A stretch of DNA of 63,467 nucleotides, the filler included, from Craspedostauros australis (Eukaryota), in the NCBI GenBank assembly GCA_030167865.1. It is 9 parts of 9 records of this genome, joined end to end, with 100 filler letters (N's around TTAATTAATTAA, not from the genome) between each part and the next. Parts side by side here need not be neighbours in the genome. Positions count along the whole stretch, not along the records: positions 42,719 to 48,114 come from JALAGF010003620.1; 8 more parts are not named here. One strand, written 5' to 3'. Within the stretch, counting starts at the first letter, position 1, and each line of letters opens with the position of its first letter. Below the pieces are notes generated by a model, which had not been told where the DNA came from, ran no database searches, and saw only the letters and a list, made by a program, of their open reading frames with translations. The position numbers and the translations under genes are program-made. This document shows positions 1-63,467 of the stretch, in pieces.

Positions 1-1863
1 TTTCTTCTCCACAAGAACCATTGGCATTGGCTTTGGGCAGGCCTGCAGAAAGTGCCCACGTTGGCCACAGCCTGGACAGATACGCACACCAGTCTTCGCA
101 CTTGACGATCGTGCACCGTTGTTGGTCTTCCGACGCTTCCGTCCGGGCTTCCCCACGATTCGCATTGGTGCCAACTCTTCCTCCACAAGATCATTTCTCA
201 TCACCCTGGCCCTTTTGATGTCGATGCTTTTCTTGCCATGCTGTTCCATCCACGTAGTAGTGTGCCATGCCTTGTCGTACCAGCCAATGTTGAGGACGTC
301 AAAGACGCCAGGTTGGACATTGTTGAGGAGCATGGGAGCCTTGCGGAGTACTGCAGCAACGTGCCTGCAGGGTCTTTTGTACTCCCATGGGGCATTGCAG
401 GTGCAGGTCATGGCGAAGTCCGAAGTTACCGTGACAGTCTCGGAAACGGCTGGATTCTTCGCGAGCATGACACTTGCGTTGATTGCGGAGCCGTGCACAG
501 TATTCACTTCCACGTTCAGTTTCCCACAGTTCTCCACACAAGAAGTCATGTCTTGAAGGCAGCGAGGTGTCAAGACATTTCCAGATTCGAAGCACTCCGT
601 GGCCTTTGTCGCTTTGCCAATGCGCTTGTCCGCCATATACTTAAGGGTTGCTGCCACCAGGTTGCAGATTGGCAGGCTTCTGATCTCTCCGATGGCTGCG
701 TTAGCTTGCTCGCATGAATTGGAGGTGACAACGCCCAAGCGGTGTTGGTTAGGTTCACGAAGCAGCAGGTGGGTGAGACACTTTGTGCGCCGATGACAAA
801 ACCACTCGTGAAGCTTCGGATTCTGTTGTTGCACCTTGCTGAGGTAGAAATCTGCCAAGTTCTTGCTGCAGGCATACACGGCTTTCTGGAGGAGGCTTTT
901 CTGCTCTGGAGTCATCTTCAGTTGCTTGTTCGCGACGGCGTTCTTTTGGAGGATGTGATACATGCAACGTGTGTGAGGAACGCCCCATTCGCTCAATGAT
1001 GTCTGGACATCCGCGCTCTCGAGCCCTTTTGCGCCATCGCTCATCAGCATCCGCACAGTCGGAAAGCTTTCCTTCACTTGCGAAAGGAACCAATCCCAGT
1101 TGTCGGCTGATTCCACTGGCATGATGCCGAACGCAAGGATGACCAGCTGACGATTGGCATCATACGTGGTGAGGAAGCACAAGTAGCCTTTTGCTGCAGA
1201 GCGAAGGTGAGCTGCATCCACACACACCATCCCATCAAAATGATGGAACGTCTTAATGCTCCCACCAGGAGCGCAAAAGATTCGGCGCAATTGATGCCAA
1301 ACAGCAACCTTGGAATCATCTTGTGCCAGAATTGTCTCTACCTTGTATACTCCTTCGGCATCATTGACGGCCAGTGCAGCCATGTAAGACTTGATTAGAC
1401 GGCACTGGGCAAGGTGTTTCTCGATGGTAATCCCCTTCTCTTTGATGATGTTGTAGAGCTGTCCCTTTTTCAGGGTGACGGACAATTCCTCCTGCAGCAT
1501 GTCCCCCAATTGCTTGCAGGCACCTGCCGCCGGTACCTGGTAGTTGCCAATGATGTTGGTGATCTCACAAAGGACTGCTGTCTTATATGCCCTCTGACGC
1601 GTGCAAGGGCCCAGACAGTTGTGACCAACAAATTCGGTGATCTTGATTGCTGTCCCAGCAAGACGCGCACGGCATTGGAAGGGGCAGTCCTTACTGACAG
1701 AGCACACCAACTTCATGGACGTACCAGACCTATCGAGGACAACGTAGCCAGCACCAACCGACCAGCAATGACACAAGACAGCTGCAGCTACATGTGTGAA
1801 GCCCACTCCTTCTTTGGTTGCTCTCTTGGCAAGGGTGATGAATGATTTTCCGTTGCTAGACAT
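1..1863 (-). CDS. Mutator-like (MULE/MuDR) DDE transposase with SWIM finger and CCHC knuckle; 3' end beyond window edge
   Basis: Hand-translated open frame from ATG 1863 to position 1 (not in ORF track, no stop in window). N-terminal C..CPFQCRA..HNC; DDE core VCVDAAHL..YDANRQL..ESADNWDWFL..MSDGAKG; HTRCMYH (CxxH); TSNSCEQAN; SWIM CTCNAPWEYKRPCRHVAAV; knuckle CPGCGQRGHFLQAC. Confidence 0.93.
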   Translation of the reverse strand, partial: MSSNGKSFITLAKRATKEGVGFTHVAAAVLCHCWSVGAGYVVLDRSGTSMKLVCSVSKDCPFQCRARLAGTAIKITEFVGHNCLGPCTRQRAYKTAVLCEITNIIGNYQVPAAGACKQLGDMLQEELSVTLKKGQLYNIIKEKGITIEKHLAQCRLIKSYMAALAVNDAEGVYKVETILAQDDSKVAVWHQLRRIFCAPGGSIKTFHHFDGMVCVDAAHLRSAAKGYLCFLTTYDANRQLVILAFGIMPVESADNWDWFLSQVKESFPTVRMLMSDGAKGLESADVQTSLSEWGVPHTRCMYHILQKNAVANKQLKMTPEQKSLLQKAVYACSKNLADFYLSKVQQQNPKLHEWFCHRRTKCLTHLLLREPNQHRLGVVTSNSCEQANAAIGEIRSLPICNLVAATLKYMADKRIGKATKATECFESGNVLTPRCLQDMTSCVENCGKLNVEVNTVHGSAINASVMLAKNPAVSETVTVTSDFAMTCTCNAPWEYKRPCRHVAAVLRKAPMLLNNVQPGVFDVLNIGWYDKAWHTTTWMEQHGKKSIDIKRARVMRNDLVEEELAPMRIVGKPGRKRRKTNNGARSSSAKTGVRICPGCGQRGHFLQACPKPMPMVLVEKK

Positions 1864-2809
1864 GATGAGAGTTGTTTGTATGATGTATGTTGATGGATGT
1901 GATGGCTTCTACTCTGTGTTTTATGACATGTGAGTTACAAACAGAGGTTGTCACTCCTTGGGAAGCATCACACCATTCCTATTCGATGCTGTGTACATCC
2001 ATCGTACATCTGTTGCTCCGAATGGACACTGCATACCAGCGGACAAGTTATTCGCATCCGACTGCAGAGCTCGGAGACTTTTTGTACTTGCGTGGATCGA
2101 CTGCATTGCGTACCACAGCCTCATCATGTTTGTCGTGCACGTCATTGCAAGCGAACAACTAGTCCACCAGCATGTACAGCATCCAATGAGGGATCCAATG
2201 CTGATAGACTCATGTGAATGCACGCCATCCATCTGAGCCTCCCGATGTTCCCACACTGGTGAGTTCGAACTCGCGCAACATCGAATCACAGTTGAATGTC
2301 ATCAACCATTACCTCCTATCATGATTCCGTTTGGTTCCATTGCTGTTGCTGAGTCTAGTTGTTCGGAATATGAGTGCAAGATCAGACCAAATATAGCGCA
2401 TCGACCACAGAGTTGGATTGTGGTGATCTTGCTCCATCCGCAATGGGTCCCGGAATACAATTTGTCGGTCCCTGTGTGTCGCGACTTGCCATGACTAAAT
2501 GTAATCTGATCCTCCTTGTAATTGGATCTGGACCGTTCCAAGGTGGGTACATGCCAATGGCTGATGTGAGTATGCAATTGATAATAGCTGGTTGGACCCT
2601 CTGCTCAACAGGATTCACCGACAACATCATCAACTAGACTAATTTCCAATGTTTTGCAGGGAAATGGTTGATGTGTTGACTTTGTGGCTAAATTATTATT
2701 TTCGAGCCTGTCGCAGCGATACGCCAGCCATTTCATTGATCCAATCATCGTGTCAGGAACAAAAACGACCTGGTTAGTGGACTTTGCCAACAAAAACGAT
2801 AGGCCTCTA
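1..2809 (-). mobile_element. Autonomous MULE DNA transposon (one terminus visible)
   Basis: Transposase plus putative terminus CGATAGGCCTCTA at 2797-2809, which shares 13 bp with the adjacent TIR element. Subterminal repeat AACAAAAACGA occurs twice (2758, 2789). The other end is outside the window. Confidence 0.7.
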
Positions 2810-2810
2810 G

Positions 2811-3913
2811 TAGAGGCCTATCGCATTTCACATTGGGAGTCTCACGGTACAAAATAACCTGATATTGACATTTTTAGAGGGGCAACATGCGAACTTCCCC
2901 CTCGGAAAGTGAAACTCGATTTCGTTTTAGGAGCCAAAAACACAATTGAGTTGCACATTGCAGTCCCGGCAAGCCAAGCTTCCACGTGTTGGAACGAAAC
3001 CAATGGCCAATCAGTTCTCTTCATTCGCAGCAATGTTGAGTCGTCCTTGTCGTGCTGATGATAGTTTTTTAGATGCTAGTGATGATGAAACTAGCATTCC
3101 GAATGAGGGGTGCATGGAGCGATAGAGAGCGATTACGATGTCGAATATGCCTGTAAGCTTCACATATGATATCTGCGCGCAAGAATCAAAGGACCCCTTC
3201 ATGATCCAGCTGAGGAATCTTTGCTCATATCCTATTTCACCCGATACAACATCCGCAGCGTGTTCCTGATGCTCTGAGGACTAGTGTTGTCAGATACGAC
3301 CAGGGACTTCTACCAACGCGCATTTTGCATCCTTTGGAGATCCTGACTGCCATATCGGAAGTCGTTGGTGGTCTCCAACCAACCCAACATGCAATCGCAA
3401 TAGTTCTGTGTAGACTGCGTGAAGAGCTTCTATTGGACAACAAACTGCTGATCTATCTCCATGATACGGTGATCAAGAGGTCTCTGTCGTCGATATGGGC
3501 AACAGAGCCTTGAATAAGCCATGAATTATCAGGGACAAAATGCTTGCGCATATGTTACCGGACCTCTGTTAGTGGCAAAGTTGAGACAGAAGAGATGGCA
3601 ACGAAACACTCACACCAGGAAGTTCCTAAGAGGAGAAATAGGGATTTGCGTTGCGTGCAACTCAGAGCACACCCACTAACGATCCCACCATCCTTTGGTC
3701 TCAACAAGTCAAGCGATAACCTGCAACGAAGCATTCAGATCATAACAGCCTAAATTCGAACTCTATTCTACAGAAGAGAAGCCAATTCAGTCATGTTGGT
3801 CGTCTTTGTGTGTAGGTCACGAACGAGTCACGAGTACCAATGCGAAATCCAAACGTGAGTGCCACATGTGACATGAACACAGGGGTGTGAATGTGAAATG
3901 CGATAGGCCTCTA
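2811..3913. mobile_element. Non-autonomous TIR element (MITE-like, ~1.1 kb)
   Basis: Perfect 24-bp inverted repeats TAGAGGCCTATCGCATTTCACATT (2811-2834 and 3890-3913); no intact ORF; second copy at 29509-30038. Confidence 0.85.
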
Positions 3914-4083
3914 ATTTGCTCAAAGGAAATCCAACAGCAACAACCTCCACCAAACAAAACGACGAAACAACGACAACAAACACAATCAAGAAACCAGACA
4001 CAAAACGTAAATTGAATAATCCCAACGAGTAACAACAAATCCTTTGTCCCACCCCAAGTACTGCTTTCGTGCAAGGTGTCTTC

Positions 4084-7000
4084 ATGAGACCCTGTGGAAG
4101 CGTACAGCAGGTGTGGAATCAACAGGCGCAGGGGCAAGTACCGCGGTCGTTGGTGCTGCCAGCGTCGAATTCCAACTATGTGGACCCATTAGCCAATCCC
4201 AGCCAAAACGGCGACGACGTTGAATCGCAGTCGAATAATTCTGGACCGTTCCACCATCGAGCAACCGGAGCGGCAACGACGTCCACATCGACAATGGCAA
4301 CGTCGATGACGGATTCAACTTCATCGCTGCCGCGCTTCAACAATGAACGCACGGTGGGGTTCAGCATCGATGGGATGTCGTGCACAATGTGCAGCAACGC
4401 CATTCAGAAGGCCGTGTCTGGAATTCCCGGGGTGCTTGAGGCATCGGTCATGCTGGCCACCGATTCTGCGATCGTCAAGTTCATCGAAAGTGCAACTTGC
4501 AACGTGAATATCATCAAGACCTGCATCGAGGACATTGGATACACCGTCGTCGACACTATCATGTCCAATGGAACGAACAAATCGACATCGCCGTCATCCA
4601 GCGCATCGTCCTCTCGCTTCTTCACGACCACCCAAGCGCCACCAACGAACAAGGTGGTGGATCTCGTCATTGAAGGCATGAGCTGCACGATGTGCACAAC
4701 GACGGTGCGCAATGCTCTGCTGGCCGTGGACGGTGTCGAAACGATAGACGTCAGCCTGGCGACGAACACAGCGCGCGTGACCTGCGCCATCACCACGCCC
4801 AATGAAATGTTGAAGGAGGAGGTGACAGATGTTGGGTTTACTGTGACGGAAGTTGCGACGGTCTCCACAGGCCACGCAGAGCAGTCAGCAGCTGATGCCG
4901 AACTGCCATCAGATGAAAGGCTGCAACGTTTGCTCGAGCGCCAGCAAAAGAACGTGAACGCGAAGAAGCACGCCTTTGTGTGGAGTCTGCTTGGCACGCT
5001 GCCGATCCTCACCCTCACCATGATCCTGCCCAATGTTCTGCCAGCATCGAACGCGGTGCAGCAGTTCCTGTCGCAGGAAGTGCAGATCGGGTCCCATTCG
5101 TTCATCCTCGAGGCTCTCATCCTGTGCGCACTCTGCACGCCTGTGCAATTCGGATCGGGCTTCACGTTCCTCAAGTCGTCCTACTACGGAATCTTTGTGC
5201 ACTCCGTTCTTGGCATGGATGTGCTGGTCGCCCTCGGCACCCTGTCATCCTACGTGTATGCCACCATGGCGCTCTTCGACGGAACGCACGAGTACCACTT
5301 CTTCGAAACTTCGGCAGTCCTGATCTGTTTCGTGCTGCTCGGGAAGTGGATGAATGCGTTGGCTGTGCGACGGACCAGCGAGGCCTTGACGCAGCTCATG
5401 AGGTTGCAAGCCAAGACGGCCATACGCATCACCAGCAAGCAGGACATGGCAACATGGGATCCCATGGCGCATGGATACCAAGAGGAGATTGTTGGAATCG
5501 AGCACGTGCGACCTGGAGATGTCATCAAGGTGCTGAAGGGCGCATCAATTCCAGCCGACGGAGTGCTGAAGTTCGGCGAGATGAGCGTCGACGAGAGCAT
5601 GATCACCGGCGAGTCGGTGCCTGTCCTCAAGATGCCGGGCTCCATCGCTTTGGGAGGCACCGTGTGTGTCGAGACGGGGTCGGGATCTTTGGACAATCCA
5701 TCCGATTCAACGGGCCTTTCCGCCGGTGCGTTCGTTCAGGTCACAGGCGTCGGTGCTTCCACCGCGCTATCCAAGATCATCGAACTCGTCCAGAACGCAC
5801 AAAGCCGACAGGTCCCCATCCAATCCTTCGCGGACACCATCGCATCGTACTTTGTGCCATCCATCGTGGCGATCTCTCTGTTGACGTACATGGTCTGGTA
5901 TGGTCTCTGCAGCAGTACTGTCGTACCTGCCTCGTGGTACGAAGGCGAAACGCCCATGACCTTCAGTCTCATGTTTGCCATCGCGTGTCTGGTGATCAGC
6001 TGTCCCTGCGCATTGGGTCTCGCCACTCCCACGGCTGTGATGGGTAAGTCCTGTTTGAGTGCGACAACGCGCACGAGCCTGTGCTTCAGCACGAGTGCAT
6101 ACAAGGATTCTTTACAGAGTCCTGCTTGTACGTCTGTGTCTTGTGCTTGGAATTTTGATGTTGAATGAAATTCTCACCATTACTTTTCTCGCACGTTACG
6201 GTGACCTGCATTCATTTATTTTCATTTTGCGACAACCCATACAACCTTGCCAAACAAACAGTCGGAACGGGTGTGGGAGCGCAGCATGGCATCCTCATGA
6301 AGGGTGGCGAAACGCTGGAGGTCGCAAGCAAGGTGGATGCCGTCGTCTTCGACAAGACAGGAACGTTGACGAAAGGGAAACCGACCATGGTCAATTTTGT
6401 GCGCATCGTCGAGGATACTCGCCTCGACAGCATCAACGCGGACATCGATGGCGATGGCAAGTTGCTCGATGAGTACATCCTGTGGCTGCTGGGGTCGTTG
6501 GAGCGTAACTCCGAACACCCGCTCGCGGCTGCTGTCGTCGAGTACGCTGAACGTGCATTGAAATCATCCAATTTGAAACAGACTGAGTTTGGCCATCCGT
6601 CCGACTTCCAAGCCCTTACCGGGCGTGGAGCAACGGGGAGGGTCGCGGGTGCTGTCACAGTATCAGCGGGCAACCGTGCCTTCATGAGACATCTGGGCAT
6701 CGCATTGACATCGAAGGCAGAAGAGACCATGCAGACGTTGGAGCGCAGTGGCAAGACGGCCATTCTTGCCGCGGTGAATCAGCAGGTATGCGCAGTGCTC
6801 GGCATTGCCGATCAGCTGAAGCCAGATGCATCTGCCTCCATCTCCCATCTGCGCAACAGCGGCATCGATGTGTGGATGGTGACCGGTGACAACCGCCTGA
6901 CCGCCCATTCGATCGCGCAGCAGCTGAATTTGCCAACCAATCGGGTTATCGCTGAGGCATTGCCCCTCGCCAAAGTGCAACAAGTCAAGCGTTTGCAGTC

Positions 7001-7695
7001 GCAGGGCCACGTTGTGGCCATGGTGGGAGACGGTGTGAACGATTCCCCCGCACTCGCAGAATCGGACGTGGGCATGAGTGTGGGCACTGGGGCGGAGATC
7101 GCTGCGGAGGCATCGGACATTGTTCTGGTCCGTGGCAACGTCACGGATGTTTGCTGTGCTCTGCATCTGAGCCGCGTGATCTTTCGAAGAATCAAGGTGC
7201 GTTTCGTTTTCATTTTCGCGATGTGGTGCAGTACTGCGCAGAGTAGTGCAGTGCGACAGCGCAATGATTTCAATGTGCATCAATTAAATTCTCACCAATC
7301 CACGCTTTCCACGACGTGATCAATCAATGATCTCGCTCCACTCCATCCTGTGCACCATACCACGCGAACATTCGACGAACATGCAGTTGAATCTGCTGCT
7401 ATCGTTGGTGTACAACGCACTCGCAGTGCCAATCGCCGCAGGAGTGTTCTATCCGTTGGTGCGCACGAGGCTGCCACCGACCGTCGCAGCGTTGGCCATG
7501 GCCCTGAGTTCCGTGAGCGTGGTCCTGAGCAGCGTCTCGCTGAAGCTGTATCGGCCACCTCGCATCGCAGGAACAGGAACGGCAGTTGCCAATACTGCAG
7601 GAATCCCCTCGCCGCAACGGCAAGACAACGACCTCACGGAGCCATTGCTACCATCTCCTGCACCAGAAGCGTCTCCCGGCATTGAGAATGTTTGA
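4084..7695 (+). CDS. Copper-transporting P1B-type ATPase (CopA/ATP7/HMA5-like), 3 exons
   Basis: Two HMA domains GMSCTMC, MDVLVALG, DESMITGES, ISCPCALGLATP, DKTGT, SEHPL, TGDN, GDGVNDSPAL, YN, MALSS. Exons 4084-6043, 6262-7196, 7387-7695; GT-AG introns restore the frame. Confidence 0.95.
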
Positions 7696-8300
7696 AAAAG
7701 TACAGATTAGTCGCATTTTATGCATTAATCTTATCCACATAGTTCGATGCTGATAGCACTGCTGTCAATCGCATTCGCGAAAGAGACGCCTTGCAACAAT
7801 CCTTGTACCTTGGCAAGTCCTACACTTGGATTCATAGCACTCCGATTAGTCAGATGAAGAGACATTTTTTGGTTTGCGGTCTTTGTTGTTGCGGACTTCA
7901 TTTGTTCGTGTTTTGTTGACCGTAGACGTGTGCCTTTCGTGTTGTTGTTGGCAACAGCAATGCGCGAAGAAATGCCAACAAGGAAACAAGGGGAGCGACT
8001 TTCTCTGACCAAAACCAACACCGGTCAAGGGGGACGAACGAACCGGCACAAAGATCGAGTTCTGCGTCGATTCATCCCTTTGGCTTCCATCGCATTGAAC
8101 TGCTGCGATTGATCTGTTACGATACACTTCCATCCACAGCAGAGTACTCTCTCTAGTTACTGCATCATCAGTTGAATTGCAACCACAGCAACAGCAACAA
8201 CAACAAGAAGCACTGCCATTCCGCTCCAATCTGCCACCACCTCCGCCAACAACAACAACAACAACTACTACCACTACTACTACTACTACTACGAACAAAG

Positions 8301-9092
8301 ATGGCCGCCCATGAATTGCACTTCTCCGTGTCTCAGAATGGAGTCGCGGATTCTGGCGCATTGCACGATGATCCGTCATTGCCCACCAGCATGCAGAACA
8401 GCATGCAAGGCAGCATGCAAGGCAGCATGCAAGGCAGCATGCAAGGCAACATGCAGAGCAACGGCGGCGCATCGGGCAGCGACAGCGTCATGAACTACTT
8501 CCAGCAGTCGACGCATCCCACCGTCTGCCTCTTCCACGTGCTGTTCAAGGCCCTCGCGCTGACCATCTACCTCATGGGCAACAAGTTCGTCGACAAGAAG
8601 AATCCCGGCGGCGACCTCGTCACCGTCATCGTGGTGTGCATCCTCCTGCTGGCGTTCGACTTCTGGACCGTCAAGAACGTCACGGGACGCCTGCTGGTCG
8701 GCCTGCGCTGGTGGAACAAGGTGGATGGCGAGACCACGCAGTGGGTCTTCGAGAGCGCCCAGAACCGCACGGCCAACAAGTTCGACGAGAACGTCTTCTG
8801 GACGGTGCTCTACGCCACGCCGGTCATCTGGGCCGTGCTGTCCGTCTTCGAGCTCTTCCGCGGCAACATCAGCTGGCTCATCATCAACATCATGGCGATC
8901 GGCATGTCGGGCGCTAACGTCTACGGTTACTACAAGTGCAGCTCCGACCAGAAGGCGAGATTCCAGCAGATGATGCAGGACGGTGCCAACCAAGGGGCCA
9001 TGCACATGATGCGATCCGGATTGATGGGATTCATGACCGGCGGCAACAACAACAACCAGGCTCAGCCGCAGCAGCAGCAACAGTTTACGTAG
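8301..9092 (+). CDS. TVP23: Golgi membrane protein TVP23/FAM18 family
   Basis: HP..CLFHVLFK, LLAFDFWTVKNVTGRLLVGLRWWN, WVFES, FW..LY.TP..W, ANVYGYYKC; first ATG at 8301. Confidence 0.92.
   Translation: MAAHELHFSVSQNGVADSGALHDDPSLPTSMQNSMQGSMQGSMQGSMQGNMQSNGGASGSDSVMNYFQQSTHPTVCLFHVLFKALALTIYLMGNKFVDKKNPGGDLVTVIVVCILLLAFDFWTVKNVTGRLLVGLRWWNKVDGETTQWVFESAQNRTANKFDENVFWTVLYATPVIWAVLSVFELFRGNISWLIINIMAIGMSGANVYGYYKCSSDQKARFQQMMQDGANQGAMHMMRSGLMGFMTGGNNNNQAQPQQQQQFT
8387..8459 (+). repeat. 12-bp coding tandem repeat (CAGCATGCAAGG-like, ~6 units) encoding SMQG
   Basis: Visible directly; peptide SMQNSMQGSMQGSMQGSMQGNMQS. Confidence 0.9.
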
Positions 9093-9704
9093 ACAAGCAG
9101 ACAGCACACAACAGACACCAGAGCAGTACTCGTATTGAGTGGCATGCGAGTCGCATGGCGATGGAGCGAGCAAATTGACTGTCGCAGATCTAGAGAAGAC
9201 TTGCACACTATGCCACAGATGATGACTTTTACATCGAATGTGCACAGTACGAGCATAGTACGAGCATAGTACAACCAGTACTCTAGTCGTACGCGCATTC
9301 TATTACTTCATATAATATAATGTAATCGATCCTCCAAGTACTCCATTGCACAAATGTCTACTCCAGAGACGAAATCAGTCTCGCTCATTCGAAGGCGTAT
9401 CTATCATACCAATGCAGTCTCAAATCAGCAGCTTGTCAGTACGTTGTGTGCATATTCGTCTCTCCTCCTGGTTGCCGACCATTGGAGTACTCGCACAACA
9501 CTCAACTTGTAATCATGATTTGCCCCAAGACTTGTTCGTCCACGACAACAGTATGGTACATTGATCAGCGTACTCCGAGCAAAGTAGCCTTGTTGCAATA
9601 ATATGCGCAAATCTTAACGTAAAGAGGAATGTACGTTGCGTGCTCTCTGGAAAGTACTATTGTACAATACAATGCATGGGGCACGCTGTAGGACGATATG
9701 CTGT

Positions 9705-9736
<32 letters not shown>

Positions 9737-9856
9737 GTGTTGTCAATGTCGCTGAATCTTGCGTGGAGTACAGCGTTGCAAACTCCGGGAGCGCCTGAAA
9801 AAGGAACCGCAGGACCAGGTCCACACCAGTCACAGACATGATCGATGTTGTCTGGC

Positions 9857-10943
9857 CTACACCATGAAGAGACCTGCCACGAACGCCCCGGTGGCGAGCA
9901 CTGCCGATACAGCAGACGCTGAGAAGGGTTGCAGAGCACCTGATCCATCATTACTATCCGAATTTCCATCTTTGTTCACCTTCTCGATCATCACGGTGAA
10001 GTTCGATCGGATGGTGGGATCACTTCGAACATTGATGAAGTATTCTGTGCCAGAAACGGTGTCAAATTCGTATGCGGAAACTTCGTTGATCTCGCATCGC
10101 GCATTGGTCGTGCCGGTGGGTCCTCCAACACACCCAGCTTCGGTGTTGCATTTTGTGGTCACGGAGTAAACGGTCTTGATCCCATCGATGGTGCAGACCG
10201 TGACCTTGACGCGTTCCCCAATTCCGTTCATCTTGTACCAGATGCCGGGAATATCCGCGCTCACTCCACATCCTTCCTCTGCCCACTGATCGCCGTCGGC
10301 AAGTTCGGTCGTGCCATTGACAGGTGTGTCCAGCGTCAACCCCTCCGCGCAGACGCATCTGTTGTTATCGGCTCTGACCACTTCGTTGGTGGGTACATCG
10401 CCTGGATTGAATTTGGAGGTACGAGTAGAGCGTGGGTTACATCGACCGATCCAAAGAATCAGAAGATATTGGGTCGGTAGTTGCATGTTTGAAGGTTATG
10501 GAGCAGCGGTAATTGCGTGTCCGCGAGGCCATCCACCATGATTGAGGACGCAGTTGTCCGCAGGTGTCGAAAACATCCAACGATTGAGAAATGATATAGT
10601 CAACATGATGTATGTGTGCGAGATGATGTGAGTACGATTATGTGATGATCATTGTTCACGTCGTTTGCTCTGCCAAATCTGAGATGAGCATCGGACGCAA
10701 GAAGGAGCAAAGGAACTCCTGATGGAGCCGTGATGAAGTCGATTCCTCCCTCCCTCCTTGGGAGCAGCAGCGAAAACGGCGTTCTGCACAGCAAGGACAA
10801 TGGTCACGACGACCACCGACCATCAGCCATCCATCATCCATCAACCACCATCTCTGCACTGCTGCGAACGTACATGTTCCATCAGCCGATGCGGTCGAAG
10901 CAATGGAAAGCAGAGCGAGGATGATTGGCTTGAGGGACATCAT
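9857..10943 (-). CDS. Secreted/cell-surface cysteine-rich protein, possible GPI or TM anchor, 2 exons
   Basis: Exon 10943-10874 encodes signal peptide MMSLKPIILALLSIASTASA; intron GTACGT..CCAG at 10873-10402; exon 10401-9857 in frame with NNRCVCA..GTT..CG..PGIWY..G.G..TVC..CVGG; hydrophobic C-terminal tail. Confidence 0.7.
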
Positions 10944-11902
10944 GGTTGATCACTTTTTGGAGTAGAGAAGAATTGTTTGGTTTGTGAAAGCCAAAGCCGA
11001 GGAGAGGAGCCTGCTCCGGGCTGGGATGGTAGCAACAACAGACAACAGACAACAGACAACAGACATCAACGGCGATGGTGGCGGTGTTGGTGTTGGCGTT
11101 GTCGATGTCGATGTCGATGTCGTTCATGTGCCTCTGCTTCTTTTCTTCACGTCTTCTCCATCTCTGTTTCTGCGCGATCCCTCTCTTCGCCTTGCTTTGT
11201 GACACTTCTCGGATTCGATCGTGCCTGTTTTCGATCTTTGATTTCGTGGTTTTGCAGTCTTGCATGACCCTCCAGTCATTCACTGATGTCGTCTTCGCGA
11301 AACAAGACGAGCCCAACAGGATGTGAAAAAGGGACTTACGTAGTCATCAATTCGATCACGAGCACACCGATGACGTCACTGATAAATCACAACGTTCGGA
11401 ACTTCATTTTTCGTTCTGTTTCGGACAAAATGGAAACGAAAGGATCGATTGGGTCGTCCGAATCTCATAGCATCGTTGTTTGTGTGTGGTCAAAGCTCAC
11501 GATTGCGTGTCAAGTACACGAAAATGGATTCTCATCCATGTCTGGGACCCGGATGTTCATGCACTCCACGCACGTGGTTCCTTCGTTTTTCCTCCTGTCT
11601 TTTCGTCCCGTTGACCAACGTGACAACGAACGATGACCCGATGACAACCAACGATGATCGCGGGCAACTGGGCAAAACCAACATCGTTGGTGCCGGTAGC
11701 AGCAGCAAAGCGTTGCGAAGTGATCTGTTCTGACGGCACCTGTCCTCACTGCTACAGCCACGACCACCAACCTTTGAAGCACGTCACGTAGGCCATATTT
11801 TGTAACGTCACATCAAGGTCATAACTCCAGCAAAAGCTTCGCCGCAACGTTCAACGTCTCCGCAAACTCCAAATCGAAATCGAACTCGAACAACCCGTCA
11901 CA

Positions 11903-12673
11903 ATGGCCCTCCGATCCGCAGCAGCCCGCCTCATCTCGCGCAGCAATCCAGCTGTCGCCTCCAACGTCAATGGACGCTTCATGTCGTCCGGCCTTGACCG
12001 CGCCAAGACCGAGGAGAACTTCGAGGCCGTCCTCGACAAGTTCGCTCAGATCCGCGCCTGCGCCGTCCTGCGCACTGCCACGTCCGACGCCTGCCCCAAG
12101 GCCATGCAGGCCGCCATCGACGGTGGATTCAAGATCGTCGAGTTCACCCTCACCACGCCCGACTGCCTGCAGCACCTTTCCGACTGCCGCACCAAGTACG
12201 ACGGCGATGTCATGGTCGGCTGCGGTACCATCATGAACACCGAGGATGCTGAGAAAGCCATCGATGCCGGAAGCGAATTCATCATCACTCCCGTCATGCT
12301 CCCGGATGTCATCGAATGGTGCAAGGAGCGCAACATCGTCTGCGTGCCAGGATGCCAAACCCCCACCGAGCTCACCATGGCCTACCGTCACGGTGCCCCG
12401 CTCCAGAAGCTCTTTCCAGGCGTCGCCGGCGGACCAATGTGGGTCAAGGCCGTCAGCTCGGCCCTTCCCTTCCTCAGCATCAACCCAACCTCCGGTGTCG
12501 ACCTCGACAACGCCGGTGAATTCCTCCAGAACGGTGCCGCCTCCGTCGGTCTCGTCGCCCCGCTCTTCGACCCAGCCGCCATTGCCGCCGGAGATTACGA
12601 CCAGGTCGCCAAGAACGCGGCCAAGGTCATGGCCAACGTCCGTGAGGTCGGACCATACCAGAGAAAGAAGTAA
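11903..12673 (+). CDS. eda: KDPG/KHG aldolase (Eda family) with mitochondrial-type presequence
   Basis: AVLR, GGFKIVEFT, VGCGT, AGSEFIITP, PGCQTPTE, Schiff-base KLFP, PTSGV; Arg/Ala/Ser-rich N-terminus MALRSAAARLISRS..RFMSS; intronless. Confidence 0.9.
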   Translation: MALRSAAARLISRSNPAVASNVNGRFMSSGLDRAKTEENFEAVLDKFAQIRACAVLRTATSDACPKAMQAAIDGGFKIVEFTLTTPDCLQHLSDCRTKYDGDVMVGCGTIMNTEDAEKAIDAGSEFIITPVMLPDVIEWCKERNIVCVPGCQTPTELTMAYRHGAPLQKLFPGVAGGPMWVKAVSSALPFLSINPTSGVDLDNAGEFLQNGAASVGLVAPLFDPAAIAAGDYDQVAKNAAKVMANVREVGPYQRKK

Positions 12674-13348
12674 AGTTTAGATTGGAATGGCATGGAATGG
12701 ACTAAGTTACTCCACTCTGCAAGTACTCCATGACACGAGGAGCAACCATCACACCATATTCGCATCATACTTCAGCATACCACCACATAGCATAGCATAG
12801 CATAATCGTAGCAATAGAGAGACAAGAAGCAAGGCTACATTTCATCCGAGTGCTGCGCTGCGTGCTGTTGCTCTGCTACAAACATGGATAACACGATCTA
12901 AGAATTCTTTTTGTATGTGCGTGTATTGCATTGTATGAAAGTGCAAGGGCAATGCAAAACAGTTGGCGTGTTCCACTTCTTTGAGAACGACGACGAACAC
13001 GATTCTCAATTCGTTGAGGCCGACGTTGCCTTCGCACAGTCGCACTCGACCGCTTTCATGAACATCCTTATTCTTCAGTGAAGTCCGAGCAATCCTGCCA
13101 AGGACCTTGCGGAGTATGAAACAAATATGAGTCGTAGTAGTATGGTATTATGTTATGAAGTATTCCTTTTGGAGCACACAGTATTCATGGAGTTCTATCA
13201 GCACACAATCTTGGCTATGTTCAATCTGAGCGCCTCTCTCTGTGTTCTCCCAGTTGTTCTCTTTGTCTATCAAGGAGTTCACGATCATCACCCCAAAGGT
13301 TTGGAGTATCTGTAGGTGCTTCTTGTCATGTTCGGCTCTGTCACCTAT

Positions 13349-16300
13349 CTATGCGTCATAGAATTCTCGGTATTCGACATCGCCAATGTGGTGATGTCGA
13401 TCTTGGCTCCAGTCCATGTTCTTTTCGCCGTTGCCTTTCTGCTGCTGCTGCTCATCACGATGCAGCTTCTGTTCCGACTGCACGAATGCCTCGTAGCACT
13501 TGGCGGAGATGCCCAGCGCCACGCAGAAGCCCAACCATGTGGAGTAGTACAGGTCACCCACGGACTGTCCTGGACCGCCGATGCCCGTCACCAACGCCAC
13601 GGCGAGGATGAACATGACCAGCAGCAGCAACGTGAAGATGCCCTGGATGCGGTGATAAGTCGGGGATTCGGCAGCGATCAGGTTGAAGACGCGGATGGCG
13701 AGCATGATGGATCCCACGCCTGTGCCGGTGAAGCCTACCACCAGAGCGAACATTGTGCGTCTGCAGAAAGGGATCGACGTGCCCTCGATGGTCTCGTCGT
13801 GACAGCTGGCGGAGATGTTGTACCAAACGTGCGTGGCGGCTCCAAAGACGACGAAGGAGACCTTGGCCATGACGCCCCACGCCCACACCATAATGTCCTC
13901 TGCATCGTGGCTCAGGTAAGGCTTGAGATAGGACATCATCTGCAGCCCAGCCGTGACGATGGAGGCCCAGGTGAAGTAGTAGAGGTTGGCGGCCTTGATT
14001 TCGCCGATCCCGTTGACGGCCCACGAGTCTTCGCTGTGCATGGTCAACACGAGGTCGGCCATCCAAAGGTGGAAACACAGGATGGACAACACCCCGCCCA
14101 CCCAGAACTTGGCGACGATGAAGTACGATGCTCGCTTCAAGCACAGCAGGAACTGCAGCGTCGCGATGGCCGAGACGACGCCTGGTGCCACCATGACGTA
14201 CCGATGATGCCACGTCAATTCCTCCGCGCTCTCTCGGTACAGCGCGGCGTCTCCAGTGGAAGCGGCGCAGATCATGGACAGGATGGACAACGCGAAGTAT
14301 CGGCGCAACCGCGGCACTCGTTCGCTGCGGTTGTTGTCCGCAGAAGGTCCGGAGGCTGCGAAGAGACCGTCCGATGACTGCGAATTGGACAGAGAGGTAT
14401 GAGATGCTCCGTCCTGGCAACGTTGCTGCTGCTGTTCCTGTACAGGTTGAATGGTGGAGGTGTCATCAGTCTTTGGATTGGTCATGTGCGAGACCTGATC
14501 GTCGATCCGAACGTCGGCCATGGGCTTGGATCGCGGTTGCGAGTACATCTCCACAGCGTAGATCTCCTCGAGGCAACCCAGGCAGACGCGCAGACATAAC
14601 ATGAAGCACAGCCAGCTGGAGTAGTAGAGATTCCCCACCTTGGCGGCAGGTCCTCCCACACCGCTGGAATACAGGGCGTTGAATCCAACGGCCGCCGACA
14701 GGCAGGCAGAGAGGAGGAATTCGCACCACAGCAGCTTCGTCGCCATGCCGGCGCGTCTCCTTGCCTTGGCCAGTGCTTCCGCTCCCGTACCATCGCCGTT
14801 TCCGTGCTGCTGAAGGTACTGACGACGTTCGAAGCTGTGCAGGATGATCGCCACGATGGATGCGAATGGTGCGATGGCGCCTGTGACCACAGCCATGTGC
14901 GTTCGGTGGCAGAAGACTGTGGAGAAGCTCACCTCGTCACTGAGGTTGTTGCAAACCTCTTCGAAGATGAGGTAGTCCTGCACACCACGGAAGTCCCAGC
15001 TACCAGTCGTGCCGCCTCCCGCGGCGTCTGCATTCTGATCGTATGCATCGTCATCGCCGTAGTTGTTGTTGTCGTTTCCGGCATCGCCGCCAGCAACGAC
15101 ATCGTCATCGCTGAGGATGGAAAAGGGACGGAAGAGGTTGTCAAAGATGAAGGCTGCGCTGAGGAATGTGACCAGGCTCGATATCCAAATCGCAGTCCAG
15201 TAGCCAGCTCTGAGTCGCAACCGCAGCATGGTTTGGTACCACTTCTTCTTGCGTTGTGCCGCGATGCTCTGGCCGTGAATCGCTTGTAACGATGGATCGA
15301 CGGAAAGCGTTGTACTTTGAGCGTCCATGAAGTTGTGCGGTGCGCCCATCGGTGTTGCGTGCTTGGATTGCTGTCGCTGCCGCCGCAGTTGCGGTGCCAT
15401 CCGAACCACCGCTGGTCCTCCTGCTGCTCTCCTCCTCGGTCTGTCGCGCACCGATCGGAATCCGTCTGCCAGGATGCTGTAAAGCAGCATGAGACTGAGC
15501 CCCATCGATATCCATGACAGGTAGTAGAGGTTGGCATTGTCACCGACGTTGCCCATGTAATCGACTGCCGCGAGACTGTTGTACGGGTTCTGACCATCTT
15601 CATCTGCATCTTGCTTGGGTCGCAGGAGGATGATGACATTCCAATACACCCAGCACGCCACAATGAGGACTTGGATGACAGTCAGCACCACCAGCGTGTA
15701 TATTTGGCTCCAGTAGTGATCACCATCAGACACATGCTGCTGCTGCTGCTGCTGGTGGTTGTCTTGCTGATCTTCATTGATTGGCAATGCTGCACCCGCA
15801 GGTATGGCTGTGCCTCCACCCAATGCATTGGTTTGTGTTGGCAGTGATAACGATTGCGTTGATGCTGATTCGGATGCGGACTTCGTTGTCGTCGTCTTTT
15901 GCAGATGCCTGGAAATGATCATGATGGCGACGGCGCTGAGAAGGAAGGATATTGCGCCTGCCGGTGCCACGACGCGTCGGAAGAGGGCCACGCACTGGTA
16001 CTGCCCCCGGATGATCGCCCGTTCGCTGACCTCCACGGAATCATCATCCGTTGCCAACTCCAAGAGGAAGTACATCTCGTGCGACAGGCATTGTCGTTTG
16101 GCATCCATCGCCGACAGCAACGCCATGACCGTTGTGAGGCAGAGGCCCGCGTAGAGCATGGCAAGCTGCTCGAATGAGATCCAGTGCCTTGTCATGGTGT
16201 ATCTGTCCACATCCAACATGAGGCCGTCACGTCCACTATCGTCAATGTCATCGCCATCGGCACTAACCGGAGTGGCACCAGCCGATGTAGTGTCAGCAGA

Positions 16301-16807
16301 AATAGTACCAGATGTGGCCGTCGAACCAGATGATGCGCCGACATGCAACGGGGCTTTCATCTCTGCTATCGTGGTCATGGTCGTGCCCATTTGTGATGAG
16401 GAAGTTGGTGCAGCATCCGTATCCATGGCATACCGTATTCTCGAAGCATTTGGCGGTTCTTGTTGTTGTGCGTTGTTATCAGGGCTCATTTTTTCGTTCT
16501 GCCGTCGACCGCTATTGCCATGCTCGATCCTGCGGCTCTTGGCCTCCAACACGTCCTGAGGTTTCGAATGATTGCCTCCAAATGAAGTGTCATTCGTTGC
16601 CAAGACGTAGTGAAGACCTCCATTGTCCTCTGCCATGGTTGTTGCCGCGATACCAGCGCTCCCGCGATTGGCAGTAGTGCTGGCAGCAATACGGGCAGTA
16701 TCATGGCTCGTGTCATTGATGTTGATAGGCGCCGCTGCAGGACGATGTCTGCCATCGTCGTTGATGTTGCTGCTGCTGCCACATTCGTCTGGGTTTGGAT
16801 GAAACAT
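13349..16807 (-). CDS. Large multi-pass membrane protein with four NLYYxxW-type repeats; function unknown
   Basis: Open frame of more than 1100 aa (first ATG 16807) with many hydrophobic segments; motifs ANLYYLSW, GNLYYSSW, ANLYYFTW, GDLYYSTW. Confidence 0.8.
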   Translation of the reverse strand: MFHPNPDECGSSSNINDDGRHRPAAAPININDTSHDTARIAASTTANRGSAGIAATTMAEDNGGLHYVLATNDTSFGGNHSKPQDVLEAKSRRIEHGNSGRRQNEKMSPDNNAQQQEPPNASRIRYAMDTDAAPTSSSQMGTTMTTIAEMKAPLHVGASSGSTATSGTISADTTSAGATPVSADGDDIDDSGRDGLMLDVDRYTMTRHWISFEQLAMLYAGLCLTTVMALLSAMDAKRQCLSHEMYFLLELATDDDSVEVSERAIIRGQYQCVALFRRVVAPAGAISFLLSAVAIMIISRHLQKTTTTKSASESASTQSLSLPTQTNALGGGTAIPAGAALPINEDQQDNHQQQQQQHVSDGDHYWSQIYTLVVLTVIQVLIVACWVYWNVIILLRPKQDADEDGQNPYNSLAAVDYMGNVGDNANLYYLSWISMGLSLMLLYSILADGFRSVRDRPRRRAAGGPAVVRMAPQLRRQRQQSKHATPMGAPHNFMDAQSTTLSVDPSLQAIHGQSIAAQRKKKWYQTMLRLRLRAGYWTAIWISSLVTFLSAAFIFDNLFRPFSILSDDDVVAGGDAGNDNNNYGDDDAYDQNADAAGGGTTGSWDFRGVQDYLIFEEVCNNLSDEVSFSTVFCHRTHMAVVTGAIAPFASIVAIILHSFERRQYLQQHGNGDGTGAEALAKARRRAGMATKLLWCEFLLSACLSAAVGFNALYSSGVGGPAAKVGNLYYSSWLCFMLCLRVCLGCLEEIYAVEMYSQPRSKPMADVRIDDQVSHMTNPKTDDTSTIQPVQEQQQQRCQDGASHTSLSNSQSSDGLFAASGPSADNNRSERVPRLRRYFALSILSMICAASTGDAALYRESAEELTWHHRYVMVAPGVVSAIATLQFLLCLKRASYFIVAKFWVGGVLSILCFHLWMADLVLTMHSEDSWAVNGIGEIKAANLYYFTWASIVTAGLQMMSYLKPYLSHDAEDIMVWAWGVMAKVSFVVFGAATHVWYNISASCHDETIEGTSIPFCRRTMFALVVGFTGTGVGSIMLAIRVFNLIAAESPTYHRIQGIFTLLLLVMFILAVALVTGIGGPGQSVGDLYYSTWLGFCVALGISAKCYEAFVQSEQKLHRDEQQQQKGNGEKNMDWSQDRHHHIGDVEYREFYDA

Positions 16808-17694
16808 GGAGTGGAGACGATGCGCCAGCGACGTTGGATCTGGTTGAAGCACGTTGTGCGGAGAGCGGGCTCATCCACCAAACAGAATGGAATCAAATCG
16901 AATCGAATGAACAAGAACCGAAGGATGGATGTTTTGATGCGTTTATCGCAGGCAACACCAATGAATCGATGCTGAGTATTGCGCTCGTTGATGCTCCTCC
17001 TGTCTCTTCTCTTCCCTTCTGTCGATGCTCCCAACGAGCTCTTCAGAAAGATGGAGATGAATGCCGATGAACGGCTCTGCCTTTCTCTGATTCCGGAGAG
17101 AGGCGCGGTGGTCGATGCAACGTTGGCGACCAAGAGAAGCAGATGACAATGACGACTGCGCCAAAACGGAGAGCGTGACGGATTTGTGCGTCGCGGCCAC
17201 GTCCTGGACGAACGAAGAAGACGGACAAAAAAGTGTTGCCGTTTGCGCTCTGTGTCGCTCATCCTTCTCTCCATCGCCAAACGACGCGCACACCACAGGA
17301 CTCAGGCTCGCGTTGATTCGTGGATGACTATTTTGGACGGATTTGAACACGAGTCGCATGACTCGCGCGACCGATTGTATACGATGGACCAGTCCGATCA
17401 CGCCTGGGCAGTCCCATCTTGGCGGATCTGCGGATGACGTTTTTGGTGCCTTGTGTTCAACCCCACAACCACCAAACAAACGAACACGTGAACACGCAGA
17501 AGCGCTCCTCATGATGTAATTGCGACACCGTGATGTCATGAAACATCTGACGAGCATCCGCTCCAGGAGAACTCTGTTTCGCATCAGAGCCTCCATCCCA
17601 CCACCATCACAAGATCCAAGCAAGGCCATTCTCGAAGACTCCAACACACTCCACACACAAACAGACAAACACACAATCGCATCTACTCTCAATC

Positions 17695-19075
17695 ATGTTC
17701 TCCTCCACCCTCGCACGCCGAACTGCCGCCCTGGTGCAATCCACGGGCATCGCCAAGCGCGCCTTCGCCATGGGACCCTCCAGCGGAGGTGCCGTCTCCG
17801 ATGAGACGCTCGAGAAGCTCGGATCCCTCTCCACGCAGGCCCTCGTCGATGGCCTCTGGGTCATGGGATGGCCAGCTGCCCAGATCGATGGTGCCCGTCC
17901 CCTCGCACCAGGCATGAAGTGCGTCGGACGTGCCGTCACCCTCAACTTCGTCCCAGCCCGTCCCGACATTGCCCAGGACAAGCCAGCCGGAGGCGAATCT
18001 CCAGAGTACGAGGCCTTCGAGAAGTGCGGACCAAACGAAGTGAGTGGGCAATCTGACAAAGAGTACTCCGGAGAGCTCTATGCTCTGTTTCATTCATGTC
18101 ATCGTCCATCGTTCTGCTTAGTGCTCTGTGTGCTTCTCAATCTAGCAGCAGCAATACTCCAGAAGAGAAGAGAATAGAGTACGAACACTCGAAGCGGTCT
18201 TGATTTCCCACAAAAACAACCGCTCACTCATGTTTTCGTGCTCTTTCTTTCATTCATGCACTCGTTCATCCATCGTCTATCATTTGTTGCACACTGCAAA
18301 CTGCAACCACCCACGCTCGTCAAACCGGACCACTTCTTGCCTTCCATCTCGATGAAATGGAATGGCATGAAATTGGTCATGGATGTAACCCAATGTATTG
18401 CGACCCCATGACATCGAATTGAATTGAATTGAATTGAATTGCAATCATCTTGTGGTTGGATCCGATTCTCCTTCAAATGCAATTGGGACGAATTGCTAAA
18501 CTAATTGCGATGGCATTGCCATGTCCATGAATTATGAATATCATTCACGCACACACGCACGTACATAGGTCCTCGTCATGTCCAGCACCGGACCATGGGA
18601 ATCCGTCGGCGGCGACATCAAGTTCCTGCGATTGAAGCAGCTCTCCATCGGCGGACTCGTCACGGACGGCAGCGTGCGCGACACCGACGAGATCATCAAC
18701 TACGGTTTCCCGTGCTTCTCGTACTCCACCACCGCGCGTCAAGGACCGGCCGCCATGCAACCATGGGAATGCAACGGCATCGTGAGCCTCTCGGGTACCG
18801 TCGTGCGACCCGGTGACGCCATCATCGGAGACCAGGACGGCGTCGTCTGCGTCCCGGCCAAGGTCGCCGAGATGGTCTACTCCATCGCGCATGGACGTGA
18901 GGAGATCGAGGAGATCGTCAAGGAGGAGCTCATCAAGAACCCAGGACCACCAGGCAAGTACTATCCATTCATGAGCGGAAAGGTCAAGGTCGATTCTCCA
19001 CTCGGACAGCTGCTCGCCACCAAGGGAATCACGCCAGAGAACTCCAACCAGTTCGAAGGAACCGCCGACTGGTAA
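17695..19075 (+). CDS. RraA-like / HMG (4-hydroxy-4-methyl-2-oxoglutarate) aldolase family protein, mitochondrial-type presequence, 2 exons
   Basis: STQALVDGL, VGRAVT, GPNEVLVM, VGGDI, GLVTDGSVRD, VRPGDAIIGDQDGVVCVP. Exons 17695-18039 and 18569-19075 (GTGAGT..TAG). Confidence 0.88.
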
Positions 19076-19288
19076 ATAGGAGATATACTGATTCTGAATA
19101 GCCTGGCATACACTTAGCAGAGTGCTGCGATCTGCTGCATCATAGCGTCAATACTCGCAAATCCAGTCCAAAATAGAGGAAATATGTAGGTACACCAATT
19201 CGTCAATACTCTCTGGACAAGTAGAATGGCAAATGCGGTATACAGTGCTCTATCAACCTGTTAACTACTATTCTGCAAGCGAATGACA

Positions 19289-20663
19289 TCACTTCCGCCT
19301 CAGATGTCCCATCAGAACCTCCTTGACGAGCTTCCTGCCACGGATCAGATCCCCATGCGCCGGCACTATCGTCTCGATATCCCATTCGTTCAAGATGATA
19401 TCGACCATCGCATCGTACTTTGCTGTGTCCTTGAGCATGAAGTTCATGTAGAATGGATAGTACACCTTGTCCATTCCGATCTTCCACAGCCGGCTGCCTT
19501 TGGGAATGGACTTCACGGAAGGTGCCAGCGCCCAGGGCTTCTGACCTAGCTGGGAATTGGGAACGCCGTCGGAGGATGGATAATTCCAATACAGGTCAGT
19601 GACGAACAACGACTTGGATGGTTCGTGGTAGAAGACGACCTCATTGAAGAATGGCCGTCCAGTGAAAGGATTGAGTTCCATGTCTACGTGGATGGGACGG
19701 ATCGTTTCGAAGTCCCAGCAATTCTTCAAGTTCGCGGAGGATTGTGACTCCAGAATGCCTGATGGAACTTCGCCTGTCCATGAGACCTCTGGCATGCGCT
19801 CTGCCAGTCCGGGGCAACCCCACATGAAAGCTGGTTTTATGTATGCGGACGAACGGATGGGAAGGAAAGGGCAGGAATGGACCAAAAGGGAAGAAATGTC
19901 GAGGGTTGAGTTCATTGTTTGATTCGTACTCGTAGACGAGTTAGAGAAACGGAATGGGGGTACACAAATGGCATCAAGTCTCCGTTCTTCATTGTACAGT
20001 GCAGTCGTATCTCCACTCTACTCTCCTCGACTCTACTCTACTCTACTCTACTCTACTCTACTAATGCATCAGTACAATTGTGCACGAAGACATGCGCATG
20101 GCTGAGCCGAACGTACCATCTGGATAGGCCTTATCCCACATCGGTGCATACTTGAGATGCTCATAATTGGGTGAGACGATGTACTTGACCGTCCCCAACT
20201 CATCAATCGCGGCCCGCAGTGGTGCATCCAACCCCACGGGCGAATGAACCCATAGGTCCGGTTTCGCGTTGGCATCATCGTTGGGCAATTCCACCACCGT
20301 CATGCGACAGCCCACATCGATCTTGTTCCAATAGAATGGCCGATCGGCCGTCCAAACGCCCGGTACGCATGCCGGCGTCAGAACGGAACCCAGCCGATTG
20401 GACCAACCGGCTGGCGAGTACGTGCCTTGCACGCCGGATGCCTTCGTATCCACGACGACGCCGCTCTGCTTGGCCTTTTCCACGAGCATGGCACGTGTGG
20501 ACATGGGGAAGATGTCGGGTCGAGCATCGCTGTGGAGTTGCGTTGCGCTGTGGCAGGATCTGGCGGATAGATCGTGCAAGGTGAAGGCATGTGATGTTTG
20601 CCAACTCAATGGGAGTAGCAGCAGGAAGATCAGCAACGATTGGTGCAGTTGCGGGATTGTCAT
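19289..20663 (-). CDS. DUF4336-family (metallo-beta-lactamase-like) protein, plastid-targeted, 2 exons
   Basis: RMTVV.L, LWVHSPV, LG.VKYIVSPNYEH, EVVFYH.PSKSL.VTD, IVPAHG; signal peptide then AF motif. Exons 20663-20117 and 19830-19289. Confidence 0.85.
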
Positions 20664-21103
20664 GGTGTAGCTATCGGAATCCGCTGTCCTTGGATCAGTT
20701 AGATGTATCGTTGGATGTGATGAATGGTTGGTTGCATGAATGGGACGTACGATAGGCTCGCTGGAGAGAGAGAGAGAGAGAGAGAGGGCATGCTTTGTTG
20801 TGTCCGCACCATCTCAGTTGCTTCTGTGTGCGAAAACACGTGCAGAGGCGTCGCGATCTTTTCTCCACAATCCGTGGCTTCTCTGATGCTGACATGATGC
20901 CATTTTCTCACTATTCTCGTGTTTGCGTCCATGCTACACTCAAATCGACAACTACTCGCACGAACGTCAATAACAAGAGATGCAGTTCAATGCAGACTAA
21001 AGAGTATGACATGATGGCTTGTTTCATGTTACAAGCCAAATGTTTATGACGGCAACTTGAAATGGATGTACCCAAACATATTACTTCTGTGTATAATAAT
21101 GTT

Positions 21104-22897
21104 TTAGATGAAAGGAACAAAGCCATCGTCATCCCCGTTCTCCCCAGGTGCCGACAAATTGATGAAGAACTTGATAGTGCTCTCCAGCTTTTCAATGAAT
21201 GCATCAACATCTCTGTGCAAGTGCATGAAAGTATAATGGATGTTTGAGTGGTTGCGAGCAGTGCCGTGTCCATACGATGCAGAGTTGCAATTCCGACGAC
21301 GCAACAGAGAGAATAGAACGTTGGGAAGAGTCATGTGAGTCGTCATGTTCACACCAACAGCAATGAACCACAACAACAACAATGTCCCGCTGCAAACCAC
21401 CTCAACCTCTCCCACGCCCCTTTCCACAAATACCACTTACTCCTTGGTGTTGTAGATATACAGACTGGCACGGGCCGAATGCGAAATATCAAAGGTCTGA
21501 TGCAACGGCTGACAGCAATGATGCCCAGCACGAATGGCCACGCCTTCCATATCCAAAAAGGTGCTGAGATCGCTGGGATGCACACCATCCACGGTAAAGG
21601 CACACAACGCCGCACGCTCCACACCCACGGGCGGACCCAGCACGTTGACGTGCTCGACCTCCGCCATGCGCCGGTGCAAGTAAGCCGCAAGTTCATGCTC
21701 GTACTGCGACACCTTCTCCATGCCGATGGCCTCGAGGTAGTCGATTGCGGCGCCCAATCCAACGGCCTGCGCGATGGCGGGTGTGCCGGCCTCGAATCGC
21801 GCCGGCGCCTTGGCGTACGTGGCCGTCTCCATCGTGACGTGATCGATCATCTCGCCGCCGGTCTGGTAGGGTGGCATGGTGTTGAGGATGTCCTCCTTGC
21901 CCCACAGAAACCCTATGCCCGTCGGTGCGCACATCTTGTGGCCCGACGCGGCCAGGAAGTCGATGCCCAGCGCCTGGACATCGACCTGCATGTGCGGGAC
22001 GGACTGGCAGGCATCGAGGACGATCTTGGCGTTGGGCGCCTTGGATCGGATGATTGCGACGATGTCTTGCACCGGGTTGATGCAGCCCAGGACGTTGGAG
22101 ACGTGCGGGAACGCCACGATCTTGGTGTTCTCGGCATCGAGCAAGGACTCCATCTGCTCCAAATTCAACGCACCCGTGCTCATGTCAATCTCGGCGAATC
22201 GCAGCGTGGCGCCGGTGCGCTGCGAGAGGATCTGCCATGGCACGAGGTTGGCATGATGCTCCATCTGCGTGAAGACGATCTCGTCGCCGGGCTTGAGGTT
22301 GGAGATGCCGTACGTGTTGGCGATCATGTTCAACGCCTCCGTGGCGCCCTTGGTGAAGATGACTTCATTGCGAGACGGCGCGTTGATGAAGCGCTTGATG
22401 CTGTCGCGGGCCGCCTCGTAGGCCGAGGTTGCCTCGCGGGACAGCGTGTGGGCGCCGCGATGGACGTTGGAGTTGGTCTTGGTGTAGTACTCCTCCAACG
22501 CATCCAGCACCTGCCTGGGCTTTTGGGAGGTCGCGGCAGAATCGAGGTAGATCAGTGGCCTTTCATTCTCGCCGATCTTCGTGGTCTGAAGGATCGAAAA
22601 GTCCTCTCGAATGGATTCTGCCAAGTCCGCGTGCTCCAGTTCGTACTCCTCCCACCACAACTTTGACTCCTTCTGCTCCTCAACTGTGTCCGTGGCATCT
22701 GTCTCGGCTTCGGCAACTGGATCATCCAGAACAGCGCGCGCTGTTGAGGTTCGACAGGAGTGTGGTGCTTGCTGCTGATGATGTCTGATGCCGAGATGGT
22801 TGTGCTTGGCAGGAGAGAATCCTTGCGTCCGCTGCGACTGCAGCTGCACTAACAGCAGCAGCAACAGCAGCGATGATGGTGTCTTCGTTCCTCCCAT
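21104..22897 (-). CDS. sufS: Cysteine desulfurase SufS (group II), plastid-targeted, 2 exons
   Basis: YLDSAATSQKP, NVHRGAH, EHHAN.VPWQ, ASGHKM..PTGIG, RFEAGTP, IRAGHHC. Exons 22897-21441 and 21212-21104; N-terminal signal plus GF. Confidence 0.95.
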
Positions 22898-23712
22898 TGT
22901 GTACGAATATGATGAGTGCAATTACTGTATTAGAATGCGCTCTGTGATGCAGGCAGGTGTGATGTCACGATGTTGCGATGATGGCATGGTCTGAACCGAC
23001 TTCAAGTTGTGACAGCACCCGGTGGTTTCTTGGATGATCGTGGATGGTGATGGCATGGTTGGGATGATTTGTGCGAAGGATTTGTTGGTGGTGAGTGCGG
23101 AATCCACGTTCGGGTTTGCAGCGTGGCGCAAAAAGAATGTCGATTGTGGTTGATGACGTGTGCGCGCCATATATATACTAAGTTCATGGTACTCTTATTT
23201 GACATCTTCCATATTGATGTACCGTGGATACTGTTTGACGTGGCCAATGACGCTGACGTGTCCCGAACCGAAGTTGAACACGAGCTGTTTGCAAAGACAC
23301 GCAGATGGGGCGTGTGATCATTCCTCTCTTTGGTGTCATCACATCATGTGATGTCATGTCATGTGATGTGAGCAGAGATGAACAGAAAATGCAAGGCGGG
23401 AGAATCACTCGACATCGACATCACGCAGAGGAGGGAGCGAGAGAGAGACGGAAAGTACCTGCGGAAAGAGTGGAGAGGAAAGTTCTGTGGGATCCGTCCT
23501 CTCCATTTGTTGCCAACGTGGACGACGATCTTCCTGTTCCGATGACAAGAAGAGGAAGGATGTGAATCTCTCCCCACATTTCCAGTTCGACGCAACACGA
23601 CGCAGAGGTGCACACTTGTACCATAACTTCACATTCCGATCCATCCCAACCAATTCCCACAATCGACAACGAGCACAATCACAATCACCTATCACATCTT
23701 TCTGCCAGCATC

Positions 23713-24876
23713 ATGAAGTCATCCCTTGTCATCGCGAGCTTCGCCGTCGTCCTCGCGACATCCGAGGCGTTCGTGCCGCAACCGCAGCAACCACGGTCGG
23801 CACGCACTGCCGTCCATGGCTACGTCCCATCTGGTTTCACTCCAGAACAGTACAAGAAGTTCAAGCGGGACGAGGCCAAGAAGGTCAACAAGAAGAAGAA
23901 CTTGGGTGGCCTCGGACCGCGCGGCTTCCAGAGCCGATCGATGCAGTCCTTCCAAGAGGCCTTGGAGCGTGGTGAGGCCGAGCATCTCCTGCCCGTCTTC
24001 AATGCCAAGGAGCGCGTGCGCAAGGGGGAGATCAAGCAGACCGATATTCCCGTGAGTCGTTGTGTTGGTTGGTGACGTGTGTTGTGGTGTGGTGTGGTGT
24101 GGTGTGTTGTGACTTGCAACGCAACGCGATGCAATGCAATGCAATGCAATGCAATGCAATTGGAATGTACTTGGATAGAGTGTGGTGATTGTAGTCTGAT
24201 ACGATGCATACTCGTAGTCTCGTACTGACTCTACCATCAGCGATGTGAACGTGGCCAACTCACCAAATCATCCTTGCTCGAACCATCACTTTTGAACTCT
24301 CACCTACTCCTCACACCATACACCATACACCGTGACGTAACACTGGGAAATGCTCCATTCTACATACAATTCTGGATGCAGTACATGCAACGAGGAGGTA
24401 AGTGTTGTGCAGAATGGCGATTGGATGAGCTACTCTCGAGTGTTTTGAAGAGCTTGATGGATCTGTGTCACTCACACGTTCTTCTCAAACATTGATCGCC
24501 TCTCCTTTTCTATCCCTGCTTTTGCCATGCCATCACTCACCTACTGCCTTCCTTCAATCCACAACCAACGAACTCACTCTCCAAAGGCGCATGGGACAAC
24601 TCCGACGTCAAGGGTGCCAAGAAGAAGGCCTGGCTCTCGTCGGACAAGGAATACGCATCAGGAGGATACCGCAGGGAGCAGAGCGTGTCCATCTTTGGGA
24701 ACGGATCAGGGTTGGACTGGACCGGATCCAAGGCCCGCTCGACGCCCTCTGAATCCGTCGTGGGCGCCGCACCCAAATTCGCCAAGAACTACAAGGCCCC
24801 CAACGTCAAGGATCTGAAGAAACCAAGCAGCGATAGTGGCGGCGAGGACAAGAAGAAGTTCTTTGGCTTGTTTTAA
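23713..24876 (+). CDS. Plastid-targeted basic protein of unknown function, 3 exons including a 16-nt micro-exon
   Basis: MKSSLVIASFAVVLATSEA-FVP. Exons 23713-24051, 24382-24397, 24587-24876 join in frame to ..DIPYMQRGGAWDNSD..KKKFFGLF. Confidence 0.8.
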
Positions 24877-25317
24877 AGTATAGAGTAGCCATGTGCGCAG
24901 ATCACAGTGTCATAGTGGAGTAGAGTAACAGGACTGCGCGCGTGGCACCATTAGGGTACGTGCGAGCTATGGTACGACTACTGGTGTGGAGGATAGATCG
25001 TATTGGCAGAGTGGTGAGCTGCGAAAGTACCTCAAATTGTTGGTGTGTGACGATTGCGGAGCCATCAACAAGATCCAATTTCCCAAAAATGAGACAATCG
25101 TTGACAACCAACCACCGCACACAAACCACACACATCCTCCTTCTTGCACAAACCTGACCAAGCCAAGGAGCACCAATTCATCGTCGAGACCCAAGCCTTC
25201 CTCGCCTCGGCGCAAACGAAGAACGCATCAACACCATTGAACACTCTTCATATCAATGCAAACCCTGACCTACGTGCAAGTACCAATACCAACAGAAACG
25301 GAAACAGGAACAACGTT

Positions 25318-26232
25318 ATGAAAACGGCATCTCTTCTTCGATTGGCTCTTCCGCGTGGGTGCATCATAATCGCCATGATCATTACCATGATGGCTGGTTG
25401 TGTCATGGCCAGACAAGCATCGGCGTCACGTCGGTTCGTGTCATCGGTCGCAGCGTTCGTCGGACCGCATCACTCCCAACATCAACATGCTCGTAGAGTT
25501 GTGATATCAAAATCGATGCCGATGTTGCCCATTTCTACTTCCATGCACTATACGGATCAATACAACCGACAGCATCGTCACACCCATCGGCATATCCAAA
25601 CCCAAAACCGCCGAAGCAGCTCCATGCAATTGATGGTCTCGTTTTCGGACACGGACCTGTGGGCCGTCCGCGTGGCATCCGCCGTTTCCACCTACCTCGG
25701 CTTCCTCATCTGGAGCGACCGCCCCAAAGGCAGCCTCACGGATGCCGGCAAGCAGTGCCTCGCTGTGTCGAGCAGCAGCGTCGCCGGCAAAGGCGTCTTC
25801 GTCACGCAATCCATGCCCGCCAACACCGTCCTCGGCACGTACCCCGGCGTTGTTCTGCCTCTCAACGCACAGCAGGCCTCCAAGGCGCAGCAATTTCCCC
25901 AATGCGAGGCCTACGTGTGGCGATTCAGCGACAATCAGCAGATCATCGATCCCACAGATTCGCAAGGCATCTGTCAGGATGTCTGCAACGGCGGTTCGGT
26001 CATGATCGGTTCGCAGCCGCTGTTTGAGTACGTGCTGGGTCCTCTCGGCTTTCGGGTGCCCACGACGTTGTGCCGCATCAATGAACCGCCCAAGGGAATG
26101 GATGTGAACGTCGTGACGAATGAAGATTTGGAGACGCGCACGGTGACATTCCTCTTGGAGCGCGATGTCTTTGAGGGTGAAGAGCTTTTCATCGATTACG
26201 GATTGACGTACGATCGCACCAAGTACCAGTGA
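25318..26232 (+). CDS. SET-domain protein (putative lysine methyltransferase), probable plastid targeting
   Basis: SSVAGKGVFV..LGTYPG, RINEP, RDVFEGEELFIDYG..Y; hydrophobic N-terminus followed by AAFVG. Confidence 0.82.
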   Translation: MKTASLLRLALPRGCIIIAMIITMMAGCVMARQASASRRFVSSVAAFVGPHHSQHQHARRVVISKSMPMLPISTSMHYTDQYNRQHRHTHRHIQTQNRRSSSMQLMVSFSDTDLWAVRVASAVSTYLGFLIWSDRPKGSLTDAGKQCLAVSSSSVAGKGVFVTQSMPANTVLGTYPGVVLPLNAQQASKAQQFPQCEAYVWRFSDNQQIIDPTDSQGICQDVCNGGSVMIGSQPLFEYVLGPLGFRVPTTLCRINEPPKGMDVNVVTNEDLETRTVTFLLERDVFEGEELFIDYGLTYDRTKYQ

Positions 26233-26898
26233 GGTGGATCTTGCGAGAGCTAACTCCGTCGAAGGTCGCTGGTGCAGTTGCCGGAGTTTGAGCATCGGCA
26301 TGCTGTGCGTGGACGAAAGAGAGGCGCGGAGTGCTGAGTGATGGAGCTGGTGAAATGGCATCTATTGGATAGCAGTGGAGCAACTCCTTCTTCCACCACA
26401 TGCATTACTTGCATGCAAGAAACCAACTGAAGTTTTACCTATGTACAGGACGTAATCAACCCATCGGCGCCCAAAGAGACGGCTCTTGTCACCTCCCCAA
26501 GTCTTGCTGGCCGATTGTGGTCGAAGCTATCTAATCTCATGTCAATAGACTTCCCTCCATATCATTATCCACGACTGCGGAACAGCATTGTTTTCTTCTT
26601 TCAGCATCCCCACACATCGTCAGTGCCATCACACACGCCAAACACAACTGAACTGTCCCACCACCGCTCATTCATTCATTCATTCATCGCAACGGAACGG
26701 AACGCAGCACGACGCAATACCGAGAGATACCAAGACAGAGACTGATCATCACATCCATCTCTCACGCAGCGATACCAACATCCCAACTTCTACAAATCCA
26801 AGAGCCGCAGTCAACGCAATACCTCCCTCATCAAACAATACAATACCATACAATACTCAACCACTCACCGGCTTGCATACCATACGACTGCAGAGACG

Positions 26899-28987
26899 AT
26901 GCTACGACCATCACTGTTGATGCCATTGGCAACGCTCGCATTGGCGGTCGTCATTGTGCCAACGCACACAGATGCGTGGGTGGTGCCGCAGCGCAGCTCG
27001 GTGTCAGGCCTGCAACCAGGTGCATTCAAGCGCATGTTCTCGTGCAGTCCATCTGCCTTGCAGCCATCATCCGTTGCCGACGCCACCATGGATGGCACGA
27101 CACAAGACGGCCAAACGGAAAACATCACGCTGCGGACGCTGTACGAACGATCGGAACCGTATTTCCAAGGGATGCTTGCGGTGGATGACACGCATAGCTT
27201 GCATTACGAGCTGTACGGAAGACAAATCCCCGAAGACGGCAACGACGGCAACGTCGATGATACTGAACGACACATCCCCACAGCCCTGTTCCTGCATGGC
27301 GGTCCAGGCGCTGGTTGCAACCCCAACCACGCCAGGTTCTTTGATCCGACGAAGTACCGGATCGTGTTGCTGGACCAGCGTGGATGCGGACAGAGCACGC
27401 CGTATGGCGAAGTGGAAAACAACACGCTGCACGACCTGATTGAGGATTTGGAGGCCCTACGCTCCGTCCTCAAGATGGAACGATTCGACATCATCTTCGG
27501 CGGCTCGTGGGGCACGACGCTGGCGCTGGCCTATGCGCAGCGATATCCGCAAACAACCGGGGCGTTGCTGCTGCGTGGGATTTGTACATTTCGGCAATGC
27601 GAGATCGATTGGTTGTTCGCGGCGAATGGTGGCATCGCCAAGCGCAATCCAAGCACCTGGCAACGGTTCCAAAGCGCTGTCAACGTCACCGACGAGGACA
27701 ATGAGCGGTATCCAAGGAGCGTGCTGCAGGCTTACAACTCCATCTTCCTCCAGAATGGCAACGTCCCCAACAGCACAGCGCAGAACATCTCGAGATCGTG
27801 GATGGGATTCGAGTTCATGGCATCTGTGTCGCACACCCTCGAACAGGACGAGACAGCGGTAGCGACAGCGTCAGAGATGCAGCAAGCGGTGCTTCAGCCC
27901 GATGATGGATCGAAACAGCCGATGAACTTCTCGCAGATCATGGAGCAGTCGAAGAAGTATGACTCGACATCGGGACCTGTCGCGGTGTGCAAACAGAGTC
28001 CCGATGGAACTGACGTCTGGTCACTGGAAGAACTCCAGACCTCATCGCAGGAAGTGCCTGCTGCTTTTGCTGCTGCGAGTAGTGACGACATCTCGCGAAT
28101 GATACATGCTCTGCGTCAGAACATCCCGGAACTTGAAGGAGAGTCGGACTCTTTCGCAGCAAGAAGTGCTGCACAACAGCCATCATCTCCTTCACATTTG
28201 GCAGGCACCGTCACGAAGAACACCACCCAATTCTCTGCCCAGAACATCCTCACCTGCTACTACTCCGCCAACATCGATCACGTCATGGATGCGGTGCCAG
28301 ACATACTCCGGAATGTCGACAGGTTGCACAGCATACCATGCGTCGCCGTGCAAGGTGGCAAGGATCGAATCACGTGAGTGCTTGCGCGAGCTTTGATACT
28401 TGTTCGCCTCTCCGCGGTTCCCTGCAGCTGTTTTGTCTTTGTCATTGGCAGCGCTGTGGATGCCCTCGCCGCTCTGGTTGATCTGATGTCATGGACTGGT
28501 CGTACTCTGTGTGATGTGGCACCGCATAACATGATTTGCGCCGCGAGTGCGGACAGGATGGCAGAGAAAGCGCTTCATCCAGTATTCGCGATACAATGTC
28601 ATGATGTGGACCTTTGTCTCCGGATTCGAGTGAGGGGTTGTTTGTGCTCGTCCCCTTGGCGATGGTTTGCATCATGGTGGCGTGATGCGTGGTGTCTGTT
28701 TCCCCAGCCTCTCACTTCTCTCTCCCCTCCGTGCGTATTCGGACGCTCTGTTCTCCCCAACCGCGACCTGGCTTCCGCTGGACTTGAACATCCTCAACGA
28801 ATCACCCCTCGCGAATGGTATCGCTCGCGGCAACGCTGGTAACAGCCCGATTGACACAGCGCTGGAGCTGAAAGCCAGATGGCCTGCCCTGGAATTGCGC
28901 GTTCCCACCAAGGCTGGTCACTCCATGTACGATCCTGCCATCACCCACGAGATCGTCCAAGCCACCGATCGGTTCGTCTCCAAATGA
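26899..28987 (+). CDS. pip: Proline iminopeptidase (peptidase S33), probable plastid targeting, 2 exons
   Basis: LHGGPG, DQRGCG.STP, GGSWG (catalytic Ser), LRGI, QG.KD, AGHS. Intron 28374-28845; signal peptide then AW. Confidence 0.9.
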
Positions 28988-29508
28988 TGATGACGACAAC
29001 GACGATGATGATGATGATTCTGGAGAGGCAGAAATAGAAACGATCAGGAGAGCGTACTTGTACAAGGTATGAGCATGTGGAGAGCCGCATGTCATGGGAT
29101 TCAATGAGTTCCAATTAAAGTTCAAGAGCAACACCAACGATTAGAAGGGAACCAACGCAGGGGCCTCAGAAACAACGACAACAACAACACCAACAGCCAA
29201 GTATAAGCGATCTCGCTGCAGTCACCAAGAGAGTCGACCCAAAGAGCTGATCCCCAGATAGGGATGGGAAACATAGGTCATACATGCGCTATCATCGGTC
29301 GTCATCCGTCCAGTCGCAGATGTTCTCACCAAGAGAGTCGCAAGCGAAATCTCTTTCTTCACGCCACCACCGCCATCGTCGTGGCCTCTCGTGTCGATTG
29401 CTAATTGCATGTGCTGGCGAAATAGCGGATTGGTTGATCGGAATAACGTGGGCGGGCACATGCCCCTCCTGACGATTGAAATAACGCGTGAGCATGTTTG
29501 AATGATAT

Positions 29509-30038
29509 TAGAGGCCTATCGCATTTCACATTGGGAGTCCCACGGTACAAAATAACCTGATAATGATATTTTTAGAGGGGCAACATGCGAACTTCCCCCT
29601 CGGAAAGTGAAACTCGATTGCGTTTTAGGAGCCAAAAACACAATTGAGTTTCACATTGCAGTCCCGGCAANCCAACCTTCCACGTGTTGGAACGAAACNA
29701 ATGGCCAATCATTTCTCTTCATTTGCAGAAATGTTGAGTCGTCCTTGTCGTAACAATGATATTTTTTTGAGATGCTAGTGATGATGAAACTAGCATTCCG
29801 AATGAGAGGTGCATGGAGCGATAGAGAGCGATTAAGATGTCGAATATGCCTGTAAGCTTCACATATGATATCTACGCGCAAATATAAAAGGACCCCTTCA
29901 TGATCCAGCTGAGGAATCTTTGCTCATATCCTAGTTCACCCGATACAACATCCACGGCGTGTTCCTGATGCTCTGAGGACTAGTGTAGTCAGATACGACC
30001 AGGGACTTCGACCAACGCGCATTTTGCATCTTTTGGAG
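29509..30038. mobile_element. Second, diverged copy of the 1.1-kb TIR element, truncated by contig end
   Basis: Starts TAGAGGCCTATCGCATTTCACATT and aligns by eye to 2811-3339 with scattered substitutions. Confidence 0.9.
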
Positions 30039-30138
30039 NNNNNNNNNNNNNNNNNNNNNNNNNNNNNNNNNNNNNNNNNNNNTTAATTAATTAANNNNNN
30101 NNNNNNNNNNNNNNNNNNNNNNNNNNNNNNNNNNNNNN
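30039..30138. other. Artificial contig spacer N44-TTAATTAATTAA-N44 (also 37485-37584, 40052-40151, 42619-42718, 48115-48214, 53611-53710, 57978-58077, 60152-60251)
   Basis: Identical 100-bp blocks containing a six-frame stop linker. Confidence 0.98.
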
Positions 30139-30285
30139 TTGATGACGCAGTTGGCGGCAAGCTTTTGCCACAGGAGGATGTCCATGTCGTGTGATGACAA
30201 CGCCTTGCCGTGCAATCCCGATTGTTGCCACAGAGTGGACATCTCATTCGCGAAATCCGTGTTGGTCTCGGTCTGTTCAATGTAG
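30139..30285 (-). pseudogene. Fragment resembling ketopantoate reductase (PanE/ApbA) at the start of its C-terminal domain
   Basis: ..SGLHGKALSSHDMDILLWQKLAANCVI(N) matches the PanE LWxKLxxNxxIN motif; runs into the gap; no room for the N-terminal domain before the AMT locus. Confidence 0.55.
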
Positions 30286-30568
30286 GACTTGCCTTTTCCC
30301 GCGTAGTCTATGTGCTGGATACTGTATTGGTACCGATCAAAAGTGAAAAGGAATTGGTCGTCCGATGGAAGTAGGAGACTTCCAACTTCTGCTGCTACGA
30401 CTACGACGGACATTGTGTATCACTCCAGAGCCATGCCACACAACATTGTTTGTATGTATGTACTGATATCGCAACGTGCCGCATCCCACCGAATATTGGC
30501 AGGCATGGGCAGCACTTGTTTCTCCGAACAAAGATGGCAAAACCAGCAACAGCAGCAGCATTTCTGGC

Positions 30569-31984
30569 TCACTGCTGGTGCATGTATCCTTCGTCACCGT
30601 CGCTCCGTCTCTCATTCCTCGCCTGGGGACCGTTCGTGGAATTGCTGGGATCTTCGTCGTCCGTCAAGGTCGCAGCCTGCCCCCGCGCGATGCGCTCACC
30701 GCCCAGCATGTCCTTGGCACGGTCGCGGAATTCCTGCATCTTCAGCGGCGTGAGCTGCTTCGTGCCGAGCCTGCCGGTCTGCAGCGTCTGATCCACGAGC
30801 GTTTGGTAGATGGTGTGTTGGTGTTCGTCGAGGAAGCCGCCGCCGTCGCCACCAGGGTGAATGCCACCGTGGAAGGACTTGTCGAGTCGCAGCACCTCGT
30901 CCTTGACGGAACTGCGGAACAGGCCCGGGCTGGCGAGGATGCAGAAGAACGGCAGCATGAAGACGAGCGCCCAGCCCATGACGAAGACCATGCCCACGCA
31001 CTGCGCACCGAGCAGGTGGAACAGTTTTGTATCGGCGTCGTTGAAGATGCCGTGGAACAGACCAGCATGGTCCGAGACGCCGTACGCCTGCTGCATGCGC
31101 GTGGGCGATGCAAAGAGACCGACGCTGATGAGGCCTCACGCATCGCAGAACATGTGGCCGGGGACGGCGTTGACGACGTCATCGATGCGCCAGCGAACGA
31201 GCAAGGCGGAACCGGCCAGGTACAATATGCCGCCGATCATGCTGATGAGGACGGCCGCCCAAGGTTCGACGACACCGCATCCTGCCGTGATGGAGACCAG
31301 GCCGCTGAGGACGCCGTTCATGGCAGGATCGAGATCGTAGTGCGCCTGGCCTTCGATGATGTCCTGCGCGATCATGTTGACGATGAGGGGTGTGATGCCT
31401 GCCGCTCCAGCAGCCAGGGTCGTGTTGGTCGCTGACAGCGCCGCGATCGTCGCCTCGAAGTCCGATCCCAGCAGCAGCACGGAGCCCGAGTTGAAGCCGT
31501 ACCAGCAGAACCACAGAATGAGCTTGCCGACCATCTGAAGACGAAGAAGGGGAGATCATGGTGGTGTGTGTGTGTGAGAGAGAGAGAGAGATACACACAG
31601 GCAACAGGGAGACGAGTACTGGTACGGATCAAGATCTTTGGCACGGCCAATCAACTCCCCACACTACTCTCTGGAGCAACCAGAGCTATGCCAACACAAG
31701 GCAAAGCCTTTGCCTTCACTTCCCTTCCCAATACACAACACACCACAACTCGACGTACCTGCAAACTAATGGAATGCCCCGTTATCTTGCGCGGAATCCC
31801 CAGAATCTCCCCCGTGACTTCGTCATGGAACCGGCCACGCCTGGCACCCACCAACCACGCCGCGATGAAGGCACTGAATCCACCCGTGAGATGCACGACC
31901 CCGCTGCCAGCCACGTCTATGACGCCAATGTCCCACAACGGCTTGTCGACGAAGGAAATGAGGAGTCCATCTTCGCTACTCGAA
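30569..31984 (-). pseudogene. AMT: Ammonium transporter (AMT1-type) pseudogene
   Basis: GVIDVAGSGVVHLTGG, intron 31758-31535, LWFCWYGFNSGS, NTTLAA, NGVLSGLVSITAGC, IDDVVNAVPGH. In-frame TGA at 31138-31136; N-terminal helices missing; conserved residues altered. Confidence 0.85.
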
Positions 31985-32422
31985 CGGTGTCAATGTCCCC
32001 TTGTCAGGCGATGTCAGGGTTGGTATAGCTTATTACGGTTGTTGGCTATACTTGGAGTTGCCGTTCGATTTGGTGGCATCAGGATGCCGCGTTGTTGTTG
32101 TTTTGGCTGTTGTTGTTCCTCCCGCTGGTGTTGTTGGTGTTCAGATTATGTTCGTCGTTGACACCAAATCGTGATTCAGACTCGGGAATCAGAATATCCT
32201 TGTGATTCTTGGTTGTTGGTGTGATCTTTTCTTCGTTCACTCTCTGCGCGTAACCTGCTGCAAAGAGCAAGCAAGAAACATCCACAACCAACACAAGGAG
32301 GTACACCATAACGCGTATTCCACGAAGCATCGCATAAAATCATCGAGCGTTCCATTGCAACCATCTGGCACAAGTCTTTGATCACGAATAACAGGACAAC
32401 GACAGCGCAACACGGCTGAACG

Positions 32423-35400
32423 ATGGCACGCAGCGTTGATTCTCCATCATCTCGGAGAACGACGGCAACGGCGGCCACATCCGCAAGAAGCCAACAGGGA
32501 TCGTCCATCCGCACATCGCGCAGCAATGGTCACAGCGCAAGTCACGACCACGCAGACGACCAGTTCAGCCATTCGGACGAGTCTCACTTTCGCCACGCGC
32601 AGCACGATGACATCACAGAGACGCCCTCGCTCGAACCAGGCATGGTGTGCGTCAGCGTGATCGATCGCGGTCCGCGTCTGGCATTTGCTTGCTACCGCCA
32701 AGATGATCACGAGATCGTGGTGCAGGATTGTCCCTCGACTGGCCAGGATGTGGAGACGCTGATCGACGAGTTCTTCCAACGCACGCAACCGACGCTGATC
32801 CTGGTGAGCCTCAAGATGTTGGGCAATACCGCGTTGATGGATCTGCTGACCAGTCAACGAGCGTCTGTGGTTGCTGCACAAGTGGGTGCTCGTCATGATC
32901 CAACGGTAGGGACTGATGACGGCAACTCTGCTGTTGGCAACGCGAACAAACGACCACGCAGTGACTTGGGGGCGACCGTCGCCCAACCCGCCGAGCAGCA
33001 ACAGCAGTCGCAACAGTTGCAACAGCCGCAGGCAAAGATTCCATACCGAATCCTCAAGAGCAGCTCGTACAACATGGCGACCTGCACCTCGACGATCATG
33101 AACAACCTCCATGTTCTTTCACTGCGCCGGAGACTCCAGCAACCCCAACAACGGGAGAGACGCAATCGTGGTCCTCCGCTCGTGCGCCAGTTTGCCAACG
33201 ACAACACGGTCTACCGTCAGCCATCGGTGTACAATGCCATGGCAGCACTCATCGACTGGGACTCCAGCATCCTGGTGCAGGCATTGGGATCGCTGCTCTC
33301 CTTCCTCCTGCAAACGCCCATTTATTCCATGGATGGAATCGTGACGGTCAACGGCCTCGCCCAAATTTACCCTCACCAATTCATGTACGTGCCAACCCAA
33401 ACCTACCAGTCGCTGCACATCTTCGCCACGGACCATCATCCCCTCGCGCTGGCGGGCGGATCCTGCCGCAGTGGTGGTGGGCGATCGAAGGAGGGGTGGT
33501 CCCTGTTCTCCTTGCTCGACAGAACCAGATCCAAAGGCGGTCGGTTAGTGCTGCGCGAATGGATGATGAGACCATTGCAATGCATCGATGCCATCCGACA
33601 ACGCCAGGATACTGTCGAGCTCTTTCTGCGTCCGGATCTTGCGACCGCCGTCGGTAAACTTCTGACTCTGCTTGCAAAAGTAGGCCCGGTTCACACCGTC
33701 TTGCACCGCATTCAACGATGCGTCACGCAACCGCAAGATCTCGTCGTCCTCGTTCGGACCTTGTCATCAGCGATCGGCATTTACCACGTCCTGCGGCAAG
33801 ATCTGAGAGTGACCGCGGACAGCATCGTCGGGGAAGGCCCGCATGGGGCTGATGCGCAGCAAGGGTTGCTTGGCAGCATTGCGGATCGGATTGATGTCGA
33901 TATCATGGACGCGTTGTCGCAGCAGATCGCAACCGTCATTGATGAGCAGGCTTGCATGGACAACAAGGGCATCGTGATTCGCCGGGGGTTCAACGAACAG
34001 CTGGATAGCTGGAAGGACCAGTACGAAGACTTGCCCAGTAAGTGAAACCGGATACCTCCCATTCTGCTACATGCTGCTGCTTCCATGTTTGGAAAATAAT
34101 TGATCTGCTGCAGCATCATGCTGTGACATGCGACGGTGCCATGATGGTCGGCGCGACTGGTGGAGGTGCATATGCTCACACATTGATGATTGCCTTCACA
34201 CGTACAACTACTACTACTACTACTATGTGAGTGCACAACTGTGTCTTCTTCTGACTTATAATCGATGCTTCTTCATGCTCGATGTCGATTGATTCAGTCT
34301 TCCTGGAACACAAAGCGACCGAACTTCTTCAGGCATATCCATTGCTGCTGGATGTCACCGTCGTTTTCTTCCCGCAGATTGGCTTCCTCATTTCCCTCCC
34401 AACAATCACCGCCTTTCACACCGACAACGTCAACTTGCCTGCCGAATTCGAGCACAAGTTCAATCAGGACACGGACTCATTCTTCAAGAACCCTCTGACA
34501 CACGAGCTGGACGAAGAGATTGGTGATCTGGACATGTACATCAAGGACATGGAGGGGATGATCATCACAGAGCTTGAGGAGGAGGTCCTTGATTCCTTGT
34601 CGGAGCTCCAGTCGGCATTCCGGGCCCTGTCCGAGCTGGACTGCCTCCTGGCCTTCGCTGATTGTGCATCCAACTCCAACTACGTTCGGCCGACCATCGT
34701 GGCGAAGGAGAATCGCCAGGTCAAGATCATCAACGGTCGCCATCCTCTCCAGGAGATCACGGCGGAGCGGGGCTTTGTTCCCAACAGCACTGATTTCACG
34801 CAACACCAACGCGTGCACATCGTGACAGGCCCCAACTTCTCCGGAAAATCGTGCTATGCGCGTCAGGTCGGGCTGTTGGTGTACATGGCCCATATCGGAT
34901 CCTTCATTCCTTGCGACGAAGCCACGATATGCATCGTGCAGCAGATCTTCTCGCAGATAGGGTCCGTGGAGACGTGCGCTGTGCCCCAAAGCACCTTTCA
35001 GCTCGATCTCAGTCAGATGGGGAACATCTTGCGCAGAGCATCCAAGCATTCGCTCGTTCTGATCGATGAATTTGGCAAGGGCACCAGCCCGGCATCGGGC
35101 ATCGCCCTGCTCAAGGCAACGATGGACCGATTGGCCGCCGTGGGCGCGCATGTCGTTTGCACCACGCACTTTTTGGAGCTGTTTGCTGCCAACATGTTGC
35201 AGGATGGACGCAACGGGGTCAAGGCAAAGCAGATGACGGTCCAACTTCCCGACCACCGCAACGGCGACAACGCCAATCCCTTGTTCCGCCTGGCGAATGG
35301 CATTGCAAGCAGCTCTGCTGGACTGGTGTGCGCAAAGCAGGCTGGAGTGGATCGAAGCATCCTCGTTCGCGCAAGGGAGATCATCGATGCCATGCGCTGC

Positions 35401-35586
35401 GGTCGTCGAGTGTGGCCAATGTCAGAACTCCTCGATGGTGTGGCATCGCATGGAGGAGTGCAAAACCCACCGACGATTTCTGACGACGAACACAAACTGC
35501 TGAAGTGCTTTCTGGCAGTCGATCGTTGGGATGCGGCGGATGCGGATCGACTTCGCCAGCTGATCGTGAGCAGCGCAGCGATCTGA
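32423..35586 (+). CDS. MSH5: MutS homolog 5 (meiotic crossover protein), 2 exons
   Basis: SKEG.SLFSLLDRT, TGPNFSGKS.Y.RQV, MAHIGSFIP, STFQLDL.Q, DEFGKGT, TTHF; no mismatch-binding domain I. Intron 34038-34297. Confidence 0.9.
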
Positions 35587-37584
35587 AGTGGAGCGAGGAG
35601 GAGCAGAGTGTGGGATGGGATTGGGGTCGCAGTATTTGATTGATCTGTTTGACCCACGAAATGGAACAGGAGAAGAACGAGGACATGAGCCTCCAAAGCG
35701 GACTCTTTGTTGGATTCTGCTTGGCTGGGTGTACGTGCGGTACGAGCAACGCATGTGCGCCATGCTCTTGCCTTCGCGTAGATCGTACCCGTATGGTATC
35801 CACATACTCTAGAACGCTTTTCATAGCCTGGAGTCCTTTGTGGAATCATGTGTAGATTTTCAGTCATGTGTGCAGGAAGTTGTTCGGAAAACACCAGCGG
35901 CGCAGTTGGATTCATGTGCTGCCTGCCGACGCGGATCGGTGGGGGAAGCCTTGCAAACTGCTGGTTCAGGATAACCGTTTGATGCAGTTCACATGGAGTG
36001 TGCTTGTCAAAGCAGAGTGAAAGTACAATGGATAAGAGTGATGTTTGTTGTACTAGTCTCATGTTTGTTTTATGAGTTTGTTAGTTGTAGTGGTGGGATG
36101 AAGAAATGATGCTCACATGGCCGTCACGGCTCTGCACTGATCCTCGTGGTTCAGTGTGCTGAGGGCAGACTCACTGCTTCTTCTGTTACTCTGTCTTCAA
36201 TCCATTGTTGCATTGCAAAGTAGAGCACGACAGTTCAGCATTCTGTTGAAGTTGCAATCAAGTGGTTGCAGCTGTTGTCAGCCGGAATTCGCTATTGGAT
36301 TCCCTGCCATCGTTGAAGCAGGTTGGATCTCCAAGGCATTGCTGTCATGATGCTGTTGATGTTGTAGTCCAAAAAGGGAATCGAGAAGGTTTGCAATTCA
36401 ATAGATCTGAAGAGTACATAGCACCCAGATCGTTTGAACCAGATCAATCATAGTACAGATGCAGACAATGACTCATTGATGAAGAAGAAGAAGAGGAGAA
36501 GTAGGAGGGAATTGCAGTCATCGGGGTCGGAACGTTTGTGTCGTGCTATTTTCGACCATCAAAGTGGGACATCAGATGTCTGAAGGTCATCTGTCCCTGA
36601 CTGAATTCCATTCCGTTGTTCGCTTCACGTTCTGCATGTGCACTACTCCACGAATAGACACGTATCATGACGAATCTGGACTATGCCTAGTTCATACAAT
36701 GCACCATACGATCATTCAACAAAGAATCCTCATAGTTGTACTCTGCAGATTCTTCTCCCAAGATGAATCCAATTCTTTTCGCGGGTCACATCCAAACAGA
36801 GAAGGCAGCCAAAGGGAAGTCGTGTGCATCGAGGGATGATACGCAGCAGAGTAGGTATTATATGCTCTATCATTTCGCCCGCGAGAGCAGAGACACACTT
36901 CCCCCTGTCTTGCCAAGAAATGTCTGAGACCGAAGTAACCGGCGGTTCATTGTCACGATGCCTCAAGGTCGAACGTGCCTCGAGTACTCGCACATGTGTG
37001 TACGAGTATGTGGGGACGATGATTGGCTGTGTTTCTTCGTTGTCGTTCGTGAAGAGAGCAGGATGCGTAGTCGTCATCACCCCAATCGAATCAAGAAGAA
37101 TAAGGAGTCTTCGAGTGTTTACTACACGAGTACGAGACAAGGATCCCATGTTGATGGAACAGTGCCTTATGCCAGCAGACGATTGAGGGATAATTGTAGA
37201 TTATGATTACCTTCCTTCCTTCTTGCCTCCACCTGCTCTACTTTGCGTTACTCCACAAGTAGCGCACTCTGCCATGCCGTCTCTGCTTANTCCGTGCCTG
37301 TTCCAAGAACCACGCCTGAATTCCAAACCTGCGCCACCTGGTCGCTCATTTACTTGCTTCCATGTTTTGGCATCAAGTTTGGTGGTGGCATGTTTTCCAT
37401 ATGTTGGCCCTGCAGTTACGACTGAGTTGAGTCTTGCATGGTTGGACTCGACTGACTGGTCTCAGTCACGGACGTTACCGGACTNNNNNNNNNNNNNNNN
37501 NNNNNNNNNNNNNNNNNNNNNNNNNNNNTTAATTAATTAANNNNNNNNNNNNNNNNNNNNNNNNNNNNNNNNNNNNNNNNNNNN

Positions 37585-40051
37585 ACGCTGCATGAGTACT
37601 ACGACATGCGTACTGGCCGGTTTAAGCGAGCAGGCAACATTGTCTTCGATGAGGCGCATTTTTCGTCCCACGACAGGCCACCTGGCCCGCAGCTACTCTT
37701 CGATTTGGGTTTCGAGCAACCAAGTGCTGACGCACAACCTGATGCTGTCGTCACTGGCGCCGCTTATCCTCCGTCCCGGTCCAAGATTGCGAAAACACCG
37801 CCGATTGCGTGTCGCATCCCACTTCCTCTTGGTGATCTGGTTGACCGAGCTGCACAGCATGCTTCTGCTGCAATGTGTCAGACCACCCATGCAGCGCACA
37901 CGGTCGACATCGAAATGGCCGATGATCCTTTCGGGTACAGCTTCGATCAGGTGGTCGCAATCGCTGGCTCGGATGGCACGCTTGGGATGGAATTCACTCA
38001 CGATGCCCAGCGTGATCGTCTTGTGCTAGTGATGTGCAGGCCAGGACAACCGTCTGCTCGCATTCCGCGATGGCGGTCCCGGCTTCGACACTCACACCTC
38101 CTTGCGGTGGATGGTGTTGATGTGCACACACTGGCGCAGCTCAAGACGCGGATACAGCAGCTCCGTGATGCCAAGGCTACCAGTGCCACGTTCGTATTCG
38201 CATTCGATGATGTGCGCAACGCGATGTCTCAAACTGGCGTGCCCCAGATGTACTTCGATCAACTCAGGCATGTCCAGGACATCATTGAGTCAGCTCGTCC
38301 CACAGCTCACGCTACCAGCGTTGCGAGTGCCCCGACAAAGTTGACTCGGCGTACGCTTCGACAGCAGGATGACTGGCCCGAGTGGAGCGCCGCTGAAGAC
38401 AAGCAGCTTGATCAATACGATGCGCAGCAGATGTTTGGAGACCCTGTGCTACCACCGGCCGACGCTGCGGTGTTCAACTGGGTGTGGGTATACGTCGTCA
38501 AGACTCACGAAAACAATCGCAAGAAAGCTCGTGCTGTTTGTGATGGATCAACCCGTGGCGGACACGCTCGGATCTTTGGGCACACCTACGCTGCTACGCC
38601 GGATCTAACCGAGTTCCGTATTCTTCTGGCCATTGCGGCGATACAGGGTCTACGGGTATACGGCTCTGATGTCACCAATGCGTTCGCGGAGGCTCCTGCT
38701 GGAGAACAACGGTACTACATGAGGGTGGATGAGCAGTACCGCACTTGGTGGGAGAAGCGACGGGGCAAACTCATGCCACGAGGAGCCGTGATTCCAGTCC
38801 TCAAGAACCTTCAGGGACATCCCGAGGCGCCCCGACAGTGGAGCTGTCATGTCAATGGCCTTCTGAAGCGCATGGGTTTCCATGGTACCACGCATGCTCC
38901 CTGCCTTTACATGGGACGCGTCCTTTCTTCCAAGGTCTACGTGCTTCGACAAGTGGATGATTTCGCAGTTGCCGCCACCAACGAGGCCGTCTTCAGCGCG
39001 TTCTGCGACTTGTTGGACAAACATCTCTTCCAGCCCATGACGCGACAAGGCCTCATTGTTCATTACAATGGTTTGGACGTCGATCAGACCCAGGATTTCG
39101 TCAAGGTGCACTGCACTTCCTACATTGACAAGGTGCTGGAGCGGTACCAGTGGCAGAACTTCAAGACCACACAGCGGTTGCCCATGCGGTCCGACAATTC
39201 TTATGTCAAGAGTCTGGATAAGGCGGTGCTCCCAGTCGATGACGATGAGCGACTTCGTGTGGCAAGCCAGTTCAAGTTCGGGTACAGGCAGGCTATTGGC
39301 GAGCTGATATGGGCGATGATTTCATGTCGGCCTGACATTTCTTTCCCCGTCGTGAAGCTCTCGCAGTTCTCCGCCAACCCAGCTGCTCTACATTTTGAAG
39401 GGGTGAAGTATCTCATGCGGTATGTCGCTGGCACGCGCGACCACGGTGTCACCTACTGGAGGATACAGCCACTCATGAGTCTCCCCGCAGCACCCCGCCC
39501 AGTCCGCCTTTCGCCGACCGATGATGCCGTCCACGATGCCACCGGCATACAACATCTTGATGCCTCAACGTTGTACGGGTACACTGATGCGGATTGGGGC
39601 GTCGACATCCGACATCGACGGTCGGTCACAGGCATCATTTACATATTTGGTGGAGCTGCTGTGGCATGGAAAACCCGAGTTCAACCTACGGTCTCGCTCA
39701 GTAGCACTGAGGCCGAGTTCGTCGCAGCCAGCGACGCCGGCCGCATGGCCTTGTGGCTTCGATCCATTCTCGATGAAGTGGAGGTGAAGCAGCAGTATGC
39801 GACTATGATCTTCGAGGACAACCGCGGTGCTCGGCTGATGGCCAGCGCCAGTCAGCCTACCCGGAATTCGCGCCACATAGCGATCCGAGAGTTCGCGGTC
39901 CTCGATTGGGTGGAAAGAGATCTCCTGACATACCCAGAAGTCGCATCAGACCTGAATGCATCCGACATATGCACGAAACAGACACCTGTGGCTCTGTACT
40001 TTCGGCACATCGACCTTGTTATGGGTCGGCTTGTGCCCTTCTATGTACGCA
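37585..40051 (+). mobile_element. Ty1/Copia family A pol fragment (integrase tail, PDZ-like domain, RT, RNase H)
   Basis: KARAVCDG, SDVTNAF, LQGHPEAPRQW, RQVDDF, CRPDI, YTDADWG..RRSVTG, SLSSTEAEF, FEDN, NASDICTK. Confidence 0.95.
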
Positions 40052-40151
40052 NNNNNNNNNNNNNNNNNNNNNNNNNNNNNNNNNNNNNNNNNNNNTTAAT
40101 TAATTAANNNNNNNNNNNNNNNNNNNNNNNNNNNNNNNNNNNNNNNNNNNN

Positions 40152-42618
40152 ACGCTGCATGAGTACTACGACATGCGTACTGGCCGGTTTAAGCGAGCAG
40201 GCAACATTGTCTTCGATGAGGCGCATTTTTCGTCCCACGACAGGCCACCTGGCCCGCAGCTACTCTTCGATTTGGGTTTCGAGCAACCAAGTGCTGACGC
40301 ACAACCTGATGCTGTCGTCACTGGCGCCGCTTATCCTCCGTCCCGGTCCAAGATTGCGAAAACACCGCCGATTGCGTGTCGCATCCCACTTCCTCTTGGT
40401 GATCTGGTTGACCGAGCTGCACAGCATGCTTCTGCTGCAATGTGTCAGACCACCCATGCAGCGCACACGGTCGACATCGAAATGGCCGATGATCCTTTCG
40501 GGTACAGCTTCGATCAGGTGGTCGCAATCGCTGGCTCGGATGGCACGCTTGGGATGGAATTCACTCACGATGCCCAGCGTGATCGTCTTGTGCTAGTGAT
40601 GTGCAGGCCAGGACAACCGTCTGCTCGCATTCCGCGATGGCGGTCCCGGCTTCGACACTCACACCTCCTTGCGGTGGATGGTGTTGATGTGCACACACTG
40701 GCGCAGCTCAAGACGCGGATACAGCAGCTCCGTGATGCCAAGGCTACCAGTGCCACGTTCGTATTCGCATTCGATGATGTGCGCAACGCGATGTCTCAAA
40801 CTGGCGTGCCCCAGATGTACTTCGATCAACTCAGGCATGTCCAGGACATCATTGAGTCAGCTCGTCCCACAGCTCACGCTACCAGCGTTGCGAGTGCCCC
40901 GACAAAGTTGACTCGGCGTACGCTTCGACAGCAGGATGACTGGCCCGAGTGGAGCGCCGCTGAAGACAAGCAGCTTGATCAATACGATGCGCAGCAGATG
41001 TTTGGAGACCCTGTGCTACCACCGGCCGACGCTGCGGTGTTCAACTGGGTGTGGGTATACGTCGTCAAGACTCACGAAAACAATCGCAAGAAAGCTCGTG
41101 CTGTTTGTGATGGATCAACCCGTGGCGGACACGCTCGGATCTTTGGGCACACCTACGCTGCTACGCCGGATCTAACCGAGTTCCGTATTCTTCTGGCCAT
41201 TGCGGCGATACAGGGTCTACGGGTATACGGCTCTGATGTCACCAATGCGTTCGCGGAGGCTCCTGCTGGAGAACAACGGTACTACATGAGGGTGGATGAG
41301 CAGTACCGCACTTGGTGGGAGAAGCGACGGGGCAAACTCATGCCACGAGGAGCCGTGATTCCAGTCCTCAAGAACCTTCAGGGACATCCCGAGGCGCCCC
41401 GACAGTGGAGCTGTCATGTCAATGGCCTTCTGAAGCGCATGGGTTTCCATGGTACCACGCATGCTCCCTGCCTTTACATGGGACGCGTCCTTTCTTCCAA
41501 GGTCTACGTGCTTCGACAAGTGGATGATTTCGCAGTTGCCGCCACCAACGAGGCCGTCTTCAGCGCGTTCTGCGACTTGTTGGACAAACATCTCTTCCAG
41601 CCCATGACGCGACAAGGCCTCATTGTTCATTACAATGGTTTGGACGTCGATCAGACCCAGGATTTCGTCAAGGTGCACTGCACTTCCTACATTGACAAGG
41701 TGCTGGAGCGGTACCAGTGGCAGAACTTCAAGACCACACAGCGGTTGCCCATGCGGTCCGACAATTCTTATGTCAAGAGTCTGGATAAGGCGGTGCTCCC
41801 AGTCGATGACGATGAGCGACTTCGTGTGGCAAGCCAGTTCAAGTTCGGGTACAGGCAGGCTATTGGCGAGCTGATATGGGCGATGATTTCATGTCGGCCT
41901 GACATTTCTTTCCCCGTCGTGAAGCTCTCGCAGTTCTCCGCCAACCCAGCTGCTCTACATTTTGAAGGGGTGAAGTATCTCATGCGGTATGTCGCTGGCA
42001 CGCGCGACCACGGTGTCACCTACTGGAGGATACAGCCACTCATGAGTCTCCCCGCAGCACCCCGCCCAGTCCGCCTTTCGCCGACCGATGATGCCGTCCA
42101 CGATGCCACCGGCATACAACATCTTGATGCCTCAACGTTGTACGGGTACACTGATGCGGATTGGGGCGTCGACATCCGACATCGGCGGTCGGTCACAGGC
42201 ATCATTTACATATTTGGTGGAGCTGCTGTGGCATGGAAGACCCGAGTTCAACCTACGGTCTCGCTCAGTAGCACTGAGGCCGAATTCGTCGCAGCCAGCG
42301 ACGCCGGCCGCATGGCCTTGTGGCTTCGATCCATTCTCGATGAAGTGGGGGTGAAGCAGCAGTATGCGACTATGATCTTCGAGGACAACCGCGGTGCTCG
42401 GCTGATGGCCAGCGCCAGTCAGCCTACCCGGAATTCGCGCCACATAGCGATCCGAGAGTTCGCGGTCCTCGATTGGGTGGAAAGAGATCTCCTGACATAC
42501 CCAGAAGTCGCATCAGACCTGAATGCATCCGACATATGCACGAAACAGACACCTGTGGCTCTGTACTTTCGGCACATCGACCTTGTTATGGGTCGGCTTG
42601 TGCCCTTCTATGTACGCA
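40152..42618 (+). mobile_element. Ty1/Copia family A pol fragment, near-identical variant of 37585-40051
   Basis: Same start and end points; only a few A/G differences, in RNase H. Confidence 0.95.
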
Positions 42619-42718
42619 NNNNNNNNNNNNNNNNNNNNNNNNNNNNNNNNNNNNNNNNNNNNTTAATTAATTAANNNNNNNNNNNNNNNNNNNNNNNNNN
42701 NNNNNNNNNNNNNNNNNN

Positions 42719-45700
42719 CGATGTCGGATGTCGACGCCCCAATCCGCATCAGTGTACCCGTACAACGTTGAGGCATCAAGATGTTGTATGCCGGTGGCAT
42801 CGTGGACGGCATCATCGGTCGGCGAAAGGCGGACTGGGCGGGGTGCTGCGGGGAGACTCATGAGTGGCTGTATCCTCCAGTAGGTGACACCGTGGTCGCG
42901 CGTGCCAGCGACATACCGCATGAGATACTTCACCCCTTCAAAATGTAGAGCAGCTGGGTTGGCGGAGAACTGCGAGAGCTTCACGACGGGGAAAGAAATG
43001 TCAGGCCGACATGAAATCATCGCCCATATCAGCTCGCCAATAGCCTGCCTGTACCCGAACTTGAACTGGCTTGCCACACGAAGTCGCTCATCGTCATCGA
43101 CTGGGAGCACCGCCTTATCCAGACTCTTGACATAAGAATTGTCGGACCGCATGGGCAACCGCTGTGTGGTCTTGAAGTTCTGCCACTGGTACCGCTCCAG
43201 CACCTTGTCAATGTAGGAAGTGCAGTGCACCTTGACGAAATCCTGGGTCTGATCGACGTCCAAACCATTGTAATGAACAATGAGGCCTTGTCGCGTCATG
43301 GGCTGGAAGAGATGTTTGTCCAACAAGTCGCAGAACGCGCTGAAGACGGCCTCGTTGGTGGCGGCAACTGCGAAATCATCCACTTGTCGAAGCACGTAGA
43401 CCTTGGAAGAAAGGACGCGTCCCATGTAAAGGCAGGGAGCATGCGTGGTACCATGGAAACCCATGCGCTTCAGAAGGCCATTGACATGACAGCTCCACTG
43501 TCGGGGCGCCTCGGGATGTCCCTGAAGGTTCTTGAGGACTGGAATCACGGCTCCTCGTGGCATGAGTTTGCCCCGTCGCTTCTCCCACCAAGTGCGGTAC
43601 TGCTCATCCACCCTCATGTAGTACCGTTGTTCTCCAGCAGGAGCCTCCGCGAACGCATTGGTGACATCAGAGCCGTATACCCGTAGACCCTGTATCGCCG
43701 CAATGGCCAGAAGAATACGGAACTCGGTTAGATCCGGCGTAGCAGCGTAGGTGTGCCCAAAGATCCGAGCGTGTCCGCCACGGGTTGATCCATCACAAAC
43801 AGCACGAGCTTTCTTGCGATTGTTTTCGTGAGTCTTGACGACGTATACCCACACCCAGTTGAACACCGCAGCGTCGGCCGGTGGTAGCACAGGGTCTCCA
43901 AACATCTGCTGCGCATCGTATTGATCAAGCTGCTTGTCTTCAGCGGCGCTCCACTCGGGCCAGTCATCCTGCTGTCGAAGCGTACGCCGAGTCAACTTTG
44001 TCGGGGCACTCGCAACGCTGGTAGCGTGAGCTGTGGGACGAGCTGACTCAATGATGTCCTGGACATGCCTGAGTTGATCGAAGTACATCTGGGGCACGCC
44101 AGTTTGAGACATCGCGTTGCGCACATCATCGAATGCGAATACGAACGTGGCACTGGTAGCCTTGGCATCACGGAGCTGCTGTATCCGCGTCTTGAGCTGC
44201 GCCAGTGTGTGCACATCAACACCATCCACCGCAAGGAGGTGTGAGTGTCGAAGCCGGGACCGCCATCGCGGAATGCGAGCAGACGGTTGTCCTGGCCTGC
44301 ACATCACTAGCACAAGACGATCACGCTGGGCATCGTGAGTGAATTCCATCCCAAGCGTGCCATCCGAGCCAGCGATTGCGACCACCTGATCGAAGCTGTA
44401 CCCGAAAGGATCATCGGCCATTTCGATGTCGACCGTGTGCGCTGCATGGGTGGTCTGACACATTGCAGCAGAAGCATGCTGTGCAGCTCGGTCAACCAGA
44501 TCACCAAGAGGAAGTGGGATGCGACACGCAATCGGCGGTGTTTTCGCAATCTTGGACCGGGACGGAGGATAAGCGGCGCCAGTGACGACAGCATCAGGTT
44601 GTGCGTCAGCACTTGGTTGCTCGAAACCCAAATCGAAGAGTAGCTGCGGGCCAGGTGGCCTGTCGTGGGACGAAAAATGCGCCTCATCGAAGACAATGTT
44701 GCCTGCTCGCTTAAACCGGCCAGTACGCATGTCGTAGTACTCATGCAGCGTCGACGTAGCCGTGTGCCCGACAAAGATGCCATCGTAGGTATGCGCATCA
44801 AGCTTGGCGGCAGCCTTCCCCGGCTTCTTGACCGTGACTCGAGACCCGAACACACGCAGGTGCGACAGATCTGGAACAACCCCATGCTGGCGCTGATAAG
44901 GTGTCATGCGAATGCCTGAATGGTAGAGCCGATTCTTGATGTACACCGCATGTGCCAGAGCCTTCGACCAGAAGTGTGGCTGCATGCCAGACGAGTACAA
45001 CAGGGCGCGTACCATTGTGCCAAACGTCCTGTTGAGGCGCTCGACTTTGCCATTCATCCACGCACAGTCCGCGCCAGTGGGCTCCACAGTGTACCCGCAC
45101 TCGAATACCATCTCGCGAAACTGATCTGACCTTGCAAGTTCGCCGCCCAAGTCGACGCGCACGGCACGATAGCCGTCGGAGCGCCCAAAGGACGAAAGCA
45201 CATGCCGAACAGCCGCAAGTGGTGGCGACTTGTCCTTGGTCATGAAAACCCACACGTAAGCAGTGAAGGCATCCACAACGAGCAGATAAGCGCAGTATCC
45301 ATCGATGGACTTCACCACTCGTGGCGTATTGTGGCCTGACTTCCCGCGTCCATACGCAGCGTTCGTGGCTCGCATGAACCCGAAGTCAACATGGAACCTG
45401 GCACCGCGCACGTTGGCTGTGGTAGTATCGTTGGGCCCACGTGCCGCATGTTGGTATCCAGCCTGGCTGCACGCGTCGCAATGCCGCAATGGATGCACTC
45501 CGGCGACTGCCGCATCAGGAATGCCAGTGGCACACTTGGTCAGGTGTCGGAGCTGGCTCATGCCAACATGTCCCAGCCGAAGATGCCACAGCTCGGACAC
45601 AAGAGCCTTGGACGCCTTGCGGACGGAGAACACTTGGTGAGATGGTCCTTCGAAGTAATAGAGCCCGTTACGAACCACCAAAGGTATCTCCACACGGCCA

Positions 45701-46254
45701 GCCTCCGACGTGAACACGACTTTGGCACCGTGGGGTTCGGACTCGACGCAGAAGCCGTGAAAGTCATTGTCGGTTTGACGAACGACTGCTTGGGGTGATA
45801 TCAGGGTGTCCGCCAGGTGTGGGCAGTGCAGCATTCTCACGTCCACATGTACTCCATCAGAGCCATGCAGCCGCATGAATCCCGCACCTGGACATGCCAT
45901 GGCCGGAGCCGACGCATTGGCAGCTTCCAGCAACACTGGCGTCGCAAAAGTGCCGTATTCCCGCAGCAGTCGTAGGTGGGGCGTGGCGGAAACATTGGCC
46001 CCAGGGTCGCACTGGCCGTTGTCCTGACGCCGCCATGCACGTTGGCCACATGGCGAGGACACGACCGCAAAAACCTGGAGCTCGTCATGAGCCACAATGG
46101 GCACCAACTTGGATGGGCACCCGTGTTGGTAGGCTTGGGCAAGCGAAGACACCTCTCCACGTGGAGCGCCTACCGGTGTCTCGCATTCACCTGAAATTGC
46201 GCGTAGCTGTTCACCAGGGAGCGACGTTACTCCTGGCCAGCATGCACAAAATCC
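42719..46254 (-). CDS. pol: Copia family A Pol (-1 frame relative to gag; truncated by gap)
   Basis: PR QCDPGAN; LWHLRLGH..CDAC; integrase FHVDF, VVDAF, RVDLGGE, NGKVER; GIFVGH; RT RQVDD; RH YTDADW. Confidence 0.9.
46206..46254 (-). promoter_or_regulatory. Candidate -1 ribosomal frameshift signal (G_GAU_UUU plus downstream hairpin); copy at 51702-51750
   Basis: Gag codons CAG GAT TTT place the heptamer in slippery phase; the pol frame is open through it; stem GCUG/CCAGG..CCUGG/CAGC begins 6 nt downstream. Confidence 0.75.
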
Positions 46255-47933
46255 TGAAGGAGCATATTCGCAACGTGGGTCGCGATGTCCTCCTCGTCCA
46301 ACTCATCGACCGCCCCAAGGTCATCACTCGTCACCTGAAGGGCTCTTGCGAAGGCACGAGACTTGTCCTTGGTGTATGTATCCTTGAACTTCTCCAGCAC
46401 TGCTGATGCCAGGTCAGGCTTGGACTCACGGAGTTCAGCGAACGCCAGGTGCCGTGCCCAATTGAGACAGGAGGCAGCCTTGTGTCCACCACGGCGGCAA
46501 GCCTCGCAGAACGCGTCTTTATCAGGTTGATAAAACGCAGACCGCTTGCGCTCACCCTTGGGTCCACCACCACCGCCTTGTCGAGCAGATGAGCGGGTTT
46601 GAACACGGTGCCCAATGGGTCGATGAGCCGCGGTAGGGTCTGGGTGAATGGACCGAGCCAGTGCCGACACATGTAAGTGCGGTGGCACACGCTTGGACGC
46701 GGGCTGCAACTCCAGGGAAGTGATGAGGTGCCCTACGTCCATGCCATTCGAACGGAGATCCTCAAGAAACCGGCGAGTCAACTCGACATCGGTGAAATGC
46801 CGCTTGTGCACCACTGTCTCTGTCTGCTGGTATGCAAGCAGAGCATCTGCAAAGAGTACGATGTCCTTGTACTCCGAGTAAGTGGGTGCCTGGCTGACCG
46901 TGCGCTCAATTCGCTGGAACGCGTCGAGGAGCACCTGATGTAAGAGAAGATACCCAGAGAGCCGATGAGGAATGACCCCAAAACACGCAGTGTGGTACAT
47001 CTTCACAGACGGATTGTCAAGATCAAGGACGCCATCCTCCTGCAGCTTACGATTGAGCTGAACCCCGGACCGGTGTACGATGTCGCGCGGAGCATTCCTG
47101 GGAATGAGGGAGCACCTTGGGTTGAAATGCGAAAGGGGAACCAGGGCCACGCCAACACGATCTGCCTCACTCTGTAGGTGGGTGTACCACTTCATCACGT
47201 CGGCAGGATCATCGACAGACAACTGACTGGTCCACCGTTGCCAATAGCCCAACGCATCGCGATCGGGTTCGAGGGGAGACAGAATGGCGTCGTAGGTGAA
47301 GTGCGCGGTCGCGGCAGGGTTGCCATTGGCCACCGAGTACGGAAGGCCTGACCCAGTAATGTAGTCGTGCGACTCTCGTGGCTCACGCGCGGGCGCGGCA
47401 CCGGAGATGTCCAGCGGACTCTCAACGGTGGCACCTGGGGATTCACCAGGGGGCACGCGTACACCAGAACCATCCGCGGCAGGTCCATAGTGGCCAGCAG
47501 CGGTAGTGGTCACATCACTAGCAGCCAGAGCGCCTGTATCAGTGGGTGGAGACGGTGGTAGCACACTGGCACCTTCAGTAGGCGGAGGCGGCTTGAGGGA
47601 AAGGTTGACAGGAGTCGTCTTGCCGTCGCGCTTGAACTTGCGCAGGGTTTCGCGGTCAAGAGTGGTCACCCACGACTCGACGTCGGGATTGTCGCGATAA
47701 TACGCGCGGAGCTGGCGAAGACCAAACTCACGGGTTGGAGAGTTCTTTGCCCATGCGGCAAGAAACCCATCGAAGACGTCATCGTCCAACTCAAGGAAGT
47801 CCCAGAGGTCGAGGGTGTCTTGAATGTTAGCGCCAGTGACGAAGAGACCAGCCCAGTGCCAGTTGAGGCGGGCGAAGAGGTCCGAGAGACCTTTGAGTTC
47901 GTCAGAACTGAGAGGGTCGTTTTTGGCAGGCAT
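46227..47933 (-). CDS. gag: Copia family A Gag (568 aa)
   Basis: Zinc knuckle CEACRRGGHKAASC; lies between the PBS and pol. Confidence 0.88.
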   Translation of the reverse strand: MPAKNDPLSSDELKGLSDLFARLNWHWAGLFVTGANIQDTLDLWDFLELDDDVFDGFLAAWAKNSPTREFGLRQLRAYYRDNPDVESWVTTLDRETLRKFKRDGKTTPVNLSLKPPPPTEGASVLPPSPPTDTGALAASDVTTTAAGHYGPAADGSGVRVPPGESPGATVESPLDISGAAPAREPRESHDYITGSGLPYSVANGNPAATAHFTYDAILSPLEPDRDALGYWQRWTSQLSVDDPADVMKWYTHLQSEADRVGVALVPLSHFNPRCSLIPRNAPRDIVHRSGVQLNRKLQEDGVLDLDNPSVKMYHTACFGVIPHRLSGYLLLHQVLLDAFQRIERTVSQAPTYSEYKDIVLFADALLAYQQTETVVHKRHFTDVELTRRFLEDLRSNGMDVGHLITSLELQPASKRVPPHLHVSALARSIHPDPTAAHRPIGHRVQTRSSARQGGGGGPKGERKRSAFYQPDKDAFCEACRRGGHKAASCLNWARHLAFAELRESKPDLASAVLEKFKDTYTKDKSRAFARALQVTSDDLGAVDELDEEDIATHVANMLLQDFVHAGQE

Positions 47934-48058
47934 GATGGGGCAAAAGTGGAACGGGTGTAGAGAGCGAGGGAAGGAGCGAGAAAGGAAGCTGCGCGGATGG
48001 GTATTTCCAGTAACAGCAGAGGGTACAGAGTAGCAGGATTAGCACTAAAGCTTATTTC

Positions 48059-48067
48059 CTCATAACC
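48059..48067 (-). promoter_or_regulatory. Primer-binding site GGTTATGAG (half-tRNA-iMet type); copy at 53555-53563
   Basis: Immediately follows the LTR-like ..ACA end; complementary to the CUCAUAACC anticodon arm of initiator tRNA-Met. Confidence 0.7.
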
Positions 48068-48214
48068 TGTGATGATCGGGAGACGATACGGGATGTGTTG
48101 TGTGTGTGATGATGNNNNNNNNNNNNNNNNNNNNNNNNNNNNNNNNNNNNNNNNNNNNTTAATTAATTAANNNNNNNNNNNNNNNNNNNNNNNNNNNNNN
48201 NNNNNNNNNNNNNN

Positions 48215-51200
48215 CGATGTCGGATGTCGACGCCCCAATCCGCATCAGTGTACCCGTACAACGTTGAGGCATCAAGATGTTGTATGCCGGTGGCATCGTG
48301 GACGGCATCATCGGTCGGCGAAAGGCGGACTGGGCGGGGTGCTGCGGGGAGACTCATGAGTGGCTGTATCCTCCAGTAGGTGACACCGTGGTCGCGCGTG
48401 CCAGCGACATACCGCATGAGATACTTCACCCCTTCAAAATGTAGAGCAGCTGGGTTGGCGGAGAACTGCGAGAGCTTCACGACGGGGAAAGAAATGTCAG
48501 GCCGACATGAAATCATCGCCCATATCAGCTCGCCAATAGCCTGCCTGTACCCGAACTTGAACTGGCTTGCCACACGAAGTCGCTCATCGTCATCGACTGG
48601 GAGCACCGCCTTATCCAGACTCTTGACATAAGAATTGTCGGACCGCATGGGCAACCGCTGTGTGGTCTTGAAGTTCTGCCACTGGTACCGCTCCAGCACC
48701 TTGTCAATGTAGGAAGTGCAGTGCACCTTGACGAAATCCTGGGTCTGATCGACGTCCAAACCATTGTAATGAACAATGAGGCCTTGTCGCGTCATGGGCT
48801 GGAAGAGATGTTTGTCCAACAAGTCGCAGAACGCGCTGAAGACGGCCTCGTTGGTGGCGGCAACTGCGAAATCATCCACTTGTCGAAGCACGTAGACCTT
48901 GGAAGAAAGGACGCGTCCCATGTAAAGGCAGGGAGCATGCGTGGTACCATGGAAACCCATGCGCTTCAGAAGGCCATTGACATGACAGCTCCACTGTCGG
49001 GGCGCCTCGGGATGTCCCTGAAGGTTCTTGAGGACTGGAATCACGGCTCCTCGTGGCATGAGTTTGCCCCGTCGCTTCTCCCACCAAGTGCGGTACTGCT
49101 CATCCACCCTCATGTAGTACCGTTGTTCTCCAGCAGGAGCCTCCGCGAACGCATTGGTGACATCAGAGCCGTATACCCGTAGACCCTGTATCGCCGCAAT
49201 GGCCAGAAGAATACGGAACTCGGTTAGATCCGGCGTAGCAGCGTAGGTGTGCCCAAAGATCCGAGCGTGTCCGCCACGGGTTGATCCATCACAAACAGCA
49301 CGAGCTTTCTTGCGATTGTTTTCGTGAGTCTTGACGACGTATACCCACACCCAGTTGAACACCGCAGCGTCGGCCGGTGGTAGCACAGGGTCTCCAAACA
49401 TCTGCTGCGCATCGTATTGATCAAGCTGCTTGTCTTCAGCGGCGCTCCACTCGGGCCAGTCATCCTGCTGTCGAAGCGTACGCCGAGTCAACTTTGTCGG
49501 GGCACTCGCAACGCTGGTAGCGTGAGCTGTGGGACGAGCTGACTCAATGATGTCCTGGACATGCCTGAGTTGATCGAAGTACATCTGGGGCACGCCAGTT
49601 TGAGACATCGCGTTGCGCACATCATCGAATGCGAATACGAACGTGGCACTGGTAGCCTTGGCATCACGGAGCTGCTGTATCCGCGTCTTGAGCTGCGCCA
49701 GTGTGTGCACATCAACACCATCCACCGCAAGGAGGTGTGAGTGTCGAAGCCGGGACCGCCATCGCGGAATGCGAGCAGACGGTTGTCCTGGCCTGCACAT
49801 CACTAGCACAAGACGATCACGCTGGGCATCGTGAGTGAATTCCATCCCAAGCGTGCCATCCGAGCCAGCGATTGCGACCACCTGATCGAAGCTGTACCCG
49901 AAAGGATCATCGGCCATTTCGATGTCGACCGTGTGCGCTGCATGGGTGGTCTGACACATTGCAGCAGAAGCATGCTGTGCAGCTCGGTCAACCAGATCAC
50001 CAAGAGGAAGTGGGATGCGACACGCAATCGGCGGTGTTTTCGCAATCTTGGACCGGGACGGAGGATAAGCGGCGCCAGTGACGACAGCATCAGGTTGTGC
50101 GTCAGCACTTGGTTGCTCGAAACCCAAATCGAAGAGTAGCTGCGGGCCAGGTGGCCTGTCGTGGGACGAAAAATGCGCCTCATCGAAGACAATGTTGCCT
50201 GCTCGCTTAAACCGGCCAGTACGCATGTCGTAGTACTCATGCAGCGTTGATGTAGCTGTGTGCCCGACAAAGATGCCATCGTAGGTATGCGCATCAAGCT
50301 TGGCGGCGGCCTTTCCCGGCTTCTTGACCGTGACTCGAGACCCGAACACACGCAGGTGCGACAGATCTGGAACAACCCCATGCTGGCACTGATAAGGTGT
50401 CATGCGAATGCCTGAATGGTAGAGCCGATTCTTGATGTACACCGCATGTGCCAGAGCCTTCGACCAGAAGTGCGGCTGCATGCCAGACGAGTACAACAGG
50501 GCGCGTACCATCGTGCCAAACGTCCTGTTGAGGCGCTCGACTTTGCCATTCATCCACGCACAGTCTGTGCCAGTGGGCTCCACAGTGTATCCGCACTCGA
50601 ATACCATCTCGCGAAATTGATCTGACCTTGCAAGTTCGCCGCCCAAGTCGACGCGCACGGCACGATAGCCGTCGGAGCGCCCAAAGGACGAAAGCACATG
50701 CCGAACAGCCGCAAGTGGTGGCGACTTGTCCTTGGTCATGAAAACCCACACGTAAGCAGTGAAGGCATCCACAACGAGCAGATAAGCGCAGTATCCATCG
50801 ATGGACTTCACCACTCGTGGCGTATTGTGGCCTGACTTCCCGCGTCCATACGCAGCGTTCGTGGCTCGCATGAACCCGAAGTCAACATGGAACCTGGCAC
50901 CGCGCACGTTGGCTGTGGTAGTATCGTTGGGCCCACGTGCCGCATGTTGGTATCCAGCCTGGCTGCACGCGTCGCAATGCCGCAATGGATGCACTCCGGC
51001 GACTGCCGCATCAGGAATGCCAGTGGCACACTTGGTCAGGTGTCGGAGCTGGCTCATGCCAACATGTCCCAGCCGAAGATGCCACAGCTCGGACACAAGA
51101 GCCTTGGACGCCTTGCGGACGGAGAACACTTGGTGAGATGGTCCTTCGAAGTAATAGAGCCCGTTACGAACCACCAAAGGTATCTCCACACGGCCAGCCT

Positions 51201-51750
51201 CCGACGTGAACACGACTTTGGCACCGTGGGGTTCGGACTCGACGCAGAAGCCGTGAAAGTCATTGTCGGTTTGACGAACGACTGCTTGGGGTGATATCAG
51301 GGTGTCCGCCAGGTGTGGGCAGTGCAGCATTCTCACGTCCACATGTACTCCATCAGAGCCATGCAGCCGCATGAATCCCGCACCTGGACATGCCATGGCC
51401 GGAGCCGACGCATTGGCAGCTTCCAGCAACACTGGCGTCGCAAAAGTGCCGTATTCCCGCAGCAGTCGTAGGTGGGGCGTGGCGGAAACATTGGCCCCAG
51501 GGTCGCACTGGCCGTTGTCCTGACGCCGCCATGCACGTTGGCCACATGGCGAGGACACGACCGCAAAAACCTGGAGCTCGTCATGAGCCACAATGGGCAC
51601 CAACTTGGATGGGCACCCGTGTTGGTAGGCTTGGGCAAGCGAAGACACCTCTCCACGTGGAGCGCCTACCGGTGTCTCGCATTCACCTGAAATTGCGCGT
51701 AGCTGTTCACCAGGGAGCGACGTTACTCCTGGCCAGCATGCACAAAATCC
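48215..51750 (-). CDS. pol: Copia family A Pol (second copy, truncated by gap)
   Basis: Same motifs as 42719-46254. Confidence 0.9.
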
Positions 51751-53429
51751 TGAAGGAGCATATTCGCAACGTGGGTCGCGATGTCCTCCTCGTCCAACTC
51801 ATCGACCGCCCCAAGGTCATCACTCGTCACCTGAAGGGCTCTTGCGAAGGCACGAGACTTGTCCTTGGTGTATGTATCCTTGAACTTCTCCAGCACTGCT
51901 GATGCCAGGTCAGGCTTGGACTCACGGAGTTCAGCGAACGCCAGGTGCCGTGCCCAATTGAGACAGGAGGCAGCCTTGTGTCCACCACGGCGGCAAGCCT
52001 CGCAGAACGCGTCTTTATCAGGTTGATAAAACGCAGACCGCTTGCGCTCACCCTTGGGTCCACCACCACCGCCTTGTCGAGCAGATGAGCGGGTTTGAAC
52101 ACGGTGCCCAATGGGTCGATGAGCCGCGGTAGGGTCTGGGTGAATGGACCGAGCCAGTGCCGACACATGTAAGTGCGGTGGCACACGCTTGGACGCGGGC
52201 TGCAACTCCAGGGAAGTGATGAGGTGCCCTACGTCCATGCCATTCGAACGGAGATCCTCAAGAAACCGGCGAGTCAACTCGACATCGGTGAAATGCCGCT
52301 TGTGCACCACTGTCTCTGTCTGCTGGTATGCAAGCAGAGCATCTGCAAAGAGTACGATGTCCTTGTACTCCGAGTAAGTGGGTGCCTGGCTGACCGTGCG
52401 CTCAATTCGCTGGAACGCGTCGAGGAGCACCTGATGTAAGAGAAGATACCCAGAGAGCCGATGAGGAATGACCCCAAAACACGCAGTGTGGTACATCTTC
52501 ACAGACGGATTGTCAAGATCAAGGACGCCATCCTCCTGCAGCTTACGATTGAGCTGAACCCCGGACCGGTGTACGATGTCGCGCGGAGCATTCCTGGGAA
52601 TGAGGGAGCACCTTGGGTTGAAATGCGAAAGGGGAACCAGGGCCACGCCAACACGATCTGCCTCACTCTGTAGGTGGGTGTACCACTTCATCACGTCGGC
52701 AGGATCATCGACAGACAACTGACTGGTCCACCGTTGCCAATAGCCCAACGCATCGCGATCGGGTTCGAGGGGAGACAGAATGGCGTCGTAGGTGAAGTGC
52801 GCGGTCGCGGCAGGGTTGCCATTGGCCACCGAGTACGGAAGGCCTGACCCAGTAATGTAGTCGTGCGACTCTCGTGGCTCACGCGCGGGCGCGGCACCGG
52901 AGATGTCCAGCGGACTCTCAACGGTGGCACCTGGGGATTCACCAGGGGGCACGCGTACACCAGAACCATCCGCGGCAGGTCCATAGTGGCCAGCAGCGGT
53001 AGTGGTCACATCACTAGCAGCCAGAGCGCCTGTATCAGTGGGTGGAGACGGTGGTAGCACACTGGCACCTTCAGTAGGCGGAGGCGGCTTGAGGGAAAGG
53101 TTGACAGGAGTCGTCTTGCCGTCGCGCTTGAACTTGCGCAGGGTTTCGCGGTCAAGAGTGGTCACCCACGACTCGACGTCGGGATTGTCGCGATAATACG
53201 CGCGGAGCTGGCGAAGACCAAACTCACGGGTTGGAGAGTTCTTTGCCCATGCGGCAAGAAACCCATCGAAGACGTCATCGTCCAACTCAAGGAAGTCCCA
53301 GAGGTCGAGGGTGTCTTGAATGTTAGCGCCAGTGACGAAGAGACCAGCCCAGTGCCAGTTGAGGCGGGCGAAGAGGTCCGAGAGACCTTTGAGTTCGTCA
53401 GAACTGAGAGGGTCGTTTTTGGCAGGCAT
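51723..53429 (-). CDS. gag: Copia family A Gag (second copy)
   Basis: Translation identical to 46227-47933. Confidence 0.88.
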   Translation of the reverse strand: MPAKNDPLSSDELKGLSDLFARLNWHWAGLFVTGANIQDTLDLWDFLELDDDVFDGFLAAWAKNSPTREFGLRQLRAYYRDNPDVESWVTTLDRETLRKFKRDGKTTPVNLSLKPPPPTEGASVLPPSPPTDTGALAASDVTTTAAGHYGPAADGSGVRVPPGESPGATVESPLDISGAAPAREPRESHDYITGSGLPYSVANGNPAATAHFTYDAILSPLEPDRDALGYWQRWTSQLSVDDPADVMKWYTHLQSEADRVGVALVPLSHFNPRCSLIPRNAPRDIVHRSGVQLNRKLQEDGVLDLDNPSVKMYHTACFGVIPHRLSGYLLLHQVLLDAFQRIERTVSQAPTYSEYKDIVLFADALLAYQQTETVVHKRHFTDVELTRRFLEDLRSNGMDVGHLITSLELQPASKRVPPHLHVSALARSIHPDPTAAHRPIGHRVQTRSSARQGGGGGPKGERKRSAFYQPDKDAFCEACRRGGHKAASCLNWARHLAFAELRESKPDLASAVLEKFKDTYTKDKSRAFARALQVTSDDLGAVDELDEEDIATHVANMLLQDFVHAGQE

Positions 53430-53710
53430 GATGGGGCAAAAGTGGAACGGGTGTAGAGAGCGAGGGAAGGAGCGAGAAAGGAAGCTGCGCGGATGGGTAT
53501 TTCCAGTAACAGCAGAGGGTACAGAGTAGCAGGATTAGCACTAAAGCTTATTTCCTCATAACCTGTGATGATCGGGAGACGATACGGGATGTGTTGTGTG
53601 TGTGATGATGNNNNNNNNNNNNNNNNNNNNNNNNNNNNNNNNNNNNNNNNNNNNTTAATTAATTAANNNNNNNNNNNNNNNNNNNNNNNNNNNNNNNNNN
53701 NNNNNNNNNN

Positions 53711-54886
53711 GGGCTTGCAGTATTCCAAGGATGTGAGAACCATATCCGCCCTGTCATTGTTTCCAGAGCTATTTTTGTTCTCCGATGAAGGCTTGTTGTT
53801 GGCAGTGATTCGACCCTCAGAGACATGACGTTTCTTCAACCGACATTCCGCCTCCATGTGGCCAAACTTGCCGCAGTACGTGCAGCGTTCTCCATTTCCG
53901 CTGTTACCATTGTTGCCGTTTCCGTTGCCCTTGCCGTTGCTGTTTCCTTTGCCTCTCTTCTTTCCAGTCTTCTTGCCTTTGCCTCCTTTCTTGCCGTTTG
54001 GACAGTCGGCTCCCTTGTGTCCATACTCGTTGCACTTGCGGCATCGTCCCTTGAATCCACCCATAGTGGCGTGGGCATGGTCAGCCTTGCTTGAGTTGTC
54101 TTCCACATCCAAAACATATGCCTTTTGGTTGGTTTGGCGCATCCATGTCAAGTTTGTCACTTCCCTGACAGTGGAGATCGCGACCGAAGAGGCGTTCATT
54201 CGCATCTGTTGCTCGATCAAAAGGATGTCTTGAGAGTACTCATTCGACATCGTTGCCAAAACATGAAGTATGAATTCTTCATCCGTCATTGTGAGCCCCA
54301 CTTCCGACATGCAAAGTCGTAAGAGCTCTAGCTTGGTGATGTAGAGGTCCGGATCAGCGTTCTTTCCCATTTTCTCATTGTTGAATTGGTACTTTAGCTT
54401 GATCTTTGTGGACGTGTTGGTCGGCTTGTATTTTTCTTCGAGGGCTTTCCAAGCAGAGCGAGCATCTCCGTACGGGTATTCATGACTCTCGTACTTTTGG
54501 ATCATTACCAGCACAGCCTTTCCTGCAGCTGTCTCATTATCCATCATCAACACAAGATCTGCAAAGGCTTGCTTGTTCCTTGCTTGGATCTTGGCTTGTT
54601 TGTCTGCCTCAGCTGCTGGAACCGCACTGAGCTTCGACACTGGTAGAGTTTCCTCATTTCCCTTGTAAACATCACTGGTATTTCGCAGCACCGAGAATGC
54701 CTTCGCCATCAAAATCCATGATGCATATCCCTCCCGGGATCCGTCGAACTTGGGTCCGCGTTTGAAGGTGGCGGTGCGATCGTCGTCACTCATCGTGATC
54801 GGAACAGTTGTTGGCTTGCCTGCCTTTTCCAACAGTTCGATGTCTTCCGATTTGACGGGGTCTGGTCGTAGTTCTGTACCTGACAT
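53711..54886 (-). CDS. gag: Copia family B Gag (start of gag-pol, cut by gap)
   Basis: PKFDG..Y..W, AWKALEEKY, DPDLYITKLE; two knuckles CRKCNEYGHKGADC and CTYCGKFGHMEAEC. Confidence 0.9.
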
Positions 54887-54983
54887 GCACTAATCACACA
54901 GAGTTCCGAGTTTAACGTTTCGAAACGTGTTAGAAACCCTATGATCTTAGCCAAGGCAGAATGCCAGAGTTTGTGCAGCAACC

Positions 54984-55830
54984 TGTAGAGGTCGAGCTAT
55001 TGGTTGATTGTTGTTGCAGTGAGTGTGTGAGTGTGTGAGTGTGTGTCAGGAATCGGGGATACGACTTCGCAAAGATACCCTATTCTACCGCAGCTCCCAC
55101 GAGGACTGACTGGAACCGGAATGGTATTAAGTGCAAAGATGCCCATGATTGCCGCAACCCCAATAGCATCTACCAGACAAACCGCAACCTAGCAATCGAC
55201 CAGATGCACTCGGACAGCCCAATGGCCTTACCTGTCTTATGCGACATCCAAGCACCCTCATCCAGTGGCCTACTTGGCCATGTCCCGATAACGGTCGGGA
55301 ACGGAGAGATCTATGAGGATGGCAACACACCAGCCCTGAGCAAATCGAATGAGCGCGACAACCAATATATCTGAACAAGTCGACGCGTCCCTGAGAACCT
55401 AATGTGAGAAAGCGAAACAGAGGCGATCCCTATTCACCCAAGACCACGATCCAGACGACAATAAGTTCCAAACATCCAAAGGCAACCATCAAGATGACCG
55501 AAGGGAGGAACTGAAATGACACGAACCAAAGTGGGACCAGTGAGATGACAGGAGACCGAAGGAGAGGTACCTACAGGTCTACGAGTATGAACTTGACGAA
55601 TGTAGGTACTCTCCAACCTTCAGCTAAGCAAGCGATGAACCGCGATGAACGCAAGATGGAGACACAGACGAAAGGAGCCAAGCTAAAGGGTGTAACCTTG
55701 GGTGGCTACCGCAGATCATGCTTGTTGTGAAAGTGGAATCGAAAGGAGATGAGCATGTTGTGCTCACAGTTCTAAAACGGCACAGACTGATAACAGATTA
55801 GTCTACTACTATGACCCCGGATTTCCAACA
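54984..55830 (-). mobile_element. Probable 5' LTR of Copia family B
   Basis: On the minus strand starts TGTTGG (55830) and ends ..CTACA (54984), about 100 bp upstream of the gag ATG. No second LTR in the window to confirm. Confidence 0.6.
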
Positions 55831-55909
55831 AGTGTGTGAGTGTGTGAGTGTGTGAGTGTGTGTGTGAGTGTGTGAGTGTGTGAGTGTGTGAGTGTGTGAG
55901 TGTGTGTGA
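55831..55909. repeat. GT/GA microsatellite (mostly GTGTGTGA units)
   Basis: Visible directly; the same motif occurs at 55019-55046 inside the LTR. Confidence 0.9.
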
Positions 55910-56919
55910 GGTTGTTTGATTGTTGTCCAAGTTGGGGTTTTATGATTAGATTTTATCGTATGATTGTTTCCTGCAATTTTATTACGGTGCTATCGTGGCC
56001 CCTGTGTAAATTCCCGCAGTAATCACTTCTGACTTTTGGTTTTCCTTTTTGTATCCTCTCAGTAGTATACCGTGTTGATCCGGTGTCGTCCCACGTGATT
56101 TTTCGTCTTGTTGGTGTCGCAACGAGTCCAAACGTATTGCACCAAAAGACGGACACTCTTCGAGTTTCTCCGATGTTCTTTTGAGTTTCCGAATTTCTCT
56201 GGTCATCGCACACAGAGAACATGACAGGATGTCCATTGCATTCCAACAGTGTCTGCCTTGCCTTCTGTTTCTCTGTTTGCATTGAAGACTCATTCCTTGA
56301 TACATTGTTGGTAGTTCGTATTCCACCCATCGCCTTCCAAGCATGCGACCCAGCATGCGATCATAGGAGCGGATGTTTCTGTCTTGCCATCTGTTTCTCT
56401 GTTTGCATTGAAGATTCATTCCTCGATGTATTGTTGGTAGTTCGCATTACACCCATTGCCTTCCGGGAGCAGGGGAAAATGCCGACATATTGACAGCGGC
56501 TGGGAAAATGCACTCATTTAGCGCAATTTTATGCCGCTCATTTCCCAGGACTAAAAAACGAGTCCCATTGCATTTGTCACGGATCNTTGGCAGCAACAAC
56601 TGGGACCATTTGCTGAGTTTTGATTAGTACCAACATGGGGAACCATCATAGTGGTTGTCATTTCCACCGACGCACATGTCGGTGAAATACTCGGCCGATA
56701 CTGCGACCGCAATTTTGACGCAACTGTCACTACTGATTTTGATGCGTTGGTACTCCCATGACGAACATGTTACTTTGGATTTAAGCACGGTGCAGTTCAG
56801 TTGAGATGTTGTGTTATGTTTGGTGGCTATTTCATTGCTGGTTTACTACATTCGTTTTGGGTTGTTTTTGTATTTGTGGGGGTTTTGTCCTGTTTGCTTC
56901 TGTTGGCTGTTTGTGGCGA

Positions 56920-57125
56920 TTGCTGTTTCTTTTCATAGTTGGTGCTGTCCGTTGTTCCTTTCTCTTGGCTCTGTTGCTTGTGCTTTCTTTTCATAGTTGG
57001 TGCTGTCCGTTGTTCCTTTCTGGTGGCTGTTTGTCGCGATTGCTGTTTCTTTCTTTTCATCGTTGGTGCTGTCCGTTGTTCTCACTCTTTCTCTTCATAG
57101 TTGGTGCTGTTGCTTGTGCTCTCTT
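56920..57125. repeat. Degenerate tandem repeats with core TTCATAGTTGGTGCTGT(CCGTTGTTC), 4 units
   Basis: Core seen near 56932, 56990, 57056 and 57094. Confidence 0.75.
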
Positions 57126-57977
57126 CGTTGCTGCTGCTTTCTTCGTCAGTGCTTTCTTCGGATGCACCTGGCTGTGGGAGCGCGTTGCCTGCTGCTCTTG
57201 CCATGGCAGCAGCTGCTGCTGCTATGGCTGTTGCACGTGGCTGCGGGGGCACATTGGCCGCCATCGCGACTCCTGTGGTGGTTGGTGTGTTGACTGCTGC
57301 TGCCACGCCTGGCTGTGGGGGCGCGTTGGCCGCCGTCTCGACGGCGGTGTTGGTTGGTGTGTTGGCTGCTGCTCTTGCCATGGCAGCTGCAGCTGCCAAG
57401 GCTGCCATATCTGGGAGCCGGGGCGCGTTGGCCGCCGTCTCGACTCCGGTGTTGGTTGGTGTGCTGGCTGGTGCGCTGGCTGGTGCACTGGCTGGTGCTG
57501 CGGAAGCAGCTACCATTGGGCGTGTGGACACCGCGGTGGGTGGGTCCTTGCGCTGCTTTGTTGCAGCAACGCAACCATGGTTCCAGTTGGGTGCGTTGCC
57601 AGTGGGGCGGGGACCGCCATGGTGAGAGGCGGTCCCAACGTGGTGGCTTGTGTTGTTGTTGTTGGATGGTGTTGTGTTGGGGTGGTTTTGGTTTTTGTGG
57701 TTGTTGTTGTGGGCTGGAGAGACGGAATCCGCACTGTTTGCGTGAATGGTGTACACACTGCGCACGCTCGCAGTGTGTTGGTGTTGTTCATTGTTGTTGC
57801 TCCTGACAATCTCCGGTGCCATCACCACTTCCGCGTTCGTGTTGGTGCTGACATACGACTGCACACGATCAGCATGGACGGCATTCGCATTGCTCTTTTC
57901 AGCGACAAACGGTTCATCAACGCTGTCATCACTCAAAAGGTCGATGACATCAGGCTGGACAAGCAGAAGGGAAGAAG
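57082..57977 (-). CDS. 3' part of a low-complexity repetitive protein (5' end lost in gap)
   Basis: Frame open to the gap; DVIDLLSDDS followed by repeats of TPTNTGVETAANAP..PG.AA. Confidence 0.4.
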
Positions 57978-58077
57978 NNNNNNNNNNNNNNNNNNNNNNN
58001 NNNNNNNNNNNNNNNNNNNNNTTAATTAATTAANNNNNNNNNNNNNNNNNNNNNNNNNNNNNNNNNNNNNNNNNNNN

Positions 58078-60151
58078 GCTGAGGCAGACAAACAAGCCAA
58101 GATCCAAGCAAGGAACAAGCAAGCCTTTGCAGATCTTGTGTTGATGATGGATAATGAGACAGCTGCAGGAAAGGCTGTGCTGGTAATGATCCAAAAGTAC
58201 GAGAGTCATGAATACCCGTACGGAGATGCTCGCTCTGCTTGGAAAGCCCTCGAAGAAAAATACAAGCCGACCAACACGTCCACAAAGATCAAGCTAAAGT
58301 ACCAATTCAACAATGAGAAAATGGGAAAGAACGCTGATCCGGACCTCTACATCACCAAGCTAGAGCTCTTACGACTTTGCATGTCGGAAGTGGGGCTCAC
58401 AATGACGGATGAAGAATTCATACTTCATGTTTTGGCAACGATGTCGAATGAGTACTCTCAAGACATCCTTTTGATCGAGCAACAGATGCGAATGAACGCC
58501 TCTTCGGTCGCGATCTCCACTGTCAGGGAAGTGACAAACTTGACATGGATGCGCCAAACCAACCAAAAGGCATATGTTTTGGATGTGGAAGACAACTCAA
58601 GCAAGGCTGACCATGCCCACGCCACTATGGGTGGATTCAAGGGACGATGCCGCAAGTGCAACGAGTATGGACACAAGGGAGCCGACTGTCCAAACGGCAA
58701 GAAAGGAGGCAAAGGCAAGAAGACTGGAAAGAAGAGAGGCAAAGGAAACAGCAACGGCAAGGGCAACGGAAACGGCAACAATGGTAACAGCGGAAATGGA
58801 GAACGCTGCACGTACTGCGGCAAGTTTGGCCACATGGAGGCGGAATGTCGGTTGAAGAAACGTCATGTCTCTGAGGGTCGAATCACTGCCAACAACAAGC
58901 CTTCATCGGAGAACAAAAATAGCTCTGGAAACAATGACAGGGCGGATATGGTTCTCACATCCTTGGAATACTGCAAGCCCTAATAACACATTGAACACTC
59001 CAACTACACTCGTCTTCGTAGCATTCGAATGAGTCGTGTGGTAATCGTGTACCACAGGACGAATACTGATGCAGACATGAGACTCTTCATGTGTGATGAA
59101 TCGTAATGTCTTGATATCCGCAATTGCCGCAACTCCCATGTGGGATCGCTTTCTCGTCTCACAGACTGACTCGCAATTCAGATATATTGATTCCTCAATT
59201 CCACACCATCTTGTTGACACCTTGCAATTCAGATATATTGGGTCATCCAATAGATCTGAATAAGAAGTCCTCAATTGCACAGCTTCAGAATTATGGCAGT
59301 ACTGGTCATCGTGGAACTGAACGTGCCATCTGATCTTGTCTTCACCTCTGTGCTTGCAAACATGCATTTCCTCCCACATGTGAATGCAACAGTGCAAGGC
59401 ATCATTTTACAGCAGTATTGCTGTGTGCAACTTGTGCAATCTCATTGCATCATCATCATCTTGCATTGCACTCTTCGTGCTCACAATTCTGACTTCATCA
59501 GATTCAGAATTGGGCCAGCTTTCTTCGATAACATTACAGTCAAATTACTTGAGCACAACAAATTACAATACAATCTACATACTTCATTGTCGGATCTGAT
59601 CAGTCTTTATTTGGAGTAAGTACCCTATTATTGTATTCTGTTCTATCAAGCCCATTGCTAAAGAAGAGACTGCTGCCAACGAGGAAGAATCCTGGGATGT
59701 GGCCAATGACTTCTTTGACAACTTCGAGACTGTCAACGATCCTGAGACACTGATGGAAGAGCTGGACGACAATGCACTGATGGTCCAGGACCAAGGATCG
59801 CCTCCAGGATTTGAAGGAGCTTTGGTGGAAACTGCAATCGATATGACGGATATGGCTACCGATTCAACACCAACTGAGGAAACACTCCAGGACAACGAAC
59901 AAGGCAAAGGGAATCAACCAGCCATCACGTTCGAATATGGAGACTATGAAACATCCAACTCCGTTGGTATCAGATCCCAACATGTGGTGGAATGCAATGA
60001 TGAAATTCAAGACAACGGAAGGGATCGTTTGAGATTGGCAGTTTCGATTGCTGTCAACAACATGCCATGGCTCGGGGGAACTCCAGGATCTGGACAGGCA
60101 ACTGAGACGATGATGGACCTGCTCCACAGAATTGGAATCAACAACATTGAG
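58078..60151 (+). mobile_element. Copia family B variant with gag-pol interrupted by an insertion
   Basis: Matches 60252-61652 except for the insertion at 58981-59648 and some SNPs. Confidence 0.92.
58981..59648. mobile_element. 668-bp insertion, probable solo LTR, with target-site duplication AGCCC
   Basis: Absent in the copy at 61150-61160; flanked by AGCCC (58976-58980 and 59649-59653); ends TAATA..TATCA. Confidence 0.75.
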
Positions 60152-60251
60152 NNNNNNNNNNNNNNNNNNNNNNNNNNNNNNNNNNNNNNNNNNNNTTAAT
60201 TAATTAANNNNNNNNNNNNNNNNNNNNNNNNNNNNNNNNNNNNNNNNNNNN

Positions 60252-63200
60252 GCTGAGGCAGACAAACAAGCCAAGATCCAAGCAAGGAACAAGCAAGCCT
60301 TTGCAGATCTTGTGTTGATGATGGATAATGAGACAGCTGCAGGAAAGGCTGTGCTGGTAATGATCCAAAAGTACGAGAGTCATGAATACCCGTACGGAGA
60401 TGCTCGCTCTGCTTGGAAAGCCCTCGAAGAAAAATACAAGCCGACCAACACGTCCACAAAGATCAAGCTAAAGTACCAATTCAACAATGAGAAAATGGGA
60501 AAGAACGCTGATCCGGACCTCTACATCACCAAGCTAGAGCTCTTACGACTTTGCATGTCGGAAGTGGGGCTCACAATGACGGATGAAGAATTCATACTTC
60601 ATGTTTTGGCAACGATGTCGAATGAGTACTCTCAAGACATCCTTTTGATCGAGCAACAGATGCGAATGAACGCCTCTTCGGTCGCGATCTCCACTGTCAG
60701 GGAAGTGACAAACTTGACATGGATGCGCCAAACCAACCAAAAGGCATATGTTTTGGATGTGGAAGACAACTCAAGCAAGGCTGACCATGCCCACGCCACT
60801 ATGGGTGGATTCAAGGGACGATGCCGCAAGTGCAACGAGTATGGACACAAGGGAGCCGACTGTCCAAACGGCAAGAAAGGAGGCAAAGGCAAGAAGACTG
60901 GAAAGAAGAGAGGCAAAGGAAACAGCAACGGCAAGGGCAACGGAAACGGCAACAATGGTAACAGCGGAAATGGAGAACGCTGCACGTACTGCGGCAAGTT
61001 TGGCCACATGGAGGCGGAATGTCGGTTGAAGAAACGTCATGTCTCTGAGGGTCGAATCACTGCCAACAACAAGCCTTCATCGGAGAACAAAAATAGCTCT
61101 GGAAACAATGACAGGGCGGATATGGTTCTCACATCCTTGGAATACTGCAAGCCCATTGCTAAAGAAGAGACCGCTGCCAACGAGGAAGAATCCTGGAATG
61201 TGGTTGATGACTTCTTTGACAACTTCGAGACCGTCAACGATCCTGAGACACTGATGGAAGAGCTGGACGACTATGCACTGATGGTCCAGGACCAAGGATC
61301 ACCTCCAGGATTTGAAGGAGCTTTGGTGGAAACTGCAATCGATATGACGGATATGGCTACCGATTCAACACCAACTGAGGAAACACTCCAGGACAACGAA
61401 CAAGGCAAAGGGAATCAACCAGCCATCACGTTCAAATATGGAGACTACGAAACATCCAACTCCGTTGGTATCAGATCCCAACATGTGGTGGAATGCAACG
61501 ATGAAATTCAAGACAACGGAAGGGATCGTTTGAGATTGGCAGTTTCGATTGCTGTCAACAACATGCCGTGGCTCGGGGGAACTCCAGGATCTGGACAGGC
61601 AACTGAGACGATGATGGACCTGCTCCACAGAATTGGAATCAACAACATTGAGGCTTACCTAGCCAACTCGATGGTAGTTGGACAATTGCTGGATGATGCA
61701 GGGCAAGGCAACTACGAACCAATGGCTTTGCACTTCCTCAACATGACGTGCGTGATCATGCACTCGTCGCCTGATTTGATCGATACATCAATGACAACCG
61801 CTGAACCATTGATGGTAGACCGGCGCATTCAGGACGAGGATCTTCTTCTGGTGAATGGGTCATTGCCAAACGACGAATGCACTACCAACACATGGCTGGC
61901 GGATTCAGGCTCATCCTGTCATGTGGCAACAAGCGATGTCGGCATGTACAACATCAAACATGCCAGATCGAAAGTGAGAGTTGGAGGCAATCATCTCTTG
62001 GAATCGCCAAAGATCGGATCACTCATGGTGCGGGTGAAGCATCGTGACGGGACGACAACAATGCACGAACTAACGAAAGTGAAGCACGTTCCGGAAATGT
62101 GGACGAATCTGTTTTCGGTTGGTCAAGCACTTCAGAATGGATTCAAGATTTCCAACAATGGAATCATCATTTCACTCACTGGGCCATCAGGAGGGACAAT
62201 AACCTTCGATCGAGTCATCCAGACAGCGAACGGATTCGTTACTGGGGTGATCATGGACCCAGTCAATCCAGACAGCATGGATGTGGCAATGGCAACGATG
62301 AATCGTCCATGCCGTATCAGCGCCAACGATCTTCATCGGATGCTGGGACACGTTTCTCTGGACACCATGCGTCGTACAGCCAATCGACATGGCTGGATCA
62401 TCGAAGGCAAATTGGATCCTTGTGTGGACTGCGCCCTCGCCAACTCCAGACAGCGCGGGGTGCCCAAGAAGCTGAAGGAAAGGGCGACCGAGCGTTGCGA
62501 GAGATTCTTCATCGATATCAGCCATCCAACAGTCGAAAGCTTCGGGAGGAAGCGATTTTGGCTGCTGATTGTCGATGATGCAACTGACTATTGCTGGAGC
62601 TACTTCCTGACCACGAAGAACGAGGTTTCTAAGAAGCTGGAATCATTCCTGTCTCACCTCAAACCGATCATCAAGGACAAGAAGGTGCTTTTTCGAGGCG
62701 ACAACGCTGGCGAAAACATCGATGCCGAGCGTCACCTTCGATCCCTTGGATGGGATGTCAGCATGCAACTCACTGCGCCACATACTCCACAGCAAAATGG
62801 AAGGGTAGAGAGGAAATTTGCTGCTCTATACGGCAAAGTTCGGTCCATGCTGAATTCCGCTCAGCTCAACGACAAGGCCCGTCACGGCTTATGGGCTGAG
62901 GCAGCGGAGACAGCCACGCTCTTGTCCAACATCCTGGTCACTAAGCTCAATCGGAAGTCTCCCCACGAGGCGTTCTTCGGTTCTCCACCAAAGTTTCTCG
63001 AGCATTTGAGGACGTTCGGAGAGGTTGGCATAGTGAAGTCACTTCACGGCAAGATCACGGCGAAGTTGCGGAACCGCGGTAAGCCAATGGTCTTTGTGGG
63101 ATACAGCACAAGGCACGCATCGGGAGTATTCAGGATGTTCAATCCTGATACCAATGCGATCGTTCACACGAGAGATGTGACCTGGATCGACAAGACATTT

Positions 63201-63467
63201 GGGGAACATCAAGGCTGGACGGCAGCTGGAGACAACGTCCGCATTCTGGAGACCAAGGAGCCGGAAGGGACGAACGCAGCCGATGACGATGGGTTCCAAC
63301 CCATTCGGAAGGGAGTCCGATGGAAAAAGAATGAACCGGAGGCTGCATCTGACGACGATGACTCTGATGACGGTATCTTTCGTGATCCTTCGAATCCTTT
63401 CGATCCCATTCGAATCGATGTCGAAGACGATGATGGCAAAGATAAAGATGATGAACGGGCTGATGAA
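60252..63467 (+). CDS. Copia family B gag-pol polyprotein, partial (Gag, protease, integrase)
   Basis: Single frame open from gap to window end: two CCHC knuckles, WLADSGSSCH, HRMLGH..CVDC, FFIDI, LIVDD, RGDNAGE, TPQQNGRVER, LWAEA, FVGY. Confidence 0.93.

What the first reader, a model, noticed from the sequence alone, without database searches (positions are those of the whole stretch)
44131..44394. PDZ-like domain embedded in a Copia Pol between integrase and reverse transcriptase
Seen: all four family A contigs (also 37942-38205, 40509-40772, 49627-49890) encode FDQVVAIAGSDGTLGMEFTHDAQRDRLVLVMCRPGQPSARIPRWRSRLRHSHLLAVDGVDVHTLAQLKTRIQQLRDAKATSATFVF after the integrase C-terminal region. Known: PDZ domains show a G-L-G-hydrophobic carboxylate-binding loop, then V..V.PG.PA, L..GD.ILAVNG..V, a helix and a final strand, and this segment follows that order. 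Copia elements usually have a variable linker here, and integrase-appended domains such as the chromovirus chromodomain direct target choice. Inference: the element may use a peptide-binding module to tether integrase to a host protein or to organise the particle. I cannot tell whether this is already described for diatom CoDi elements.
Basis: partly seen in the sequence, partly recalled or inferred. Interest (0 to 1): 0.8.

Follow-up and report, generated by a model that had tools for sequence, protein, structure and literature searches.

The report
PDZ-fold domain inside diatom Copia Pol
A retrotransposon of the diatom Copia type carries a conserved, well-folded PDZ-like protein-binding domain just in front of its reverse transcriptase, which appears not to have been described before and whose partner is still unknown.

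Summary
On the minus strand, 44131-44394 encodes the quoted peptide inside a Ty1/Copia Pol ORF, between the integrase SH3-like domain and RVT_2. The four "copies" are identical at nucleotide level and lie on overlapping, near-identical assembly fragments, so they are not independent evidence.

Independent evidence comes from relatives. A local HMM of the segment hit all 120 listed Pol relatives. A PDZ-only profile found 834 cluster representatives. Every hit with recognisable context was Copia Pol. dN/dS was 0.12-0.22.

AlphaFold2 gives a confident model with canonical PDZ topology (pLDDT above 93 over residues 9-96, repeated). All listed Foldseek hits and all top 50 VIA-align entries are PDZ domains, Z up to 11.4. 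Sequence similarity to PDZ families stays below threshold.

The loop glycine is invariant, and a W-R-[ST]-R-L-R motif is nearly so. The domain always sits nearer RT. In a sister clade a dUTPase lies between integrase and the domain. So the PDZ fold is supported, but the integrase-tether function is untested and less favoured than an RT-side adaptor role. I found no prior description in the papers searched.

The parts
44122..44409 (-). PDZ-fold domain (96 aa, Pol residues 582-677).
   Evidence: Translation. AF2 models. Foldseek and VIA. PDZ-only HMM hit at 44125-44409, E 4.2e-34.
44347..44358 (-). T-L-G-M, the x-hydrophobic-G-hydrophobic loop before strand 2, at the position of the PDZ carboxylate-binding loop. 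The Gly is invariant in the family.
   Evidence: translation. G in 121 of 121 domains, T 0.74, H three residues upstream 0.74.
44248..44268 (-). R-W-R-S-R-L-R basic motif between helix 1 and strand 4. It is the most conserved stretch of the domain.
   Evidence: W 0.99, R/K 0.98 and 0.99 at two positions; motif variants.
44068..44100 (-). Conserved post-domain motif G-V-P-Q-M-Y-F-D-Q-L-R, the start of a helix that is modelled more confidently when RT is present.
   Evidence: identity 0.58. pLDDT about 50 alone against 74-77 with RT.
37927..38211 (+). Same PDZ-fold domain on an overlapping assembly fragment.
40494..40778 (+). Same PDZ-fold domain on a near-identical fragment.
49621..49905 (-). 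Same PDZ-fold domain on the near-identical 5396-nt contig.
42667..46302 (-). Pol ORF (PR-IN-PDZ-RT, RNase H cut off by the contig end), stop-to-stop.
44674..44883 (-). Integrase C-terminal SH3-like domain (Pol residues 424-493).
   Evidence: Pfam PF25597, E 4e-13..
45460..45666 (-). gag_pre-integrase domain (Pol residues 163-231).
   Evidence: Pfam PF13976, E 4.3e-07..
43168..43881 (-). Reverse transcriptase RVT_2 (Pol residues 758-995).
   Evidence: Pfam PF07727, E 7.9e-16..
46227..47933 (-). gag ORF (568 aa) with a CCHC-like knuckle. It overlaps the pol frame by 76 nt in another frame.

Best explanation
The segment is a genuine, independently folding PDZ-fold domain of about 90 aa. It is a fixed part of Pol in a large clade of diatom-type (CoDi-like) Ty1/Copia retrotransposons. 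It is not a variable linker. It sits on the RT side of the polyprotein, in the order PR - IN - long variable spacer (in a sister clade holding a dUTPase) - PDZ - short partly conserved connector - RT - RNase H. Shown: the fold, its family-wide presence, purifying selection, its fixed position, and conservation of the loop at the position of the PDZ carboxylate-binding loop and of a basic W-R-[ST]-R-L-R face. Inferred: it works as a protein/peptide-binding adaptor that holds RT (or the Pol precursor) to a partner inside the particle or reverse-transcription complex. A plausible partner is a C-terminal tail created by protease processing of Gag, PR or IN. The basic face possibly adds contact to nucleic acid. 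In this reading it is the folded counterpart of the disordered segment upstream of Ty1 RT, which is needed for RT activity. Fold-level claim about 0.9. The specific RT-side adaptor mechanism is about 0.45.
For: Fold: the AF2 model of the 123-aa segment with an 89-row alignment has mean pLDDT 84.6, blocks covering residues 11-90 at 93-97, and elements E9-15, E25-30, E35-41, H46-49, H53-56, E61-65, H73-85, E90-96. The same elements appear in the 503-aa PDZ+RT model, mean pLDDT 89.7. Foldseek against PDB gave 25 hits at E<=0.001, and all listed rows are PDZ domains, best E 1.8e-4. VIA-align against 48,161 chains gave 90 at Z>=8, and all top 50 entries are PDZ domains, Z 9.0-11.4, for example 3gge_A at Z 11.4, rmsd 2.6 A over 93 residues. 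Sequence echoes: PDZ_6 matched in 13 of 37 family segments, best E 4.9e-4, with PDZ_2 in 2 and PDZ_Tricorn in 2. A profile against PDB sequences gave 24 matches at E<=10, and 23 of them are PDZ domains or PDZ-bearing proteins by name or recall, best E 0.044. The ESM Atlas nearest named clusters are PDZ families, scores 0.89-0.94. Family-wide presence: the segment HMM hit 120 of 120 listed Pol relatives, E 1e-15 to 1e-55. The PDZ-only profile found 834 representatives at E<=1e-3 and 346 at E<=1e-10. Of the 44 listed hits of 300 aa or more, 35 carry Copia Pol families, 8 carry none, 1 has only a sub-threshold DUF hit, and none has another context. Named members are diatoms: Thalassiosira, Cyclotella, Chaetoceros. 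Selection: dN/dS was 0.12, 0.18, 0.22 and 0.22 for the four locus pairs with dS of about 1 or less. Domain identity among 19 close Pols is 0.39, against 0.28 and 0.31 in the flanking linkers. Conserved functional-looking residues: loop Gly 121 of 121, W 0.99, basic residues 0.98-0.99, acidic residue 0.77 at the first helix-2 position. RT-side placement: the order IN<PDZ<RT held in 147 of 147 proteins, with IN-PDZ spacer 69-265 aa (median 126) and PDZ-RT spacer 32-97 aa (median 61). The dUTPase lies upstream of the domain in 26 of 26 dUTPase-bearing hits. The post-domain helix rises from pLDDT about 50 to 74-77 when RT is present. Precedent: in Ty1 the last 115 residues of IN, just upstream of RT, are important for reverse transcription in vivo and critical for recombinant RT activity (passages of PMC8487063).
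Against: No binding partner is identified and no binding was tested. The window's own copy has no Pfam family at E<=10, and no family member reaches a PDZ gathering score. Homology to cellular PDZ domains therefore rests mainly on predicted structure. The Pol C-termini of the relatives show no conserved PDZ-ligand-like tail. Protease cleavage sites are unknown, so the mature protein that carries the domain (IN, RT or a free protein) is not established. The connector at model residues 100-107 stays below pLDDT 50 in both models, and pTM 0.74 of the two-domain model does not show a fixed PDZ-RT arrangement. The strongest conservation lies in the basic motif, not in the canonical groove (strand 2 and helix 2 are moderately variable). 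That fits a non-canonical binding mode equally well. The PDZ-only profile was built from the window and 17 metagenome loci enriched for the dUTPase clade, so the top 150 hits are biased to that clade.
Confidence: 0.45

Rival explanations
1. One reading: the PDZ domain is an integrase-appended targeting module. It stays on mature integrase and binds the C-terminal tail of a host chromatin or transcription-machinery protein, steering integration as the chromovirus chromodomain or the Ty1 targeting domain do.
For: The domain lies downstream of integrase in the Copia order PR-IN-RT. In Ty1 the NLS and the targeting domain sit at the extreme C-terminus of IN, just upstream of RT (PMC8487063 passages). 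The PDZ fold with an invariant loop Gly suits binding of a protein tail. Llorens 2009 already proposed a chromatin-reading module at the IN C-terminus of CoDi-A elements.
Against: The spacer to IN is long and variable, while the connector to RT is shorter and partly conserved, in 147 of 147 proteins. In 26 of 26 dUTPase-bearing relatives a whole enzyme lies between IN and the domain. Cleavage sites are unknown. No insertion-site data are available.
Confidence: 0.2
2. The domain keeps the PDZ fold but does not use the peptide groove. It is an N-terminal extension of RT whose conserved basic W-R-[ST]-R-L-R face binds nucleic acid (template-primer or genomic RNA) or acidic lipids, or it merely stabilises RT.
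For: The basic motif is the most conserved part of the domain: W 0.99, two basic positions 0.98-0.99. The domain is always RT-proximal. Strand 2 and helix 2 residues vary more than the basic motif. Some PDZ domains bind phosphoinositides through basic patches (recalled, not checked here).
Against: The loop Gly is invariant, and the H-x-T-x-G-hydrophobic loop and an acidic first helix-2 residue are conserved. That would be unexpected if the groove were unused. The basic residues partly lie in a short helix that may be structural. No nucleic-acid-binding test was possible.
Confidence: 0.2
3. The domain regulates polyprotein processing, sensing or presenting cleavage-generated termini to the element's aspartic protease, by analogy with PDZ domains of HtrA/DegP and site-2 proteases.
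For: The best sequence-level echoes are PDZ domains of DegP/DegQ/HtrA and site-2 proteases, but all are above E 0.04.
Against: These echoes are not significant. Structural neighbours are the canonical, non-permuted adaptor-type PDZ domains. The protease lies about 400 residues upstream with integrase in between. No such regulation is known to me for retropepsins (recall).
Confidence: 0.05
4. It is not a PDZ domain: either the 'putative chromodomain' reported for CoDi-A integrases, or a linker whose PDZ-like pattern and model are artefacts.
For: No Pfam family at E<=10 for the window's copy. Llorens 2009 reports a chromodomain-like module at the IN C-terminus of CoDi-A, and its alignment could not be read.
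Against: Two AF2 runs give the same high-confidence PDZ topology. Two independent structure aligners return only PDZ domains at the top. None of 37 segments matched a Chromo family at E<=10, while 13 matched PDZ_6. The segment is conserved under purifying selection in hundreds of elements.
Confidence: 0.03

Closest known systems
Canonical (non-permuted) PDZ adaptor domains, e.g. GIPC2 PDZ (3gge), MUPP1 PDZ11 (2qg1), PSD-95 PDZ3 (1bfe)
   Same: Same predicted fold and element order. Z 9.0-11.4 with rmsd about 2-3 A over 80-93 residues. Foldseek probability 1.00. An x-hydrophobic-G-hydrophobic loop before strand 2, a G-x-P-A turn into helix 1 and an L-L-x-V-[DN]-G-x-x-V strand 4-5 pattern.
   Different: Sequence identity is only 8-24%. 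No member reaches a Pfam PDZ gathering score. The usual G-D turn is replaced by a conserved W-R-[ST]-R-L-R basic motif with a two-residue longer helix-1 region (my reading against the recalled PSD-95 PDZ3 pattern). It is embedded in a retrotransposon polyprotein, and no ligand is known.
Chromodomain of Ty3/Gypsy chromoviruses and the 'putative chromodomain' of CoDi-A Copia integrases (Llorens et al. 2009, PMC2774666)
   Same: A small cellular-type interaction module captured into Pol near the integrase C-terminus of an LTR retrotransposon, here also in diatom Copia elements (passages).
   Different: A different fold. No Chromo family match at E<=10 in 37 segments, and no chromodomain among the top 50 structural neighbours. 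Whether the CoDi-A module is the same stretch could not be checked, because the supplementary alignment is an image.
Ty1 integrase C-terminal region (Nguyen et al. 2021, PMC8487063)
   Same: Same place in a Ty1/Copia Pol, between the folded integrase half and RT. It carries functions beyond catalysis: a requirement for RT activity, an NLS and a targeting domain (passages).
   Different: In Ty1 the last 260 residues of IN are intrinsically disordered. Here a confidently folded PDZ domain occupies part of that interval.
dUTPase and other accessory domains inserted in retroelement Pol proteins
   Same: A lineage-specific extra domain inside Pol. In the sister clade of this family the two co-occur as IN-dUTPase-PDZ-RT.
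   Different: dUTPase is an enzyme with an evident role in nucleotide hygiene. The PDZ domain is a binding module with an unknown partner.

Membership tests
PDZ domain superfamily | Six strands and two helices in the canonical order b1-b2-b3-a1-b4-b5-a2-b6 | tested here: met
   DSSP of the AF2 models gives E9-15, E25-30, E35-41, H46-49 (+53-56), E61-65, (E68-69), H73-85, E90-96, with pLDDT 93-97 over residues 11-90. The 503-aa model gives the same elements. This is a prediction, not an experiment.
PDZ domain superfamily | Structural superposition on solved PDZ domains over most of the domain, well above unrelated folds | tested here: met
   All top 50 VIA-align entries are PDZ domains, Z 9.0-11.4, 78-102 residues aligned, from 48,161 chains. 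All listed Foldseek rows are PDZ domains, best E 1.8e-4, target-normalised TM up to 0.71.
PDZ domain superfamily | Carboxylate-binding loop of the type x-hydrophobic-G-hydrophobic before strand 2 (motif definition recalled) | tested here: met
   T-L-G-M in the window. Across 121 domains: G 1.00, preceding A/L 0.87, following L/M/F 0.94, T 0.74. The first Gly of the classical G-L-G-F is Thr here.
PDZ domain superfamily | Score at or above the gathering threshold of a Pfam PDZ model (PF00595, PF17820, PF13180) | tested here: not met
   The window segment has 0 families at E<=1 and at E<=10. Relatives: PDZ_6 in 13 of 37, best E 4.9e-4, and PDZ_2 in 2 of 37. The precomputed Pfam lists of 120 Pol relatives show no PDZ family.
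PDZ domain superfamily | Binds C-terminal or internal peptide ligands in the strand-2/helix-2 groove | not testable with these tools
   No ligand is known. Pol C-termini of the relatives show no conserved tail.
Ty1/Copia (Pseudoviridae-type) LTR retrotransposon | Pol domain order PR-IN-RT-RH with an RVT_2-type RT and gag upstream | tested here: met
   gag_pre-integrs, SH3_retrovirus and RVT_2 occur in that order. The gag ORF overlaps pol in another frame. The RNase H part is seen on the overlapping contig. LTRs are not on these contigs.
CoDi lineages of diatoms (Maumus 2009) | RT-based phylogenetic placement within CoDi1-7 / CoDiI-II | not tested
   No reference CoDi sequences were at hand. 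Relatives that carry names are diatoms: Thalassiosira oceanica, T. profunda, Thalassiosira sp., Cyclotella meneghiniana, Chaetoceros dichaeta.
Chromodomain (as in chromoviruses, proposed for CoDi-A) | Match to a chromodomain sequence profile | tested here: not met
   No Chromo family among the 19 Pfam families matched at E<=10 by any of 37 segments. None at E<=1 in the whole Pol.
Chromodomain (as in chromoviruses, proposed for CoDi-A) | Three-stranded sheet plus C-terminal helix fold | tested here: inconclusive
   No chromodomain among the 50 rows shown by VIA-align. Absence from a list does not exclude a fold.
Integrase-borne targeting domains (Ty1 TD, chromovirus chromodomain) | Located on mature integrase, at its C-terminal end | not testable with these tools
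   Cleavage sites are unknown. Indirect evidence points to the RT side.

The most novel reading that the evidence does not exclude
A whole clade of diatom Copia retrotransposons has captured a canonical PDZ adaptor domain and uses it to bind the C-terminal tail of a specific host protein. This would give these elements a programmable tether that decides where cDNA is made or integrated. It would be a new class of retrotransposon-host docking module, distinct from chromodomains and from the Ty1/Ty5 peptide motifs, and it could explain insertion preferences of the elements reported as the most abundant transposable elements in the two diatom genomes of Maumus 2009.
Probability: 0.2. Interest if true: 0.8.

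Novelty: new variant of a known kind. Interest (0 to 1): 0.6.

Why it matters
Maumus 2009 found LTR retrotransposons, mostly Copia-type CoDi elements, to be the most abundant transposable elements in two diatom genomes, and found some to be stress-activated (abstract and sections 6-7 of PMC2806351). How they choose partners and targets is unknown.

A conserved PDZ-fold module under purifying selection in hundreds of Pol variants gives a concrete, mutable handle. It can be expressed alone, screened against peptide libraries or diatom lysates, and mutated at an invariant Gly or at the basic motif.

It also changes the picture of the IN-RT interval of Ty1/Copia elements. That interval is disordered in Ty1 but holds one or two folded accessory domains (dUTPase, PDZ) in this lineage. 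The domain is also missed by Pfam-based TE annotation, so a dedicated profile would improve annotation of diatom and marine metagenome Copia elements.

Tried and rejected
- **Word-indexed search with the segment alone (Pol residues 570-690):** 293 candidates, none at E<=0.01. The relatives were then found through the whole Pol.
- **The genome search 'own':** no genome is held for this window.
- **The search for related loci with the 37-row alignment:** With the single segment, 592 pattern matches but no tblastn relative. With a 6-row close alignment, 34 loci.
- **Complex prediction, RT (residues 700-1080) against the PDZ domain (582-677):** no verdict. Scores were 0.24 and 0.01 against a mark of 0.34. 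The alignment was not used and the controls were not run. I draw nothing from it. Three earlier hand-ins met a full queue.
- **The look-up of sequencing runs for 42719-48114:** none was listed, and no RNA holder was listed. Read laying was therefore not used, and expression is untested.
- **A conserved PDZ-ligand-like C-terminus of Pol:** the ORF ends of 120 relatives are heterogeneous.
- **BFVD viral structure library:** 0 hits at E<=0.001. The best were giant-virus PDZ proteins, and there was no retroelement Pol.
- **The two-domain AF2 model:** pTM 0.74, with the connector below pLDDT 50, so it does not decide whether the domain docks on RT.
- **Earlier findings of this scan:** nothing shown by sequence or by words.
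- **Literature searches for a prior description:**
  - PDZ+Copia+integrase+retrotransposon: 2 papers, judged unrelated from title and abstract start.
  - PDZ+LTR retrotransposon+polyprotein: 1 paper, judged unrelated from title and abstract start.
  - PDZ-like+retrotransposon: 2 papers, judged unrelated from title and abstract start.
  - PDZ+'Ty1 copia': 0 papers.
  - dUTPase+Copia+diatom: only Llorens 2009, whose dUTPase passages concern other elements.
  - Term look-ups found 0 occurrences of 'PDZ' in Maumus 2009, in Llorens 2009 and in the 2025 diatom TE preprint.
- **Supplement AF2A of Llorens 2009:** holds its alignment as a picture, so the reported CoDi-A 'chromodomain' could not be compared. 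bioRxiv supplements are closed.
Full report
**1. Observation**

The + strand of 44131-44394 is full of stops. It is residues 586-673 of a Pol ORF at 42667-46152 (minus strand, 1161 aa from the first GTG). The ORF is open stop-to-stop up to 46302 and is cut at its 3' end by a contig-end N run.

Pfam finds gag_pre-integrs at residues 163-231, the retroviral-type integrase SH3-like domain at 424-493 and RVT_2 at 758-995. The segment is therefore in the IN-RT interval of a Ty1/Copia Pol. A 568-aa gag ORF with a CCHC-like knuckle lies upstream (46227-47933, minus strand). It overlaps the pol frame by 76 nt in another frame.

The window is a chain of contigs joined by N44-TTAATTAATTAA-N44 spacers. 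The four "family A" segments have no nucleotide difference in any of the 6 pairwise comparisons. The two 2467-nt contigs differ at 4 sites and the two 5396-nt contigs at 12 sites. The short contigs overlap the long ones over 2033 nt without a difference. The four copies are assembly redundancy of one or two nearly identical elements. They carry no information on conservation.

**2. Conservation in other elements**

- A word-indexed search with the segment alone found nothing.
- A search with Pol residues 150-1140 found 298 proteins at E<=1e-10. Eighteen were at 44-51% identity and the rest of the 120 listed at about 32-40% (one 755-aa fragment at 54%). Named ones include Thalassiosira oceanica, T. 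profunda and Cyclotella meneghiniana.
- In the alignment of the 18 closest relatives the segment aligns almost without gaps and has a clear consensus.
- A local HMM of Pol residues 578-700 hit all 120 listed relatives, E 1e-15 to 1e-55.
- Mean pairwise identity among the 19 close Pols is 0.39 for the domain. It is 0.28 and 0.31 for the two flanking linkers, and 0.56-0.59 for the IN core, the IN SH3 domain and RT. A short motif just after the domain (G-[LV]-P-Q-[LM]-Y-F-D-Q-L-R) stands at 0.58.
- A metagenome scan gave 34 loci. Eighteen carry an intact full domain, one an intact partial domain, and 15 have stops or frameshifts.
- Nei-Gojobori dN/dS on the domain was 0.12, 0.18, 0.22 and 0.22 for the four locus pairs with dS of about 1 or less. 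More diverged pairs are saturated.
- A PDZ-only profile was built from the window and 17 loci. L003 was dropped as identical to L002, and L020 as partial. Run against 1.84 billion cluster representatives, it found 834 at E<=1e-3, 346 at E<=1e-10 and 2 at E<=1e-30.
- I scanned the 44 of the 150 listed hits that are 300 aa or longer. Thirty-five carry Copia Pol families (dUTPase in 26, SH3_retrovirus, RVT_2, gag_pre-integrs, rve). Eight carry none. One has only a sub-threshold DUF hit. None shows a non-Copia context.
- A further word-indexed search with the profile among longer proteins gave 37 hits. These include a Chaetoceros dichaeta transcript and a Thalassiosira sp. protein.

The domain is conserved.

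**3. Fold**

AlphaFold2 on the 123-aa segment with an 89-row alignment gave mean pLDDT 84.6, with blocks of 93-97 over residues 11-90. The elements are E9-15, E25-30, E35-41, H46-49, H53-56, E61-65, H73-85 and E90-96. This is the canonical, non-permuted PDZ order. A second model of 503 aa (domain plus RT) reproduced the same elements at mean pLDDT 89.7.

Foldseek against the PDB returned 25 hits at E<=0.001. Every listed row is a PDZ domain, best E 1.8e-4, probability 1.00, target-normalised TM up to 0.71. VIA-align does not depend on Foldseek. It aligned the model to 48,161 representative chains. Ninety reached Z>=8, and all top 50 entries are PDZ domains, Z 9.0-11.4. The best is GIPC2 PDZ 3gge_A at Z 11.4, rmsd 2.6 A over 93 of 95 residues. 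That is above the tool's stated background of Z 7-8 for models without a clear match.

At sequence level the relationship is only echoed:
- The window's copy matches no Pfam family at E<=10.
- Thirteen of 37 diverse family segments match PDZ_6 (best E 4.9e-4), 2 match PDZ_2 and 2 match PDZ_Tricorn. None matches a Chromo family.
- The 37-row profile against PDB sequences gave 24 matches at E<=10, best 0.044. Twenty-three of them are PDZ domains or PDZ-bearing proteases by their names or my recall.
- The ESM Atlas feature search placed the segment next to PDZ clusters, scores 0.89-0.94.

The 37 rows are the window plus 36 of 41 representatives at under 50% identity. Five were dropped because their cuts were out of register.

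The fold is supported.

**4. Anatomy of the domain**

Across 121 domains:
- The loop glycine before strand 2 is invariant (T-L-G-M in the window, T-[AL]-G-[LMF] in the family). A His three residues upstream and the Thr are each at 0.74.
- The G-x-P-A turn into helix 1 has Pro at 0.88.
- The stretch I-P-R-W-R-[ST]-R-L-R is the most conserved part. W is at 0.99, and two basic positions are at 0.98-0.99.
- The first helix-2 position is acidic in 0.77.

By comparison with the recalled PSD-95 PDZ3 pattern, the basic stretch replaces the usual L-x-x-G-D turn before strand 4. Both the canonical ligand loop and a family-specific basic face are therefore under constraint.

**5. Position in Pol**

In 147 proteins that contain the IN SH3 block, the domain and the RT N-terminal block, the order IN<PDZ<RT holds in 147 of 147. 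The IN-PDZ spacer is 69-265 aa (median 126). The PDZ-RT spacer is 32-97 aa (median 61).

In the sister clade the architecture is IN SH3 - dUTPase - PDZ - RVT_2. In P0126, for example, these lie at 424-495, 532-660, 681-781 and 901-1126. The dUTPase precedes the domain in 26 of 26 dUTPase-bearing hits.

The helix that begins in the post-domain motif has pLDDT about 50 when modelled alone and 74-77 when RT is present. The connector at model residues 100-107 stays below 50. This suggests a PDZ bead on a short flexible tether attached to the RT body.

**6. Mechanism**

- **Shown:** fold, conservation, purifying selection, placement, and conserved loop and basic face.
- **Inferred:** the domain is a binding module on the RT side.

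In Ty1, the best-studied Ty1/Copia element, the 260 residues upstream of RT are disordered. Their last 115 residues are important for reverse transcription in vivo and critical for recombinant RT activity. The NLS and the Pol III targeting domain lie at the extreme C-terminus of IN (passages of PMC8487063). The same interval therefore serves both RT support and targeting in Ty1. Both roles are open here.

The placement data favour an RT-side adaptor that couples RT, or the precursor, to another particle component. My estimate is 0.45. A groove-independent nucleic-acid, lipid or structural role through the basic face gets 0.2. A processing-regulator role gets 0.05. 'Not a PDZ domain' gets 0.03.

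Against my reading:
- No partner is identified.
- The ORF ends of the relatives show no conserved PDZ-ligand tail.
- Cleavage sites are unknown.
- The strongest conservation is outside the groove.
- pTM 0.74 does not show docking on RT.

**7. Comparison with what is known, and novelty**

The domain resembles canonical adaptor PDZ domains in fold and loop motif. It fails the Pfam membership thresholds, so I file it as PDZ-fold or PDZ-like, probably a very divergent PDZ.

Accessory modules in LTR-retrotransposon Pols are known, for example the chromodomain in chromoviruses and dUTPase. Llorens 2009 reported a 'putative chromodomain' at the IN C-terminus of CoDi-A elements (passages). Its alignment is stored as an image and could not be compared. 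No Chromo signal exists in this family's segment.

Searches for a prior description of a PDZ domain in Copia or LTR elements returned only papers judged unrelated from their titles and abstract starts, or none. Term look-ups found no 'PDZ' in Maumus 2009, in Llorens 2009 or in a 2025 diatom TE preprint. The library lacks most subscription journals, so 'not in print' is limited to these searches. The BFVD viral structure library holds no retroelement protein with this fold at E<=0.001.

I rate it a new variant of a known kind: a known fold and a known habit of domain capture, in a combination I did not find described. It is family-wide in a major group of diatom transposons.

**8. Verdict**

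- The PDZ-fold interpretation is supported.
- The functional interpretation is open and probably needs shifting from integrase to the RT side.
- Interest is 0.6.

Noticed in passing
Relatives P0126, P0140, P0143, P0162, P0196 and others; loci such as L005, L011: A sister clade of these Copia elements carries a dUTPase (PF00692) inside Pol between the integrase SH3-like domain and the PDZ-fold domain. It was present in 26 of the 44 longer profile hits. A search for dUTPase+Copia+diatom found only Llorens 2009, whose dUTPase passages concern other elements.
   Followed up: partly
window 37585-42618 and 42719-53610: All 16 differences between the near-identical contig pairs (4 and 12 sites) are transitions, mostly G/A. 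The 12 in the long pair cluster within about 370 nt (offsets 2993-3362 of the reverse-complemented contig). This could reflect allelic or copy variants, or deamination-type mutation of a methylated element.
   Followed up: no
P0125 (Chaetoceros dichaeta transcript, 347 aa): It holds two nearly identical tandem copies of the PDZ-fold domain with their upstream linker (residues 109-199 and 248-338). This is either a real duplication or a transcriptome assembly artefact.
   Followed up: partly
window 46227-46302 (-): The gag stop and the open pol frame overlap by 76 nt in different frames, as expected for frameshift-dependent Gag-Pol expression. No slippery site was looked for.
   Followed up: no
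window 60252-63467 (+) and 53663-54889 (-): A second, different Copia family with Retrotran_gag_2, zf-CCHC, Pol_BBD and SH3_retrovirus. The gag-pol ORF runs off the window about 89 aa after the integrase SH3 domain. It has no PDZ-profile hit in what is present, so whether it has the domain cannot be told.
   Followed up: partly
window 13349-16870 (-): A 1173-aa open frame with no Pfam family at E<=0.001.
   Followed up: no
window 1-1908 (-), 4033-7319 (+), 21437-22921 (-), 32420-35586 (+): Host-type genes and another transposon on the other contigs: a MULE/Mutator transposase, a heavy-metal P-type ATPase split over two frames, a class-V aminotransferase (NifS-like) and a MutS homologue split over two frames. 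The splits are probably introns.
   Followed up: no
L008, L019, L021, L024, L025, L027-L029, L033, L034: Many metagenome copies of the domain are decayed, with TAG, TGA or TAA stops. Three loci (L008, L021, L029) have the stop directly before the conserved Trp of the basic motif, L024 has it at the Trp codon itself, and L019 has it just after the motif.
   Followed up: partly

Follow-up and report, generated by a model that had tools for sequence, protein, structure and literature searches.

The window, by which we mean the whole analyzed stretch of 63,467 nt (filler included) from Craspedostauros australis, carries on its minus strand a Ty1/copia (Pseudoviridae) element whose gag and pol lie in different reading frames (Table 1). 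The window is gapped, with N's totaling 708, and the element is present twice, at 42719–48114 and 48215–53610, on separate contigs of 5,396 bp that are each bounded by N gaps. These two copies differ at 12 sites, all inside 44752–45121, and are probably haplotypes or near-identical insertions that the scaffolder placed next to each other; a third copy on another contig was identical across the 401 bases searched. An earlier, sequence-only reading of the window had pointed out that both copies are identical at the gag-pol junction. This is the case, but since the contigs are near-identical, the agreement provides no independent evidence. The region from 37585 to 62000 is made up of duplicate and inverted gap-bounded contigs from two copia families, which are probably scaffolding artefacts, and a second copia gag with a match to Pfam Retrotran_gag_2 was located at 53711–54889 (minus strand). 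Separately, the window contains a 533-bp direct repeat (2808–3339 and 29506–30038) with 94% identity and a spacing of 26.7 kb. A host gene on the first contig matched raphid pennate diatoms best among named relatives (Cylindrotheca closterium 72%, Bacillariaceae 70%, Seminavis 67%), which makes a diatom of this kind the probable host.

Table 1. Positions of the element, its gag-pol junction and related features (window coordinates unless a locus is named).
Feature	Position	Strand	Basis or remark
5' LTR, 3' end only (cut by contig edge)	48068..48114	-	close match to LTR 3' ends of L070/L071/L047 (LTR pairs 100% identical)
Putative primer-binding site GGTTATGAG	48059..48067	-	sequence; immediately after LTR
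gag ORF, 568 aa	46227..47933	-	stop TAA 46229-46227 within hairpin loop
CCHC zinc knuckle of gag	46508-46467	-	motif
pol, -1 frame	42719..46254	-	protease motif, GAG-pre-integrase, integrase, SH3, PDZ, RT; RNase H cut by contig edge
Slippery heptamer G_GAU_UUU	46248..46254	-	X_XXY_YYZ phase within overlap, G_GA variant
6-nt spacer, sequence variable	46242..46247	-	alignment of cassettes
Candidate stimulatory hairpin, 36 nt, bulged	46206..46241	-	folding and covariation
Lower stem GCUG/CAGC	46241-46238 with 46209-46206	-	part of hairpin
Invariant G·U pair	46237/46213	-	part of hairpin
Upper stem CCAGG/CCUGG	46236-46232 with 46218-46214	-	part of hairpin
3-purine bulge GAA	46212-46210	-	part of hairpin
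Protease motif QCDPGANV	46014-45991	-	pol residues 97-104
PDZ domain between integrase and RT	about 44415-44125	-	AlphaFold model and Foldseek
Second-copy cassette, identical to first	51702..51750	-	within contig copy 48215-53610
Two gap-bounded contigs with 3' half of same pol, RNase H end included, inverted	37585..42618	+	probably scaffolding artefact
GAA-UGA-C junction loci, metagenomes	L080:3273-3325, L082, L083, L087, L090, L092-L097, L099, L103, L109		

Within pol, the Pfam matches followed the order gag_pre-integrs, SH3_retrovirus and RVT_2 with the protease motif upstream, which yields the arrangement PR-IN-RT-RH. We take the putative primer-binding site to resemble the half-tRNA(iMet) primer type (Hemivirus criterion). 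In the relatives L044, L045 and L080, the sequence following the 5' LTR starts with GGTTTT instead of GGTTATG, as does the sequence at the likely LTR end of L317, which suggests that more than one primer is in use in this branch. The Gag protein matched no Pfam family above the cut-off and no homologue at E≤0.001 among 8,000 candidates of a protein search, and the leads of an Atlas search with Gag were all below 0.9. The region between integrase and reverse transcriptase (RT) was modeled by AlphaFold with a pLDDT of 78, and the matches that Foldseek listed were PDZ domains with a probability of 1.00 and a best E of 9e-5, while Pfam PDZ_6 gave weak matches in 6 of 21 members. This domain is common to the frameshift lineages and to the UGA lineages described below, and a literature search listed no paper on a PDZ domain in diatom copia elements. 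As a side observation, the protease of the frameshift group in this genome reads C-D-[P/L/I/V]-G-A-N throughout instead of D-[S/T]-G, and many proteins near the UGA clade read A-D-[T/S]-G-A-N.

The layout of the gag-pol junction proposed in the sequence-only reading was confirmed in all its main elements. Gag ends at the TAA listed in Table 1, and pol is shifted by -1 against the gag frame and is open from 46302, which leaves 76 nt, or about 25 codons, up to the last base of the gag stop. No ATG precedes the protease motif, the first pol-frame Met being residue 135. The heptamer GGATTTT is in slippery phase and encodes Asp-Phe in the gag frame, and the hairpin begins after a spacer of 6 nt. 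For the transframe peptide, the optional second Phe of that reading has to be dropped: tandem slippage predicts only one, giving ...LQDF-CACWPG....

The genome of origin (G000; 65.9 Mb in 6,734 contigs) was then searched with the pattern GGATTTT-N6-GCYGG, which matched 52 times versus 0 times for the reversed control. At 45 of these 52 places the match fell on a gag-pol junction of the family, and the other 7, lacking a gag or pol match, were rejected. With the first four heptamer bases left free, the pattern had 59 matches versus 18 in the control; 46 of them were family junctions, which read GGAT in 45 cases and ACAT in one. C3432, C3433, C3434 and C3473 and nine further matches lie outside the family and lack the heptamer; tblastn of the first four showed neither gag nor pol, and all were rejected as chance. 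In 10 cassette elements, GAT and TTT are each the less used of their synonymous codons (43.5% and 33%, respectively). Among 13 lineage representatives, TTT was kept in all 13 and GAT in 12, while most flanking columns agreed in only 4–11 of 13.

A protein-based search of the same genome yielded relatives whose integrase identity went as low as about 50%, and 46 of its loci were examined, 10 of which are distant copia elements. At 20 family loci the end of gag could be read and pol was open. All of these showed the -1 relation; GGATTTT stood in phase at 19 of them, and L039 had ACATTTT instead. Truncation, gaps, breaks or the lack of an integrase match affected the remaining 16 loci on the family side. 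Gag and pol in one frame, as expected if the offset were a simple indel in the window, were found at none of the family junctions examined. Five cassette-bearing relatives (L044, L045, L047, L071 and L318) have identical LTR pairs and therefore transposed recently; their LTRs are 98–138 bp long with TG..CA ends and a G-run ahead of the 3' LTR, and they are accompanied by 5-bp target duplications, as read for instance at L047 and L071. An older, decayed sub-family still has recognizable cassette remnants. With regards to the distant copia elements, L060–L063 have 549–943 open residues ahead of the integrase core, which fits a single ORF, whereas a possible -1 overlap in L064 has no heptamer.

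These data bear on another reading of the frame offset, namely an ordinary indel or an assembly error in dead copies, for which the fragmentation of the window and its duplicated contigs might speak. However, the same -1 offset occurs at the same motif in lineages that are 50–100% identical in integrase, in elements with identical LTRs, and in the element of another organism. Because the offset is shared across lineages in this way, we regard this reading as refuted and its probability as negligible.

The exceptional locus L039 (2524-2569; G000:C911) is single-copy, and no LTR pair was found. It combines A_CAU_UUU with the full hairpin, and both ORFs are open (pol 1,362 aa). The tRNA in the P site cannot re-pair on this heptamer, and L039 may be a dead copy. 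It may also still shift, because in pea enation mosaic virus (PEMV) RNA2, where G_GAU_UUU is a tested -1 site, blocking P-site re-pairing left 36–40% of shifting; according to the same passages of PMC4737148, the four U's are essential there and P-site re-pairing is of moderate importance.

The hairpin of the window, folded alone, reached -15.3 kcal/mol, a z of -1.24, with equal stability in 23 of 200 shuffled sequences. As single-sequence folding is thus unremarkable, the support for the hairpin is comparative. Covariation across family members had been proposed as a check, and a paired stem with compensatory changes was indeed found. The alignment of 25 distinct cassettes was almost gap-free, with 99.2% of 247 stem cells paired and double changes in 6 of 10 pairs, although such cell counts overstate the independent events because the sequences are related; counted by eye on the integrase tree, there were about 6–8 independent double changes. 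None of 500 shuffles scored as high, and slid controls paired at 23–46%. RNAalifold, unprompted, returned the lower stem of 4 bp, the invariant G·U with an upper stem of 5 bp, and the bulge of three purines. In a set of 16 rows, consisting of the 13 representatives from this genome plus L211, L117 and L119, pairing was 98.6% with double changes in 5 of 9 pairs.

The conservation of the lower stem and of UGAR is partly selected, because both belonged to the search patterns; the protein-based retrieval is free of that selection. The upper stem was unconstrained by the patterns and had at least 5 pairs in 23 of 25 cassettes, versus 5 of the 142 viral and prokaryote contig pattern matches listed, one of which is a real copia. 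Read in the pol frame, the bulge, GAR, encodes Glu, and selection on the protein may account for some of its conservation. Rfam gave 0 matches at E≤10 in 45900–46600. Several tertiary arrangements were considered as well. A K-turn was rejected by eye, the 5' strand being without GA, and base pairing between the bulge and an LTR word was discarded as inconsistent across lineages. For a pseudoknot with downstream bases, complements of only 3–7 nt were seen, a range without a control. With regard to long-range pairing of the bulge with a 3' loop, an exact 6-nt complement within 500 nt past the open pol end was present in 4 of 20 elements, with no shared place and with several loci lacking a 3' end.

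The cassette also occurs in other organisms. One copia element with the cassette (L211; L330 denotes the same contig) shares about 32% integrase and 34% RT-RNase H identity. It is located on an 8.5-kb contig inside a bacterial assembly (G001:C152), most likely a eukaryotic stray contig. Its CCHC-like gag ends in GAU UUU AUG UAA, its pol of 1,732 aa is open in -1, and its upper stem, CGAAAA/UUUUCG, differs from that of the family and is fully paired. Since this element was found by motif, it shows the depth of conservation, not its frequency. In its integrase, the zinc-binding part is separated from the core by a long acidic insert that has no Pfam match and, by eye, includes a chromodomain-like stretch.

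Three copies from metagenomes (L117, L119 and L120), all AT-rich and decayed, were found by protein alone and have the cassette ahead of the protease motif, in L117 and L119 at the gag-pol junction; the upper stem of L119 reads UUUUCAG/CUGAAAA. Because the frames of all three are broken, their -1 relation is only presumed. A covariance model detected L117 and the decayed copies of the own genome and missed L119 and L120. Among the 153 viral and prokaryote pattern loci listed, only L211 matched pol, the flanks being covered for 80 of the 120 prokaryote loci, and protein-based scans yielded 0 of 42 candidates for viral contigs and 0 of 17 for prokaryote genomes. The N-termini of the proteins P0004, P0010, P0014 and P0019 contain DERL or NERL, which is the pol-frame reading of the 3' arm of the hairpin, and the elements encoding them may therefore carry the cassette too. 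Across elements ranging from 100% to about 34% identity in RT-RNase H, the heptamer, the spacer length and the covarying hairpin are preserved.

A different junction was found in metagenome relatives, of which 38 of the 44 loci returned were examined. In 18 of these 38, gag and pol share one frame and are separated by a single UGA; 17 of the 18 junctions, several of them duplicates, read GAA-UGA-C, in most cases followed by a GC-rich stem. These junctions are candidates for stop-codon readthrough, and the frameshift cassette was absent from all 18. In the integrase tree, which omits L047, L117, L119, L114 and L330, the frameshift elements of the C. australis genome formed one clade (97/94) nested among UGA lineages. 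A quick RT-RH tree placed six UGA rows in one clade (99) together with proteins attributed to Cyclotella and Thalassiosira, and L330 and L119 on long, unsure branches.

Programmed -1 ribosomal frameshifting is, in our judgment, very probably the best explanation for Pol expression in this copia lineage. The sequence-only reading had already favored it, and it is supported by the -1 frames, the heptamer, the spacer and the covarying hairpin. According to this model, most ribosomes would translate gag and terminate 3 or 18 nt past the heptamer (TAA/TAG), which would release Gag. The hairpin 6 nt downstream, consisting of a 4-bp lower stem, the G·U pair, the 3-purine bulge and an upper stem of 4–7 bp depending on the variant, would pause the ribosome while its P site is on GAU (tRNA-Asp) and its A site on UUU (tRNA-Phe). 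Some ribosomes, the smaller part, would then slip back by one base to GGA/UUU, read ...Q-D-F-C-A-C-W-P-G..., and continue through protease, integrase, PDZ, RT and RNase H, giving Gag-Pol at a fixed low ratio. We infer the slip itself, its stimulation by the hairpin, the fixed low Gag:Pol ratio and any role of the bulge from this arrangement.

Alternatively, Pol could be made from a spliced mRNA, from an internal promoter or by re-initiation after the gag stop, with the hairpin serving packaging or dimerization. CAG stands directly before GATTTT in most members and is similar to a 3' splice site (A at -1 in 11 of 13), a Met precedes the protease in many members, and a minor promoter within the gag-pol junction is described for Candida Tca2 (PMC2194720). 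On the other hand, the AG is missing in intact members (CTG in L054, CAA in L317 and CGG in L330), donor-like words were present in just 2 of 20 elements and at differing places, and at the sequence level the search for an intron joining the frames found neither a splice donor nor an acceptor that is conserved. Between heptamer and protease motif, a Met is lacking in the window element, L069 and L070 and varies in position in the others. Moreover, such separate routes leave unexplained why a U-run in slippery phase stands exactly 6 nt before the stem, and we consider them improbable.

Still less probable is a slip of RNA polymerase or reverse transcriptase at the U-run that adds a base and fuses the frames in the nucleic acid itself. 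For the shift site of HIV, slippage of reverse transcriptase has been published (PMC5737442), and some members have five T's. However, the window element and most members have only four, and slippage by reverse transcriptase would leave fused, in-frame genomic copies, none of which occurred at 46 junctions. A fixed 6-nt spacer fits the geometry of the ribosome, which also counts against polymerase slippage and agrees with ribosomal frameshifting.

Going further, the 49-nt module could represent an old, compact and so far undescribed class of stimulator, in which the invariant G·U pair together with the purine bulge builds a tertiary motif or is bound by Gag or a host factor, and through which the ratio is regulated at translation. 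It would possibly be ancestral in this copia branch and have been swapped for UGA readthrough in the sub-clade to which centric-diatom elements belong, and slippage in the A site alone might possibly suffice (A_CAU_UUU). This extended scenario is speculative and, taken as a whole, rather unlikely; if true, the Gag:Pol ratio, and hence the stress-induced transposition in diatoms, would be regulated at translation. Apart from this scenario, the cassette is a very small, naturally varied stimulator that offers ready compensatory variants and one odd heptamer for mechanistic work. The relatives with an in-frame UGA imply that a recoding mechanism was swapped within one branch of retroelements, so that an exchange of the signals becomes testable. 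For genome annotation, it matters that pipelines would label intact frameshift elements as broken.

In the literature searched, no -1 cassette was found in copia elements; subscription journals, Repbase and GyDB were mostly uncovered, and the survey of Gao et al. from 2003, outside this scope, may include one. The CoDi Ty1/copia elements of diatoms were described by Maumus et al. in 2009 (PMC2806351), whose main-text passages mention neither a mechanism nor a slippery site nor an RNA structure and have 0 occurrences of "slippery". In PMC5009743 (Atkins 2016), "copia" and "diatom" are absent within the first 300,000 characters, and the text refers to the 2003 survey for -1 overlaps in animal and fungal retroelements. 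The ICTV profile (PMC8515867) gives no mechanism, and the relevant parts of PMC8147415, PMC2774666, PMC6317226, PMC5445492, PMC6875170 and bioRxiv 10.1101/2025.10.24.684338 contain no -1 signal in copia. As far as this literature goes, the -1 cassette appears to be undescribed for copia elements, and no earlier candidate for a nuclear -1 signal may exist in diatoms.

Making Gag-Pol through a -1 shift by a minority of ribosomes near the gag end is the retroviral way of setting the Gag:Pol ratio, as in HIV-1, and is also used by other LTR elements; a conserved copia cassette fills a gap here. In the HIV-1 stem, too, three purines bulge out of the 3' side. Unlike the retroviral -1 systems, the present elements have the copia domain order, which places them in a different superfamily, and a different heptamer. 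Within Ty1/copia, known solutions are the +1 shift of Ty1, the gag-UGA-pol arrangement of Tca2 and a single ORF (PMC5009743, PMC2194720, PMC8515867 and PMC6317226). The elements described here resemble Ty1 and Tca2 in having separate gag and pol ORFs that need recoding, and their UGA relatives are Tca2-like, but the -1 direction, the heptamer and the covarying stem set them apart from known copia recoding.

The closest similarity is to the umbraviruses and dianthoviruses, for which G_GA sites are listed in PMC5009743. As described in the published passages, they share the same non-canonical heptamer, a bulged hairpin just downstream and an in-frame stop 3 nt past the heptamer, the latter being found here in one sub-lineage and in L330. 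In contrast, umbravirus hairpins are reported there to measure 88–95 nt, with two large bulges and a distance of 2–5 nt from the site, and to pair with a distant 3' loop, whereas the copia hairpin measures 33–36 nt, has a single bulge of three purines and stands 6 nt from the site, and showed no consistent 3' partner within the 500 nt past pol that were covered. It thus falls outside the 88–95-nt, two-bulge description of the umbravirus/dianthovirus recoding element, and the resemblance presumably arose by convergence. On the comparative evidence, the cassette is deeply conserved in a diatom copia branch and would work like the retroviral and umbraviral signals.
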